DNA of 64,000 bases from Candidatus Latescibacterota bacterium (GCA_965203355.1 OZ241889.1:3904001-3968000), one strand, 5' to 3'. Counted from the stretch's first letter, positions 1 to 64,000 are shown. Translations and numbers: made by a program. Notes: generated from the sequence alone by a model not told the origin.

Positions 1-180
1 CACCGGCACCCCATTGACGGAGACGTGTAGATAGGGAAAGTAATGGAAAATTGGTAGTAGGGTCTCGGTACGTTTTCGGGGGCATTCGTCATCAAACGTT
101 TGTTAGTACATGATTCGTCAAACACAAAAATGCAGCCGACATTCGTACATCTGGCCTTGTAGCAAAGAGGTATCCGCGCT

Positions 181-1275
181 ATGTTCTGCCGCATGAACAG
201 CCCAGCCCCCATTCGCGTCGGCTGCGTCGGCTGCGGAGCCGTCGCCCAAGTCCAGCACCTGCCCAACCTCACCGCGCTCAAGGACCTGTTTTCCGTCGAG
301 ATGGTCTGCGACCTTTCGCCGAGCTTGGCGCAGACCGTAGCGCGAGAATTTCACGTGCCGCACCACACCGACGACTGGCGGACGCTGCTGGCTGCCGACA
401 TCGACGCCGTACTCCTGTGCCACACCGATCCCAAGACCGAGATTGCCGTCGCCGCCTTTGAAGCCGACAAACACGTATTCATTGAAAAGCCGATCTGCTT
501 CTCGCTACAAGAGGCCGACCGGATCATCGCCGCCCAGCAGGCGGCTGGCACCGTTGGCTTAGCTGGCTACATGAAGGTGTACGACCCGGCCTTTGAGACC
601 GCGGCCCGTGCGGCCGCTGACATGGCTGCCATCCGCTTCGTCCAGATCCATCATCTGCACACCAACAACTCGCATCATGTGGCCCACTTCCGCTTGCACC
701 GCACAGACGACATACCCGCTGCTGCCGCCGAGCAGACGCGGGCAGCGCGTACAGCGGCCGTGCGCGAGGCCATCGGCGAAGTCCCGGCCGACGTGCAGAC
801 TGCCTTTGGCCACCTTGCCGGCAGCATGATCCACGATCTCTACGGCCTACGCGCCATAATGGGCGTACCCGAAAAAGTCTCCAACACTGAAATCTGGTAC
901 GAAGGCTGGGGCGTCAGCACCATGCTCGCTTATGCCAACGGCGCACGCGGTGCGGCAACCTGGGTCGAACTAAAGGACGTGCGCGACTTCAAAGAGACGC
1001 TCGAAGTCTGCGGCGACGACCGCCGCGTATTGCTCTCTTATCCGACCGGCTTCTCGCGGGGCATCCTCTCCACCTTGGAGATTCAGACCCTCGACGAGGC
1101 CGGCGAGGCTATCACCCACCGCCCAGCCATCGCGTGGGAAGGCCCTTTCGTCCGCGAGCTGAAGCACTTCCACGCTTGCATCACTGAGGGGGTGCCGCCG
1201 CGTACTCCCTTGGCAGAGGCCCGCTGCGACATCGCCCTAATCATCGACATCATCAAAGCCTATCTAGACCGCTGA
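181..1275 (+). CDS. Gfo/Idh/MocA family oxidoreductase
   Basis: N-terminal Rossmann motif GCVGCGAVA, HVFIEKP motif and IHD motif. The true start may be ATG at 193. Confidence 0.85.
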   Translation: MFCRMNSPAPIRVGCVGCGAVAQVQHLPNLTALKDLFSVEMVCDLSPSLAQTVAREFHVPHHTDDWRTLLAADIDAVLLCHTDPKTEIAVAAFEADKHVFIEKPICFSLQEADRIIAAQQAAGTVGLAGYMKVYDPAFETAARAAADMAAIRFVQIHHLHTNNSHHVAHFRLHRTDDIPAAAAEQTRAARTAAVREAIGEVPADVQTAFGHLAGSMIHDLYGLRAIMGVPEKVSNTEIWYEGWGVSTMLAYANGARGAATWVELKDVRDFKETLEVCGDDRRVLLSYPTGFSRGILSTLEIQTLDEAGEAITHRPAIAWEGPFVRELKHFHACITEGVPPRTPLAEARCDIALIIDIIKAYLDR

Positions 1276-1454
1276 CATGGCCCCGCCCATCATCTGTACC
1301 GACGATGGCTGGACTTTCACGGGGAAAGGGAACTTGCAGTGGATGGTTCTTTTTTGTGGCCGATTACCAACGAGATCGTGGTGCGGCTAGTGGTCGGGCA
1401 AAAAGATCGCCGCAAGCAAGTAATACTGACCGGCGTCGAATCGATTATGGTTCA

Positions 1455-2408
1455 CTAATCGGCGTCTTGTTGGGCTTTATATTGCTCTTCTTGTTCGAGT
1501 AATGTCATTTGTGTAGGTCCTTTTGATTGATCTGGATAAAGGGCCTCAACAGACCTTTCAAAATCACTAAGAGCATTCTCATGGCCACGCAGAAACCAAT
1601 GTTTATGATTTTCAAGATACGCCTTTCTAATAGGCTCGTTACGCAAATCAAGAGGGACACGTTCCATTCTTGGATCTATACTATCGAATCCTACAAACTC
1701 TTTTTGCAAGCGTTTTTTCGCCATTTTTACATAGTCTGGGTTTAATTCAATTCCGACGCCGACTCGATTGAGTTGTTGACATACTCTGAGCGTCGTTCCA
1801 CTGCCTAAGAATGGATCGAGAACTAGTGATCCTTCACTGCTTGAAGCTAATATCATCCGCTCCATTAGCCCTTCCGGTTTTTGAGTCGGGTGATTCTGTC
1901 TATTATAACTACAGTAATGAACGTGCGAAAATTCCCAAACATCTCCTGGATTTGCTCCTCGCATATTGTTACGCTCGCGGTAATATTTTTGAGGTACGCG
2001 AATATCATCTAAGTTAAAAGTGAAATCTCTTGTTTTTGTGAACATTATAATATCGTCGTGTCGAGGGGAAAAGCCTCTCTTTTTTCCTATTCCCTGCGTA
2101 TAGTGCCACACTATCCAGCTATTGAAAAGCATTCCAAGATCTCTAGCTAAGAGGTCATACAGAGAAGAAATAAATCGGAATCCCATAAAAACATAAATCG
2201 TTCCATCGGCCTTTAGAAGACGATGAGCTTCTTTGATCCAATCCTTCGAGAATGCTGAATATTCTTCAAAATCTTTAGTGTCACGATTATTACCATAGTC
2301 TTTCCCTAGATTGTAAGGAGGATCGGCAATGATAAGATCAAAGACCTCGGAGTCGATCTTTTGCATCTCAGAGACGGCGTCTCCCAAGATTATTTTTTGT
2401 TCAATCAT
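1455..2408 (-). CDS. Site-specific DNA amino-methyltransferase (N4-C/N6-A, beta class) of a type II R-M system
   Basis: Motif IV DPPY precedes HPTQKP and motif I DPFLGSGTT (beta order). AT-rich, and overlaps the upstream nuclease gene. Confidence 0.9.
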   Translation of the reverse strand: MIEQKIILGDAVSEMQKIDSEVFDLIIADPPYNLGKDYGNNRDTKDFEEYSAFSKDWIKEAHRLLKADGTIYVFMGFRFISSLYDLLARDLGMLFNSWIVWHYTQGIGKKRGFSPRHDDIIMFTKTRDFTFNLDDIRVPQKYYRERNNMRGANPGDVWEFSHVHYCSYNRQNHPTQKPEGLMERMILASSSEGSLVLDPFLGSGTTLRVCQQLNRVGVGIELNPDYVKMAKKRLQKEFVGFDSIDPRMERVPLDLRNEPIRKAYLENHKHWFLRGHENALSDFERSVEALYPDQSKGPTQMTLLEQEEQYKAQQDAD

Positions 2409-3126
2409 CGGACTTTATCCATCCATTTTTATTAGCCAGTTCAAGCCATTGATCGAATGATCGTCGACCAGACTGAAGATATTTCTGATCAAGTAACTGA
2501 CAAAACTCCCATGTGGTTCTTGCTTCAAGTTCAACGTAGTGAATATCTCGTACTTGGACTTGTCCCGTTCCAAGCGCAGGATTATAGTTTATATCCCTTG
2601 AAGACAAATATTTGAGATCATAAGCATTATACGAAATAACCTCCATAATTCCGTCCATTAACCCTGTAGTTTTGCTACGCTTCGAATATACGCGGTGTTT
2701 TAGAGAAAGAATGACGAATATGTAATCGGGATCTTCAACATAGGCAGTGCGAATACGAGCGTATGAAGTGATATTCGGGGACTTTCCACTAGATTCTATA
2801 TCCTCTGATGTTGCCTTAACATCAACTTCTGCTGTCACGCCACTTTCAAATTTTCTCTGCTTTTGAAATTGTAGTATGATATCCGCCATATTTAGACGCT
2901 CAACTGCTTCCACATTAATCAATTGATATTTATTATTATTATCTTCAAGGACATAATGAAACGTTTGAGCAGCCCATGCTTCAATAAATGGTCCAGCGAT
3001 CTTATTGATATTCTCCATCGGGAGACCGAACTTTAGATTTGTATTGATAAGAATTTTATTTTTCCCCTGTTCAATAGCTTCTTTGAGGAAGGTGTCGAGT
3101 ATGTACGCCGCGTCGTCACGCGACAC
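2401..3126 (-). CDS. Putative type II restriction endonuclease (PD-(D/E)xK; HincII/EcoRV-like motifs)
   Basis: E..AD(x17)DVKAT catalytic pattern and a SPNITS motif; overlaps the MTase gene; AT-rich. The GTG start is uncertain. Confidence 0.7.
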   Translation of the reverse strand: MSRDDAAYILDTFLKEAIEQGKNKILINTNLKFGLPMENINKIAGPFIEAWAAQTFHYVLEDNNNKYQLINVEAVERLNMADIILQFQKQRKFESGVTAEVDVKATSEDIESSGKSPNITSYARIRTAYVEDPDYIFVILSLKHRVYSKRSKTTGLMDGIMEVISYNAYDLKYLSSRDINYNPALGTGQVQVRDIHYVELEARTTWEFCQLLDQKYLQSGRRSFDQWLELANKNGWIKSDD

Positions 3127-3177
3127 ACCGTAGAAGTAGTGCGTGTCTAGGCGGCGGAAAGATATAGCCCCTCCCCC

Positions 3178-3966
3178 TCACTCCTCAACCTCAGCCCACG
3201 CCCCTTTAGCCATCAGCCCCCCATCGACGCAGACATTCTCGCCAGTCATAAACGATGCCTTGTCGCTAGCCAAGAACAGCATGGCGTTGGCAATGTCCTC
3301 CGGCTGCCCATAGCGTCCAATTGGATGGAGCTTGGCGTAATCCTTGAAGAATTGCGTGCGCTCGTGGCCGAATGCCTCGATCACTTCATCGACTAGCGGC
3401 GTCTGAATGCCTCCTGGATTGACCGCCAAGACCCGAATCCCATACTTGGCGTAGTCGAGCGCGAGCTGTCTCGTCATAGAAATAATCCCGCCCTTGCTTG
3501 CAGCATAAGCCGAAACCATCGACGCCGATTGCAAGCCCTGGACGCTGGCCGTGTTGATGATGACCCCCTTGCGCTGCTCCATCATCTGCGGCAAGCAGTG
3601 CCTAGCCATCAGGAAGAAACTCCTTAGATTGACGTCAATGATCCGGTCCCACATTGCTAGCGGCAGCTCATGGGCCAGCTTATAGCTAGGCACGGGTTGG
3701 ATGCCAACGTTGTTGCACAACACGTCAACGCGGCCCCAATCCTCAATGATCTGCCCCACGGTTTGAGCGCAGACTTCGTCGCTGGCCACGTCGGCTTCAA
3801 AAAAGCGGATCAGGCCCTCTGCTGCGGCCAAGGCTGCACCAGCTTCTGCGTCTATGTCCAACGCGGCAACCTGCGCCCCGGCACCTGCGAACGCCCGCGA
3901 AATCCCCGCGCCAATCCCCTTAGCCCCGCCGGTGACGATAACTACTTGACCCGTAAAATCAGCCAT
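3178..3966 (-). CDS. SDR family oxidoreductase
   Basis: TGGAKGIG, NNVG and YAASK motifs. Confidence 0.9.
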   Translation of the reverse strand: MADFTGQVVIVTGGAKGIGAGISRAFAGAGAQVAALDIDAEAGAALAAAEGLIRFFEADVASDEVCAQTVGQIIEDWGRVDVLCNNVGIQPVPSYKLAHELPLAMWDRIIDVNLRSFFLMARHCLPQMMEQRKGVIINTASVQGLQSASMVSAYAASKGGIISMTRQLALDYAKYGIRVLAVNPGGIQTPLVDEVIEAFGHERTQFFKDYAKLHPIGRYGQPEDIANAMLFLASDKASFMTGENVCVDGGLMAKGAWAEVEE

Positions 3967-4008
3967 GACAATCTCCTGGTGTTTGTAGTGTAATTTTTGT
4001 GCGCCGTT

Positions 4009-5067
4009 CTAACACTCAGCGCGCTTCTTCAATTTACAACAAAACGCCTGCTGCCCCAGCACCTCGACCGGGAACACGCGCTCCATGTACAGTTTCGGCC
4101 ACGCGCCGAATGCCTCAGTCAGCAGAGTGCGTGCGCTGGTCAAACACACAGCCACGCCACCGGCCTTTAGCACTCTTGCCACCTCGCTGGCAAAATCTTT
4201 GTAGAGCGAGCGCAGTGCTTGGGGCTCGCCGATCTTTTTGCCAAAGGGCAGGTTGCACACCACCCGATCGACGCTGCCGTCGGCCAAGGGCAAATCCCGT
4301 GCATCCCATTGGCGGATGGCGATCGGCTTGTAGCGCGGTCCGACATTTGTGCGAGTAGCAGCCACGGCTTCCGAGCGAATGTCGCCGCCTAAAAGCTGAG
4401 CGTAGCGGCTGTGCATCCCCCGCTCGATGAGGATAGTTCCAGCCCCGCACATGGGATCGAGAAAGACGTCGCCAGGCAAGGGCTCGGATAGCATCACCAA
4501 GGCCCGCGCCACCGTCGGCCGCAGGGAAGCCTCCACTTGCGCGACCTTGTACGTGCGGTGGCGCATGGTTTCGTCGGAAAGGCGCACCCCGCAGAGCAAC
4601 TCGCCCGCGGCCTCCAAACCCCACACCTCCAACAGCGCCCGCTCAGCCACGTGCTTCCAGCGCGGGAAACGCCACGCCACGGCCTGCTGCAAAGCGCGGC
4701 GCATCTCTTGACGCACATAGCGCTGCCGCCCGCCACGGCGCTGGGCCACGATCCGATAGGTGATCCGCTTGATCCGCTTGGGGCGCGTACGGCGGTGCGC
4801 ACCCACGGCCCTTTCAAAAAGCGGCGACTCGGCGACGAGGGCGCCGGCCTGTGCCAAACCCTCGTACGCCGCGGCTACCGGACCGCGCGCCACCAATGCG
4901 AACACATCCTCGGTCGTCCCCAATCCGAGCAAGTCTTGCGGCGGGGCATCCGTCGCAAAAAACACCACGCCGCGCTGCTGGCCCTGCCGCTCGGCTCCCA
5001 AGCGCACCGCAATCTCTCGTTGGGCGATCTCCTCTAGCCCGGGGGCGACGAACGCGTAGAACTGCAC
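4009..5067 (-). CDS. THUMP-domain RNA methyltransferase (UPF0020; Trm14/RlmL-like)
   Basis: PGLEEIA N-terminus, ASLRPTVA, LDPMCGAGT SAM-binding motif and NLPFG. Confidence 0.8.
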   Translation of the reverse strand: MQFYAFVAPGLEEIAQREIAVRLGAERQGQQRGVVFFATDAPPQDLLGLGTTEDVFALVARGPVAAAYEGLAQAGALVAESPLFERAVGAHRRTRPKRIKRITYRIVAQRRGGRQRYVRQEMRRALQQAVAWRFPRWKHVAERALLEVWGLEAAGELLCGVRLSDETMRHRTYKVAQVEASLRPTVARALVMLSEPLPGDVFLDPMCGAGTILIERGMHSRYAQLLGGDIRSEAVAATRTNVGPRYKPIAIRQWDARDLPLADGSVDRVVCNLPFGKKIGEPQALRSLYKDFASEVARVLKAGGVAVCLTSARTLLTEAFGAWPKLYMERVFPVEVLGQQAFCCKLKKRAEC

Positions 5068-5071
5068 GGCT

Positions 5072-5833
5072 CTACTCGTAGAGATCGTCTAGGTCGGCGG
5101 CGGCCAGCTCGACCAAAAACTCGGCGAGTTGTGCTGCCACTTGCTCCAAGCAGCGGCGGCCCTTTTCTGGCGTAGCTTGGCGCGGGTCGCCGATGCCCGT
5201 GTCGTCGGTCGCCTGCGTCCAGTCGCGCTGGGTCCAGACCCAACCTTCCCGCAGCGCGGCGATCTTAAACTTGTGCTCGCGGCCCCTGCCGGCCTCCGTC
5301 AGCGGCAACACCCAATCCGGCCGCAAGTATTGCATGAGACTGGTTTCCATCTCATTGGCGTGGTCGCCGCCTTCGGCGAAAAGCTCCTTATCGGCGATGC
5401 GGTACCAATCCATGCAGCAAACAAAAACCGCATAGCGCGGCAACAGCTCCCGCACCATTTGTTTGAAGTCGTTGCCGCCGTGGCCATTCACAATGAGCAA
5501 CTTGGGAATGGCCTGATGGGCGAGCACTTCGACCAAATCTTGCAGGATGGCGAACTGAGTCGAGGGATTGAGATTGAGGTCTAGCTTGATGTCGAGCTGG
5601 CCGGTGTTGACGCCAAAAGGCACGGTCGGCAAGACGATGACTTTGGCGTCTTGCTCCCAAGCAATGCGGGCCGCAGCCGCGACGATCTCGTCGCACTGCA
5701 CCACATCGGTCGAATACGGCAGGTGAAAATTGTGCGCTTCTGTCGCCCCCCACGGCAGGATCGCCACCTCGTACCGGGTGTGCTCAACGGTCTGCCAATT
5801 GGTCTCGGCGAGGATGTAAGGTCGGCCGGGCAT
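5072..5833 (-). CDS. Creatininase family amidohydrolase
   Basis: LPWGATEAHNFHLPYSTD, NGHGGN and DHANEMETS motifs. Confidence 0.9.
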   Translation of the reverse strand: MPGRPYILAETNWQTVEHTRYEVAILPWGATEAHNFHLPYSTDVVQCDEIVAAAARIAWEQDAKVIVLPTVPFGVNTGQLDIKLDLNLNPSTQFAILQDLVEVLAHQAIPKLLIVNGHGGNDFKQMVRELLPRYAVFVCCMDWYRIADKELFAEGGDHANEMETSLMQYLRPDWVLPLTEAGRGREHKFKIAALREGWVWTQRDWTQATDDTGIGDPRQATPEKGRRCLEQVAAQLAEFLVELAAADLDDLYE

Positions 5834-5850
5834 ATAAATTCCTTTTGTAA

Positions 5851-5961
5851 TCAGTGGTCAGTGGTCAGTGGTCAGTGAGCAGTGAGCAGTCTCGACCCGG
5901 CCTTACCCCAAAAGGGACGGGAAAATGGGGGACTGGCCACGGGCCACCGCCCACTGACCAC
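5851..5961. repeat. 7-bp tandem repeat (TCAGTGG-like, about 6 copies) with a downstream inverted copy
   Basis: tcagtgg tcagtgg tcagtgg tcagtga gcagtga gcagt from 5851, and the reverse complement ccactgaccact near 5951-5962. Intergenic. Confidence 0.75.
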
Positions 5962-5966
5962 TATCT

Positions 5967-6515
5967 TTATATAAGCACTGCTCGGCACAAGGTCCGGTAC
6001 TCGGCTCTGGATGGCTTGAGCATGCTTTCGATCAGTTCCACCGCTTTCACCGGAACCTGCAACCGAGGCAACTCGCCGCTCCACTTGCTGCCTGGCGACG
6101 GCCCCCTCGCTCGCACTCGACCCAACGTCACGTGCGGGCGAAAGCCCCGTTCCTCTGGTGCCCAACCAGCGGCGCACACCACTTCTTCAACATCCCGTTG
6201 CAACGCACTCAACCGTCCGTCCGCGTCCGCCACACCCGCCCAAATAACCTTCGGCCGGCGGCGATTGGGAAAGCAGCCGCTCTGCTCTATAGCCGCAGTA
6301 AAACGCTCGTGCCGGGCGGCAATAGCGGTCAATCCTTCTCGCAGCGCAGCGATTTGCAGGTCCTCGGCCGCGCCGAGAAAGCGCAGCGTCAAATGGAGAT
6401 TTTCGGGGCGCACCCAACTCACGCCCGGCACCGGCCACAACGGTCGCATCGCGTCGCTCAGCTTGCCCAAGGCCGCCGGCACGCGGATAGCGACGAAGGC
6501 TCGACTAACGGGCAC
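5967..6515 (-). CDS. thpR: RNA 2',3'-cyclic phosphodiesterase
   Basis: Two HxT motifs (NLHLTLRFLG, FRPHVTLGR) and RAFVAI N-terminus. Confidence 0.9.
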   Translation of the reverse strand: MPVSRAFVAIRVPAALGKLSDAMRPLWPVPGVSWVRPENLHLTLRFLGAAEDLQIAALREGLTAIAARHERFTAAIEQSGCFPNRRRPKVIWAGVADADGRLSALQRDVEEVVCAAGWAPEERGFRPHVTLGRVRARGPSPGSKWSGELPRLQVPVKAVELIESMLKPSRAEYRTLCRAVLI

Positions 6516-7305
6516 CGCAAGCCCGCAAGCAGGCGTTCAAGTACCCCCGGCTCTCGGCTGCAATCGTCGCCACCTGTCCCAGATCGCACTCCTTGGCGCC
6601 GATCACTTCCAAGTTGGCCGCCACGTCTAGCCCGGATTCGTGCAGCACCTTGACGTACCCGAACAAATCGACATCGCCCCGCCCACACGCCTGCAACTCC
6701 GGCGCACCCGGCCCGCCTGCTGCCACCGCGCAATCCCGGATATGCACGTGCTTGACCCGAGAGATAACCGCCGCCAGTGCCTCGACCGTATTCTCTCCCG
6801 CCCGATGGATGTGACTCGGATCCATATCCACGCCAAACCCCGGCGAGTCGATCCATGCCATCGCCCGTAACGTGGTTGGCGTGTCGTAGATGCACTGCCC
6901 CACGTGCGCCTTGACGCACAGCGTCATACCGTGTTCGTGGGCCCTATCGGCCATTTTGTCCAGCCGCGCAATCTGCCGATCGAAATCCTCCTCCACATCG
7001 CTTTTGCCCCCCGGACCAACGTTGACGACGGGAATGCCGATCTCAGCACCAGCCGCAAACGCCAGCATCAGCCGCTCTTCATCGAGCGCGGCTTCTTCCA
7101 TAGCCAGCAATTTTAGTTCGTATTTTTCCGCCAACTCTTTGATTTGGTTGGCCTGCGCTGGCCAATTGTCCAACTCCAAGTGCTCGCACATGCCCTTGAT
7201 CGCCGAAAGCTCGACGCCGTCGTAGCCAGCAAGGTGGATGTGGCGCATCGCCGTTTCCAGATCAAAGCCGGCAAATAGCACTGAATTAGCCCCTAAATGA
7301 ATCAT
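6505..7305 (-). CDS. Sugar phosphate isomerase/epimerase (xylose isomerase-like TIM barrel)
   Basis: GYDGVEL, DMDPSH, HVHIRD and GRGDVD motifs. Confidence 0.8.
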   Translation of the reverse strand: MIHLGANSVLFAGFDLETAMRHIHLAGYDGVELSAIKGMCEHLELDNWPAQANQIKELAEKYELKLLAMEEAALDEERLMLAFAAGAEIGIPVVNVGPGGKSDVEEDFDRQIARLDKMADRAHEHGMTLCVKAHVGQCIYDTPTTLRAMAWIDSPGFGVDMDPSHIHRAGENTVEALAAVISRVKHVHIRDCAVAAGGPGAPELQACGRGDVDLFGYVKVLHESGLDVAANLEVIGAKECDLGQVATIAAESRGYLNACLRACGAR

Positions 7306-7361
7306 TTTCGCAACTCCTCTTGGGTGATAAGCAATTGATTTTACTGGATTACCGAGCGTTT

Positions 7362-7390
7362 AGTATAGGGAGGGAAAAAGGGGGTGTCAA
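7362..7390 (-). promoter_or_regulatory. Sigma70 promoter for the leftward operon
   Basis: Minus strand TTGACA-17 bp-TATACT, upstream of the start at 7305. Confidence 0.7.
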
Positions 7391-7475
7391 ACGGCTACGC
7401 GATTGACGGAGTTGCGCTCGCGCACCTACATTACGATGCTAAAAATCGCAAATTAAAAGGATAAAGAGGCGATTC

Positions 7476-8270
7476 ATGGCCGACGAATTGACACAGTTAG
7501 AGGCTTATCGGACGGAAGTCGAAAGAGCACTTAATGAGGACAAAACGCGACTAGGCGATGTATGGAAGCTCAGTCAGCAGGGCCTAGAGCCGGAAAAAAT
7601 CGCCGCAGAGTTGAATGTTTCCACCTCGGGATTTGTCTCCTCTTATAAGACTTATATAAAAGCAATTAAGGACGGTAATCTACCAGGCGCTCCATGGCCT
7701 GCTAAACACTGCACAAGGGCTATCCGAAGTTTTGCAAAACGCCATAAGGCATCCCTCTCCCCTGCAACCCACTCGGAACTTCAGAATAGGGCAGATAGAT
7801 GTGACCTTAATGCGGCTGATTCGGTAAAATTAAAAGAGGAGGAACAAAAACTTGAGCATCAAACGAGTGTTGCCGAGAAAGAAGGGGTTCCGGGAATATA
7901 CGTGTACACGCTGCCGCATTATCTCCGTCATCCAGTCGAGAATTCCGAAAACGATGAAACGGACGACCGAACATACTTGAAAGTGGGCATGTCCGAAAAA
8001 GACGCTATCAAACGCTTCCGACAGCAGCAAGGAAGTACGGCCCTACCCGAATCGCCCATTTTGCTAAGGATCTATGTCGGTTCAAACGGCATAGACATAG
8101 CCGACGTTGAAAAGAAAGTGCATCGCCATTTGAATGCCGCTGACCACGTCAAGAATTCAGAACGCGGTGCCGGGCAAGAATGGTTCCTCACTCATCTGAA
8201 GTTCCTCGACTCGACTGCCGAACTCCTCGGCCTCCAGACACACTTTGCATTCGACAAAAATGAAGCATAG
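7476..8270 (+). CDS. T5orf172/GIY-YIG-family protein with an N-terminal HTH-like region
   Basis: GIYVY...LKVG.S....KR...EKKVH..L...GQEWF pattern; lower GC than its flanks; AGAGG RBS. Confidence 0.7.
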   Translation: MADELTQLEAYRTEVERALNEDKTRLGDVWKLSQQGLEPEKIAAELNVSTSGFVSSYKTYIKAIKDGNLPGAPWPAKHCTRAIRSFAKRHKASLSPATHSELQNRADRCDLNAADSVKLKEEEQKLEHQTSVAEKEGVPGIYVYTLPHYLRHPVENSENDETDDRTYLKVGMSEKDAIKRFRQQQGSTALPESPILLRIYVGSNGIDIADVEKKVHRHLNAADHVKNSERGAGQEWFLTHLKFLDSTAELLGLQTHFAFDKNEA

Positions 8271-8305
8271 GCTATGTGGTATAGCCCAACGAGGTAATAG
8301 ACCTT

Positions 8306-8334
8306 TTGCCCGCTGCACATTCGTACAGTATATT
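8306..8334 (+). promoter_or_regulatory. uvrA sigma70 promoter with a candidate LexA/SOS operator in the spacer
   Basis: TTGCCC-17 bp-TATATT; the spacer contains the imperfect palindrome CTGCACATTCGTACAG (8313-8328). Confidence 0.55.
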
Positions 8335-8376
8335 TTCTGATTTCCGTTCTCCACTCCTCGCGCCCTACACGAAGTC

Positions 8377-14042
<5,666 letters not shown>

Positions 14043-14046
<4 letters not shown>

Positions 14047-14696
14047 GCGAATTGAACCTGCCTCAACGGGCCTTTTTCGAGTTTTCCTTTCGCTGCTCGC
14101 GGCGGCCAAAGCCGCCCAAAATCGACGGCAACTTGCGCGATTGGGACGACGACGCGCGCGTACCCGACCTGATGGCCGTCGATGGCCACCAGCCCTTTGC
14201 CTCGGTCTATATGGCCTACGACGACAGCGGCCTGTACTTCGCCTGCGAGGTCAAGAACAAGACCACCTACAAGCTGAATCCGCTCCAACCGGCCGCTGGC
14301 GACAGCCTCGAACTCTTCATCGACACCCGCGACGTCAAGGAGCACCGCGCCAATCGCTTCTGCCATCGGTTTTACGTTTTGCCCGGCGGCAGCGGCAAGG
14401 ACGGCAAGCAACCCATCGCCCGCCAGACCTCCATTGAGGAAGCCCGCGAACAAGCACCGCCCTGCCCAGAGGACTCGATTCAGACCGGCCTGCGCCGACT
14501 CAAGCGGAGCTATCAACTAGAAATTAAATTGCCGGCCGCCGGTCTCAATGGTTTTGCACCGCGAGAGTTTGGCCGGGTGGGATTGGCGTATCTGTTGCAC
14601 GACACCCAGCACGGCACCCAGTCTTGGTCGTCGATCTCAGATCTGGGCGTAGAGCGCGATCCGAGCACTTGGGGCACGGCCGAACTGGTGGACTAG
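14043..14696 (+). CDS. CBM9/DOMON-like sugar-binding-fold protein
   Basis: ATGA overlap with the uvrA stop; PKIDGNLRDW, AYDDSGLYFACEV, DSLELFID and WGTAEL match the CBM9-like pattern. Confidence 0.6.
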
Positions 14697-14752
14697 GGCT
14701 TGTAGTTGACGCGCTAAACGTCCTCTTGGAATTTCTAACGAAAGGAACGGAC

Positions 14753-15115
14753 ATGGGAGCCACGCACGTCACCGTAACTATTCGCAATCCGGCTGCGCTG
14801 CACCGCACTTGGGAAGGGCTGTTTCTGGTCGATACGGGAGCGACGGATTGCCTCGTCCCAAGGCCGCATCTCGAAGCCATCGGCCTTGAGCCGAAAGGTC
14901 AGCGGACGTATGAGTTGGCCAATGGCCCTGAAATCAAGCTCGACATCACGACCGCGGACATCGAATTCATGGGCGAAATCGTCGGCGACGCGGAAGCCGA
15001 GCCGCTGCTGGGGGTGACGGCCCTCGAATCCGTGGGGATTGAAGTGGACCCGCTCAATCAGCGGCTTAAAAGATGGCCTGCGGTACGGCTTAAAAGAGCG
15101 GGCGTGGAAACCTGA
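14753..15115 (+). CDS. Clan AA aspartic protease (AF_0612-like)
   Basis: FLVDTGAT catalytic motif and PLLGVTALE; AAGGA RBS. Confidence 0.8.
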   Translation: MGATHVTVTIRNPAALHRTWEGLFLVDTGATDCLVPRPHLEAIGLEPKGQRTYELANGPEIKLDITTADIEFMGEIVGDAEAEPLLGVTALESVGIEVDPLNQRLKRWPAVRLKRAGVET

Positions 15116-15120
15116 AAATG

Positions 15121-15239
15121 GGTAGTGGTACATTTTGAAATGTAGCTTTACTCCCGTTAAACGGGTCGCCCCGCTCCGCCTGAACCCCGGCACCCCAACC
15201 GTACCGCGACAATTGGAGATTGCAAAGTGTTCCATGACC
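15121..15239 (+). mobile_element. MITE-like element, copy 1 (IS1-like GGTAGTGG ends)
   Basis: Imperfect terminal inverted repeats GGTAGTGGTACATTTTGAAAT / ATTGCAAAGTGTTCCATGACC; a similar inverted copy lies at 24135-24248. Confidence 0.7.
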
Positions 15240-15380
15240 GAAGAAACGCACTATGAGCGCAGTGCTTTACCGCGCCTTTCGGCGAGACGGCATTTTACAC
15301 TTCTCTACTGTCGCGTACTTAAGTAGTTATATTAATTAGTTCAGCTAGTTCATCCGCGCATTCACCTAAGACCATTGCCA

Positions 15381-17951
15381 ATGCCTAATTCTGCTGTAAT
15401 CCACCGGGTTTTCGGGGTGGGGATTTTTGTGCTGACCCTGGGGATGTACGTGAAAACCCTCGCGCCGACCGTGTCGTTTTGGGACTGCGGCGAGTTTATC
15501 GCCACGTCCTATATCCTCGGCGTCCCCCATCCTCCGGGTGCTCCGTTGTACGTGCTGTTAGGGCGCGTCTTCACCTTGTTCCCCATCGGCGACGTAGCCA
15601 TTCGCGTCAATTTTATGTCCGCCCTGACCTCGGCACTGGCGATTTGGTGCGTCTATCTATCGACCGTCGCGCTGGGGCGGCGGGCCTTGGGCGGTCGGCC
15701 CCTGCAACCGCTGGGCGACGCGCGCGACATCGGCGTCCTCGCCGGTGGAGCCGTGGCCGCGCTGACGCTGGCGTTCTCCTACACGCAGTGGTACAATGCC
15801 TCCGAAGCCGAGGTGTACGGCTACTCCATTTTGTTCACGTGTCTGGGGCTGTGGCTGATCCTCTACTGGGAGGGCAGCGGTGCAGGCGCAGCCAACGACC
15901 GCTGGCTGTTGGTGCTGGCGTATTTGTTCGGCCTCGGCGGCGGCGTCCACCTGCTGTGTTTGTTGACGATTCCATCGCTCATGCTGTTGGCGTGGTTTGC
16001 CGACCGCCCGTTGCAACGGCTGATCCTGCTGCTGATTGGCTGGGGCGCAGTCGGTGGGCTGGGGCTGGTGATACTGGGTCCGGGGGCGCAGTCGAATGGG
16101 GTGATGGTGCTGGGGCTGGCCGGGCTGCTGGCGTACCTATACGGACAAGACCGGCGGCTGTTTGTCTTGCTGCTGGGCGTCCTCGTGCTGTTCGCGCTGG
16201 GCTATTCTACCTATGGCGCGCTGTACATCCGCTCCGGCCTGGATCCGGCCATTGACGAGAACGATCCAGAGACTTGGGCGGCCTTTTTGGCATTTCTCAA
16301 CCGCGAGCAATACGGCACTGAGAGCATGCTTACTACCATGCTGACGGCGCGGGCAAGCCGCACCTATCAGTTCTGGGACCTGCAGATGAAGTACTTCTTT
16401 CAGCAGTTCCCCTTTCCGCTGTTGGAGCGGGTTGAAGTGTTCCGCAAGGCCACCGTCAACCTGCCGGATCCCGTGTCCATTTCGCTGGTGCCGTACGGGC
16501 TGGGGCTGGGGGGGCTGTTGTGGCACTGCTACAAGGACTGGCGGCGATTCGCCGGGGTGTTGCTGTTGTTCTTGGTGATGGGGTTTGGGCTGTCGCTGTA
16601 CTTGAATATGCCCGATCCGCAGCCGCGCGAGCGGCACTACGTGTTCGGCGGGATGTACTTGGCCTTTGCGCTGTGGATCGGATTGGGCTGGCTGGGCATA
16701 GTCGAGGCGGTGCGGCAGCAGTGGGAAAAGCATCGGGCGGTCGTGCTAGCGGTGGCCGCGGCCGGGTTGCTGCTGCCAGCCGGTATCGCCGCGCAGCTCT
16801 ATCACGTGCAAGACCGCACCGGCGACTTTATCGCCTACGACTACGCGTACAACATGCTGGCCAGTTGCGACGAAGGCTCCATCCTGTTCACCAACGGGGA
16901 CAACGACACCTTTCCGCTGTGGTTCTTGCAAGAAGTGGAAGGATTGCGGCGCGATGTGCGGGTGGTCAACTTGAGCCTGTTGAACACCAACTGGTACATC
17001 AAACAACTGCGCGACCGCGAGCCGCGCGTCGACATCCGCTACACCGACGACTTCATCGACTCAGTGCTCACCGACACGCAGGCGGTTGATTTCTACAAGC
17101 GGTACTGGCCCGAGCCCAAGGTGCCGCCAGAGCTAAAGAAACTGGGAATCAACGTGGAAGTAAGCGCGCCTCCTGAGTACCCGATTCTCCGCGTCCAAGA
17201 CGTCATGGTCATCAAAATTTTGGCCTGGAACGAGTGGAAAAAACCCATCCACTTTGCCATCACCGTTCCCAGCAGCAACCTGCTCAACCTCGACCCCTAT
17301 CTGACGATGGTCGGCATGAGCGTAAAAGTCTCACCCGAACCTACAGACGGCGTCGATGAAGCGGCCTTAGAGCGCAATCTGCTCGAAAAATACCGCTTCC
17401 GCGGCCTCACCGATCCAGCCTTATACAAGGACGAAAACTCCGAGCGGCTCTTGGGCAACTACTGGGCTTGTGTCTTGCAACTGGCCCGCAGCTACGAGGC
17501 GCAAGGGCGCCGAGCCGAGGTACCGCAACTGATGCAGTGGGCACGCGACAACATCTACATAAGTTGGGAAAACCACTATGCAGCGGCCGATTACTTCAGC
17601 GAACTCGGCCAGCACGATATCGCAGTTGAGCATATTCACGACGCCGTGCTGTTATTCATTGAGCGCGTCAATGTTGATCCAGCCGCCACCTACGACAATA
17701 TCATCGCGCTGACCGGCCTGATGCTCCAAGAACCCTACTCGGCCTACGACCGCGCCGTGGACCTCTATCACCAAGCCATCGCCCTCGCGCCGCAACGCTG
17801 GGAGGCCTACTACGAGCTGGCTGCCGCCCTTCAAGCCAAGGGCGATGCGGCCGGAGCACTGGCCATTCTCCGGCAATACAAAGAGCAGTACGGCGAGCAG
17901 CCAGAGTTGGTTGAGGCCGAGCGCATCCTCCGCCAATCCACCGTTCCATGA
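15381..17951 (+). CDS. DUF2723 (TMEM260-like GT-C) membrane glycosyltransferase with a C-terminal TPR region
   Basis: SFWDCGEFIA...GVPHPPGAPLY, EAEVY, QPRERHY and FTNGDNDTFPLW motifs; many TM segments; TPR-like C-terminus. Confidence 0.85.
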   Translation: MPNSAVIHRVFGVGIFVLTLGMYVKTLAPTVSFWDCGEFIATSYILGVPHPPGAPLYVLLGRVFTLFPIGDVAIRVNFMSALTSALAIWCVYLSTVALGRRALGGRPLQPLGDARDIGVLAGGAVAALTLAFSYTQWYNASEAEVYGYSILFTCLGLWLILYWEGSGAGAANDRWLLVLAYLFGLGGGVHLLCLLTIPSLMLLAWFADRPLQRLILLLIGWGAVGGLGLVILGPGAQSNGVMVLGLAGLLAYLYGQDRRLFVLLLGVLVLFALGYSTYGALYIRSGLDPAIDENDPETWAAFLAFLNREQYGTESMLTTMLTARASRTYQFWDLQMKYFFQQFPFPLLERVEVFRKATVNLPDPVSISLVPYGLGLGGLLWHCYKDWRRFAGVLLLFLVMGFGLSLYLNMPDPQPRERHYVFGGMYLAFALWIGLGWLGIVEAVRQQWEKHRAVVLAVAAAGLLLPAGIAAQLYHVQDRTGDFIAYDYAYNMLASCDEGSILFTNGDNDTFPLWFLQEVEGLRRDVRVVNLSLLNTNWYIKQLRDREPRVDIRYTDDFIDSVLTDTQAVDFYKRYWPEPKVPPELKKLGINVEVSAPPEYPILRVQDVMVIKILAWNEWKKPIHFAITVPSSNLLNLDPYLTMVGMSVKVSPEPTDGVDEAALERNLLEKYRFRGLTDPALYKDENSERLLGNYWACVLQLARSYEAQGRRAEVPQLMQWARDNIYISWENHYAAADYFSELGQHDIAVEHIHDAVLLFIERVNVDPAATYDNIIALTGLMLQEPYSAYDRAVDLYHQAIALAPQRWEAYYELAAALQAKGDAAGALAILRQYKEQYGEQPELVEAERILRQSTVP

Positions 17952-18988
17952 CCGAGGCCGTCACCGTCGTTATACCGCACTACCGCGCCGATGTGCTCTA
18001 CGACTGCGTGGCCTCGGTTTATGCACACAGCAATGTACCAGTCTGTGTGCTCGTGGTTGACGACGGCGGCAACGCGCCTAGCTTGCAGCGGGCCAAAGCC
18101 GCCTTTCCCGCGCTAGCGGTCTTACCCAACGAGCGCAATCTCGGGTTTGCCGCCGCCTGCAATCGCGGCTTGGCAGCCGCCCACACCCGCTACGCCGTGC
18201 TGCTCAACGACGACACCCGCGTCGAGCCAGACTGGCTCGCTCCCCTTGTCGCCATGGCCGACAGCGATCCGCGAATTGCCGCCTGCCAGCCCAAGCTGCG
18301 CTCGGCCAGCGCGCCCGACCGCTTTGATTACGGCGGTGGAGCCGGCGGCTATATCGACGCTTTGGGCTACGCCTTTTGTCGGGGGCGGCTCTTCGACCAC
18401 TGCGAGCGCGACGAGGGCCAATACGACGCATCCGTGCCGCTGTTTTGGGCCTGCGGCGCAGCCCTTTTTCTTCGCGTCGCCGCCGCCCGCCAAGTCGGGT
18501 TTTTCGACCCCGATTACTTCATGCACTTTGAAGAAATCGACTTGTGCTGGCGTCTCCAACTCGCTGGCTACCAAATCCGCGCCGTGCCGCAATCCGTGGT
18601 CTTTCACCACTCGGGCTTTTCCCAGCCTCCGGCCACTTTCCGCAAGACGTACTTCAACCACCGCAACAGCCTCATCACACTGTGCAAAAACGGAGGGCTG
18701 CGCCGCCTGCTGTGGCTGCTGCCCGTGCGCCTATGGCTGGAAGTGGTGGCCGTGTTCTACTACCTTCGCCGAGGCCGATGGTCCAGTGCCTTGGCCCCTT
18801 GTGCGACCTTGCTTTGGTGCCTTGTGCATCCGCGCAACATCTACCGCCGCCGCCGCCAGAGCCAAGCCATCCGCTGCGCCGCGGTCGCGCACGACGGCGT
18901 CTATGCGGGCAGCATCCTCTACCAGTACTTTGCTCGCCGCGTCCAGCGCACCTCCGCGCTCGTGCCCGAGCCGGGCGCAGCCCAATGA
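17948..18988 (+). CDS. Glycosyltransferase family 2
   Basis: VVDDG, NLGFAAACNRG, LLNDD and FMHFEEIDLCWR motifs. Confidence 0.9.
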   Translation: MTEAVTVVIPHYRADVLYDCVASVYAHSNVPVCVLVVDDGGNAPSLQRAKAAFPALAVLPNERNLGFAAACNRGLAAAHTRYAVLLNDDTRVEPDWLAPLVAMADSDPRIAACQPKLRSASAPDRFDYGGGAGGYIDALGYAFCRGRLFDHCERDEGQYDASVPLFWACGAALFLRVAAARQVGFFDPDYFMHFEEIDLCWRLQLAGYQIRAVPQSVVFHHSGFSQPPATFRKTYFNHRNSLITLCKNGGLRRLLWLLPVRLWLEVVAVFYYLRRGRWSSALAPCATLLWCLVHPRNIYRRRRQSQAIRCAAVAHDGVYAGSILYQYFARRVQRTSALVPEPGAAQ

Positions 18989-20142
18989 GTCGCGTCGTCC
19001 TCGGCTGCGAACGCCTACTGGCGCAAGCTGGCTTGATCCGCGACCGGCGCGTTGGCCTGATCACCAATCACTCGGGGGTCGATGCGTGCTTACAGTCCAC
19101 CGCCGATCGCCTGCACCAGTCCGGTCTCTGTACGCTCGTCGCCTTGTACGGGCCAGAACACGGGATTCGCGGTGCCGCGCAGGACGGCGAACCCATCGCC
19201 CATTCCACCGACGAGCGCACTGGCGTACCAACCTACAGCCTCTACGGCCCGGTGCGCGCACCAGACGCGGCCATGCTCGCTGGTGTCGAGTTGATGCTCT
19301 TTGACATCCAAGACGTCGGCGCGCGCTTTTACACCTATCTCTACACCATGAGCCTGACCATGTCCGCTTGCGCCCAAGCGGGCATTCCCTTCGTCGTCCT
19401 CGACCGCCCCAATCCCATTGGCGGCCAAGCCATTGCTGGAAATTGCCTCGATCCAGCGTTTGCCTCTTTTGTCGGACAGTACCCAATTCCAGTGCGCTAC
19501 GGCCTGAGCATCGGCGAACTCGCTCGGCTCTTCAACGAGGAATACGGAATCGGCGCGGACCTGCACATCGTCGCTATGGAGGGCTGGCAACGCTCCTTTT
19601 ACTGGGAGGACACCGGCCTGCCGTGGGTGCCACCGTCGCCCAACATGCCCAGCCCAGAGACGGCCGTGATCTATCCGGGAACCTGCTTCTTTGAGGGAAC
19701 CAACATATCGGAAGGTCGGGGGACGGCCAAGCCTTTTGAGCAGTTCGGTGCGCCGTTTATCGACGGTGCGCGCCTAGCCGACACGCTCAACAGCCGCGCA
19801 CTGCCCGGGGTGGGCTTTCGCCCGGTGTTTTTTCAGCCGACGGCTAGCAAGTACGCGGGCGAAATCTGCGAAGGCGTCCAAGTCCACGCCCTCGACCGCG
19901 CGGCCTTCGAGCCGGTCGGAATTGGCTTTGAGGCACTCGCGGCCGTGCGTCGGCTTTATCCATGCGAATTCGCTTGGCGCGTACCGGCCGGCGGCATCCA
20001 CAACTTCGACCGCCTCGCCGGCACCGACCAGATCCGCCGCGCACTCGACGCGGGCGCAGAAGTTGCCGAGTTGCTCGCCGCTTGGGACGAGGCGTGCCAA
20101 GCCTTTGACGCTATCCGCCGCCGCTACTGGGCGTATCCTTAA
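18985..20142 (+). CDS. namZ: DUF1343 exo-beta-N-acetylmuramidase (NamZ family)
   Basis: GLITNHSG, GPEHGIRG, FDIQDVGARFYTY, LDRPNP and PSPNMP motifs; ATGA overlap with the upstream gene. Confidence 0.85.
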   Translation: MSRVVLGCERLLAQAGLIRDRRVGLITNHSGVDACLQSTADRLHQSGLCTLVALYGPEHGIRGAAQDGEPIAHSTDERTGVPTYSLYGPVRAPDAAMLAGVELMLFDIQDVGARFYTYLYTMSLTMSACAQAGIPFVVLDRPNPIGGQAIAGNCLDPAFASFVGQYPIPVRYGLSIGELARLFNEEYGIGADLHIVAMEGWQRSFYWEDTGLPWVPPSPNMPSPETAVIYPGTCFFEGTNISEGRGTAKPFEQFGAPFIDGARLADTLNSRALPGVGFRPVFFQPTASKYAGEICEGVQVHALDRAAFEPVGIGFEALAAVRRLYPCEFAWRVPAGGIHNFDRLAGTDQIRRALDAGAEVAELLAAWDEACQAFDAIRRRYWAYP

Positions 20143-20264
20143 TTACCCACTCGCAACAGACATCACCATGGGCTTGCAAGCGAATCCAGCGCTATGCGAC
20201 TGATGCTCTGCGACAACTCGCAGGCGGAGTGGGGCGGATATTCTATCAGGGGTCCGTCGACGAA

Positions 20265-21248
20265 TCAACACACCATGCCCCGCTTGGCGCGGATGCCGTG
20301 CGCGGGCGGATCGTCGCCGATCCAACGCTCATCTACTGGCTCGTGGGACCGCTGGTAGCGCGTATCGGCAGACAGGCGAATGCGGTCCGTCTGGTTGTCT
20401 GAGCTGGCGTGCAACAGGTACATGCAGAAGACCAGCAAATCTCCCATCTGGTATTCGGCCGTCAGCCAGCGGCCCTGTAGCTCATCGCGCACGGCAATCG
20501 CGTCGTGCGAGTAAGCCCCGGACGAGTTCCAGCGAATTTGTGCGCGTTCTTCTTGGGTCAGTTCGCGGCCCTGCTGCTGCGCGGCCTCGACGATTTGGCG
20601 CGCGGTGGGACCGTCGTTTTCGCAAAACGCATCCACATCGGTCTGGCCGTAGCCTTGTTTCAGCGCTTCGTTCTTGTGCGACCCCTCTAACACCATCAGC
20701 CCCCCCATCTCGCAGGGTACGTCGCTGAAAGGAGTCCACGACGTATAGAGCGCCTTGGTGCCTCGGCCCATATAGACAATGTCGCAGTGAGGAGTCGTCG
20801 CCGTGTGTGTGCCCGGCTGCTTGGCGCGAAACCAAGTGTAGTCGTAATGCCGAACCGGGCCGCCTAAGAAGAACTCGTAAAAATCCATCATCGGACCGTC
20901 GTAGAGGACCTTGTCCAGCGGCGGATTGTTGTGCGCTAAAACTGGCATAAAAGGGCCCGTGGCCGCCGAATTGATCGGCTTGCCCGTGGCCACTACGCCT
21001 TCTAGGGGCGGTCGCGCTGGGTCTAGCACCCCAGACTTGAAGAGCCGAGCGCACAATTCGGCCCGCGCTGCCAACACGTCGTGCCGATCCAAATACCCCG
21101 GCAAAAACAAATACCCATCTTCCACCATCCGCTCCCAGAGTGCGGCCCGATCGCCGACTATATCATCTGAGCGGCGGAGTTCGCCAACCTGATCCATGGC
21201 GATCGGCCTGCCGCTATACGTGAGCTGAGGTATGGTTGCCGTAATCAT
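20265..21248 (-). CDS. Phytanoyl-CoA dioxygenase family (Fe/2OG) protein
   Basis: HxD (PHCD), GGLMVLEGSH, GDLLVF...LLHAS and RLSADTRY motifs. Confidence 0.85.
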   Translation of the reverse strand: MITATIPQLTYSGRPIAMDQVGELRRSDDIVGDRAALWERMVEDGYLFLPGYLDRHDVLAARAELCARLFKSGVLDPARPPLEGVVATGKPINSAATGPFMPVLAHNNPPLDKVLYDGPMMDFYEFFLGGPVRHYDYTWFRAKQPGTHTATTPHCDIVYMGRGTKALYTSWTPFSDVPCEMGGLMVLEGSHKNEALKQGYGQTDVDAFCENDGPTARQIVEAAQQQGRELTQEERAQIRWNSSGAYSHDAIAVRDELQGRWLTAEYQMGDLLVFCMYLLHASSDNQTDRIRLSADTRYQRSHEPVDERWIGDDPPAHGIRAKRGMVC

Positions 21249-21401
21249 AGGTAGCCCTTTCTGGAGCTAAAATTACGCTGTTGGCCCTCATAAGCAAATG
21301 ACCACCCGGGCGGCGATTGACCTACAGAAGTTTACCCATTACATTAGAAAACCCCGTTTTGCCATCCCCATCATCCCCGTCCGCTTTTTGATCGAGAGAA
21401 C

Positions 21402-22532
21402 ATGTACCTTCGTTTGCTGTGCGTCGCCCTATGTTTGTCTTGTGTACCGCTGCAAGCCGCCGTCTTCGACCCCGGCCCAAAGCCACCGTATGCCGCTGCC
21501 ATCTTGCTCGAAGCCGAAAGCGGCACCGTCCTTTTTGCCCACCACCCAGATAGACAGCGCTCGCCGGCCAGTACCCAAAAGCTGGTTCTCGAACTCGTGG
21601 TCTTGGAATTGGCCAAAGCCGGCAAAATCTCGCTAGAAGACTCGGTCTCGGTCTCGCATCGCGCCGCGCGCACCGGCGGCTCTCAGGTTTTCTTGAAGCA
21701 AGGCGAAGTCTTTACCCTGAGGGAACTGATGGAGGCTGCGGCCATTGCCTCGGCCAACGATGCTTGCGTCGCCATTGCCGAGCACGTCAGCGGATCGACC
21801 GCCGGCTTTGTCAAGCTGATGAACGAGCGCATCCAAAGCCTCGGAATGCACAACACCCGGGTTGTCAATGTCCACGGCCTCGACGACACGCCACGTGGCC
21901 GGGGCAACCTAAGCACGGCCCACGACCTCTCCAAAATCGCCCGTGCGCTCATATTGGACCACCCGGAGGTCCTTCAATGGTCGTCCATCCGCCGCAAGCC
22001 TTTCCGCAACGGCAAGTTCATGCTCTACGCCACCAACAGGCTGCTAGGGCGGTTCCGGGGGCTTGACGGGCTAAAAACCGGCTATACGCGCCGCGCCGGC
22101 TCCTGCCTCGTTTCCACGGCCATGCGCCGCGATATGCGCCTAATCTCTGTGATCTTGGGGGCTTCCTCTGCGCGCGTTCGCAACCGCGAGACTCGCCGCC
22201 TGCTAACTTGGGGCTTTGATAATTTCTCGCGCGTACCCATCGTCGAAACCGGCGAGTTGATGGGCAAGGTCGCGCTCAACTGGGGCATAGAGCCAGAGGT
22301 GCGCGTCTTAGCCCAAGACACTATAATCGCCGTGCTTACCTCCGAACAGCAGCAGCGGCTCGTCCGCGACCTAGAGCTACCCGAGGCATGTACCGCACCG
22401 GTCGCTGCCGGAACTGAACTGGGCAAACTGCGAGTCTCGCTGGGCGACAGCCTACTGGCCGTGGTGCCCATCCACGCTGAAAAAAGCATCGACCGCATGG
22501 GGCTGTGGGACAAGCTAATGACGTATTTTTGA
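21402..22532 (+). CDS. dacA: D-alanyl-D-alanine carboxypeptidase (PBP5 family)
   Basis: Signal peptide; SxxK (ASTQK), SxN (SAND) and KTG motifs; PBP5 C-terminal domain. Confidence 0.9.
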   Translation: MYLRLLCVALCLSCVPLQAAVFDPGPKPPYAAAILLEAESGTVLFAHHPDRQRSPASTQKLVLELVVLELAKAGKISLEDSVSVSHRAARTGGSQVFLKQGEVFTLRELMEAAAIASANDACVAIAEHVSGSTAGFVKLMNERIQSLGMHNTRVVNVHGLDDTPRGRGNLSTAHDLSKIARALILDHPEVLQWSSIRRKPFRNGKFMLYATNRLLGRFRGLDGLKTGYTRRAGSCLVSTAMRRDMRLISVILGASSARVRNRETRRLLTWGFDNFSRVPIVETGELMGKVALNWGIEPEVRVLAQDTIIAVLTSEQQQRLVRDLELPEACTAPVAAGTELGKLRVSLGDSLLAVVPIHAEKSIDRMGLWDKLMTYF

Positions 22533-22538
22533 GCGCGG

Positions 22539-22967
22539 CTATTTGTGGTACCGTCCGCCGTTTAGAATGTCAAAGGACCGATACAAGGCTTCCAACAACA
22601 GCAGGCGCGCCAACTGGTGAGAAAAAGTCAGCGGCGACAGCGACCATCGCTCTTGTATGTGGGATTTTACCCCTGCTGGCATTCCTTCAGCCCCGCCTAT
22701 TACCAACACTAGGTGCGAACGGCTTTGGTTCATCAGCCGCTGGAGCCGTTGCGCCAACTGCTCAGAAGTAAACGGCTCTCCTTCCGCGTACAGCCCGACG
22801 ACATACGTCCCTTGCAATAGTTGGTCCGGTAGGTCGCCCCGCGCCTTGCCTCGGCAGAGCGCGACCCGTGCCTGCCGCGAGAGCCGCTTGATATATTCCT
22901 GCTCGGCAGTGGCTAGTGCTGCGTTGCGGTGTTTCTCGTAGGAGACAATGCTGATCTGCATCGGCAC
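22539..22967 (-). CDS. rlmH: 23S rRNA (pseudouridine1915-N3)-methyltransferase
   Basis: IGGAEG, SLSPLTFSHQLARLLLLEALYRS and terminal YHK. Confidence 0.9.
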   Translation of the reverse strand: MPMQISIVSYEKHRNAALATAEQEYIKRLSRQARVALCRGKARGDLPDQLLQGTYVVGLYAEGEPFTSEQLAQRLQRLMNQSRSHLVLVIGGAEGMPAGVKSHIQERWSLSPLTFSHQLARLLLLEALYRSFDILNGGRYHK

Positions 22968-24019
22968 TAGTAGTGATCGGGCGCAATCGACAGGGCCCGG
23001 TTCTCCAGCGGCAAGGATACCCGCGCTCCGCCTTGCCGATGCGACTCGACGATCGCGAAAATCAGCTCTTGGCTGCGACAGGCGAGCGGCAGATTGCCTT
23101 GAGTATCGCCGTCCTCGTCGAGTGCCCGAACGATGTCCTCCATCCCGCGCAGCGTACCGCTCTCAATGATAGCCTCGGGCGCATCCATTGGGCGCAATGC
23201 TCCGTGCTCGTCTTTCTTGCGCAGGCTATAACCTATCCCATTGCTCAGGGTGCGTAGCGTACCCTCGGTGCCGCTGATTTCAAATTCCCAGCCGGGCGCC
23301 CCTACCAGATAGGCGTGGATCCCGTTTTTGAATTTTGCGTATCCATTGCTTATCGGCGGATCTATGGTCAGCCGGTCGCCCGCCCAATCTGCGGCCTCGG
23401 CCTGTACCGTCCCTTGGGCGAATTCTGCCTCCGAGTCCAGCGCGAAAAAGAGCATCATGTCGGCCGCGTGCGTATGCCCCCATTGCGCCGCGCTGATCCC
23501 GCAGTTTGCCACGACCGCCTGTACCGCGCCGATCTCGCCGCGCTCGATCATGGAGCGCGCATTGCGATAGAGCGCGGCGTAACGCCGCTGCGTACCGTAG
23601 TTGAATTTGACGCCCCGCGGCATACAGGCTTGCAGCATGGCATCCATTTCGCGTACGGCGTTGCACAGCGACTTTTCGCAGTAGATGCCTTTGACGCCGG
23701 CTTCAGCGGCAAAAATCACCTGCTCGGCGTGCGGCCCCGGTCGGGTGGCAATGCTGACCACGTCGAGATTTTCGCGCTCGATCATTGCCCGGTAGTCGGC
23801 ATAGGCTCGCTGAGCACCGTAGCGGTCGCGGATGCGTTCGGCCTTCTCCGCGATCGGGTCGCAGACAGCGACCAATTCCATGCGCTCGCAGGCGACGATG
23901 GCAGCCGCGTGCGAATACGGCAGGTAGAGCCGGGCATGGGGGTGGCCTTTGACTTCGTCGTCAATAGTGGCACCCATGCGCCCGCAGCCGATGAGTCCAA
24001 CTCGGTAGGTAGAGGGCAT
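22967..24019 (-). CDS. Gfo/Idh/MocA family oxidoreductase
   Basis: GLIGCGRMG and IYCEK motifs. Confidence 0.85.
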   Translation of the reverse strand: MPSTYRVGLIGCGRMGATIDDEVKGHPHARLYLPYSHAAAIVACERMELVAVCDPIAEKAERIRDRYGAQRAYADYRAMIERENLDVVSIATRPGPHAEQVIFAAEAGVKGIYCEKSLCNAVREMDAMLQACMPRGVKFNYGTQRRYAALYRNARSMIERGEIGAVQAVVANCGISAAQWGHTHAADMMLFFALDSEAEFAQGTVQAEAADWAGDRLTIDPPISNGYAKFKNGIHAYLVGAPGWEFEISGTEGTLRTLSNGIGYSLRKKDEHGALRPMDAPEAIIESGTLRGMEDIVRALDEDGDTQGNLPLACRSQELIFAIVESHRQGGARVSLPLENRALSIAPDHY

Positions 24020-24035
24020 TGTGCTCTCCTTTCTG

Positions 24036-24248
24036 GGTAGTGGATCGCTTTTTGTCTCTTTATTAAAGAGCTAGAATTTTCAAAGCGACCGACTACCAAT
24101 AAGAAAAAGTGGCGGCGGACGCTATTGAAAATTCGATCATGGTACATTTTGCAATCTCCAATTGTCGCGGTGCGGTTGAGGTCGGGCTTGGGGTTGAACC
24201 GGGGCGATCCAACGGGAGTAAAGCTAAATTTCAAACTGTACCACTACC
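24036..24248 (-). mobile_element. MITE-like element, copy 2 (extended, with a possible 8-bp target duplication)
   Basis: Core 24135-24248 resembles the inverted 15121-15239 element. Outer ends GGTAGTGG (24036) and CCACTACC (24248) are flanked by CCTTTCTG and CCTTTCGG. Confidence 0.65.
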
Positions 24249-24263
24249 CCTTTCGGCGCAATC

Positions 24264-24292
24264 TTGACGCAGTTTGTACGCTGGGATATATT
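24264..24292 (+). promoter_or_regulatory. Sigma70 promoter of tRNA-Val(GAC)
   Basis: TTGACG-17 bp-TATATT, 25 bp upstream of the tRNA. Confidence 0.7.
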
Positions 24293-24317
24293 AATCGTTT
24301 GCAATTAGGCAACACGA

Positions 24318-24394
24318 GGGCGATTAGCTCAGCTGGCTAGAGCGCCTGCTTGACATGCAGGAGGTCACTAGTTCAAGTCTAGTATCGCCCACCA
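24318..24394 (+). tRNA. tRNA-Val (anticodon GAC)
   Basis: 77-nt cloverleaf; anticodon arm CCTGC-TTGACAT-GCAGG; GTTCAA T-loop; encoded CCA. Confidence 0.95.
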
Positions 24395-24400
24395 TCTTCT

Positions 24401-24430
24401 AAGCCCCTGATTTTTCAGGGGCTTTTTTTT
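24401..24430 (+). terminator. Rho-independent terminator
   Basis: AAGCCCCTGA / TCAGGGGCTT hairpin followed by a T-run. Confidence 0.85.
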
Positions 24431-24460
24431 ATGGGAATTATATTCCAAGCGCGCCAACTA

Positions 24461-24607
24461 AGAAGCCTTTTTAAGATTATTCTTATTGTTTTTTGAGCCT
24501 CCAAAAAAGCCTGGTAGTACTGGAGTCTCGCCCGCGGAAAACGCCCGATCGAGGAACCGCTCGACCGCCCGTTGAAGTAGTCCGACGAGAATTTTAAAAA
24601 CGCTTCT
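24461..24607. mobile_element. 147-bp MITE with 18-bp TIRs and a TA target duplication (IS5/IS630-like)
   Basis: AGAAGCCTTTTTAAGATT versus the reverse complement AGAAGCGTTTTTAAAATT (16/18 match), flanked by c-TA ... TA-g, so the empty site would be CTAG. Confidence 0.7.
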
Positions 24608-24852
24608 TAGGAGAAATAGGCGGGAGTGCCGATAAAGGCTATTGACCAGCCTCCAGCGTCCTCACGCATCGCCGATACGCCCGGCCAAGTTCTCCTGCTG
24701 GACCGAGTTGCGCGGCACGGCTATCGGGAACAAGTAGCGGATTACACATCTGGCCAGCATCAGCTTGGAGACCCCTTCTGTGCGGCGATCGATTTCGTCC
24801 AGCCCGATCTCGCAGAGCCTCCGGCGCGGAAATCCCCGCGCTTTCGCAATCA

Positions 24853-25407
24853 TCAGGGCTTGGCGAGCCTGAAAGACGCGAAAAATCGCTCGATGTCGGC
24901 GGAATCGTCAAACGCGGACGGTGCTCCGACCACCATCAAGCTATAGAGCCGCTGGTCCACTTGTAGGCTCTGCACTCGCAACAGGCTTTGGTCGGCAGCT
25001 TGTATCTGCGTCTGCCAAGCGGGGTACCCGTCTATCTCAATGGCGACCTCCGACCGGATCGTCCCCTGCACCTTCTGCAAGATGGCATCCCGACGTGCAG
25101 CGATCGCGCTATCGGCTTGGACGGCCTCGGGCACATCTCCGTAGGCAATGGCGTACTGCACGTCGGCGCGTTCGAACATCAGGTACTGGAACTCTACCTC
25201 GCCAAAGGACAACGGCTCGCGCAGCTTGCGCAGATTGGGCCGACCGGCTGTCTGCACTGCGAAAGCTCCTTGCTCGTGGAGCCGCTCCTCCCATTCCGGC
25301 TCGCCGCGCACCCAATTGACCACATTGTAGGCGACAATAGCCCCGAGCACGACGAAGAACAGCTTGACGGACCACAGGTCCGTTTTGGTCTTAGGTTCTC
25401 GGCCCAT
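24853..25407 (-). CDS. Hypothetical membrane-anchored protein
   Basis: N-terminal TM helix and a soluble domain ending ERFFASFRL; lies in an operon with the upstream genes. Confidence 0.7.
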   Translation of the reverse strand: MGREPKTKTDLWSVKLFFVVLGAIVAYNVVNWVRGEPEWEERLHEQGAFAVQTAGRPNLRKLREPLSFGEVEFQYLMFERADVQYAIAYGDVPEAVQADSAIAARRDAILQKVQGTIRSEVAIEIDGYPAWQTQIQAADQSLLRVQSLQVDQRLYSLMVVGAPSAFDDSADIERFFASFRLAKP

Positions 25408-25413
25408 TTTGGC

Positions 25414-26232
25414 TCAGGCCAGCCCTAACTTCTCTTCGGCACTGTCTGCGGGGATATAGCCCAAGACTTGGCGCGGATGGTCGATATCGACCCAGCGCCA
25501 GCGGTTGTTGGACACTCCGTAAAAAATATCGAAGCGCAAGTCCGCAGGTGCTTCAATGGCGCACTGCACGAGCTGAACCACGTCGCGCTGGCTACACCAA
25601 ATGGCCCCGCCCCGCTCGTCGCGCGGATGGTCTTCGGCATTGACCCAGCCAATGCGCAGACAAGGCACCGACATATTGTGCACGTCAGCGTAGTAGCGCG
25701 CTAGGGCTTCGCCCCAGATCTTGGTCGCTGGATACAGGCCAGTGGGCCGATACGGCCACTCGTGCGTCACGGCCTGTATATGACCCGCATCGACCGCGTC
25801 GAAGCGCCCTTCGGAAATGGCCTTGTACGGGTCCTCCTGCTGGTAGCCCCAAGACACCATGATCGAACTGGCGAAGACCACGCGCCGGACGCCAGAGCGA
25901 CACGCAGCCTCCAGCACATTGCGCGCCCCAACGATATTGCTGCCGAGCAGACTCTCCCAACTAGCATCTGGCCGCGGATCGGCCGCCAGTTGCACGACCA
26001 CGTCCATGCCCGCGACAGCCTTGGCTATCGCGTTGTAGTCGGTCAAGTCTGCGAGGATGAATTTTTCCTCGGGAATTCCCAACGCTGCGTCCTTGGGCGT
26101 CCGTTCCGAAAGTTGGGACCGCCGCGCCAGACCATAGAGATCATAGCGGGCAGGTTGAGTGCGCAAATGCCGATATACGACCCCGGCGATCAATCCGCAG
26201 ACGCCGGTGATTAAGACTTTCTTGGGGGCCAT
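25414..26232 (-). CDS. NAD-dependent epimerase/dehydratase (uronate dehydrogenase-like)
   Basis: VLITGVCGLIA, VVFASS, YPATK and CLRIG motifs; start at MAPKK with GAGGAG RBS. Confidence 0.85.
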   Translation of the reverse strand: MAPKKVLITGVCGLIAGVVYRHLRTQPARYDLYGLARRSQLSERTPKDAALGIPEEKFILADLTDYNAIAKAVAGMDVVVQLAADPRPDASWESLLGSNIVGARNVLEAACRSGVRRVVFASSIMVSWGYQQEDPYKAISEGRFDAVDAGHIQAVTHEWPYRPTGLYPATKIWGEALARYYADVHNMSVPCLRIGWVNAEDHPRDERGGAIWCSQRDVVQLVQCAIEAPADLRFDIFYGVSNNRWRWVDIDHPRQVLGYIPADSAEEKLGLA

Positions 26233-26798
26233 TGCTCTGGTTCTCCTCTGGGGTGTTCGATTGTGGTAATGTGGCGCAGGGCGCGGTAGCGCTGGTCGCA
26301 ATCCATGCCGTAGCCAACGACGAACGCGTCTTCAATCTCAAAACCACAGTAATCTATCGGCAATGGAAACTCCCGGCGGACGCGTTTGTTCAGTAGCGCA
26401 CATGTTCTGAGTGAAAGCGGTTGCTGCGACTTTATCTTGGCCAGCACAAAATCTAGGGATCGGCCCCTATCGACGATGCCGTCGACGATTAGTACGTCCC
26501 GTCCGGCCACTGCGACAACGAGGTCCTTGGTCAACTTGAGCTGCCCGGTACTCTCCGTGCCCTGATAGCTCGAAACACCGATGAAGTCGTAGTCCAACCG
26601 CGCCAACAGTTCCTCGGGCAAGCGATCTATCAGGGCCATCATAAACTGCACTGCTCCGTTGAGGAGGCCGATAAATAAGGGAGACGACCCAGCGTAGTCG
26701 GCGGCTAGTTCCTGGACCAACTCGCCGACGCGCCTTTCTACTTGCTGGCGCTCGATCAGCACTTTTAAGATAGGGGGTTCCAACGGACTGCGGGGCAT
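26211..26798 (-). CDS. hpt: Hypoxanthine phosphoribosyltransferase (divergent PRPP loop)
   Basis: GLLNGA..F, VSSY, VLIVDGIVDRG and FVVGYGMD....YR motifs. Confidence 0.8.
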   Translation of the reverse strand: MPRSPLEPPILKVLIERQQVERRVGELVQELAADYAGSSPLFIGLLNGAVQFMMALIDRLPEELLARLDYDFIGVSSYQGTESTGQLKLTKDLVVAVAGRDVLIVDGIVDRGRSLDFVLAKIKSQQPLSLRTCALLNKRVRREFPLPIDYCGFEIEDAFVVGYGMDCDQRYRALRHITTIEHPRGEPEQWPPRKS

Positions 26799-26833
26799 GC
26801 CTTTGATTATATGGCATGGGCTGTTTTTTGCAA

Positions 26834-26864
26834 ACAAAAGGCACCGAAGCAAAAGCTCCGATGC
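26834..26864 (-). terminator. Rho-independent terminator after recA and the small downstream ORF
   Basis: Minus strand GGCATCGGAGC-tttt-GCTTCGGTGCC followed by TTTTGT. Confidence 0.7.
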
Positions 26865-26906
26865 CCATGTTGGCCCGTCCTAAAGGCGGGCTGTGTCGCG
26901 GCCTGC

Positions 26907-27170
26907 TCAGGCGGCTTGACGGGTATTGTGCGGCATGTCCGGCTCCCGACCTAAGAGCACCTCAGCCGGGATGCTCGGTTGCTCGGGCACCTTCAGGGCG
27001 GTAGCTGCAACCAAGGCACTCAGTTGGTCGGCACTGGACATATCCAACTCGCCGCGCTGATAGGCCGCGTCAATGTGATCGCACAACAACTCCAAGTCGG
27101 CCCAAGAACGGGCTTGCCCAATGCGCGCCTGCAAGGGGATGGCCGCGGGGCTTAGTATGGTAGTCTGCAT
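26907..27170 (-). CDS. Small hypothetical protein downstream of recA
   Basis: 87 aa with a strong AAGGAGGTG RBS; followed by a terminator. Confidence 0.65.
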   Translation of the reverse strand: MQTTILSPAAIPLQARIGQARSWADLELLCDHIDAAYQRGELDMSSADQLSALVAATALKVPEQPSIPAEVLLGREPDMPHNTRQAA

Positions 27171-27285
27171 GGTTCACCTCCTTGGGGGAGTTAAGGAGTA
27201 CGCGCGGGTGCGAGGCACTGTAGGTGCCTTGGGGTGGGGTCTCCAGAGCGGCCTTGGCACCTCGACCCGCGAGCGCACAGAGGCT

Positions 27286-28368
<1,083 letters not shown>

Positions 28369-28414
28369 GATTTCCTCCTCGCGTGTTCCATAAGAAATGG
28401 TTATTGCACCGCCA

Positions 28415-28462
28415 CCTGAACGACCTGAACAAAAAGATAGTGAATCAATGTTCAGGTGTCAA
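28415..28462 (-). promoter_or_regulatory. recA sigma70 promoter with a candidate LexA/SOS operator
   Basis: Minus strand TTGACA-17 bp-TATCTT; spacer CTGAACATTGATTCAC; extra GTTCAGG half-sites lie downstream of the -10. Confidence 0.65.
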
Positions 28463-28634
28463 GTGTTTTTTCATTGAAGCAGATTAAACTGCGCTAGCTA
28501 CTTGTAACAAATGCCGTGCCAAACGGCAAAAATACGCGCAATTTATTGTTTAATAATGGGTTAGAAAAAGAATGAAAAGGGTGCAAAAAGCAAAAACTGG
28601 CAACTACGCGAAACAACACTGTGAAGAAAAGGGG

Positions 28635-30008
28635 CTAGCTTGAGCCAAAGGCGAGCGCTTCGGCGGCCTCCATCCCCCCCACCCCAACCACCTCCATCCT
28701 CGCGGGTCGCTTCCACCCCTGTAAGTTACTCCGCGCTACCAAACACCGCTCAAAACCCAAACTCCGCGCCTCGGCCACCCGCCGGTCAATTTGGTTCACC
28801 GGCCGGATCTCCCCGCCCAACCCAATCTCGCCAATGGCCACGGTCTTTGCGTCAATGGGCTTGTTGCAGAAGCTCGAGACAATGGCCAGCCCCACCCCCA
28901 TATCCACCGACGGCTCGTCGAGGCGAATGCCCCCTACTACATTGACGAAAATGTCCTCGCTCGACAGATCGTGGCCGCAGCGCTTTTCGAGCACCGCGAT
29001 AATAATCGAGAGCCGCTTGGCGTCGATGCCGGTGGCAACCCGTTGTGGATAACCAAAACTAGAGCGCGAGACGAGAGCTTGAATTTCGATCAAGAGCGGC
29101 CGCGTACCCTCCATGCTACAGACAATGGCCGAACCCGACACGCCCTCGGCGCGCTCGGCCAGCAGAATTTTGGAGGGATTGGCGACCTCGATTAGCCCTT
29201 GGTCCCGCATCTCAAAAATCCCGATCTCGTTGGTCGAACCAAAGCGGTTTTTGGCGGCACGCAGAATGCGGAAGTGGTGATGCCGCTCGCCCTCTAAATA
29301 GAGCACAGTATCGACTAAGTGCTCCAACACTCGCGGCCCGGCGACCGTGCCCTCTTTGGTCACGTGCCCGACCAAAAACGTGGGAATACCGCTCTCTTTG
29401 GCCAAATAGACCAGCAGCGCAGCGCACTCGCGCACTTGAGTTACGCTGCCGGGTGCGCTCTCTAACTCGGGCCGGTAAATGGTCTGGATCGAGTCGATGA
29501 TGATGGCCAGCGGGTCGGCCGATTGCAACTGGTCGAGAATGGCCGCGAGGCTAGTCTCGGCCATTACGTGCAGACTTTCGCACAACGCCCCTAAGCGCCC
29601 GGCACGCAGGCGGATCTGTGCGGCCGACTCCTCGGCAGAAATGTATGCGATGCGAACATCAGAGGCCGCTAGCTGTCCGGCCATCTGCAACAGGAGCGTC
29701 GATTTGCCAATGCCGGGGTCGCCGCCAACTAAGACGACTGAACCGGGCATGATGCCGCCGCCCAAGACCCGATCGAACTCGGAGATGCCGACTTTCAGCC
29801 GCTCGTGGTCTTGGTCATCAACTTGGGTAATGGGCTGCAATTGGGAGCGCGGCGAGACCGTCAGATGTTCGCGCCGACTGTCAGGTGCTTGAAGCTGCTC
29901 TTCGACGCAGGCGTTCCACTCGCCGCAGGCCACACAGCGGCCAAACCAGCGTGCGGCACTGTGGCCGCAGGACTGGCAGACGTAAGCGGAGCGATTCTTT
30001 TTGGCCAT
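28635..30008 (-). CDS. radA: DNA repair protein RadA/Sms
   Basis: C4 zinc finger, GDPGIGKST, KNRFG motif and Lon-like C-terminal domain. Confidence 0.97.
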   Translation of the reverse strand: MAKKNRSAYVCQSCGHSAARWFGRCVACGEWNACVEEQLQAPDSRREHLTVSPRSQLQPITQVDDQDHERLKVGISEFDRVLGGGIMPGSVVLVGGDPGIGKSTLLLQMAGQLAASDVRIAYISAEESAAQIRLRAGRLGALCESLHVMAETSLAAILDQLQSADPLAIIIDSIQTIYRPELESAPGSVTQVRECAALLVYLAKESGIPTFLVGHVTKEGTVAGPRVLEHLVDTVLYLEGERHHHFRILRAAKNRFGSTNEIGIFEMRDQGLIEVANPSKILLAERAEGVSGSAIVCSMEGTRPLLIEIQALVSRSSFGYPQRVATGIDAKRLSIIIAVLEKRCGHDLSSEDIFVNVVGGIRLDEPSVDMGVGLAIVSSFCNKPIDAKTVAIGEIGLGGEIRPVNQIDRRVAEARSLGFERCLVARSNLQGWKRPARMEVVGVGGMEAAEALAFGSS

Positions 30009-30011
30009 GCC

Positions 30012-30884
30012 TCAACTCGTCTGAGTACTTGCACGCGCGACGACGACTCGGGGGATCTGGTTTAAGTCCGGTCTTATCTGAACCTCAGTCAAGCGTGCAG
30101 ACCGCGCAAGCAGGTCCTCCACGGCCGCGCTTTGGCCGTCTCCCACCTCTAGTAGTAGATGGCCTCCGGGGCGAATAAAGTCGGCCGCCTCCTCTGCGAT
30201 TCGGCGGAAGTATGCCAACCCGTCTTCGCCCCCATCCAACGCGAGATGCGGCTCGTAGTCGCGAACTTCCGGTGCCAGTTGCGCCAAATCGCTGCGGCGC
30301 ACATACGGCGGATTAGCCGCGACGAGGTCAAAAGGCTCGATGCCACGGAGGGGCGCGAACAGATCGCCGCAGTGCCACTCGACGCGCCCGGCTAGCCCGC
30401 AGTGCTGGCCGTTGGCCTTCGCCACGGCCAAAGCATCAGCCGATACGTCAGTCGCTACCACCGCGACCGCTGTCGCTTCTTGGGCCAGCGACAGGGCGAC
30501 CGCGCCTGAGCCGCAACACAAGTCGAGGGCCCGGCCCCCCGCGGGCAAAAGCTCCAAGGCCACATCGACGAGCACCTCGGTTTCGGGGCGCGGGATCAAC
30601 ACCGCCGGCGTCACGGCCAGATCTAGATGGCGAAAGGCCGCCACGCCCGTGATGTACTGCACGGGCACGCGCCGCAACCGCTGCCGCACGTATTCTCGGT
30701 AGCGATCTACTTCGCTGCGGTACAAGGGGCGTTCAAATTGCAGGTAGAGATCGAGGCGGTTGACGCCGAGCACGGCGGCGAGCAGCAACTCGGCTTGCAG
30801 GCGGGCGTTATCCAACCCCTTTGACGCAAAAAACCGGCTCGTGTTTTCGAGGATGTCGAGCAGCCGCCAAGAGCGTCCACTCAT
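30012..30884 (-). CDS. prmC: Release factor glutamine N5-methyltransferase
   Basis: VLIPRPETE, DLCCGSG, NPPY and ALDGGEDGL motifs; ATGA overlap with prfA. Confidence 0.95.
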   Translation of the reverse strand: MSGRSWRLLDILENTSRFFASKGLDNARLQAELLLAAVLGVNRLDLYLQFERPLYRSEVDRYREYVRQRLRRVPVQYITGVAAFRHLDLAVTPAVLIPRPETEVLVDVALELLPAGGRALDLCCGSGAVALSLAQEATAVAVVATDVSADALAVAKANGQHCGLAGRVEWHCGDLFAPLRGIEPFDLVAANPPYVRRSDLAQLAPEVRDYEPHLALDGGEDGLAYFRRIAEEAADFIRPGGHLLLEVGDGQSAAVEDLLARSARLTEVQIRPDLNQIPRVVVARASTQTS

Positions 30885-31948
30885 CGGTCTAACGCCAGCG
30901 CGTCCTGCTGAGATGCGAGGGCCAACTGCTCCACGAATTGTCCAAAATCGCCATCGAGAATTTCCTCCAGGCGATAGAGGGACAAGCCAATGCGGTGATC
31001 GGTGACCCGGCCCTGCGGGAAGTTGTAGGTGCGAATTTTCGCGCTGCGGTCGCCCGAGCCGATCTGGCCAGCACGGGCGGCGTCGCGCTCGGCCTTTTGC
31101 TCGGCCTGCAATTTGTCGTAGAGCCGGGCGCGCAGGACCTTCAATGCCTTGTTCTTGTTTTTTAGCTGCGACTTCTCGTCTTGGCAAGAGACGACAATGC
31201 CCGTTGGGGTATGCGTGATTTTCACGGCCGAATCCGTGGTGTTGACGCTCTGGCCACCCGGTCCGCTAGAGCGGTACACTTCGATCTTCAAATCGTCGGG
31301 GGCAATTTCCACCTCTACCTCCTCGGCTTCGGGTAGAACCGCGACCGAGGCCGCCGAGGTGTGAATCCGGCCCGAGGCCTCAGTTTTGGGAACCCGCTGT
31401 ACGCGGTGGACCCCGCTCTCGAACTTGAGTTGACCGAAGGCGTCCGCACCCGAAACCACGAATACTACCTCCTTAAAGCCACCGGCTGGATTGTGACTGG
31501 ACGAAAGCTCCTCGGTTTTCAACCCCTTGCGTTCGGCAAAGCGATGGTACATGCGGTACAGATCGCTGGCGAAGAGCCCGGCTTCGTCGCCACCGGTGCC
31601 GGCGCGAATCTCGACGATGGCATTGCGGCTGTCGTTGGGGTCGTTGGGAATCAGCAGCACTTTGAGTGTTTCCTCTAGCTGCGCTACTTTTCCTTTCAGT
31701 TGGTCTCGCTCAGCCTCAGCCAATTCGACTAGCTCGGCATCGCTGCCATCGGAGATGATCTCCTCGGCCTCTGCGAACTGTTCCAGCGTGGCGCGGTACT
31801 GGCCCGCTAAACTCACCACTTCTTGCAAGTCGCCCATTTCCCGCGCCAGCTTCTGGTACTGAGTCGGGTTTTGGCTGGCGGCCTGATCAGCCATAAGCGC
31901 GCTTAGTTCCTCGTAGCGCAGTTCGTATTCGTTCAATTTATCTAACAC
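30881..31948 (-). CDS. prfA: Peptide chain release factor 1
   Basis: [14 protein letters not shown] (PxT) anticodon loop, GGQ and IRTYNFPQ motifs. Confidence 0.97.
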
Positions 31949-32124
31949 GGATTGGCCTCAACTTCTTCATTTAGGGCGCGGCACAGCGCATATAGAGCGA
32001 CTTCTAACTGGTCGTCGTCCGGCTCGCGGGTCGTAATGCGCTGTAGCCACAGCCCTGGGCACTCGCCATCTATCTCATTGCAAGAGAATGGCTCAAGCGT
32101 ACGTTGAAAGATTTTGTCAGTCAT
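31942..32124 (-). pseudogene. C-terminal remnant of a DUF1385 gene fused to a foreign N-terminus
   Basis: [21 protein letters not shown] is the conserved DUF1385 C-terminal motif; the first ~21 codons are AT-rich and unrelated. Confidence 0.75.
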
Positions 32125-32756
32125 TCATCAACACGCTCATAATAGGCGTAATCGAACACTTTATGAAGATCAGCGTTACTAGAAGTATTAGATACCCACT
32201 CTATAGCAAGCGAGTTATCAAACATCACTACCCCATTATCCCAAGACAGCAACCACCGCCACGCCTCATCATGCCGGTACTTTTCCCTTATTTCATCCCA
32301 ATGTCGGTCATAGCTTACAGTGTGTTTGAATAACCAAACTCCGTATCCTGCGTATCCTCTATACACACCTATTTTACCTTTTCTCTCTCTGAGAGGTCTG
32401 GTTGGATCATACTCATCAGGATCATACTCATCAGATGGAGTATAGAATGAAAGCAGTGTGTAGTTATAATACATCGTACCCGTATCGCCCACCGGCCTAG
32501 GATCATTTGCGAGCTCTATCCACAATGTGTCTTGGGTTGATATTAATACCTCATTACCAAAATGAACCCAATGCCTACCCTCCCCTGACCATGTACCCGC
32601 AATGTCCAAAGTCGGTGTTAGGCATTGTTCAACCTCAACCTTGATCTCAATAGGCATGTCTTCACTGAGCTTGACTGTGCCGGGCGAGGTAGGACTATCT
32701 GCGTTGCACCCCAATAAGAGAATGAAAGCGGCAAGAGCTACGGTTGCTTTGTGCAT
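32121..32756 (-). CDS. Foreign (AT-rich) lipoprotein of unknown function
   Basis: Lipobox LLLGC after a hydrophobic signal; AAGGAGG RBS; composition differs from the flanks. Confidence 0.7.
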
Positions 32757-32983
32757 TATGAATCCCTCCTTATTTCAAAAAAAGATAGGGCGCCGCGCAA
32801 TACGGGTAGCCCCAACAGGCGATAGCGCTGGGTTAGGGAATCGTACGCTTTCTCGCGCACCACGATCTGGCGGTCAGCCGCCCGCACGGCAGTGACGATT
32901 TTGCCGGGTACGCGCATCATCACCCCTTCGATGACGGCTTGGCCACCGACGGGTAGATCTTGCGTGAGTTGCTCTCTGTCCAT
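32756..32983 (-). pseudogene. N-terminal remnant of a DUF1385 gene
   Basis: VGGQAVIEGVMMR...TAVR...LPVLRG is the DUF1385 N-terminal motif; it ends after about 75 codons. Confidence 0.8.
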
Positions 32984-33060
32984 GGACTCGCGTACACGAA
33001 AAAGGCGATACGAACACCCTCGGGAGGGCGTCCTACCACCTTTTCGCACAAAATGGGTTA

Positions 33061-33318
33061 CTAGGCTTGCGCGCTTTTGCCGTAGCGGCGATTGAACTGG
33101 TCGATGCGCCCGCCGCGGTCCATGATCTGCTGGCGCTTACCGGTGTAGAAAGGATGCGACGCCGAGCTGATTTCGACCCGAATTACCGGATAGGAATTCC
33201 CATCTTCCCACTCCATCGTCTCTTCGGACCTCATCGTAGAACGCGACAGTATCTTGTAGTCGCAGCTAGTGTCGAGAAAGATAACCGTTTGATACTCGGG
33301 ATGGATGTCTTTTTGCAC
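33061..33318 (-). CDS. rpmE: 50S ribosomal protein L31, type B (no CxC/CxxC zinc motif)
   Basis: [19 protein letters not shown] and [10 protein letters not shown] motifs; GTG start with AGGAG RBS. Confidence 0.92.
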
Positions 33319-33402
33319 CTTCACACTCCTCTGCTTTTGGGGATTGAAATTCGGCTGTCGAGTCAATAAAAATAGAGGCTTGAGACTCAAAAGACAAGGT
33401 GA

Positions 33403-34677
33403 CTAGTCGTTCATGGCCTTGAGGAATTCCTCGTTGGATTCCGTGCCCTGCATGCGCTCTTGGAGGAACTCCATGCCCTCAACGACACCCATCTGATTGA
33501 GTATGCGGCGCAGGACCCACGAGCGGTTCAATTCAAACTCCGTCAGCAGCAACTCTTCCTTGCGGGTGCTCGTCGCCGTCACATCAATGGCCGGATAGAC
33601 GCGGCGGTTGCTCAATCGGCGATCTAGCTGCACCTGCATGTTACCCGTGCCTTTGAACTCTTCAAAGATCACTTCGTCCATGCGGCTCCCGGTCTCTACT
33701 AGGGCCGTAGCGACAATCGTCAGGCTACCGCCTTCTTCGAGATTGCGCGCGGCGGCAAAAAAGCGGCGCGGCCACTGCAAAGCTGTCGAGTCAACGCCAC
33801 CAGTGAGGATCCGTCCCGAGTGCGGCGTCACTGTATTGTAGGCCCGTGCCAAGCGCGTGATGCTATCGAGCAGAATGACCACATCCCGCTTGTGTTCAAC
33901 TAGACGCCGAGCCTTCTCGATCACCATATCCGCCACCTGCACGTGCCGCGTAGCCGACTCATCAAAGGTCGAGCTAACGACTTCGCCCTGCACCGAACGC
34001 AGCATATCGGTAACTTCCTCGGGGCGCTCGTCAATGAGTAAGACGATGAGAACCGCTTCGGGATGATTAGTTGTGATGGCGTTGGCAACCTTTTGCAACA
34101 GCATGGTTTTGCCAGTGAAGGGTGGCGCGACGATTAGGCCACGCTGCCCTTTGCCGATGGGCGAGAGCAAGTCGAGAATCCGCGTCGTCATGTCTTTGGG
34201 ATTGTGCTCTAACTTGAAGCGATCCGTGGGATGTAAGGCCGTCAGGTTTTCGAAGATCGTCTTGTTCTTGGTGACTTCTGGATCGTCAAAGTTGATTGCC
34301 TCGACTCTCAGCAGCGCAAAGTACTTCTCGTCGTTTTTCGGCGGCCGGATCTGGCCGGAAATAGTATCGCCCGTGCGCAGGCTAAATCGCTTAATCTGCG
34401 AATGAGAAACGTAAATGTCGTCGGGACCAGGTAAGTAGTTGTAGCTCGGCGAGCGGAGAAAGCCGAACCCCTCGTCCAGCACCTCCAAAGTACCTTGAGC
34501 AAAGATCAGCCCACTGCGCTCGGTCTGGTGCTTAAGGATAGAGAAGATCAACTCCTGCTTGCGCAAAGAGGTGCAATCTACAACCTCCAACTTCTTGGCC
34601 AGCTCTTGGAGATCCAAGATGTTCATGCGCTGGAGTTCGACAATGTTCATTTTCTGCGTTCTATTGAGGGGTGGCAT
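33403..34677 (-). CDS. rho: Transcription termination factor Rho
   Basis: [41 protein letters not shown] and EEFKGTGNM motifs. An alternative start is at 34650. Confidence 0.97.
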
Positions 34678-34947
34678 CTCTTCCTTGCAACCTTTCTTGC
34701 GGTTAGAGTGCAGGATCACAAAGGGAATATTCGAGTGCCCTACGGCACTGCAAGCACCTATGAGCTATTACGAGCATTGGAGTACATGTGGTAGTACTGT
34801 TAAAATACTAAAAACCTACCTAAGGTATGCCGTACCTTGGTAAAATTCTTTAACAACTGCAGGAGGTCTATCGCGAAGAATTTTTAAATAGGGGGGTGGA
34901 ATTTCAAGCGGAATAAACCGCTGAGGTATTTAACTAACAGAGCTTAA

Positions 34948-34976
34948 AGCATACAGATAATATCTTTATTTGTCAA
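34948..34976 (-). promoter_or_regulatory. Sigma70 promoter of rho (gives a ~260-nt leader)
   Basis: Minus strand TTGACA-17 bp-TATGCT. Confidence 0.65.
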
Positions 34977-34996
34977 GACGTGCTATACAAAAGACA

Positions 34997-35024
34997 AGGA
35001 CGCCTGCTCATCAAGCAGGCGTCC
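34997..35024 (-). terminator. Hairpin terminator after the secreted-protein pair
   Basis: AGGACGCCTGCT / AGCAGGCGTCCT inverted repeat, followed on the minus strand by TGTCTTTTGT. Confidence 0.65.
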
Positions 35025-35054
35025 TATCTCTGCAACTTGCAACTTCTCGTGCCC

Positions 35055-35738
35055 TTATTGCTCTGCGCCAACAGCCATCGCCATCCGAGCTACATCCTCA
35101 TTGGAAGCAAAAGGGGCGACAACGCCCGTTTCGTTGTCGCCGTCAAAGGCTCTTACGTCATAGACATAGGAGGCCCCGCTGACGACGTCATTATCGACAA
35201 ATTCGGAGATGCCCGGCCCCAGCGTGGCAACCAGCCTTTCGCTGCCCTGTTCCTGAGTTACGGCCTTGCCGAAATCATCGGCGAAGCGCAGAAAATCATC
35301 GACATCAATTTGGCCATTGGGGACTATATCGAAGAACAACTCAAAATCCCCATCAGCGTCAGAAGAGCCGAAGCGATCAGCTAAGAGAAAGAAGTCGTCG
35401 AAGTCAACCTTAGCTCCCTCGCGCGTGAACCAGCCGAGGACTATATGGCCGCTATCGTCCACGGGTGGAAAATAATCCGTGCGATACACGCGATAACCGT
35501 GTACGTCTCCCGTAGGCACCACTTGGCCCCCAAAGGTCGTAAACGAACGAGCATCATCTGCCGATAGCGTCCAAGAAAGCGACACGGAGGAAGCATCACT
35601 ATCTGCGGCTTGTAGGTTAGTCACAGGTGCAGGAGGAATATTATCGACAGAAGCTACGGACTCAGAAGTAGTTAGCTGAGCGGCTGCGGGAACAGCGCAA
35701 AAAGCAGCTAGCGCGACGATGCGAATATATCCTTTCAT
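35055..35738 (-). CDS. Secreted FN3-like protein with an internal dockerin/EF-hand-like domain
   Basis: Signal peptide ending AAA-Q; FN3 strands PPAPVTNL...LSW...GYRVYR...YVYDVRAFD; VDFDDFFLLADRFG and IDVDDFLRFADDFG repeats. Confidence 0.7.
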   Translation of the reverse strand: MKGYIRIVALAAFCAVPAAAQLTTSESVASVDNIPPAPVTNLQAADSDASSVSLSWTLSADDARSFTTFGGQVVPTGDVHGYRVYRTDYFPPVDDSGHIVLGWFTREGAKVDFDDFFLLADRFGSSDADGDFELFFDIVPNGQIDVDDFLRFADDFGKAVTQEQGSERLVATLGPGISEFVDNDVVSGASYVYDVRAFDGDNETGVVAPFASNEDVARMAMAVGAEQ

Positions 35739-35788
35739 CGAACTATACTCCTTGTGAAAAGATGAAATACACAACCATATTGCGGCCG

Positions 35789-36454
35789 TCACTGATACAA
35801 CTTGGCACCGAGGTTATCGGCCCAAAGGAAAAAGTCATCGAGATCAACCATGCCATTGCCATCAATATCTGTGGCTGGATCGAATTCGGCTTGGCCAAAG
35901 TTGGTTTGAAAAATGCCGTAGTCTAAAAGGTCTACATCGCCATCGTAGTCAAAGTCGCCAAGGAGCAACATGTTCCTGACTTCGGCAGACTCGATCGGGG
36001 CACTCTCATTGCCGCTTTCATCGACAACCGAGACCATATAGAAGTACCGTCTGCTTCCCCTGCTCACGTCGATCGAGACATCGACCAAGGACGTCACGCC
36101 GGGACCAACGGTGCCGACGATTGCCAATCCGTCGGAACCATCGGCGAGACGACGCCATATATTGTAACCAGCCACATCGTTGACGTTGGCAAAGGTGCCG
36201 CCCGTCGTAAAGTCGCTGCTCGTCGGGACCTGGCGCACAACATCGTCAACAGATATATCCCAAGAGACGGTGATGCTCCTTCCACCTTCGTTGAACTCAG
36301 CCTGTACTCCGTCAACCGGACTCGGTGCAAGGTCGTCGGTATCCGCTGCTGACTCAGAAACCGTCACCTGTGCTGCCGCCGGACTCGCGCCCAGAAAAAT
36401 GCCGAGTCCCAACAAGGCCAGACTCGCGATAGCTCCCTTTATGCCTTTCGACAT
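35789..36454 (-). CDS. Secreted FN3-like protein with a C-terminal dockerin/EF-hand-like domain
   Basis: Signal peptide ending AAA-Q; GYNIWR...YFYMVSVVDESGNES; GDFDYDGDVDLLD and DIDGNGMVDLDDFFLWADNLG. Confidence 0.75.
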   Translation of the reverse strand: MSKGIKGAIASLALLGLGIFLGASPAAAQVTVSESAADTDDLAPSPVDGVQAEFNEGGRSITVSWDISVDDVVRQVPTSSDFTTGGTFANVNDVAGYNIWRRLADGSDGLAIVGTVGPGVTSLVDVSIDVSRGSRRYFYMVSVVDESGNESAPIESAEVRNMLLLGDFDYDGDVDLLDYGIFQTNFGQAEFDPATDIDGNGMVDLDDFFLWADNLGAKLYQ

Positions 36455-36601
36455 ATCTGATTCCTCCTCTGAATGCTCAATGGGTCAAATTCTGATTTAG
36501 CCCCAGCAAGGCCATGAATAAGTGTTTAACTTATTAATAATACCAACAGTTCGCTGTAAACTCAAGGAATTAACGCAAATTAGCGTCGCTAATTGACTTT
36601 C

Positions 36602-36630
36602 TTGACCTAGTTAATGGGCCACCATATCTT
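36602..36630 (+). promoter_or_regulatory. Sigma70 promoter of dnaG
   Basis: TTGACC-17 bp-TATCTT. Confidence 0.5.
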
Positions 36631-36674
36631 GCTCAATGGCACTGTTAATATAAAGAAACCCCCCCCTGCTAGCA

Positions 36675-38465
36675 ATGCCACACAACTATGAAGCAGAAGC
36701 CATTCGCGACCGCATCCGCGACGCTACCGACATCGTCGATTTAGTCTCCGAACACGTCCAGCTCACTAAGAAGGGTCGCAATTTTTCGGGCCTCTGCCCA
36801 TTTCACGAAGAGAAGACCCCTTCCTTTAGCGTCAATCCCGACCGCCAATTCTACCACTGCTTCGGCTGCGGCGGCGGCGGCGATGTCTTCAAGTTCATCC
36901 AAGATATCGACCGCGTTACTTTTGTCGAAGCGCTCAAATTCCTCGCCGATCGCGCCGGTATCGCCCTGCCCGAGCGTTCGGGATCATCGCGCGAAGAAGT
37001 CGAAGCCGCTGATGAACTCTACCGAGCCAACGACCTAGCGCAAAAGTACTTTCACCATCTGCTGCTCAACGACGATGTTGGCACCAATGCCCGCACGTAT
37101 TTGCAAGCACGCCGCCTCACAGACGAAACCATCGCACGCTTCGGCTTGGGCTACGCGCCGCCGGAGTGGGACGCCTTGCTCAAAGTAGCCGGTCGCCGCG
37201 ACCTGAGTCCCCAAACCTTGGAGCGCGCCGGATTGGCTCTGCCGCGCTCCACAGGCAGCGGGCACTACGATCGCTTTCGCGACCGAGTCGCTTTTCCCAT
37301 TGCCAATCTCTCGGATCGGACCATTGCCTTCGGTGCGCGCACACTCCAGCCTGACCAAGAGCCTAAATACCTGAACTCGCCCGAAACGACCATCTACCAC
37401 AAGGGCCGGGTGCTCTATGGGTTATCCATTTCCCGCGATGCCATCCGCCGCCAAGATGCGGTACTAGTCGTCGAAGGCTACATGGATCTCATCAGTCTAG
37501 CGCAGGCTGGCATCCAGCACGTAGTCGCCACCTCCGGCACAGCCCTAACCGAAGACCACGGCCGCTTGTTGGCTCGCTTTGCCCGCCAAGTCGTGCTGCT
37601 GTTTGACGGCGACGCAGCCGGCTCCACGGCCGCCATGCGCGGCCTTGAAGTTCTCCTAGGCACGGGTATAGACGCCCGCGTCGTTTCGCTGCCCGCTGAG
37701 CACGATCCCGACAGCTTCGTACAAAAGCACGGGCCGGACGCGCTGCTCAAACGAGCCGAAAATGCCCAGTCGGTTCTCGATTTCTACCTCGAACAACTCG
37801 CGCAGCAGCACGATCTCTCCAGCATCGAAGGCAAAGCGCGCGCTATCGCAAGGCTCAAACCCCTCCTAGCCAAGCCCCAAGATGCGGTCCGCCGCGACCT
37901 GCTACTGCGCGAAGTCGCCGGGCGCCTCTCGGTTGACGAACAATCCCTGCGCCACGACCTGCAAGCCTCCATGCGCCGTCCCCAACAATCGCGCAAGGCA
38001 GTTGCCGAGTTATCCCCGACAGCCACGCCCGATCCACCGCGCCACGAGCTCGAATTCGTAGGGCTGTTGCTCAACTTCCCGCAACTCATACCCGAAACGG
38101 TTCGAGAATTCGCCCCCGACTCGCTCAGCGACGCCCGCTCTCAAGCCCTGTGCCGCATCCTCTTCGACCACCATGCTCAAGGCAAAGCCATCACCCCTGC
38201 CGCGATCATCGGTGCGGTACAAGACGACGCACTCGCACGCCTAGTCGCTCAATGCGCGGCCCAAGGTTTCGACGAGGAACAAGTCGAGCGACAAGGGCGC
38301 GACTATTTGCTTTACTTTCAGAAAAATGCGCTGCAAAGGCGCATCGACAGCGCACGGCAGGCTCTGGCTGCGGCATCCGACGACGGCGAAATTGCACGCA
38401 TCAGCGCCGAACTGGTCGCGCTCAACCAAGAGCGCCAAGCGGTCGCGGCCGAACAAAGCTCTTGA
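36675..38465 (+). CDS. dnaG: DNA primase
   Basis: CPFH...CFGC zinc domain, KYLNSPET, VEGYMD, FDGDAAG and DPD motifs. Confidence 0.97.
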   Translation: MPHNYEAEAIRDRIRDATDIVDLVSEHVQLTKKGRNFSGLCPFHEEKTPSFSVNPDRQFYHCFGCGGGGDVFKFIQDIDRVTFVEALKFLADRAGIALPERSGSSREEVEAADELYRANDLAQKYFHHLLLNDDVGTNARTYLQARRLTDETIARFGLGYAPPEWDALLKVAGRRDLSPQTLERAGLALPRSTGSGHYDRFRDRVAFPIANLSDRTIAFGARTLQPDQEPKYLNSPETTIYHKGRVLYGLSISRDAIRRQDAVLVVEGYMDLISLAQAGIQHVVATSGTALTEDHGRLLARFARQVVLLFDGDAAGSTAAMRGLEVLLGTGIDARVVSLPAEHDPDSFVQKHGPDALLKRAENAQSVLDFYLEQLAQQHDLSSIEGKARAIARLKPLLAKPQDAVRRDLLLREVAGRLSVDEQSLRHDLQASMRRPQQSRKAVAELSPTATPDPPRHELEFVGLLLNFPQLIPETVREFAPDSLSDARSQALCRILFDHHAQGKAITPAAIIGAVQDDALARLVAQCAAQGFDEEQVERQGRDYLLYFQKNALQRRIDSARQALAAASDDGEIARISAELVALNQERQAVAAEQSS

Positions 38466-38505
38466 CCGGCTCGGGAAAAATCCTAGGTTTTTAGCTAACT
38501 TACAT

Positions 38506-38582
<77 letters not shown>

Positions 38583-38645
38583 TTACTTTTTCCACACGCG
38601 CGGTTACGATGATTGGGACGCCAATTTTTGTAGCCGTTTTTTCTT

Positions 38646-40826
38646 ATGCAGAGCGTTATAGCCGTCCTGCTATGGGCCACAGCTAGCTGGGGGCAGGTGG
38701 ACGCCGACGTAGATCGCGGGGATTCGCGTTTTATGGCGACGGTGTTGGCCCGCCTCGCCCAACGGGCCGATCCCATTGCCAACATCTATCTGAACCAAGC
38801 CCGCGTCGAAGGCCTTAGTTCCTTGTTGGGGCAACCAATGAGCGCGGGCAAGCGGCTGAACATGCGCCTGCACATTGCCCAAGAGCGGGTGCGGGCCGGG
38901 GATTTGCACACGGGCATCGAAGAAATGCAAAGTGTGCTGGCAGCCGTAAAAGCCGGGCAGGTGCCGGCGACCGAGGGATTCGTCTATATGCTGCATGACC
39001 AACTCGCCATCGCCTATCTGCGCCTTGGCGAGCAAGAAAACTGCCTGCTCAACCACACCACGGATTCCTGCTTGCTGCCGATCCGCGGCGACGGCATCCA
39101 CCGTTTGCAGGAAGGCTCCCGCCGCGCCATTGAGCACTACACCATAAACTTGAACAAACGCCCAAGCGATCTGGGAACGCGCTGGCTGTTGAACTTGGCG
39201 TACATGACCTTGGGTGAATACCCGGAAGGAGTGCCAGAACCTTGGTGCATTCCCCCGCACGTATTCGACGGCCACGGCGGCGGGATCCAACGCTTTCGCG
39301 ACGTGGCACCGGTGGCCGGAGTCGCGGCTGTGGGCCTGGCGGGCGGCAGCGCGGTCGAGGACTTCAACGGCGACGGTCTGCTAGACATTGCGGTTTCTTC
39401 GTGGGGACTGCGCGATCCACTGCGCTACTTCCGCAACGAGGGCGATGGCACCTTTACCGAGGCCACGACAGCGGCCGGGCTGGCCGGGCAAATCGGGGGG
39501 ATCAACCTCGAACAGGCCGACTACGACAACGACGGCGATGTCGACCTGCTCGTTTTGCGCGGTGCTTGGATGGGGGAAGAGGGCCGCATGCCTAACTCTC
39601 TGTTGCGCAACAACGGCGACGGCGCCTTTGTGGACGTGACGCGGCGCGCTGGCTTGTTCTCCTTGCACCCGACCCACGCAGCAGCCTTTGCCGACTACGA
39701 CAACGACGGCTGGTTGGATCTGTTTGTTGGCAACGAGTCCGGCAAGCGGCCCCATCCATGCCAGTTGTTTCGCAATCAAGGGGACGGTGCGTTTGTCGAT
39801 GTGGCTCCCGCAGTCGGCGTCGCTCACGTGGGCTTTGTGAAGGGCGTTGCTTGGGGCGATATAGACAACGACGGCCTGATTGACCTATACGTATCTCAGT
39901 TCTACCGAGAAAATGTCCTCTACCGCAATCTCGGCGACCGCTTTGCCGCCGAGATCGTCGCTCCGGGGCCAAACGAGAGCTTTCCCACTTGGTTTTGGGA
40001 CTATGACAACGATGGCTGGCTCGACTTGTTCGCCGGTGGCTACAACATGGACGACCTCGGAGACATGGCGCGTGCATACCTCGGCGAAGAATTTGCCGCC
40101 GATCGCGCCCAAGTGTATCGCAACAACGGCGACGACACCTTCACCGAAGTCACCGAAGTACTGGGCAGTTTCGGCCAAGTTATCCTAGCTATGGGTGCCA
40201 ACTACGGCGACTTAGACAACGATGGGTTCCCCGACTGCTACGTCGGCACTGGGATCCCCGATCTGCGTGCGCTCACGCCCAACCGCATGTTGCGCAACGA
40301 CGGGGGGGTGCGGTTTTTGGACGTCACCACCACAGGCGGTTTCGGCAACGTGCAGAAAGGGCACGGAGTGTCCTTTGCCGACTTCGACAATGACGGGGAC
40401 CAAGACGTCTTCGAGGTCATGGGCGGTGCTTTTGAAGGCGACCTCTATCAGAACGTGCTCTACGAAAATCCCGGACACGGCAATCGCTGGCTGCGGTTGT
40501 TTCCCCAAGGCGTACAGTCGAACCGAGGTGCTATTGGCGGCCGCGTCCGGGTGCGCGTGCGGCGACCAGACGGCAGCACCCGCGACATCCACCACCTCAT
40601 CGGCTCGGGCGGCAGCTTTGGGGCCAACCCGCTCACACCGCACCTCGGGCTGGGGGACGCTGTTGCAGTGGAGTTTGTGGAAATCACTTGGCCAGCGACC
40701 TATCAGACGCAGCGCTGGACAGGGCTGAAGCTCGACCGCGCGTACCGCCTGCGCGAGGACCACTCGTTGGCAACGGAAGTAGCTCTACCGAAATTCCACT
40801 TTGCCACCGGGCACAACGGACATTGA
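38646..40826 (+). CDS. CRTAC1-family FG-GAP repeat / ASPIC-UnbV secreted protein
   Basis: Signal peptide; about seven DxDNDGxxD repeats; SNRGAIGGRV...HLGLG...VEITWP (UnbV domain). Confidence 0.88.
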   Translation: MQSVIAVLLWATASWGQVDADVDRGDSRFMATVLARLAQRADPIANIYLNQARVEGLSSLLGQPMSAGKRLNMRLHIAQERVRAGDLHTGIEEMQSVLAAVKAGQVPATEGFVYMLHDQLAIAYLRLGEQENCLLNHTTDSCLLPIRGDGIHRLQEGSRRAIEHYTINLNKRPSDLGTRWLLNLAYMTLGEYPEGVPEPWCIPPHVFDGHGGGIQRFRDVAPVAGVAAVGLAGGSAVEDFNGDGLLDIAVSSWGLRDPLRYFRNEGDGTFTEATTAAGLAGQIGGINLEQADYDNDGDVDLLVLRGAWMGEEGRMPNSLLRNNGDGAFVDVTRRAGLFSLHPTHAAAFADYDNDGWLDLFVGNESGKRPHPCQLFRNQGDGAFVDVAPAVGVAHVGFVKGVAWGDIDNDGLIDLYVSQFYRENVLYRNLGDRFAAEIVAPGPNESFPTWFWDYDNDGWLDLFAGGYNMDDLGDMARAYLGEEFAADRAQVYRNNGDDTFTEVTEVLGSFGQVILAMGANYGDLDNDGFPDCYVGTGIPDLRALTPNRMLRNDGGVRFLDVTTTGGFGNVQKGHGVSFADFDNDGDQDVFEVMGGAFEGDLYQNVLYENPGHGNRWLRLFPQGVQSNRGAIGGRVRVRVRRPDGSTRDIHHLIGSGGSFGANPLTPHLGLGDAVAVEFVEITWPATYQTQRWTGLKLDRAYRLREDHSLATEVALPKFHFATGHNGH

Positions 40827-40851
40827 CTCAGCAACCATTGGCGGCTAATTT
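40823..40851 (+). promoter_or_regulatory. Sigma70 promoter of tRNA-Val(CAC)
   Basis: TTGACT-17 bp-TAATTT, overlapping the upstream stop codon. Confidence 0.55.
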
Positions 40852-40865
40852 TAGAAAACGCTCTT

Positions 40866-40942
40866 GGGCGATTAGCTCAGTTGGTTAGAGCGCCGGTCTC
40901 ACATACCGGAGGTCCGCAGTTCAAATCTGCGATTGCCCACCA
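40866..40942 (+). tRNA. tRNA-Val (anticodon CAC)
   Basis: 77-nt cloverleaf with CCGGT-CTCACAT-ACCGG arm; GTTCAA T-loop; encoded CCA. Confidence 0.93.
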
Positions 40943-40995
40943 TCGTCACAGGCCGTGCGAAGCGCATCTCAGCTTCCACGGCTTTTTTTAGCAAT

Positions 40996-41027
40996 AAAAG
41001 GCACCTACCCGCAAGTAGGTGCCTTTT
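40996..41027. terminator. Bidirectional terminator hairpin
   Basis: AAAAGGCACCTAC-ccgcaa-GTAGGTGCCTTTT between convergent genes. A second hairpin with a T-run lies at about 40950-40989. Confidence 0.8.
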
Positions 41028-41042
41028 GTTCTACAATCCGCG

Positions 41043-41717
41043 CTATGGATATAGATGCTCTTTTACCAAGGCCCAAGGCATCGGTAAAATGTTCGTTCCC
41101 ATGACGGGTTCGGGCGCTTCCCCTCCTTCCGGGAGCAGGTACGCAGGAATGGATCCTGGCGTCCCCCTTTCGCTGGCACCTACATCCCAGCCGCTTTGTT
41201 CGGTTGCCGTTGCCCAGCTTTCGGGCTGGTCGCCGGGCTGGTCAAAGGCGATGCGGACCATAGCACTTTTGCTAGCCGCGTCGCCAGCGAAAGGAGCTCC
41301 GCGGCCATCGTCAGCCACGTCAATGAGTTGGCCGCCAGCTTGCGGATCGCCATCGTATAGCTGTAAGAACAGCTTGGTATTGGGCAGCGAAACGGCGGCG
41401 TCAACGCGCTGCGGCTCAACGGCGAGGAGGGAGCTTTTGTGATCGGCAGCGTAGTTAGCGATGAGAAAAGCCTGTCCGGCGGGGATCGCAGCAGCGTCGA
41501 GCACAAACATCACCTTGTCCTCGTCGCCGCTGCGGTAGGTCAAAGTCCAGCCAGCCAGATCGATCGCCGCCGCGCTGGTGTTGTAGAGTTCGATCCACTC
41601 GTCGGCAGTAGATGCCGTACTACCGGACCACATCAACTCGGATATGACGACCGGCCCGGGTTGGGCCGCAACAGGTGCGGCGAAAGCAAAAAAGATAAGG
41701 ACAATAACAGGACGCAT
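41043..41717 (-). CDS. Secreted lamin-tail-domain protein
   Basis: Signal peptide; VVISELMW, DEWIELYN, IDLAGWTL and GTPG motifs; GGAGG RBS. Confidence 0.85.
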   Translation of the reverse strand: MRPVIVLIFFAFAAPVAAQPGPVVISELMWSGSTASTADEWIELYNTSAAAIDLAGWTLTYRSGDEDKVMFVLDAAAIPAGQAFLIANYAADHKSSLLAVEPQRVDAAVSLPNTKLFLQLYDGDPQAGGQLIDVADDGRGAPFAGDAASKSAMVRIAFDQPGDQPESWATATEQSGWDVGASERGTPGSIPAYLLPEGGEAPEPVMGTNILPMPWALVKEHLYP

Positions 41718-41882
41718 GGCAACCTCCATGTTGGGGTGAGATGGCAATTACCATGCGCTTAGTGCAATATGCGTACCTCGGTTTATTATTTTTTATAATA
41801 TATTGTAAAATATACAAATACAGAATTCACATGGCGCGTCTTATCCGTGTTCAGTGCATCTATTTGGCAACACTCCTGACAC

Positions 41883-43310
41883 CTAGTCGATACAGGGCGC
41901 ACGGGCTGTGAGTGCCGCGCACAGTTTCTGTTGCAAACCGCCGAAGCCGCCGTTGCTCATAAAAACCACCAAATCGCCTGAGCGAGCTTCCGCCGCTAAA
42001 AAAGCGGTCATTGATTCGACATCGGGGAGATAGTGCGCTGGCTTGCCGGTGGCGCGGAGACGCGCCGCTAAACGCTCGGGAGAAAAGGGCTCGTCGTCTC
42101 GGGCGCGTTCGGGACGGGGGACCGCGGTTGCGACGAACGCGTCGGCCAAGGCGAATGCCTCGACGTAGCGATCCCCAAAGATAGCGCGGGCATTGGTCGC
42201 GCTGGCCGGTTCAAAAACCGCGATGAGCCGGCGTCCGGGATGGGATCGACGCAGGCCCTCTAGGGTGTGGGCGACCGCCGTGGGATGATGGGCGAAGTCG
42301 TCAATCAGGAGCACATCGTCAATCAGGCCGATCGGCTCTTGTCGGCGCTTGACGCCAGCAAAACTGGTGAGGGCCGTGCGGAGATCGTCGGCAGTTAGGC
42401 CAGCGTGAAAACCAGCGGCCAGGCTGGCGAGAGCATTGCAGACGTTGTAGTCTCCGCTCAGTGGCAAGTCGAAAATCCCCACTTCTCTCCCGGCTCGACA
42501 CAAGGTGAAACGCGTACCCTCGGCACTGGCCCGGCGGTCAGTGGCGCGCCAAAACGCTCCTTCTGCAAGGCCAAAGGTCTCCACCGGTGCCAGCGCGGTG
42601 GGGAGGAGTTCGGCGATATTCGGATCGGTACCATGGGCTAGAATCAGGCCGTTTTGCGGCACCATGTTGACGAGTTGGCGGAAGGCTTTGACGATTTCGG
42701 CCAGATCTTGGTAAATGTCGGCGTGGTCGAATTCAATGTTGTTGACGATGAGTACCTCGGGTAGGTAGTAGAAAAACTTCGCCCACTTGGCAAAAAAGGC
42801 ACTGTCGTATTCGTCGCCCTCGACGATGAAATGCGCACCTTGGCCGAGCCGGTAGGAGCGGTCGAAATTTTGCGGCACCCCGGCGACGAGAAAGGAAGGA
42901 TCCAAGTCGCAAGCGGTAAAGAGATGAGCAATGAGCGCCGTAGTGGTGGTCTTGCCGTGGGTTCCGGTTACCACCACCGAGCGCTTGCCGCGGATAAAGA
43001 AATCGCGCAGCACTTCCGGTAGCGACAGGTACGGGATCCGGCGCGAGAGTACGGCCTCAACCTCTGGATTGCCACGCGAGATTGCATTGCCAATGACGAC
43101 CAAATCCGGCGCTGGCACTAGGTGATCCGCCGAAAAGCCGGCCCGCACGTCGATCGCCAACTCCTCGAGCATGGTGCTCATCGGCGGATAGACGTGGCTG
43201 TCCGACCCGGTGACGCGATACCCTCGCTCGCGCAACATGCCGGCCAAAGACCCCATAGCCGTACCGCAAACGGCAATCAGGTGAATGTGGGAACCCAAGG
43301 GAAGCTGCAT
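41883..43310 (-). CDS. mpl: UDP-N-acetylmuramate:L-alanyl-gamma-D-glutamyl-meso-DAP ligase
   Basis: CGTAMGSLA, YPPMST, GTHGKTTT, EGDEYDSAFF, DDFAHHPTA and MSNGGFGG motifs. Confidence 0.92.
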   Translation of the reverse strand: MQLPLGSHIHLIAVCGTAMGSLAGMLRERGYRVTGSDSHVYPPMSTMLEELAIDVRAGFSADHLVPAPDLVVIGNAISRGNPEVEAVLSRRIPYLSLPEVLRDFFIRGKRSVVVTGTHGKTTTTALIAHLFTACDLDPSFLVAGVPQNFDRSYRLGQGAHFIVEGDEYDSAFFAKWAKFFYYLPEVLIVNNIEFDHADIYQDLAEIVKAFRQLVNMVPQNGLILAHGTDPNIAELLPTALAPVETFGLAEGAFWRATDRRASAEGTRFTLCRAGREVGIFDLPLSGDYNVCNALASLAAGFHAGLTADDLRTALTSFAGVKRRQEPIGLIDDVLLIDDFAHHPTAVAHTLEGLRRSHPGRRLIAVFEPASATNARAIFGDRYVEAFALADAFVATAVPRPERARDDEPFSPERLAARLRATGKPAHYLPDVESMTAFLAAEARSGDLVVFMSNGGFGGLQQKLCAALTARAPCID

Positions 43311-43420
43311 GTCCGTATATACCGTTGGGGCGATTGGGGTGTCAAGGGAAGCGGGCCGGTTTGTGCGCGGCAATCGGCGATTGTTTTATTGTCAGGCACT
43401 TGCTCGCAAGAGAGGAGACC

Positions 43421-44389
43421 ATGGACCAAGACAAAGAAGCGGAAGAAGAAATTTTTTTATCCCTCGTCATTCCCGTTTTTAACGAAGAGAAAAGTCTGCC
43501 TCATCTATGGGGTCAGATCGATAGCGCCCTGGCAACCGCGGAATGGTCCTGGGAGGCTATTTTCGTGGACGACGGAAGCACGGACGGCTCGTTTGCCGTC
43601 TTGGGCCAGTTGGCCAAACAGCATCCGCAGGTGTGCGCCTTGCGCTTTCGCCGCAACTACCGCAAGGCCGCAGCCCTCGCCGCCGGTTTCAAGCAGGCAC
43701 GCGGCCAAGTCATCATCACCATGGACGCCGACCTGCAAGACGACCCCCGCGAAATTCCCCGGCTGCTGGCCGAACTCAACCGCGATTGCGACTTAGTCTC
43801 AGGCTGGAAGGCCAAGCGCCGCGACCCTTTGAGTAAAACCCTCCCCTCCCGCTTGTTCAACTGGATCACCTCGCTGGTATCCGGGGTGCGCCTGCGAGAT
43901 TTCAACTGCGGCCTCAAAGCATATCGGCGCGAGGTGGCCGAAGATGCCCTGCCGTACCTCTATGGGGAATTGTATCGGTTTTTGCCCGCCGTAGCCCACT
44001 GGATGGGCTATCGAGTCGGCGAGATTCCGGTGCAACACCATCCCCGCCGCTTTGGCCATTCCAAATTCGGGACCAAGCGGTTGTTAAACGGATTCTTGGA
44101 CCTGCTGACCGTGACCTTTGTCGTGCGCTTTATGACCACGCCCATGCACGTCTTCGGCAGCTTAGGGCTCGGCTCTACGCTATGCGGGTCGGTCATCTGC
44201 GCCTATGTGGCCTTGCTGCGTTACGAACACGGCAACATCCAAAACCGCCATCCCCTGCTCATGCTGGGCATCCTGCTGATCATCGTCGGCATTCAGTGTT
44301 TCTCCATCGGCTTTTTAGGAGACATGATCGCCAGTATGCACCAGCGCGGCGGACGCACCCCGCGCGTTGTCGAGTGCCTAAACGGGTGA
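43421..44389 (+). CDS. GT2 polyprenol-phosphate glycosyltransferase (ArnC/DPM1-like)
   Basis: VIPVFNEE, VDDGSTD, MDADLQDDP and DFNCGLKAYR motifs; two C-terminal TM helices. Confidence 0.88.
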   Translation: MDQDKEAEEEIFLSLVIPVFNEEKSLPHLWGQIDSALATAEWSWEAIFVDDGSTDGSFAVLGQLAKQHPQVCALRFRRNYRKAAALAAGFKQARGQVIITMDADLQDDPREIPRLLAELNRDCDLVSGWKAKRRDPLSKTLPSRLFNWITSLVSGVRLRDFNCGLKAYRREVAEDALPYLYGELYRFLPAVAHWMGYRVGEIPVQHHPRRFGHSKFGTKRLLNGFLDLLTVTFVVRFMTTPMHVFGSLGLGSTLCGSVICAYVALLRYEHGNIQNRHPLLMLGILLIIVGIQCFSIGFLGDMIASMHQRGGRTPRVVECLNG

Positions 44390-45442
44390 TAGCTCTTTTA
44401 GGGCCGCTAGCAACGCAGCGATCTCCGCGTCCGTGCCCACCGAGATGCGCAGGCAATCGGCCAAGCGCGGCGGCGTGGCAAAGTAGCGCACCAAGATCCG
44501 ACGCTCCTTGAGCTGCGCGTAGAGTTCGGCCGCAGCACAGCCAGCCCAGCGCTCGCCGAGCTTGGCGAGCACGAAATTCGCCTGCGAATCCCACACGTAA
44601 AAACCCAACGCCCGCAACCCAACACACAGATGTGTGCGCGTTGCACAGACGCGGGCGGCGTTGGCGCGCATCGCGTCGAGATCTTCTAGGGCCGACTCGG
44701 CGGCCACTAAGCTCAACCGATTGAGATTGTAGTGGTCCTTGACCTTCCACATCCCCGCGATCAGCGCGGCCGGGGCAAAGGCAAAACCAATGCGCATGCC
44801 GGCGAGGGAAAAAGACTTGGACATGGTGCGCACGACAATGGCATTGGGGTGTTGCTCGATGAGTTGAATGCAGCCGCCCTGCGAAAAATCGACATACGCT
44901 TCATCTACGACCAAGACACCGTCAACCTGTACACAAAGCGCGGCGACCTCGTCGTAGGGCACGAGGGTGCCCGAGGGCGCATTGGGATTGGCGAGAAAGG
45001 TGATGCGGGCCTCAGGCACAGCTAGGCCCTCGGGCAGGGAGAAATCCTCGCCGAACTCGACCGGAACCGCCTCCGCGCCTTGAATGTCGATCAGCGGCTT
45101 GTAGTAGCCGTACGTGGGATGGGGATAGGCGATTTTGTCGCTCTCACCGGCGAAACTGCGGATGATGACGTTGATCAACTCGTCCGAGCCGTTGCCGACC
45201 ATAACCTGTTGGGGAGCAATGGCGAATACTTCGCCCAGTTTGCGGCGCAAAGCCCAAGCGTCTGGATCGGGATAGAGACGCAGATCAGCCGCGCAGGCGT
45301 CGCGCAGCCGCGCTAGCACTAAGGGGGAGGGTGGATAGGGGTTTTCGTTGGTATTGAGCTTGATATAGCCCTGTTCGCGGGGCTGTTCCCCAGGGACATA
45401 CCCGCGCAGCCGAGCGATATTGGGGCGGAACAGTTCCGACAC
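44378..45442 (-). CDS. hisC: Histidinol-phosphate aminotransferase
   Basis: YVPGEQP, KLNTNENPYPP, GNGSDE, VDEAY and RTMSKSFSLAGMRIG motifs. Confidence 0.92.
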   Translation of the reverse strand: MSELFRPNIARLRGYVPGEQPREQGYIKLNTNENPYPPSPLVLARLRDACAADLRLYPDPDAWALRRKLGEVFAIAPQQVMVGNGSDELINVIIRSFAGESDKIAYPHPTYGYYKPLIDIQGAEAVPVEFGEDFSLPEGLAVPEARITFLANPNAPSGTLVPYDEVAALCVQVDGVLVVDEAYVDFSQGGCIQLIEQHPNAIVVRTMSKSFSLAGMRIGFAFAPAALIAGMWKVKDHYNLNRLSLVAAESALEDLDAMRANAARVCATRTHLCVGLRALGFYVWDSQANFVLAKLGERWAGCAAAELYAQLKERRILVRYFATPPRLADCLRISVGTDAEIAALLAALKELSPV

Positions 45443-45444
45443 GA

Positions 45445-47391
45445 TTAACTATTGGCAGGATCATCCACGCACAGAACTTCCAAAACGCCGTCGATGCGCT
45501 CGATTCGGTCCATGATCTGGCGCAGTTGCTGGTTGTCAACGACGTCGATCCAGAAGTTCATTACGGCGATGTGATCCTCGATGCGGGTAGTGGAGTCGCG
45601 GATGTTGAAGCCAGTTTCGCCGATCATCGTCGCGATGTCCCCCAGCAAGTTCTTGCGGTCCCAACTACGGATGCTTAACTGCACAGGAAAGGTCGGTTTG
45701 GGCTGGTCTATTCGGCTGATAACCTTGCCGATTGACAGGTGCCCTTTGCCGAGGGCCACGTAGAGCTGCTCGGTGCCCCTGAGCCCGAACTTCTGAGCCA
45801 CGGCATTGAGGTCGGGTAGGTCGGCGGTCCGTAGTCCTCTGTGGAGCACCTTCTTGCCCGAGCGGACGATGTCGTCGTATTCCTTCTTCCGTAGCCAGTG
45901 GCGGATGGCTTCAAGGGCCTTATCGGTCTTGGCTTGGTCCAGCCAAGAGAGTTGGGGGGTTTGCTGGGGGTCAGTAACGATGTCCACGGCTTCGCCGCTG
46001 TTCAAAGTCGCACCTAACGGTGTATCTCGACCGTTTACTTTGGCCTTCACACAGTGTATCCCGATGTCGGTGTGGACGGCAAAGGCTAAGTCGAGCGGCG
46101 TGGAGCCCTTGGGCAACTCGTATATGTAGCCTTTAGGAGTGATGACTAATATCTGGTCGAGAGACGCGATCCTGGTACTCACATTTTCCAAGAATTCGGG
46201 CAGGTCCTTAGCGTCGGCGGCTTGGCGTATCCAACTCGCGTGTTGGTCGAAATCGCTGGACCCCGCGTCGTTGGATTTGTAGCGCCAGTGGGCAGCAATG
46301 CCGATTTCAGCCGTTTGGTGCATCTCCTTGGTGCGGATTTGTACTTCGACATATTGGCCTTGAGGGCCAACCACCGACGTGTGTAGCGACTGGTAGCCGT
46401 TGCCCTTGGGTGTCAGTATATAGTTTTTGGTGTTAATAGCTTTGTAAATGTCGTGGATCGAATTGAGGATGGCATAGCATTGGTTCCTTGTGCCGGTGAT
46501 GATGCGTATGGCCAGCAGGTCGTAGATTTCTTCAAAGGGCTTACCGCGCTTCTTCATCTTATTGTAAATGCTATAGAAGTTCTTAGGACGGCTCGTAAAT
46601 TCGGCTTTAATGCCCTCTTCGTTCAGGTGCTTCTCGATTGGCACTTTGAACTTTTCTAGATAGGCTTCGCGCTCTTCGAGCGTCATGGCCACCTTGTCGC
46701 GCAACTCTTGGTAAATTTTGGGTTCGAGAAATTTGAGGCTTTGGTCTTCGAGTTGCCAGCGGAGCAGCGCCATCCCAAAGAGGTTAGCCAGCGGTGCGTA
46801 CAGGTCGAGCGTTTCCCGTGCCTTGCGCTCGCGGGATTGGGGGGGTAAGTGTTGGAGCGTACGCATGTTATGTAGGCGGTCGGCTAGCTTGATGGGAATG
46901 ACGCGGCCGTCCTTGGCCGCGGAGAGTAGCATCTTGACATAAGTCTCAAGTTGGCTCACCTGGGGGTTTTTGTCGGTTATCTGATCGATTTTGGTGACCC
47001 CGGCGATCAGTTCGGCGATCTCTTCGCCAAATTGTTTGGCAACCTCCTCATGCGTAGCCGGCGTATCCTCAACGACATCGTGCAACAGTCCGGCTGCAAC
47101 TGTAGTATCATCCAAGCCCAGTTGGACGAGCAGCCGAGCCACTTCGACGCAATGGATGAGGAACGGGGCGCCGGACTTGCGGGTTTGGCCTTTGTGATGC
47201 TCTTTGGCGAAGTAATAGGCGCGTTTGATCAGGGTGAACGGTTCGGAACCGGCTTTGGAGTTGGAGGAGTAGAACTCAATTAGCAGATCGGCCAGCGGCT
47301 CTTCGTTGCCTGCCAGCTCGACAATACAGTCCAACACGCCCCCCGAGGAGGTTTCAGATAAAGCCGAAAGATGTGTAGGAGTTTCAGTCAT
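45445..47391 (-). CDS. RelA/SpoT homologue (HD hydrolase, synthetase, TGS, ACT; no zinc-finger domain)
   Basis: LLHDVVED, IKLADRLHNMRTL, NGYQSLHT, EVQIRT, AAHWRYK and TPLDLAFAVHT motifs; C-terminal ACT domain. Confidence 0.9.
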   Translation of the reverse strand: MTETPTHLSALSETSSGGVLDCIVELAGNEEPLADLLIEFYSSNSKAGSEPFTLIKRAYYFAKEHHKGQTRKSGAPFLIHCVEVARLLVQLGLDDTTVAAGLLHDVVEDTPATHEEVAKQFGEEIAELIAGVTKIDQITDKNPQVSQLETYVKMLLSAAKDGRVIPIKLADRLHNMRTLQHLPPQSRERKARETLDLYAPLANLFGMALLRWQLEDQSLKFLEPKIYQELRDKVAMTLEEREAYLEKFKVPIEKHLNEEGIKAEFTSRPKNFYSIYNKMKKRGKPFEEIYDLLAIRIITGTRNQCYAILNSIHDIYKAINTKNYILTPKGNGYQSLHTSVVGPQGQYVEVQIRTKEMHQTAEIGIAAHWRYKSNDAGSSDFDQHASWIRQAADAKDLPEFLENVSTRIASLDQILVITPKGYIYELPKGSTPLDLAFAVHTDIGIHCVKAKVNGRDTPLGATLNSGEAVDIVTDPQQTPQLSWLDQAKTDKALEAIRHWLRKKEYDDIVRSGKKVLHRGLRTADLPDLNAVAQKFGLRGTEQLYVALGKGHLSIGKVISRIDQPKPTFPVQLSIRSWDRKNLLGDIATMIGETGFNIRDSTTRIEDHIAVMNFWIDVVDNQQLRQIMDRIERIDGVLEVLCVDDPANS

Positions 47392-47515
47392 GGAATTCTT
47401 TTTTCGTTCGCGTCTGTTAATATTGAATAAGTATTACAAAAAAACAAATATATACAAGCAGAAGTTTCACGCTCGTTTGTACGCACGGTAGAAGTCAAAC
47501 TAAAATGGGAAGAGA

Positions 47516-47902
47516 ATGTGGCTAAATACCGAAAATGCACCCGTGCTGACGCAAGCGGATAAAATTCTCGCGCTCGTCGTGGGCTTGAGTGCGATCGGGC
47601 TGATACTCTACGGCCGCTATACCGCCGAGGCTGGTGGCGTACTAAGCGTCGAGTTGGCTGGAGCCGCGCCCGCCACGCATGTCCTCTCAGATTACGGGGT
47701 CTTGCCCGTTGTAGGACCTTTGGGCGTGAGCCAGATCGAGATCGGCCCCAAAGGGGTGCGCGTACTTTCCGCACCTTGCGTCCACAAGCTCTGCATGCGG
47801 CGGGGCTGGATGCAGCGGGCCGGCGACGTGGCCGCGTGCGTACCTAATGGCCTAGTATTGAGGATCGCTGGGGCCGCGCCCATAGACGCGATGATTCACT
47901 GA
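47516..47902 (+). CDS. NusG domain II / DUF1312 membrane-anchored protein (EetA-like)
   Basis: N-terminal TM helix; GPLG...IEI and C..KLC...GW......ACVPN motif. Confidence 0.8.
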   Translation: MWLNTENAPVLTQADKILALVVGLSAIGLILYGRYTAEAGGVLSVELAGAAPATHVLSDYGVLPVVGPLGVSQIEIGPKGVRVLSAPCVHKLCMRRGWMQRAGDVAACVPNGLVLRIAGAAPIDAMIH

Positions 47903-48426
47903 TGTTTGCCCGCCCTAGAGACGTGGCTCGTTTGGGGCTTATGGCCAGTGCGGCAATTGTGCTCTTCGCCTTTGAATCGCTGGTACCCAAACCCTTGCCT
48001 TGGATGAAGCTGGGACTCGGCAACTTGCCGGTTTTGGTCGCGTTAGTGAGCTTTGGTGGCGGTCCAGCATTGGCCGTTAGTGCCATCAAGCTGGTAGTTG
48101 GCGGCTTGCTCAGCGGGGGATTTGCCGGTCCAGCCTTTGTCATTGGCGGCGGGGCTGGCTTGGCGAGTTGGTTGGTCATGGTTGCGGTGCGCCGCATGGG
48201 AGCAGGGCTTTTCAGCGTCGTGGGTCTGAGCATCTGGGGAGCGCTGGCGCACCAACTCAGCCAGCTCGTTCTCGCCGCTGGCTACATCGGCCACAGCGGT
48301 CTGTTCGCGCTTTTGCCGCTGGCCTTGTTCAGTGCCCTAATAAGCGGCGGGACGATCGGCCTGCTGGCTTGGTGGACCTTGGAGCAACTGGAGAAAATAG
48401 GCTGGTTGGACCAAGGCCAGTTATAA
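47902..48426 (+). CDS. Gx transporter / heptaprenyl-diphosphate synthase component I family membrane protein (EetB-like)
   Basis: FESLVP.P.P..KLGLGN, FS.VGLSI.GA..H...Q and G..IG motifs; TGATG coupling with the upstream gene. Confidence 0.8.
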   Translation: MFARPRDVARLGLMASAAIVLFAFESLVPKPLPWMKLGLGNLPVLVALVSFGGGPALAVSAIKLVVGGLLSGGFAGPAFVIGGGAGLASWLVMVAVRRMGAGLFSVVGLSIWGALAHQLSQLVLAAGYIGHSGLFALLPLALFSALISGGTIGLLAWWTLEQLEKIGWLDQGQL

Positions 48427-48455
48427 ATGTAATGTATAGACTTTAGATCGCTTCA

Positions 48456-50411
48456 ATGGACCTGCCCAAAAAGCCTACCTTGCAAACCGAACCGGTCTTC
48501 AGCACCAAAGCACTGGTCGCGGGCACCCTAGGGTCGCTGTGCATCGCCGTGGGAGCACCCTACGGCAACATGGTCATCCGCGGCTCCTACATGTCGATTG
48601 ATTTCAGCGCCGCGGGTGCCCTTTTCCTCTTCTTCTTGTTGACGGGCTTATTCAACGCCTTGTTGACGCGCTTTGCCGCTTCTGTGGCCCTCGGACGCTG
48701 CGAACTAATCGTCGCGTACATCATGATGCTCACGGCTTCGGCCATCCCGACGATGGGCCTCAGCGAATACTGGCTGACGATCATCACCGGTGCCCAGTAC
48801 TATGCCACCCCGGAAAACGAATGGGCCTTGCTCATCCTGCCGCACCTTCCCACGTGGATCGCACCGCAGGATCCCGAGGCGATCAAGTGGTTTTACGAAG
48901 GAGCACCTCGCACCACTGGGGTACCTTGGGCCGCTTGGAGCGGCCCGCTGTGCTATTGGACCATTCTGATCGTAGCCCTGTACTTGGTGATGATCTCGTC
49001 CATGGTCATTATGCGCCGCCAGTGGGTGGAGCGAGAGCGGCTGGTTTATCCGCTGGTGCAAGTGCCCTTGGCCATGGTCGAAAGCGGAGGCCGCGGACAG
49101 GCCCTAGGTCCTTTCTTCAAAAATCCAATCATGTGGGTCGGCTTTGCCCTGCCCGTGTTCGTCAGTAGTCTCAACGCCCTACACTCGTATTTCAACTTCA
49201 TCCCCGCCATCCAACTCGTCTCCTCGGTTCCGATCCTGCGCAACACCGTCAGCCTGATCTTCCGCCTGAGCTTTCCCATGATCGGGTTCGCCTATCTGAT
49301 CAACCTCGACATCGCCTTCAGCCTGTGGTTCTTCAACACCATCGCCAAGTTGATCCGAGGAGGGCTGGGAGTTTTAGGGATTGGCAGCACTGAAAAACTC
49401 GTTTACGGCGCTCCCAGCGAGCCAATTCTCGCCCACCAAGGGCAGGGCGCGATGATCGTCTTAGTGCTTTTCGGCCTGTGGGTCGGCCGCGAGCATCTGC
49501 GCGACGTACTGCGCAAAGCATTCCGAGGCGACGACCACATCGACGACAGCGGCGAGATGCTCTCCTATCGGACGGCGGTCTTAGCTTGGCTCTCCGGCGT
49601 CGCAGTCATGACCATCTGGCTGTGGCAGTCTGGCTTGCCGCTGTGGGCGGCCTTTTTGACCCTGATGTTGGCCATCCTTATCTTCGTCGGCTTGACCCGA
49701 GTGGTAGTGGAAGGAGGTGTGGCCGCGGCGGTCGGACCGATGATTTCTCCAACGGTCTTGGTTTCGGCCGTCGGAGTTTCGGCAATCGGCCCGACCGGCA
49801 TGGTCGGCCTCGCATATACCTTCGTGTGGGCGGCGGACATCCGCACCTTTGTCATGGCCTCCTGTGCGCACGGTCTCAAGTTGAGCGAGGGACTAGGCCC
49901 GCGGCTACGTCCGCTCTTTTGGTACATGCTGTTGGCCATTGTCGTTAGCATCGTCGGCTCGGTCGCAGCGATTTTGTACCTCGCCTACGAATACGGCGGC
50001 ATCAACCTCAACGCGTGGTTTTTTGGAGGTGGAACTCGTGCCCCTTTTGATTATATTACCACCAAGTTAAGCGCACCTACCGAGCCAAACATAGATGGTT
50101 GGATTCACACTTTTGTCGGCGGGGGCATCATGGCCCTGCTCATGTGGGCGCGCCAGCAGTTCTTGTGGTGGCCCCTGCATCCCATCGGCTATCCCATTGG
50201 TGCCGTATGGCTGATGGACCAGTTGTGGTTTAGCATTGCCATCGCTTGGCTCTTAAAGTTGTTGGCAATGAAATACGGTGGGCCCAGCCTTTTTCGCCGG
50301 GTACGTCCCTTTTTTCTAGGCTTGATCATAGGCCAGTTTTTCATCGCGGGACTCTGGTTGATTATCGACTTTTTTACGGGCATGACCGACAATGTGGTCT
50401 TCTGGATCTGA
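48456..50411 (+). CDS. DUF6785/DUF6784-type OPT-like polytopic membrane protein
   Basis: Many TM segments; RRQWVERERLVYPL, TRVVVEGG, WWPLHPIGY and YGG...FRR.RPFFLGLIIG motifs. Confidence 0.75.
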   Translation: MDLPKKPTLQTEPVFSTKALVAGTLGSLCIAVGAPYGNMVIRGSYMSIDFSAAGALFLFFLLTGLFNALLTRFAASVALGRCELIVAYIMMLTASAIPTMGLSEYWLTIITGAQYYATPENEWALLILPHLPTWIAPQDPEAIKWFYEGAPRTTGVPWAAWSGPLCYWTILIVALYLVMISSMVIMRRQWVERERLVYPLVQVPLAMVESGGRGQALGPFFKNPIMWVGFALPVFVSSLNALHSYFNFIPAIQLVSSVPILRNTVSLIFRLSFPMIGFAYLINLDIAFSLWFFNTIAKLIRGGLGVLGIGSTEKLVYGAPSEPILAHQGQGAMIVLVLFGLWVGREHLRDVLRKAFRGDDHIDDSGEMLSYRTAVLAWLSGVAVMTIWLWQSGLPLWAAFLTLMLAILIFVGLTRVVVEGGVAAAVGPMISPTVLVSAVGVSAIGPTGMVGLAYTFVWAADIRTFVMASCAHGLKLSEGLGPRLRPLFWYMLLAIVVSIVGSVAAILYLAYEYGGINLNAWFFGGGTRAPFDYITTKLSAPTEPNIDGWIHTFVGGGIMALLMWARQQFLWWPLHPIGYPIGAVWLMDQLWFSIAIAWLLKLLAMKYGGPSLFRRVRPFFLGLIIGQFFIAGLWLIIDFFTGMTDNVVFWI

Positions 50412-50428
50412 GAAAGGCACCTACAATT

Positions 50429-53400
50429 ATGCCTAAGTTCGCGATACAGTGGATGGCCTTCGGCTGGATTTTAGTCGGCGCAGCACCGGCTTGGACCGAA
50501 GTCGATTTTGCTGAATTGGCGCACGCGGCCCCGGTCGAGCGCGTCCGGCAGACAATGGACACTTTTGCCGGCTTGGGGTCTAGAGTCGCCGGCTATCGAG
50601 GTGCCGACCAAGCAGCCCAGATCGTGCAGGAACGCTTCCGCGCCATCGGCCTCGCCGACGTTACAGTCCACGAATACGATGTCTCTATTCCGGTCGATAA
50701 GGGCGGATTTCTGCAAGTAGTTGGCAGCGACGAACAAGTGCCCATCCACGGCCTGTGGCCCAACCTCGTCAAAACCTCGACGCTGCCCGAAGGCGGGGTG
50801 ACCAAGCGCTTGATTGACGCGGGCGCGGGTGAGTACGCAGACATGGACGGCAAGCAAGTCGAGGGGGCCGTGGCCCTGATGGACTTCAACTCGGGCGACG
50901 CTTGGCTCAATGCTGCTTATCTCGGGGCGCAAGCTATCATCTTTATCGAGCCGGACTCCACTGTGTACTTGGAGGGCGAAAAGAAATTTCTCTCCATGCC
51001 GCTCGACCTGCCGAGGTTTTGGGTCAATCGCCAAGTCGGTCAGCGCTTGCGTCGCCAGTTGGCAACCGAGGGAGAGCAAACGCTCCATCTACAGTACCGC
51101 ATGGATTGGGAGCGGCGTCCTGCTTGGAATATCCTCGGCACGATCCCCGGATACGATCCTTTGCTAAAAGAAGACGTGATCGTGCTAGAGGCGTACTACG
51201 ACGCCATGTCCGTTGTTCCGGCCCTTGCCCCAGGGGCCGAGCAAGCCTCCGGCATTACTGCGCTGTTGGAACTGGCGCGCTATTTCCGCGAAAATCCACC
51301 GGCGCGCACGGTCGTATTCCTCGCCACCTCGGCCCACCACCTAGGCTTGCGCGGGGTTGATGACTTCATCCAGCGCTATTTGCGCAAAGAGGACCCGTTC
51401 ATCGAGCACATGCTAGTGAGGCGGGTCGTCGATGCTGCTCTCGCGCGGAACATGATCGCCCAAGACGGCATCCACTACGCCATCGGCGAGGAGCAGTTCA
51501 CCGGTAAGGAAGCCCTGGTGCGGGGCGTTGCCGAAGGGCGCACCGACTTGGCCGAGCGCGTTGCCGACGCGGCCTTCGCCGAAGGCCTACTGAGCCAAGA
51601 AGGAGGCGCACTACACCTCGCCGACGAGCAATTCAAAGATCACCGCGCGCTAGTGGACGAACTGCGCTCGGACGACGACTTGCGACTCGAGCTCTTCAAA
51701 ACTTGGGTCGATCCCAAAGTCGATTCGCTCGCGGTCAAGCTCTTTATCAGCCTCGACCTTTCGTCGCAGACCGACGAACTCGGAGTGTGGAATAGCAATA
51801 CCAGCTTTTACTACAAGCGATACTTCGCGCCCTTCGGCAAGAACTTCATGGCCTATGCGCGCAAGATCAGCCGCGCGTTGGATTACCAGCGACGCGATGT
51901 ACTGGTCAATGGCATTAGTCCCGAAGGCGGGATGAGCTGGCAGACCTTTGTACCGGGTGAAATATCGGTCAACAGCGAATTGGTGTTGGCGACCGGTACG
52001 CCGGCATTGGCTTTTGTCACGGTCAACGACGCGCGCTTTCTCGTCGATACGCCCTTAGACCGGGCCGAGCACGTCAACTACGCCAATCTCGCCAAACAGA
52101 TCCGGGTGCTCGCTGGCATGTTCGAGATGGCCTTTGAAGACCCAGAGCTTTTCCCGGACTTCAAGATGCGCTTGCGCGACACGCTGCGCTCGCTGCGCGG
52201 CCGGACCATGGTTTTTCCGCGCCGCAGCATCATCCCCGACCTGCCGCGTACAGACGCCGTAGCCGTGGTGCGCAACGGCAAGAAAAAGTCGTATAAAGGC
52301 GTGCGCGGCGAGTACTACGAAGTCGTCGATGACAAAGGAGCCTTCTACGTAAATCGGGTGCGGGTCAACAACGTGCAGATCGAGGGCTACTACATGGACC
52401 CGATCACCGGCCGCATCACCTACGCCCCCGACCGCGGCGTGCAAGGCGACGAAAGCTACCCCATGCGGGTCGCCATGGACTGGCGCGACAAGCAATGGAT
52501 GGTCATCCTCTTCCCCTGCGTGCCCTACAATTTCTTCGACATCGTCGATCCGCGCTATTTGACCAAGCTGTCCAACGTGCAGGTCTTCGACGAGACCAAC
52601 AGCGCACCCGTGGAGTACGGTTATACCATCGGCGAAGGCCCCTCGGCCCAAAACGAGCCGGTCGGGGTGCTCTTTGCGCGGCCCGGTTCGCACATCAAGA
52701 TGGGGTTCGGGGCTGGCCTGCTGGGATTCCGCTCGCTCCTGCTCAACGCCACCAGCGTAACCGACAAGGAAAAAGCCGAGGGCGAGGGTTTTGAGATTCG
52801 CCCCGGCACTTCCTTTGCCCGCACGACCTTTCAAGCCGCCCAAGACATGTGGAATCTCAACGAGTCGCGCATGCGCGAGTTGCGGAGCTTTGCCATTGAA
52901 AACCAGCGCCTCAACGACCTCCACTACCGAGCCGAAGCCGAGTTAGCCCAAGCCGCCGAGGCCGAGGCCGAGCAGCGCTGGGGCGATTTCGTGCGCCACA
53001 CGCGCGCGGCCTTCGGGCTGGAGTCGCGTGCCTACCCAGACGTCAAATCCACTCAAAACGACGTCGTTCAGGGCATTATCTTCTTCATGGCCCTTGTCAT
53101 TCCCTGCGCCTTTTTCACCGAGCGGCTCATTTTTACGGCCGCCACGATCCGCAATCAAATCATCGGCTTTTCCGGGGTTTTCCTAGCGATCTGGATCGTG
53201 TTGTGGCTGGTGCATCCGGCCTTTCAACTATCCAATCCCTTCGTCATCCTGCTTGCTTTCATCATCATCGCCTTGGCCCTGCTGGTGATGTCGATCATCT
53301 CCGGCCGTTTCAACGAACAGATGAAGAAGCTGCGCACCGAGGTAGCCGTGATCCACGACACGGACGTCAGCCGCTCTTCGGCCTCGCTGACGGCCTTCCA

Positions 53401-55180
53401 GCTTGGGATTTCCAACATGAAGCGGCGCAAGACGCGCACGATGCTCACCTTTACCACGCTCTTGCTGCTGACGTTTACGGTGCTCTCTTTCACCTCCATC
53501 CGCACGGGCTTGCGGTTCAACCAAATCAGCCGCGACAACGAGGGTCTCTACGAGGGCATCCTCATCCGCAGTAAGGCGTGGAATCCCATGGAGGATTCGG
53601 TCCTCGAATACGCCCGCAGCAATTTCGGCGATCGCGCCGCAATCGCGCCGCGCAGTTGGTACAGCAACAAAGCCAAAGCACACATCAAAATAAAGCACGG
53701 GGAAAAGGCCCATAACGCGCTCGGCGTCCTAGGTTTAGCGCCCGAGGAAACTCAGGTCACTCGGCTCAACCAAGCCCTAGTTGCCGGGCGCTGGTTTGAA
53801 CCGGGCGAAGACAAGGTCTGCATCCTGCCCATCGACATGGTTAAAGAAGCTCATCTCGATGTCGATTTGGCCGACATTGGCCAAGCGCAAGTAAGGGTCT
53901 TCGGCAACTTGTTCACGGTGGTCGGCGTCATCGACTCTAAGCGCATGAAGGACCTCAAAGACCTCGACGACGAGATCCTAACACCGGCCGACTTCGCCGT
54001 CACCGGTGGCCAAGCGGTGCAGGAAATAGCCGAGGAAGAACAGCGCGAAAAGCAAGGGCTGGAGGACGCTAAGGTCGTCGTCAAGCCCTTCGTCCACATA
54101 GAGCCAGCCAACACCCTGATTATTCCCTACCATACGCTGCGCAACATCGGCAGTGGTAATCCCTTGCAGTCGGTAGCCGTGCGCTTCCCGGAAAGCAGTG
54201 ATGTACGCGGCGAGGTTGAGGAGTTCCTCTCGCGCCTCGCCGTGACGCTGTTCGCCGGCGTCAAGGAGGCTGGCGACGAATACATCAAGGTGTCGATCTA
54301 CTCGTCGCTGGGCATGACCTCCTTTTCCGGGATGAGCAACTTGTTCATCCCCATGCTGATTGCCTCGCTTATCGTACTCAACACCATGATGGGCAGCGTG
54401 TACGAGCGCTTCCGCGAGATCGGTATTTACTCTTCGGTCGGCCTAGCCCCGGGCCATATCTCTTGGCTCTTTATCGCCGAGAGTTGCGTCTATTCGGTGC
54501 TGGGCGTAGTCGCCGGTTATCTCAGCGGCCAAGTAATCGCCAAAGTGCTCATCGAATCGGACCTTTTGGGCGGCTTCACGCTCAACTACTCCTCGGTCGC
54601 CGCGGTGCTTTCCTGTATGCTGGTGATGGCCGTGGTCATGCTCTCGACGATTTATCCAGCGCGCAAGGCTTCGCAGATGGCCGTGCCAGACGTGACCCGC
54701 AAGTGGAAATTGCCAACGCCCGACGGCGACCAGTGGGATTTCGAGTTCCCCTTTACAGTCAGCGGCCACGAGGTCTTGGGCTTGAGCGTGTTCCTCATCG
54801 GCTACTTCGACTCCTACAGCGAAGAGTCCATCGGCACCTTCTATACCGACGGTGCCCAGCTAAGCCGCGAAGGAACGCCCAACGGCGAAGGATACATTAT
54901 CGACATGAATATCTGGCTGGCCCCTTTCGACTTGGGCGTCAGCCAACACGTCACCGTGCGGGCCATGCCAGAGGCCGAGCACAATATTTACGCGGTCAGC
55001 CTACAAATCAAGCGACTCAGCGGCGAGGACGCCTCGTGGCGGCGGGTCAACCAGCGCTTCATGAACGTCATCCGCAAACAGTTCCTCATCTGGCGCACGG
55101 TGGATACCGAGGCCAAGGAAGGCTATCGCCAACAGGGCGCGGAAATTCTGCAAGGGCTGCGCAGCGAAGTGTCGGCGTAA
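50429..55180 (+). CDS. 1583-aa secreted/membrane fusion: M28 peptidase-like and PA domains, TM helices, MacB/FtsX-like permease
   Basis: Signal peptide; SRVAGY.GA..AA, NILGTIPG, LEAYYD and SGITALLELARYF (M28 fold); SNMKRRKTRTMLT and NTMMGSVYERFREIGI...IYPARKAS (FtsX). Confidence 0.8.
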   Translation: MPKFAIQWMAFGWILVGAAPAWTEVDFAELAHAAPVERVRQTMDTFAGLGSRVAGYRGADQAAQIVQERFRAIGLADVTVHEYDVSIPVDKGGFLQVVGSDEQVPIHGLWPNLVKTSTLPEGGVTKRLIDAGAGEYADMDGKQVEGAVALMDFNSGDAWLNAAYLGAQAIIFIEPDSTVYLEGEKKFLSMPLDLPRFWVNRQVGQRLRRQLATEGEQTLHLQYRMDWERRPAWNILGTIPGYDPLLKEDVIVLEAYYDAMSVVPALAPGAEQASGITALLELARYFRENPPARTVVFLATSAHHLGLRGVDDFIQRYLRKEDPFIEHMLVRRVVDAALARNMIAQDGIHYAIGEEQFTGKEALVRGVAEGRTDLAERVADAAFAEGLLSQEGGALHLADEQFKDHRALVDELRSDDDLRLELFKTWVDPKVDSLAVKLFISLDLSSQTDELGVWNSNTSFYYKRYFAPFGKNFMAYARKISRALDYQRRDVLVNGISPEGGMSWQTFVPGEISVNSELVLATGTPALAFVTVNDARFLVDTPLDRAEHVNYANLAKQIRVLAGMFEMAFEDPELFPDFKMRLRDTLRSLRGRTMVFPRRSIIPDLPRTDAVAVVRNGKKKSYKGVRGEYYEVVDDKGAFYVNRVRVNNVQIEGYYMDPITGRITYAPDRGVQGDESYPMRVAMDWRDKQWMVILFPCVPYNFFDIVDPRYLTKLSNVQVFDETNSAPVEYGYTIGEGPSAQNEPVGVLFARPGSHIKMGFGAGLLGFRSLLLNATSVTDKEKAEGEGFEIRPGTSFARTTFQAAQDMWNLNESRMRELRSFAIENQRLNDLHYRAEAELAQAAEAEAEQRWGDFVRHTRAAFGLESRAYPDVKSTQNDVVQGIIFFMALVIPCAFFTERLIFTAATIRNQIIGFSGVFLAIWIVLWLVHPAFQLSNPFVILLAFIIIALALLVMSIISGRFNEQMKKLRTEVAVIHDTDVSRSSASLTAFQLGISNMKRRKTRTMLTFTTLLLLTFTVLSFTSIRTGLRFNQISRDNEGLYEGILIRSKAWNPMEDSVLEYARSNFGDRAAIAPRSWYSNKAKAHIKIKHGEKAHNALGVLGLAPEETQVTRLNQALVAGRWFEPGEDKVCILPIDMVKEAHLDVDLADIGQAQVRVFGNLFTVVGVIDSKRMKDLKDLDDEILTPADFAVTGGQAVQEIAEEEQREKQGLEDAKVVVKPFVHIEPANTLIIPYHTLRNIGSGNPLQSVAVRFPESSDVRGEVEEFLSRLAVTLFAGVKEAGDEYIKVSIYSSLGMTSFSGMSNLFIPMLIASLIVLNTMMGSVYERFREIGIYSSVGLAPGHISWLFIAESCVYSVLGVVAGYLSGQVIAKVLIESDLLGGFTLNYSSVAAVLSCMLVMAVVMLSTIYPARKASQMAVPDVTRKWKLPTPDGDQWDFEFPFTVSGHEVLGLSVFLIGYFDSYSEESIGTFYTDGAQLSREGTPNGEGYIIDMNIWLAPFDLGVSQHVTVRAMPEAEHNIYAVSLQIKRLSGEDASWRRVNQRFMNVIRKQFLIWRTVDTEAKEGYRQQGAEILQGLRSEVSA

Positions 55181-55193
55181 GGGAGGATAGCGA

Positions 55194-57617
55194 GTGCTCG
55201 GAAGGAAAAATAGAAACCCGAACCAAGAGATAGAAGAATATCGGGATCTAATGCAGGTCCCGGACCGCTTCGAGAACGGCTTTACGATCAAGGCTATACT
55301 CGGTGTGTTCTTCGTCGCCTTCATCATGGTGCCGGGCAACATGTACTTAAGCCTGATGATCGGCGGCTCTTTGGGGGCCGCGGCCGAGTGGGTGACCATC
55401 ATCCTCTTCGCCGAAATCACCAAGCGCTCCTTCTCCTCCCTCCGGCGCCAAGAAGTCTATGTGTTGTTCTACGTGGCTTCCTCGCTGATCGCCGCGGAGA
55501 CCGGCGCCTTTGAGGGCTTGCTCTACAACCAGTACTTGGTGCAATCGCCGGCGGCCAAGCAGTTCGGCATAACCAATCTGATCCCCACTTGGGTGGCGCC
55601 GCCGGCCGACTCCCTCGCCATCATCGAGCGCACCTTCCTGCACTCGGATTGGGCGATGCCGATCGTCCTCCTAGTCTTGGGGATGATCATCTCGCGCATC
55701 AACTGGTTCACGATGTCGTACGCGCTCTTCCGGCTTAGTTCCGACTACGAGCGCCTGCCCTTTCCCTTCGCGCCCGTAAACGCCCAAGGAGCTACGGCAC
55801 TGGCCGAGACCACCCAAGGGGTTGAGACGTGGCGCTGGCGCGTATTTTCGGCCGGGGCGATGATCGGCTTGGTCTTTGGCACGATCTACGTGGCCCTGCC
55901 GGCGATTACGGGCGCACTGCTGACCGAGCCGATCCAACTCATACCCATTCCCTTTATCGATTTCACGCAAGTTACCGGCAACTTCATCCCGGCCACTCCG
56001 CTGGGATTTTCTGCACACTTGGGGCCGGTGTTCACCGGGCTAGTGGTCCCATTCTGGGGCGTGGTCGGCACCTTTATCGGCGTGGTCGTCGCCTCAATCG
56101 CCAATCCGCTGCTCTATACTTGGACGCCGCCGTGGCGCGAGGACGAGGGGCCTTACCTGAACTTGTGGCAGCAAGGCATGGGCACGGTCGAGACCTTTTT
56201 CGTCAACAACGTCGATTTCTGGATGAGTTTCGGCATCGGCACCACCATCGCCATCGCCGTCATCGGCATCTATCAGGTGTTTCAGAGCGTGCGCAGTGCT
56301 AGGGCCAACGCCGGGAATGAAGGCGAGCCCAAGCGCAGTTTCGCCACGCCAGTGGGCCGGGGCGATTTCCCCATCTGGCTGGCGCTGGCCCTATACGCCT
56401 TGGCCACGGCTGGCCTGATAGGCATCGCCGCTTGGCTGCTGCCGGGCATTGCCCAATTTATATGGTTTTTCCTCTTTTTTGGTTTTGTATTTACGCCCTT
56501 TCAATCCTTTGTCAACGCCCGCCTAGTCGGGATGGTGGGGCAGACGGTGGACATCCCCTTCGTGCGCGAGGCCACGATTATCTTCTCTGGGTATCGCGGC
56601 GTTGACATCTGGTTCATTCCGTTTCCCTTGGGCAACTACGGTGCCCAAACCATGAAGTTCCGCGAAATCGAACTGACCGGCACCCAGTTTACTAGCATCA
56701 TCCGCGCCGAGATTTTCATGGTGCCCATCGTGCTCTTTACCAGTTTTCTCTACGGCTCCTATATCTGGAAACTGGCACCGATCCCCTCGGCCTCCTATCC
56801 CTATGCCCAGCTAATCTGGCGGCTGCGCGCCTACCAGCAATGCCTCTTTATCACCGGCACCATGCGCAGCGAACTAGCCATAGACAATGATCGGGCGGGA
56901 TGGACCCCGGCTAACCTGATTGAAAACGAGTGGTGGTACTGGCGGGTGCGGCTAGTGGATCAGGAGTGGCTGGATTCCAACGGCAAGCGCGGCCAAGTCG
57001 GTCGGTGGATGCCGACCCAAGTTTTCTACTCGTACTTCGAGCAAGGGGCGCCCGACATCGTCGCCGAGCGCTATCTGCGCGACGACCCGCTATCTGAGGA
57101 AGTTGTCGAGGGGCTACCGGCCATTGCGCCACTAAGGCCGACTATGGACGCCGTCATCCGCACCCCCCGCCCGACGCTCGAAGTGCAGGTTGAGCGGGCC
57201 GTGCCAGCGGGATGGTCCTTCTACTTTGAAGTGGATACCGATCCGCTCTTTACCAGCTCTTGGATCCAGCGTTCCACCGATGAGCCTTGGCTCTTTAAGG
57301 CCCTGAAAGAAGAGGTCATCGCCTTTGGTGCTGTCTTTGGGCTGGTGAGTTTCATTCTGCTGTCCATTCTCGGGCTGCCGATCCTGCTGATCTTTGGCTT
57401 CGTGCGCTCGCTGACGACCTTGCCGCATTTCGTGGTGACTGAGATCGTCGGTGCGCTCTTGGCCCGCTACTACTTTTGGAACAAGTACGGGCGGCAGGAA
57501 TGGCGGCAGTTTGCCCCCATTCTGGCCGTGGGCTTTTCCTGCGGCATGGCATTGATGGGGATGGCGTCGGTGGGGATCGCCCTGATCCAGAAATCGGTCT
57601 CCGTGTTGATCTTTTAG
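55194..57617 (+). CDS. OPT-like 'peptide transporter' membrane protein with a soluble Ig/FN3-like insertion
   Basis: GTG start with GGAGG RBS; many TM segments; ERLPFPFAPV, WRWRVFS.G..IG and IWKLAPIPS..YPY motifs. Confidence 0.7.
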   Translation: MLGRKNRNPNQEIEEYRDLMQVPDRFENGFTIKAILGVFFVAFIMVPGNMYLSLMIGGSLGAAAEWVTIILFAEITKRSFSSLRRQEVYVLFYVASSLIAAETGAFEGLLYNQYLVQSPAAKQFGITNLIPTWVAPPADSLAIIERTFLHSDWAMPIVLLVLGMIISRINWFTMSYALFRLSSDYERLPFPFAPVNAQGATALAETTQGVETWRWRVFSAGAMIGLVFGTIYVALPAITGALLTEPIQLIPIPFIDFTQVTGNFIPATPLGFSAHLGPVFTGLVVPFWGVVGTFIGVVVASIANPLLYTWTPPWREDEGPYLNLWQQGMGTVETFFVNNVDFWMSFGIGTTIAIAVIGIYQVFQSVRSARANAGNEGEPKRSFATPVGRGDFPIWLALALYALATAGLIGIAAWLLPGIAQFIWFFLFFGFVFTPFQSFVNARLVGMVGQTVDIPFVREATIIFSGYRGVDIWFIPFPLGNYGAQTMKFREIELTGTQFTSIIRAEIFMVPIVLFTSFLYGSYIWKLAPIPSASYPYAQLIWRLRAYQQCLFITGTMRSELAIDNDRAGWTPANLIENEWWYWRVRLVDQEWLDSNGKRGQVGRWMPTQVFYSYFEQGAPDIVAERYLRDDPLSEEVVEGLPAIAPLRPTMDAVIRTPRPTLEVQVERAVPAGWSFYFEVDTDPLFTSSWIQRSTDEPWLFKALKEEVIAFGAVFGLVSFILLSILGLPILLIFGFVRSLTTLPHFVVTEIVGALLARYYFWNKYGRQEWRQFAPILAVGFSCGMALMGMASVGIALIQKSVSVLIF

Positions 57618-57618
57618 C

Positions 57619-58611
57619 ATGAGCGGCTCGGTGGATTTCGCTTGGCAAGGGTTGCGGCTGTCCGTGCCCGACGATTGGAACCTCGGCCGAGTTGACGGGG
57701 ATTTTGAAAAGGGCTATGCCCGCCTCGACGACGCCGAAATCGTCCGCGCCGAGATCGAATGGCGGCGGCTCAAAGGCCGCGGCGAAGCCCTGCGTCTGAC
57801 CGAGTTGGTAGATCGCTATCTGGCCAACTTGCGAAAGAAGGCCCAAAAGGTCGATGCTCCCTTTGAGGTTCAACGCCGCGCCCGATTCCTCAAAAACAAG
57901 AAGTTCCTCGCCGGCCGCGAATACGAGGTCTTCACTTGGGAGGCCGACTTCCGCGCGTACAACCTAGCACTCGCCTTAGAGTCCGGGCGCGTAGTGCTCC
58001 TGAGAGTGCTGGCCAAGTTAGACGAGTTTTTGCCCGAGCAAGCCGAGGCCGTGTTCAGCTCGCTCGTCGATCAAGAAGGCGAGGCCGCGCATCTGTGGAG
58101 CGTGTATGGCTTGCGGTTCTTCGCGCCCAACGACCTCAAGCTACAAAGCCACTCCCTCAAGTCGGGCCACATCGAGCTAGCGTTTTCCCTCGGCAAACAA
58201 GTTCTAAAGGTACATCGTTTGAGTATGGCCCGGATCATGCTCAAAGACGCGCACATTCAAGACTGGTATCCAGTTTTTTTTAAGAAGCAATTGCGCGATT
58301 TCGTGGTGGATATTACTCCAGAAGCCGTGCGGGAACACGAGGGCATTCGCATCGAGGGGCGGCCGCGCAGCCGCTGGCGTCAACTACTGCGACCCCTGCC
58401 CTTTATGAACCCGAGGCCGCGCCTGTACATGCGGGGGCGCGTCTGGCGCGATACCAGCATCGACAAAATCGCCATCGTCGAGCACCTCTATCGCAAAAAA
58501 AACGCAGCAGACGATCTAGTCGCCAAGGTAGTAGATGGGCATTTTATCGAAAAACAAGGGACCCAAGCTGAGTCGGGCCGCCATGCTGGCGTCGCGGCCA
58601 ACGCGCAATGA
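57619..58611 (+). CDS. Conserved-looking soluble hypothetical protein with an internal duplication
   Basis: Starts 1 nt after the upstream stop; FAWQGLRLSVPDDW and WSVYGLRFFAPNDL begin two similar halves. Confidence 0.7.
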   Translation: MSGSVDFAWQGLRLSVPDDWNLGRVDGDFEKGYARLDDAEIVRAEIEWRRLKGRGEALRLTELVDRYLANLRKKAQKVDAPFEVQRRARFLKNKKFLAGREYEVFTWEADFRAYNLALALESGRVVLLRVLAKLDEFLPEQAEAVFSSLVDQEGEAAHLWSVYGLRFFAPNDLKLQSHSLKSGHIELAFSLGKQVLKVHRLSMARIMLKDAHIQDWYPVFFKKQLRDFVVDITPEAVREHEGIRIEGRPRSRWRQLLRPLPFMNPRPRLYMRGRVWRDTSIDKIAIVEHLYRKKNAADDLVAKVVDGHFIEKQGTQAESGRHAGVAANAQ

Positions 58612-58966
58612 GTCCCTGCACTGGGAAAACAACGACAACGGCGAGGTCCAGGTCTCAATAAAGCGCCAAGATACCTATAAGGTGCGGTTGTTGTCCAAGT
58701 TTTTCTACATTCCCAAGCAGCGCAAAATCACCCTCGACGAGGTCGGCAGCGAGGTCTGGCGGATGTGCAATGGCCGCAACTCGGTCGGCAGGATGATCGA
58801 GGAACTCAGCGACAAGTACCAACTCAATCGCAAGGAGGCCGAGGTCTCCCTGCTCCAGTATTTGAAGACCCTTGGGCAGAAGCGCTTTATCGGTTTTGTG
58901 TTAGAAAGCGACGAGAGGCCACCCGGTCGCGGCGCGGCCAGCGGAAAAAAATGGCAAAAAAAATAA
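58535..58966 (+). CDS. PqqD-family / RiPP recognition element (RRE) protein
   Basis: LDEVGSEVWRMCNGRNSV..MIEEL..KY......EVSL..YL..L..K.FI is the wHTH RRE pattern. Confidence 0.8.
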   Translation: MGILSKNKGPKLSRAAMLASRPTRNESLHWENNDNGEVQVSIKRQDTYKVRLLSKFFYIPKQRKITLDEVGSEVWRMCNGRNSVGRMIEELSDKYQLNRKEAEVSLLQYLKTLGQKRFIGFVLESDERPPGRGAASGKKWQKK

Positions 58967-59571
58967 ACAAAGGAGAGCAATTAGCTCGTCCCTTGTTTCT
59001 TCTGCACCCGCACCAAATCGCACGCTTTTTCTCCCATTTACTCAATCCCGCGCTGTTGGCACTCTTAGTCTTCGGCGTCCAAGCGCACGTGTTGGGCGAC
59101 TGGCTCGCCGGCTCGGTGGCGATCGGCATCTTCTCCTTGGTTCCCGGACTGTTACTCTGGTATTTGGTGCGCTCGGGCTATCTCGACAAAGCCTATACAG
59201 ACGACCGCAAAAAACGCGCTACTCTGCTCTTGCTGGGCGTCCTGTGCTATGCCTTGGGGAGTGCGGCCCTCTACGGGATCGGAGCCCCGCGCCTGATGCT
59301 GGTCACGGCCGCGTCCTGTGCCGTCAACGCGCTCTTGGTTTGGTGGATCAATCGCTCCTATAAGATCAGTATTCACGCGGCTGGTGTCGGCGGGGCAACC
59401 TGTGTATTGTTGATCAGCGTCGGCAGCGCGGCGTGGCCCTTCTTGTTCAGTTGGCCGACCGTCGCTTGGGCGCGGCTTTACTTGCGGGCACATACTCCCA
59501 TGCAGATCGGCGCGGGCGGTGCGCTGAGCGCGGGGAGTATGGCCCTGCTGTACCGTGTTTTCATCTGGTGA
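58951..59571 (+). CDS. PAP2-like membrane protein
   Basis: Six to seven TM segments; KISIH and WARLYLRAHT..Q motifs. Confidence 0.65.
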   Translation: MAKKINKGEQLARPLFLLHPHQIARFFSHLLNPALLALLVFGVQAHVLGDWLAGSVAIGIFSLVPGLLLWYLVRSGYLDKAYTDDRKKRATLLLLGVLCYALGSAALYGIGAPRLMLVTAASCAVNALLVWWINRSYKISIHAAGVGGATCVLLISVGSAAWPFLFSWPTVAWARLYLRAHTPMQIGAGGALSAGSMALLYRVFIW

Positions 59572-61755
59572 GTGCAGCACATGAACCAATCGTATAAGGG
59601 CTTTATAGATCGCCTGACCTACCACAACCCGGAAAACGGCTATACCATCGCGCGCTTAGTAATAGAGGGCCAGCGCGAGCGTATCGCCATTGTGGGGACG
59701 CTTGCCTCCATCCAAGAGGGCGAGAGCGTCGAAGTCGAAGGCGTGTGGACCAATCATCCCAAATACGGCAAACAGCTCAAGGTAGAGCACTATAAAGCCG
59801 TTTATCCCTCGACCCTTGAAGGTATGCAAAAGTACCTCGGGTCCGGTTTGATCAAAGGCATCGGGCCGCGGTCGGCCAAGCGCATTGTCGACCACTTTGG
59901 CGCGGAAACGATCGACATCATCGACGCGGATCCTCACCGGCTAGAGGAAGTCCCCAAGCTGGGCAAGAAGAAAGTCGAACTGATCGCCGAGGCCTGGGAT
60001 GAGCAGCGGCAAATCAAGGATGTGATGGTCTTTTTGCAATCGCACGGGATTACCACCGGCTACGCAGTGAAAATTTTCAAGACCTACGGCCAAGAGGCCA
60101 TCCAGAAGGTGCGCAGCGATCCCTATCGCCTAGAGCGCGATGTGGATGGGATCGGCTTCCGCATCGCCGACCGCATTGCCCAGCGCTTGGGCCTGGGCCA
60201 CGACGCACCCGAGCGCGTACAGGCCGGTATTCGCTACCTGCTCTCCGAAGCGACCGACGAAGGCCATGTGTACCTGCCGGCTGTCGAAATGATGGAACGG
60301 GCCGTCGAAATTTTGGCGATCGACGCCGAATCGCTGCCGCCAGCATTGGAGGCCCTGCGCGCCTCCGACGGCGTGGTCACCGAAGACTTGCGCTACTATC
60401 TGCCGCCACTCCACCGCGCCGAAGTGGGCACCGCATCGTCGCTAAAGCGGCTTCTACAAGCACCGGCCGAAGAATTGGCTGTGCCCGCAGAAGCAGAAGA
60501 CGAGCTGGAATTGGCTCCGGCGCAAAGACAGGCCGTGGAACTAGTGGCCACCAGCAAGGTACTGGTGCTGACCGGCGGTCCGGGTACGGGCAAGACCACG
60601 GTCACTCGGCGCATCTTGCGCCTGTTGGAGGAAGGTGGCCTCAAGGTCGCGCTGTGCTCGCCTACGGGCCGCGCCGCCAAGCGGCTGAGCGAGGCCAGCG
60701 GGCGCGGGGCCAAGACCATTCATCGGCTGCTCGGATTTCAGCCGGGCGAGCGGCAATTCAAAAAGGGCTACGACGACCGCCTCGAAATCGACGCGCTGAT
60801 CGTCGATGAGGCTTCCATGATCGACGTGGTACTGATGAACGCGCTCCTGCGCGCCCTACCCGATCACGCTCGGCTGGTGCTAGTCGGCGACATTGACCAA
60901 CTGCCCTCGGTGGGGCCGGGCAACATGCTCCGCGACATCATCGACTCTGCTGAAGTGCCGGTGGTGCGTCTGACGCAGATTTTTCGCCAAGCGCAAAGAA
61001 GCCACATCATCCGCAACGCGCACCGCATCAACAGCGGCGAAATGCCTATCGTCGAGAACCAAGCGGACGCGGATTTCTACTTCATCCAAGCAGGTGACCC
61101 AGAGCGGGTGGTCGAGTTGGTGGAGGAGTTGTGCGCCACGCGGCTACCCAGCTATCGGCGATGGGACCGGCGCAACGACATCCAAGTGCTTGCGCCCATG
61201 TACCGCGGCGAAACTGGCGCACTCAACCTCAACCAGCGGCTGCAACAGCGCCTCAACCCGCACGGCCAAGCACATGGCCATCGCGGGGCTGAGTTCCGGG
61301 TGGGCGACAAGGTCATGCAGGTCAAAAACAACTACGACAAGGGCGTTTTTAACGGCGACATCGGCGCGATCGAGCGGCTCGACGCAGAAAAGCAGCTACT
61401 CTACGTGCGCTTTGACCACACTTTGGAATACGATCAAGTCGATCTCGACCAGCTAACCCTCGCCTACGCCATCAGCATCCACCGCTCTCAAGGCTCGGAA
61501 TTCCCCGTGGTGGTGCTGCCGCTGACGACGCAGCACTACGTGATGCTTCAGCGCAACCTGCTCTACACGGCGATTACCCGCGCCAAGCAAATGGTCGTCA
61601 TCGTCGGTACCCTCAAGGCCCTCAAGCTGGCCATTGCCAACGATAAGGTCGCCCAGCGCTATACCACGCTCAAGGAGCGGCTGCGCGGCGAGGTCGGTAC
61701 GGTGATGGAAGCGGGGCAAGCCATCCCATTGGAATCAACACTGCCGAGCGATTGA
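59572..61755 (+). CDS. recD2: ATP-dependent RecD-like DNA helicase
   Basis: HPKYGKQ, YLGSGLIKGIGP, GGPGTGKT, VDEASM, GDIDQLPSVG and LAYAISIHRSQGSEF motifs. The start may be ATG at 59581. Confidence 0.95.
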   Translation: MQHMNQSYKGFIDRLTYHNPENGYTIARLVIEGQRERIAIVGTLASIQEGESVEVEGVWTNHPKYGKQLKVEHYKAVYPSTLEGMQKYLGSGLIKGIGPRSAKRIVDHFGAETIDIIDADPHRLEEVPKLGKKKVELIAEAWDEQRQIKDVMVFLQSHGITTGYAVKIFKTYGQEAIQKVRSDPYRLERDVDGIGFRIADRIAQRLGLGHDAPERVQAGIRYLLSEATDEGHVYLPAVEMMERAVEILAIDAESLPPALEALRASDGVVTEDLRYYLPPLHRAEVGTASSLKRLLQAPAEELAVPAEAEDELELAPAQRQAVELVATSKVLVLTGGPGTGKTTVTRRILRLLEEGGLKVALCSPTGRAAKRLSEASGRGAKTIHRLLGFQPGERQFKKGYDDRLEIDALIVDEASMIDVVLMNALLRALPDHARLVLVGDIDQLPSVGPGNMLRDIIDSAEVPVVRLTQIFRQAQRSHIIRNAHRINSGEMPIVENQADADFYFIQAGDPERVVELVEELCATRLPSYRRWDRRNDIQVLAPMYRGETGALNLNQRLQQRLNPHGQAHGHRGAEFRVGDKVMQVKNNYDKGVFNGDIGAIERLDAEKQLLYVRFDHTLEYDQVDLDQLTLAYAISIHRSQGSEFPVVVLPLTTQHYVMLQRNLLYTAITRAKQMVVIVGTLKALKLAIANDKVAQRYTTLKERLRGEVGTVMEAGQAIPLESTLPSD

Positions 61756-61758
61756 TTC
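61715..61758 (+). repeat. 44-bp direct repeat, copy 1 (3' end of recD2)
   Basis: 39/44 identical to 62827-62870. Confidence 0.8.
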
Positions 61759-61831
61759 CACAAACTATCATCTCCACAGCTAGTCCGATATTGGATGGTC
61801 GCCGGCGTTGGTTGTGCAGTTGTAGCCATAC

Positions 61832-62602
61832 CTAGGCATCTTCTGCGACGAGGAGCGTATGCACCCCGGTCTCGTCCCCTCTTTGCTGGTCTTGCGGTTG
61901 GATGCGACAGCCGACCACCACCGCCAATGTATCCTGTAAAAAAACTGCGCTCAGGGCATCAGCCGCCTGCCGGGCCCGTTCCAAGTCGCGTTGGCTGATG
62001 GCGTTGGACACCTCCACGGCTACCCACACCGACGTGCGGTTCACCTGGTGCTGGGCCCGGATGATCAGGTCGGTCGCATTAATGCGCGTTTCTTGCCCGT
62101 CGTCAATGACTCCCCTATCAAAGGCTTCTTCCACCGGATCAAACAATTCTGGATGGGTATCTTGGACTGGACTTTGCAGAACCTGCGCCCGACGCAAGCC
62201 CAGCCGTTGGCTGAGCAGCGGTCGAATCCGCCGATAGATCTTCACTTCCAAACTGTCGCCTTTGAGTGCAGCCACATCCGTCTTGAGGACGGCCACATCT
62301 GTCTTGAGGACAGCCACATCCGTCTTGAGGACGGCCACATCTGTCTTGAGGACGGCCACATCTGTCTTGAGGACAGCCACATCTGTCTTGAGGACGGCCA
62401 CATCTGTCTTGAGGACAGCCACATCTGTCTTGAGGACAGCCACATCGGCCTCTATGCGCTCCAAGCGAATGGGCATGCCGAGGAACTCGTTAGTCAACAA
62501 GGCTCGCAACAACAAGGTCTGGGCTTCGGGGTCGGCTTGTAACTCAGCGATGATGCGATCGACCAAGGACTCGGAATCACGGAAAGAGGATGTCGTAGTC
62601 AT
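61832..62602 (-). CDS. Heptad-repeat coiled-coil protein with a C-terminal PD-(D/E)xK-like domain
   Basis: (VAVLKTD)x8 plus VAALKGD; TDLII...VAVEVS......DLERA motif. Confidence 0.75.
   Translation of the reverse strand: MTTTSSFRDSESLVDRIIAELQADPEAQTLLLRALLTNEFLGMPIRLERIEADVAVLKTDVAVLKTDVAVLKTDVAVLKTDVAVLKTDVAVLKTDVAVLKTDVAVLKTDVAALKGDSLEVKIYRRIRPLLSQRLGLRRAQVLQSPVQDTHPELFDPVEEAFDRGVIDDGQETRINATDLIIRAQHQVNRTSVWVAVEVSNAISQRDLERARQAADALSAVFLQDTLAVVVGCRIQPQDQQRGDETGVHTLLVAEDA
62270..62446. repeat. 21-bp coding tandem repeat (8 full units and 1 partial)
   Basis: gccacatc(t/c)gtcttgaggac(a/g) recurs every 21 bp with no spacers. Confidence 0.95.
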
Positions 62603-62826
62603 AGTCTATTGCTACTACATAGTTGGTGGACTCTGTACTCGACCACGAGGCTCAAGGTAGTACAGATGAAAAATAATATAAATAAAGCACGAAGCCTCTA
62701 CCAAGGGTAAAGCAATATACGTGCCAGCCCTGACAGTCTGGTAGAAAGAGCTTGCGGTCAGTGCCCAGTGTATCAGGAAGCACACACCGCTGGGTTGTTT
62801 AAGTGCTACTCCGGCTACCCCGGAGA

Positions 62827-62870
62827 GGCAAGCTATCCCATTGGAATCAACGCGGCCGAGCACTTGATTC
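62827..62870 (+). repeat. 44-bp direct repeat, copy 2
   Basis: Reads QAIPLESTRPST*, against the recD2 C-terminus QAIPLESTLPSD*. Confidence 0.8.
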
Positions 62871-62881
62871 GCAGTAACCAC

Positions 62882-64000
62882 TCAAGCGACTGAAACCTTA
62901 TCGCCCTCAACCGTTACGGTGCCGTCCTGCACCAGCTTTCTCAGTGCGGATCCTACCTTCTGATTCGCCTTGGCCGTTACGCGGCGAAAGCCCATCAGCG
63001 ATAGAGCCTCAGAAATGGCTTCCTCTTCAGACATGCTAAAGGCCGCGTGGATTGCCGTGAACAGGGCCTCGCGAATTTCCTCGTCGGGCACCAGCTCGAT
63101 TTTTTTAACGGTGGGCGGCATATCCGAGCGGTCGCGCACCCGTACAGGCTTATCGCTATTGGCAAATAGGAAGTCGCCTTCTAAGTAGAGGAATCCATTC
63201 CCTTGACCGTACTCGGCGGCTCGTTTTATATGCGCTAGCATTCGCGAACCCACGCGGGCAAAACCGGCTGACTCAGCCAATCGCCGCGCCGCCTCTGTCA
63301 AGTGAACGGGGCCTTCAATGTCAACTACCTTGCGCATGGCTTGAGCGACATTGTTTAATGGCAACTCGTGGATCTCAGCGAAATTAGCCATGCCCAAATC
63401 GCCGGTGGCCAACACATAGGCATCGGCCTGCAAGTTGTTTTCCGTCAGCTCGTCGCGCTCGATGCACTTAGACGGCTCGGCGACGCGGGGTTTTTCTTCC
63501 GAATGCAACGCTTGCTCAATAGCCTCTTTGAGGCGCACGCTTTCTCTATGGGGACCCCGGAACCAGTCGGTACTCCAAATGCGATGGAAACGCCAGCCCA
63601 AGCCCTCTAGTACGCTTTGGCGCAAACGGTCGCGGTCGCGGGCCGTTGCCGAGCTGTGATAACTCGCACCGTCGCACTCTACGGCTAAAACATAGCGACC
63701 GGGCTTTTCAGGGTCGCGCACGGCAATGTCAATATAGAAGCCGGCCGAACCCACTTGCGGCTCAATGTCATAGCCGAGTTGGCGAATGGCGTCGCTGACG
63801 GCCTCTTCAAACGGTGAGTCCGTCTCCTTTCCGGTTTCGTGGCGATGATCTAATTCACCGGTCTGCGCGTAGTGCAAGAAGCTCTTTAAGGCGCGAACCC
63901 CAAACGGCGAATCGCGCTCGGTTTTGATGTCGTCCGCCGTAAAATTGCTAAAGACCTCCATCGCCAAGCGCGCGCGCGTGATCAACACATTCAAGCGACG
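62882..64000 (-). CDS. 3' part of an SF1 (UPF1-like) helicase with Vsr-like nuclease and DUF3320-type C-terminus; runs off the window edge
   Basis: RRLNVLITRAR (helicase motif VI), DSPFEE, IDIAV...LAVECDGASYHS..ARDRDRLRQ.VLE.LGWRFHRIWSTDW and VVDIEGPVH. Confidence 0.85.
   Translation of the reverse strand, partial: RRLNVLITRARLAMEVFSNFTADDIKTERDSPFGVRALKSFLHYAQTGELDHRHETGKETDSPFEEAVSDAIRQLGYDIEPQVGSAGFYIDIAVRDPEKPGRYVLAVECDGASYHSSATARDRDRLRQSVLEGLGWRFHRIWSTDWFRGPHRESVRLKEAIEQALHSEEKPRVAEPSKCIERDELTENNLQADAYVLATGDLGMANFAEIHELPLNNVAQAMRKVVDIEGPVHLTEAARRLAESAGFARVGSRMLAHIKRAAEYGQGNGFLYLEGDFLFANSDKPVRVRDRSDMPPTVKKIELVPDEEIREALFTAIHAAFSMSEEEAISEALSLMGFRRVTAKANQKVGSALRKLVQDGTVTVEGDKVSVA

Follow-up and report, generated by a model that had tools for sequence, protein, structure and literature searches.

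Genes at the locus

The window, by which we mean the whole stretch of 64,000 nucleotides that was analysed, holds six co-directional genes, g1 to g6 (Table 1). They follow one another with gaps of 17, 13 and 1 nt and then overlap by 77 nt (g4/g5) and 16 nt (g5/g6), an arrangement in which the ORF coordinates agree with a preliminary description of the region. All six are real genes, with at least 2497 homologues counted for g3 and 126 homologous clusters for g4. The longest ORF of g2 begins at a TTG (position 50246) and would run into g1, and the ATG start is used here; the start of g5 is backed by an alignment of 19 sequences (that of the window and 18 orthologues) in which the N-terminus is conserved. 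Close packing in one direction is not limited to these six genes: the run covers 47516-61755 and takes in a NusG_II gene and a Hpre_diP_synt_I gene on the upstream side (1-nt overlap, 29-nt gap) and, at a gap of 0 nt, recD2 on the downstream side. Since the run continues past g1-g6 in both directions, spacing alone cannot set the limits of the unit.

Table 1. Genes and domains of the locus, in coordinates of the window
Feature	Nucleotides	Residues	Strand	Basis
g1	48456-50411	651 aa	+	ORF
g2	50429-55180	1583 aa	+	ORF, counted from ATG
g2, M28/PA-like head	50567-52063	aa ~47-545	+	alignments to 6hc6, 2ek8, 2anp
g2, three extra TM helices ahead of FtsX module	53063-53299	aa 879-957	+	hydropathy scan
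g2, MacB/FtsX type VII permease module	53438-54679	aa 1004-1417	+	Pfam, PDB match, TM scan
g2, C-terminal domain	54680-55177	aa 1418-1583	+	conserved; predicted cytoplasmic by topology
g3	55194-57617	807 aa	+	ORF
g3, beta-rich inserted domain	56871-57293	aa ~560-700	+	DSSP of AF2 model
g4	57619-58611	330 aa	+	ORF
g5	58535-58966	143 aa	+	ORF
g6	58951-59571	206 aa	+	ORF

Two OPT-superfamily membrane proteins

The polytopic products of g1 and g3 had both been called OPT-like, and the label holds up for each. The AF2 model of g3 (pLDDT 90.1, pTM 0.87) finds only two matches in the PDB at E≤0.001 using Foldseek, both to the barley Fe(III)-phytosiderophore transporter YS1 (7wst, E 4.9e-9; 7wsr, E 4.5e-8; target-normalised TM-score 0.62-0.64), and from the model we assign g3 to the OPT/YSL-fold membrane proteins (TC 2.A.67; PF03169). 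Neither Pfam nor NCBIfam gives a significant match for g3. There is no direct match of it to Pfam OPT PF03169 even at E≤10, and g1 does not reach this profile in the Pfam search either; the link of g3 to PF03169 is transitive only, through relatives of about 25-40% identity, 5 of 18 in one set and 15 of 28 in another, that do match it. In Pfam g1 matches DUF6785 (E 1.6e-124) and DUF6784 (E 1.1e-31), and its family aligns in hhalign both with that of g3 (96.7% probability, E 3.5e-10, 436 columns) and with relatives of about 630 aa (alignment A9; 99.0%, E 3.1e-18, 580 columns), where 15 of the 28 members match PF03169. These profile alignments indicate that g1 belongs to the OPT superfamily as a divergent protein of full length. 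By a simple hydropathy scan g1 has 11 hydrophobic segments and g3 has 10; the model of g3 holds more membrane-length helices, and 16 (or 17) TM segments are expected of OPT proteins. The E(R)L.(Y/F)P motif that had been noticed in both proteins (ERERLVYP in g1, YERLPFP in g3) is placed in register by hhalign.

What sets g3 apart from OPT/YSL proteins is a beta-rich insert of about 140 aa, missing from relatives of about 630-680 aa, which match g3 over residues ~25-557 and the C-terminus; g1 and g3 differ further in being locked beside an FtsX-type giant. In one g3 relative, of 1083 aa, there is a PDZ domain at about residues 752-789.

Excerpts of a 2011 review (PMC3061005) describe the characterised OPT members as all being cation-coupled uptake systems, with none of the prokaryotic members biochemically characterised at that date. 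According to the same excerpts, peptidase genes often adjoin prokaryotic OPT genes, gene context is argued to mean that many of these proteins carry peptides, and all prokaryotic OPTs are placed in the iron-siderophore subdivision; metal chelates and glutathione are given as other substrates, and an oligosaccharide subgroup is predicted. Part of a further paper (PMC12687453) also names folate as a substrate of the superfamily. Fungal and plant OPTs with fused protease domains are mentioned in the review excerpts, for instance Ncr4 (S41) and Osa16 (pepsin), and these resemble the present case in pairing an OPT carrier with a protease-like module, although here that module comes from a gene of its own and would be part of an ABC-type mechanotransmitter.

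A type VII permease with an M28-like head

The product of g2 begins with a signal-peptide-like N-terminus, followed by the M28/PA-like head, a further region, three extra TM helices, a MacB-type periplasmic core domain, an FtsX permease and a C-terminal tail of about 165 aa, with seven TM segments in the hydropathy scan. Its sequence and profile matches in the PDB include MacB, LolC, LolF and YtrF as well as the aminopeptidases YwaD and 2ek8. Pfam places MacB_PCD at residues 1004-1195 and FtsX at 1306-1417, MacB (5lil) aligns over 1230-1417, and TM segments at 1006, 1299, 1344 and 1390 give the layout of TM1, periplasmic domain and TM2-4 that is shared with MacB, LolCDE, FtsEX, YtrF and BceB. 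Between TM2 and TM3 sits the loop ERFREIGIYSSVGLAP, a putative coupling helix. The extra TM helices are highly conserved in alignment A8, and the tail, for which Pfam gives no match, has many invariant columns there. From its sequence, g2 is thus best described as a type VII (MacB/FtsX-like) ABC permease with an M28/PA-like periplasmic head. It differs from MacB, LolCDE and FtsEX in adding some 880 periplasmic residues including the head, as well as the three TM helices and the tail; furthermore, the ATPase is here neither fused nor co-transcribed, adaptor and outer-membrane factor are missing from the window, and the partner genes encode putative secondary carriers.

The match of the head to Peptidase_M28 (PF04389; E 8.4e-10) spans residues 234-319 and takes in no more than positions 1-79 of the 193 in the profile, and residues 119-230 align through the PA-bearing aminopeptidases 2ek8 and 6hc6. 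Over residues 47-321 it is similar (E 5e-10) to the M28/PA aminopeptidases YwaD (6hc6), that of Aneurinibacillus (2ek8) and Aeromonas AAP (1amp), and to nicalin (7tm3), which is found among the PDB matches with E 8e-4 to 7e-3. Unlike the aminopeptidases, the head is split by a helical insert of about 120 aa, and is membrane-anchored and fused to FtsX. The pocket residues are Y256, D258, E271, H303, H304, D443 and D540. In the alignment AAP His97 is replaced by Tyr, Asp117 by Glu, and Glu151/Glu152 by His-His, with H303 and H304 falling on positions 151 and 152; judging by motif, D443 and D540 would occupy the last two M28 ligand positions (AAP Asp179 and His256). The canonical set made up of the zinc ligands and the catalytic Glu (AAP His97, Asp117, Glu151, Glu152, Asp179, His256) is thus absent from g2, which makes peptidase activity doubtful. 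Among 65 homologues the pocket is nonetheless almost fixed (E271, H303 and D443 in 65, Y256 in 63, D540 in 61 and H304 in 59), and residues replaced yet near-invariant suggest a functional site for a ligand or metal. The alignments and residue counts bear out the earlier reading of the giant as an M28/PA/MacB-FtsX fusion with non-canonical M28 residues.

Transferrin receptor and nicalin are M28/PA-fold proteins that act without catalysis. The same architecture could in this way serve another cargo, with the head as a non-catalytic receptor and the OPT-like proteins working like YSL carriers on metal chelates (metallophores) or some other non-peptide nutrient, a possibility that we consider unlikely though credible. 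It would agree with the YS1 matches of g3, with the loss of the canonical M28 set from a head whose acidic and His residues remain invariant, with the nicalin match, and with the iron-siderophore placement of prokaryotic OPTs in the review excerpts. However, YS1 is the only OPT-family structure in the Foldseek matches, so the match cannot discriminate between substrates. Among the neighbours scanned, genes for metallophore synthesis, TonB-dependent receptors and metal regulators are all lacking, and gene context, as argued in excerpts of PMC3061005, suggests peptides for many prokaryotic OPTs.

Accessory genes g4, g5 and g6

Neither Pfam nor NCBIfam gives a significant match for g4. Its AF2 model (pLDDT 84.9) matches TplEi/Tli4, PsbP, Mog1 and EagT6 in Foldseek, and the hydropathy scan finds no TM segments, in keeping with the earlier view of a soluble protein with two repeats. 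As modelled, g4 is a cytoplasmic protein of two PsbP/Mog1-like domains, of the kind seen in PsbP, Mog1, Tli4/TplEi and Eag chaperones; it differs from these in its identity of only 8-16%, its cytoplasmic location and its lack of a Pfam family. All 126 clusters of the g4 family are named 'hypothetical' and are confined to Latescibacterota-type MAGs.

The assignment of g5 as a PqqD/RRE protein is upheld by Pfam PqqD (PF05402; E 1.5e-10, 41.7 bits against a cut-off of 23.4), the likeness to the peptide chaperones of RiPP pathways. It falls under the cut-off of all four NCBIfam PqqD models (best the GeoRSP type, 31 bits against 100), and differs from these chaperones also in its conserved basic N-terminal extension and ASGKKW tail, seen in the orthologue alignment, and in having no precursor or modifying enzyme nearby. 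A scan of 49 window ORFs found no RiPP-modifying enzyme or precursor family, as had been noted from the sequence, and the gaps of 17, 13 and 1 nt are too short to hold a precursor gene. By these scans the locus does not look like a RiPP biosynthetic cluster, which would have a precursor peptide and a modifying enzyme next to the RRE.

g6 encodes a five-TM protein with no significant match in Pfam or NCBIfam. The PAP2 label has weak backing from the sequence: PF01569 gives E 0.15 and 12.3 bits against a cut-off of 27.2, and the PDB profile matches to glucose-6-phosphatase (E 0.084) and LpxE (E 0.4) are weak. SIH and R-x5-H are conserved and may be PAP2 motifs. In 29 loci the spacing between g5 and g6 falls into three classes: -12 nt (9 loci), 56-434 nt (7) and 1.5-2.9 kb (13). 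ORF maps show the two genes separated in 12 loci by a flagellin-family gene (c14) of the opposite strand. g6 travels with recD2 rather than with g1-g5, and probably lies outside the system.

Conservation in related loci

The comparison set comprised 80 related Latescibacterota loci, all from one phylum-level lineage, with orthologous loci in group A and paralogous ones in groups B and C. g2 lies directly upstream of g3 in 79 of the 80, and in 76 of 76 where the flank is at least 1.5 kb. g1 stands upstream of g2 in 17/32 group A, 29/31 group B and 6/6 group C loci; it is missing from 15 of the 32 orthologous loci with enough flank, and is a frequent but dispensable partner. g4 and g5 occur together and are limited to one orthologous lineage (37/38 group A loci, 0/39 of groups B and C). 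The conserved core is thus g2 and g3, usually with g1. The idea that the genes co-occur elsewhere was right for g2-g3 and often for g1, but the six are not one conserved unit, given the narrow range of g4 and g5 and the association of g6 with recD2.

Group A is syntenic throughout from relA to recD2. The paralogous copies, whose g3 is 41-47% identical to that of the window in the best segment, keep g1-g2-g3 in other neighbourhoods, and four assemblies hold a paralogous and an orthologous copy in one genome (L022/L078, L012/L077, L010/L079, L019/L074). Retention of the three genes in different neighbourhoods argues for function rather than inherited synteny. Beside the group B copies stand enzymes of sugar or organic-acid type rather than peptidases; the neighbours include PhyH, DHDPS, an epimerase, an amidohydrolase, a member of the enolase superfamily, an FGE-sulfatase and BMC shell proteins. 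These non-peptide catabolic neighbours, and the several paralogous copies per genome, which resemble substrate-specialised uptake loci, would also suit a chelate or other non-peptide cargo. Downstream of the group C copies come genes that encode YbjN/CesT_Tir_1-like and PspA membrane-stress proteins.

The genes might also be neighbours without a joint mechanism, with g2 and the OPT-like genes co-regulated or together for historical reasons and each working alone. No fusion of g3 to FtsX or other long form was found (weak evidence), g1 is dispensable, adjacency within the relA-recD2 synteny of group A may be inherited, and a single phylum-level lineage supplies all the loci. Against this, the g2-g3 adjacency persists in paralogues as divergent as those described above and in unrelated neighbourhoods, and the two genes lie 13 nt apart in the window; we see this explanation as very unlikely.

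The ATPase and the direction of transport

The window holds no transporter ABC ATPase, as the preliminary description had remarked: in a Pfam scan of 40 other ORFs the sole ABC_tran match is a UvrA-like protein of 1889 aa, and tblastn of the window with a LolD-like ATPase returns only the UvrA-like region (E 0.001). No cognate ATPase is fused or adjacent to g2 in the window, which also holds no adaptor or outer-membrane factor of the tripartite MacAB-TolC type. In 10 of the 80 loci, paralogous copies among them, an orphan ATPase gene stands 0.4-0.9 kb upstream of g1 with no recognisable permease gene beside it, and its product matches LolD, DarD, FtsE, MacB and DevA best; the other 70 have no ATPase within ±10 kb. 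An opposite-strand tRNA-Phe lies between ATPase gene and g1 in 9 of these 10 loci (the tenth, L044, was not scanned), so the orphan ATPase is not co-transcribed with the cluster. The same tRNA stands upstream of g1 in 14 of 14 group B loci scanned, and the proximity of the ATPase may be inherited synteny.

To our knowledge, the characterised type VII ABC systems all act outward or on periplasmic partners, and none imports. g2 and an ATPase might likewise expel or present a peptide or envelope component, in the manner of MacAB-TolC or LolCDE, or g2 might switch its own hydrolase-like periplasmic head on and off, in the manner of FtsEX with its cell-wall hydrolases; in both cases the OPT-like proteins would recycle the products set free and g5 would bind an exported peptide. 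Parts of three papers on these permeases fit this picture (PMC5985334, PMC11627006, PMC11491553), describing no substrate as crossing the inner membrane through them and cytoplasmic ATP hydrolysis as moving the periplasmic domain. The RRE-type fold of g5, known from RiPP maturation, the YbjN/CesT_Tir_1-like and PspA genes of group C, and an RND_mfp/HlyD-like adaptor gene upstream in 9 group B loci would also agree. However, the HlyD-like gene is cut off from g1 by the FGE-sulfatase gene and, in the two of the nine loci scanned (L059, L064), also by the opposite-strand tRNA-Phe. The window lacks precursor, RiPP-modifying enzyme, adaptor and outer-membrane factor, its intergenic gaps leave a precursor gene no space, all 39 paralogous loci do without g4 and g5 yet keep the core, and the OPT proteins characterised in the review excerpts (PMC3061005) are importers. 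An outward or envelope-remodelling machine seems to us improbable.

A candidate capture-and-import system

The reading that we prefer, at a probability of roughly 0.4, is that g2 has an ATP-driven periplasmic head for capture or processing that feeds OPT-type importers. A LolD/FtsE-type ATPase encoded elsewhere would drive g2, which, like other type VII permeases, would act as a mechanotransmitter: ATP hydrolysed in the cytoplasm would move its periplasmic domain, and no substrate would cross the inner membrane through it. The head would capture, and perhaps trim, periplasmic peptides or peptide-like nutrients, and g3 and g1 would import the products by cation symport. In the lineage of the window, g5, with its peptide-binding PqqD/RRE fold, and g4, with a tandem PsbP/Mog1-like fold of the protein-binding kind, may receive or sense the imported ligand or regulate the carrier. 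We infer the partnership with the ATPase, the direction of transport, the peptide substrate and any physical contact of g2 with the OPT-like proteins. Capture and import is supported by the OPT assignment, the complete MacB/FtsX module behind the M28/PA-like head, the g2-g3 linkage, the paralogous copies, the conserved pocket, the nearby orphan ATPase, and the peptide-related folds of g5 (PqqD) and of the PDZ insert in one g3 relative. It is weakened by the missing ATPase at most loci, the tRNA-Phe that separates the orphan ATPase from g1, the lack of g3 fusions (weak evidence), the lost canonical M28 residues, the frequent absence of g1, the non-peptidase neighbours of group B and the range of OPT substrates, which is wider than peptides.

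Literature searches found no description of such a g1-g2-g3 system and no experimental characterisation, as the preliminary description had supposed. A more demanding proposal is that g2 joins the OPT-like proteins physically in a single hybrid transporter powered by a trans-encoded LolD-like ATPase, the fused head being an ATP-driven device that captures substrate and gates the OPT-fold carriers, and to this we allow a rather small chance. Were it true, primary and secondary transport would be coupled in a way not described before; the machine would take the place that substrate-binding proteins have in classical importers, and import would be a role new to type VII ABC systems.

Gene organisation and conservation of the cluster

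The six genes named in the preliminary description (g1 to g6) are spaced as it had them, with gaps of 17, 13 and 1 nt followed by overlaps of 77 and 16 nt, and belong to a tight nine-gene run on the forward strand spanning 47516-61755 of the window, upstream of which lies a divergently oriented relA/spoT gene. A promoter and terminator scan gave 3 promoter-like sites against 5.2 expected, with terminator-like sites that are weak and all intragenic, and an Rfam search of positions 45000-64000 found no match. The window encodes proteins that share 91-96% identity with their counterparts on several Latescibacterota MAG chromosomes, and its source is thus a member of that phylum; a listing of cluster members gave one Latescibacteria name and no further taxonomic detail.

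Coordinates of the genes and other features discussed, in the window or in the named locus
Feature	Location	Strand	Remark
NusG_II-domain gene	47516-47902	+	
Hpre_diP_synt_I-family membrane gene	47902-48426	+	
g1	48456-50411	+	
g2	50429-55180	+	
g3	55194-57617	+	
g4	57619-58611	+	
g5	58535-58966	+	
g6	58951-59571	+	
recD2	59572-61755	+	TIGR01448, 892 bits
N6_N4 DNA methylase	1455-3126		
T5orf172-domain gene	7476-8270		
1889-aa UvrA-like protein	8377-14046		
TMEM260-like protein O-mannosyltransferase	15375-17951		with TPR repeats
NamZ exo-beta-N-acetylmuramidase	18544-20142		
256-aa ORF	61832-62602	-	no Pfam match
21-nt tandem repeat (x8.8)	62262-62446		within the 256-aa ORF
REase_MTES_1575/DUF3320 protein	62882-63994		
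ABC ATPase upstream of g1	L043 1799-2587		likewise in 9 other group B loci
tRNA-Phe(GAA) gene	L043 2925-3000		opposite strand to g1
tRNA-Phe(GAA) gene	L059 3161-3236		opposite strand to g1
Flagellin-family gene	L030 14074-15237		between g5 and g6
Multi-BMC-domain shell protein	L043 12418-14229		directly downstream of g3
Multi-BMC-domain shell protein	L068 13258-14418		directly downstream of g3

Related loci were sought by a contig scan of one genome per species, with an alignment of 15 close g3-family sequences as query; of 545 g3 relatives confirmed, the 80 best were taken, and all of these come from Latescibacterota-type MAGs. By identity in g3 they fall into an orthologous group A (at least 57.5%, 41 loci) and two paralogous groups, B (50-57%, 33 loci) and C (below 50%, 6 loci), and the content of each locus was scored by tblastn and ORF clustering. 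In 79 of the 80 loci the gene for the giant protein g2 precedes g3 in the same orientation; the exception has just 1.2 kb of flank, and every locus with 1.5 kb or more (76/76) shows the linkage. Where at least 7 kb of upstream flank is available, g1 precedes g2 in 17/32 loci of group A, 29/31 of group B and 6/6 of group C, and one group C locus (L078) holds three copies of g1. The genes g4 and g5 follow in 37/38 group A loci with at least 1.6 kb downstream, and in none of those in groups B (0/33) and C (0/6). Of 32 group A loci, 29 include g6 in their flank; it abuts g5 in only 9 of these 29, lies 1.5-2.9 kb away in 13, and stays beside recD2. Of the six genes first proposed as one machine, g2 and g3 co-occur, frequently with g1; g4 and g5 are absent from all 39 group B and C loci, and g6 goes with recD2. 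In 12 ORF maps, from loci between L009 and L035, an opposite-strand flagellin-family gene (ORF cluster c14, with Flagellin_N and Flagellin_C domains) is found between g5 and g6.

The NusG_II and Hpre_diP_synt_I genes, which immediately precede g1 in the window (1-nt overlap, 29-nt gap), stand immediately 5' of g2 in group A loci that have no g1, are missing from groups B and C, and in the lineage of the window could share a transcript with the cluster.

The cluster might be a mere neighbourhood of genes, and little can be concluded from adjacency in group A by itself, since the entire stretch from relA to recD2 is common to its loci. The neighbourhoods of groups B and C are different, however, and four assemblies carry an A and a C locus in the same genome (L022/L078, on the same contig, L012/L077, L010/L079 and L019/L074). 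Genes g1, g2 and g3 are a module that survives duplication and relocation, and we regard a mere neighbourhood as the least probable of the readings considered here.

Several group B loci have genes for shell proteins with four BMC stretches directly downstream of g3, followed by DHDPS-family, PhyH and enolase-superfamily genes. Four group C loci (L074, L077, L079 and L080) have genes for a YbjN/CesT_Tir_1-like chaperone, PspA/IM30 and a spermine-synthase-domain protein in this place, and L074 also a small DnaJ-domain gene.

Two divergent members of the OPT superfamily

The 807-aa membrane protein g3 matches nothing in Pfam or NCBIfam, even at E<=10, and neither a sequence search nor the g3-family profile finds a relative in the PDB. 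An exhaustive homologue search gave 959 cluster representatives at E<=0.001; many relatives are 620-700 aa long and align to g3 in two stretches, which marks residues ~560-700 of g3 as an insertion. In two samples of relatives, 5/18 and 15/28 match Pfam OPT (PF03169). The AF2 model of g3, built with 72 sequences in the alignment, has a pLDDT of 90.1 and a pTM of 0.87, and when it is compared with the PDB by Foldseek the only two matches at E<=0.001 are both to the barley Yellow Stripe 1 transporter (E 4.9e-9 and 4.5e-8, target-normalised TM-score 0.62-0.64).

The other polytopic protein, g1, consists of DUF6785 and DUF6784, and has no match in PDB sequence searches nor with g3 by BLASTP, the relationship being visible through profile comparison alone. 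The g1-family profile matches that of g3 at 96.7% probability (E 3.5e-10, 436 columns) with the ERLxFP motifs aligned, and matches the OPT-positive relatives of ~630 aa over almost its full length (99.0%, E 3.1e-18, 580 columns), so that DUF6785 and DUF6784 together make up a divergent OPT-type protein. Both proteins had been called OPT-like, and the description holds by fold and OPT-positive relatives for g3 and by profile comparison for g1.

In the Protein Atlas, g3 leads to a cluster automatically named "peptide transporter". No fused long form of g3 turned up when these were searched for, a result that the search itself rates as weak evidence. One relative of 1083 aa (P0121) has a PDZ domain at ~752-789, inside its extra length with respect to g3.

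A giant permease with an altered peptidase-like head

The 1583-aa g2 had been read as an M28-fold/PA/MacB-FtsX fusion, and database matches bear this out. Its N-terminus looks like a signal peptide by sequence reading and is unflagged in a hydropathy scan. Residues 47-321 align with the PA-bearing M28 aminopeptidases YwaD (E 5e-10) and 2ek8 (2.7e-6), and with the family profile the E-value is 8e-12. The canonical M28 residues are altered: Y256 stands in place of the HxD histidine, E271-Q occupies the Asp117 region, and H303-H304 take positions 151/152, the best AAP match being an entry with His at 151; by motif, D443 and D540 probably take the last two ligand positions. In 65 homologues the residues are kept in 63 (Y256), 65 (E271), 65 (H303), 59 (H304), 65 (D443) and 61 (D540), and this near-invariance of the substituted residues argues that the pocket is altered, not decayed.

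Seven TM segments follow the head in the hydropathy scan, three of them extra helices at 879-957 and the others in a MacB/FtsX layout with one TM at 1006, MacB_PCD over 1004-1195 and FtsX, with three TM, over 1306-1417. The TM2-TM3 loop, ERFREIGIYSSVGLAP, presumably resembles an ATPase-docking coupling helix. The region ~560-880 and the last ~165 residues have no match in family searches.

A candidate ATPase encoded elsewhere

No transporter ABC ATPase is found within the 64-kb window, in agreement with the preliminary description. Ten of the 80 loci, all of group B, encode an ABC ATPase of 252-287 aa on the strand of g1 and 0.4-0.9 kb upstream of it. In NCBIfam this ATPase matches best to LolD, DarD, FtsE, MacB, YbbA and DevA, all types of ATPase that serve FtsX-type permeases. 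It has no recognisable permease gene beside it, its neighbours being a GSDH fragment, a xylose-isomerase-like TIM protein and an ORF without family match; nine other group B loci have RND_mfp/HlyD-like and FGE-sulfatase genes upstream instead. In all 14 group B loci scanned (among L042-L075), g1 is preceded at a distance of ~200-300 bp by an opposite-strand gene for tRNA-Phe(GAA), irrespective of which gene lies beyond. In the 9 of these that have the ATPase the tRNA gene lies between it and g1, which makes the ATPase a nearby orphan rather than a member of the operon. A small ORF in the same interval (cluster c50) was considered as a conserved protein and rejected, being the tRNA read in the wrong sense. 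The orphan LolD/FtsE/MacB-type enzyme is suggestive as a candidate energiser of g2.

Accessory proteins

The 330-aa g4, described before as a soluble two-repeat protein, has no TM segment and is modelled (AF2 pLDDT 84.9) as two PsbP/Mog1-like domains, a fold that serves protein binding. Foldseek ranks the two-domain T6SS immunity protein TplEi/Tli4 first among its matches, with PsbP, Mog1 and EagT6 after it; a PDB sequence search found no relative. The family comprises 126 clusters, all unnamed or "hypothetical" (unnamed also in the Protein Atlas), from Latescibacteria, Handelsmanbacteria and MAGs labelled Gemmatimonadetes, and its NCBI locus tags, where given, adjoin those of g3. The expected PqqD/RRE assignment of the 143-aa g5 is borne out by a Pfam match to the PqqD fold, under every NCBIfam cut-off; g5 adds a conserved basic N-terminal extension and an ASGKKW tail. 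A g4-g5 complex prediction with alignments reached at best 0.20 against a mark of 0.32, and speaks neither for nor against binding. The 206-aa g6, proposed as PAP2-like, has five TM segments and shows no more than weak PAP2 signals.

Other features of the window

The methylase lies in the lowest-GC stretch (0.468 at 2001-4000) beside an ORF without assignment, and the REase_MTES_1575/DUF3320 protein at the opposite end; these regions and that of the T5orf172 gene may be restriction or defence islands. The 1889-aa protein, in which the UvrA interaction and DNA-binding domains occur as two sets alongside several ABC/P-loop stretches, looks like a doubled UvrA-like protein. Translated, the tandem repeat gives about eight perfect copies of the heptad DVAVLKT. 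A protein O-mannosyltransferase and a NamZ muramidase are also encoded.

A possible peptide uptake module

The reading that we rank first, with a probability of roughly 40%, is an uptake module. A LolD-type ATPase encoded in trans would drive the FtsX module of g2, which would move the periplasmic M28/PA-like head and so capture peptides or peptide-like nutrients, perhaps also trimming them; the products would be imported by g3 and g1 through cation symport, with g4 and g5 as putative lineage-specific cytoplasmic accessories. Passages of a 2011 review describe characterised OPT proteins as acting in uptake only, and OPT proteins as often coupled to peptidases, genomically or physically (PMC3061005). 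We rank the uptake module first on these two points, the intact FtsX module, the conserved g2 pocket, the conserved linkage, and the peptide-binding folds of g5 and the PDZ-bearing g3 relative. An outward-directed or envelope-remodelling role we consider improbable. The cargo might be other than peptide, for instance metal chelates; we hold this to be unlikely, though less so than an outward role.

All the parts come from known superfamilies; what is new is their combination, along with the fusion of the head and the alteration of the M28 pocket. The literature searched holds no mention of DUF6785 or DUF6784, the open literature searched has no system combining FtsX, M28, OPT, PqqD and MacB parts, in Latescibacteria or otherwise, and no experimental characterisation was found, as had been supposed. 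The two Pfam families are now placed in the OPT superfamily. The same review gives prokaryotic OPT proteins as biochemically uncharacterised at its date (PMC3061005), and two OPT-fold proteins with a defined partner offer a handle on OPT function. A type VII ABC member with a peptidase-like head locked to importers would broaden the repertoire of that type. To our knowledge, type VII systems have been characterised solely as exporters, extractors or regulators of periplasmic enzymes. The cluster is present in up to several copies per Latescibacterota genome, and this multiplicity may bear on nutrient acquisition in an uncultured phylum.
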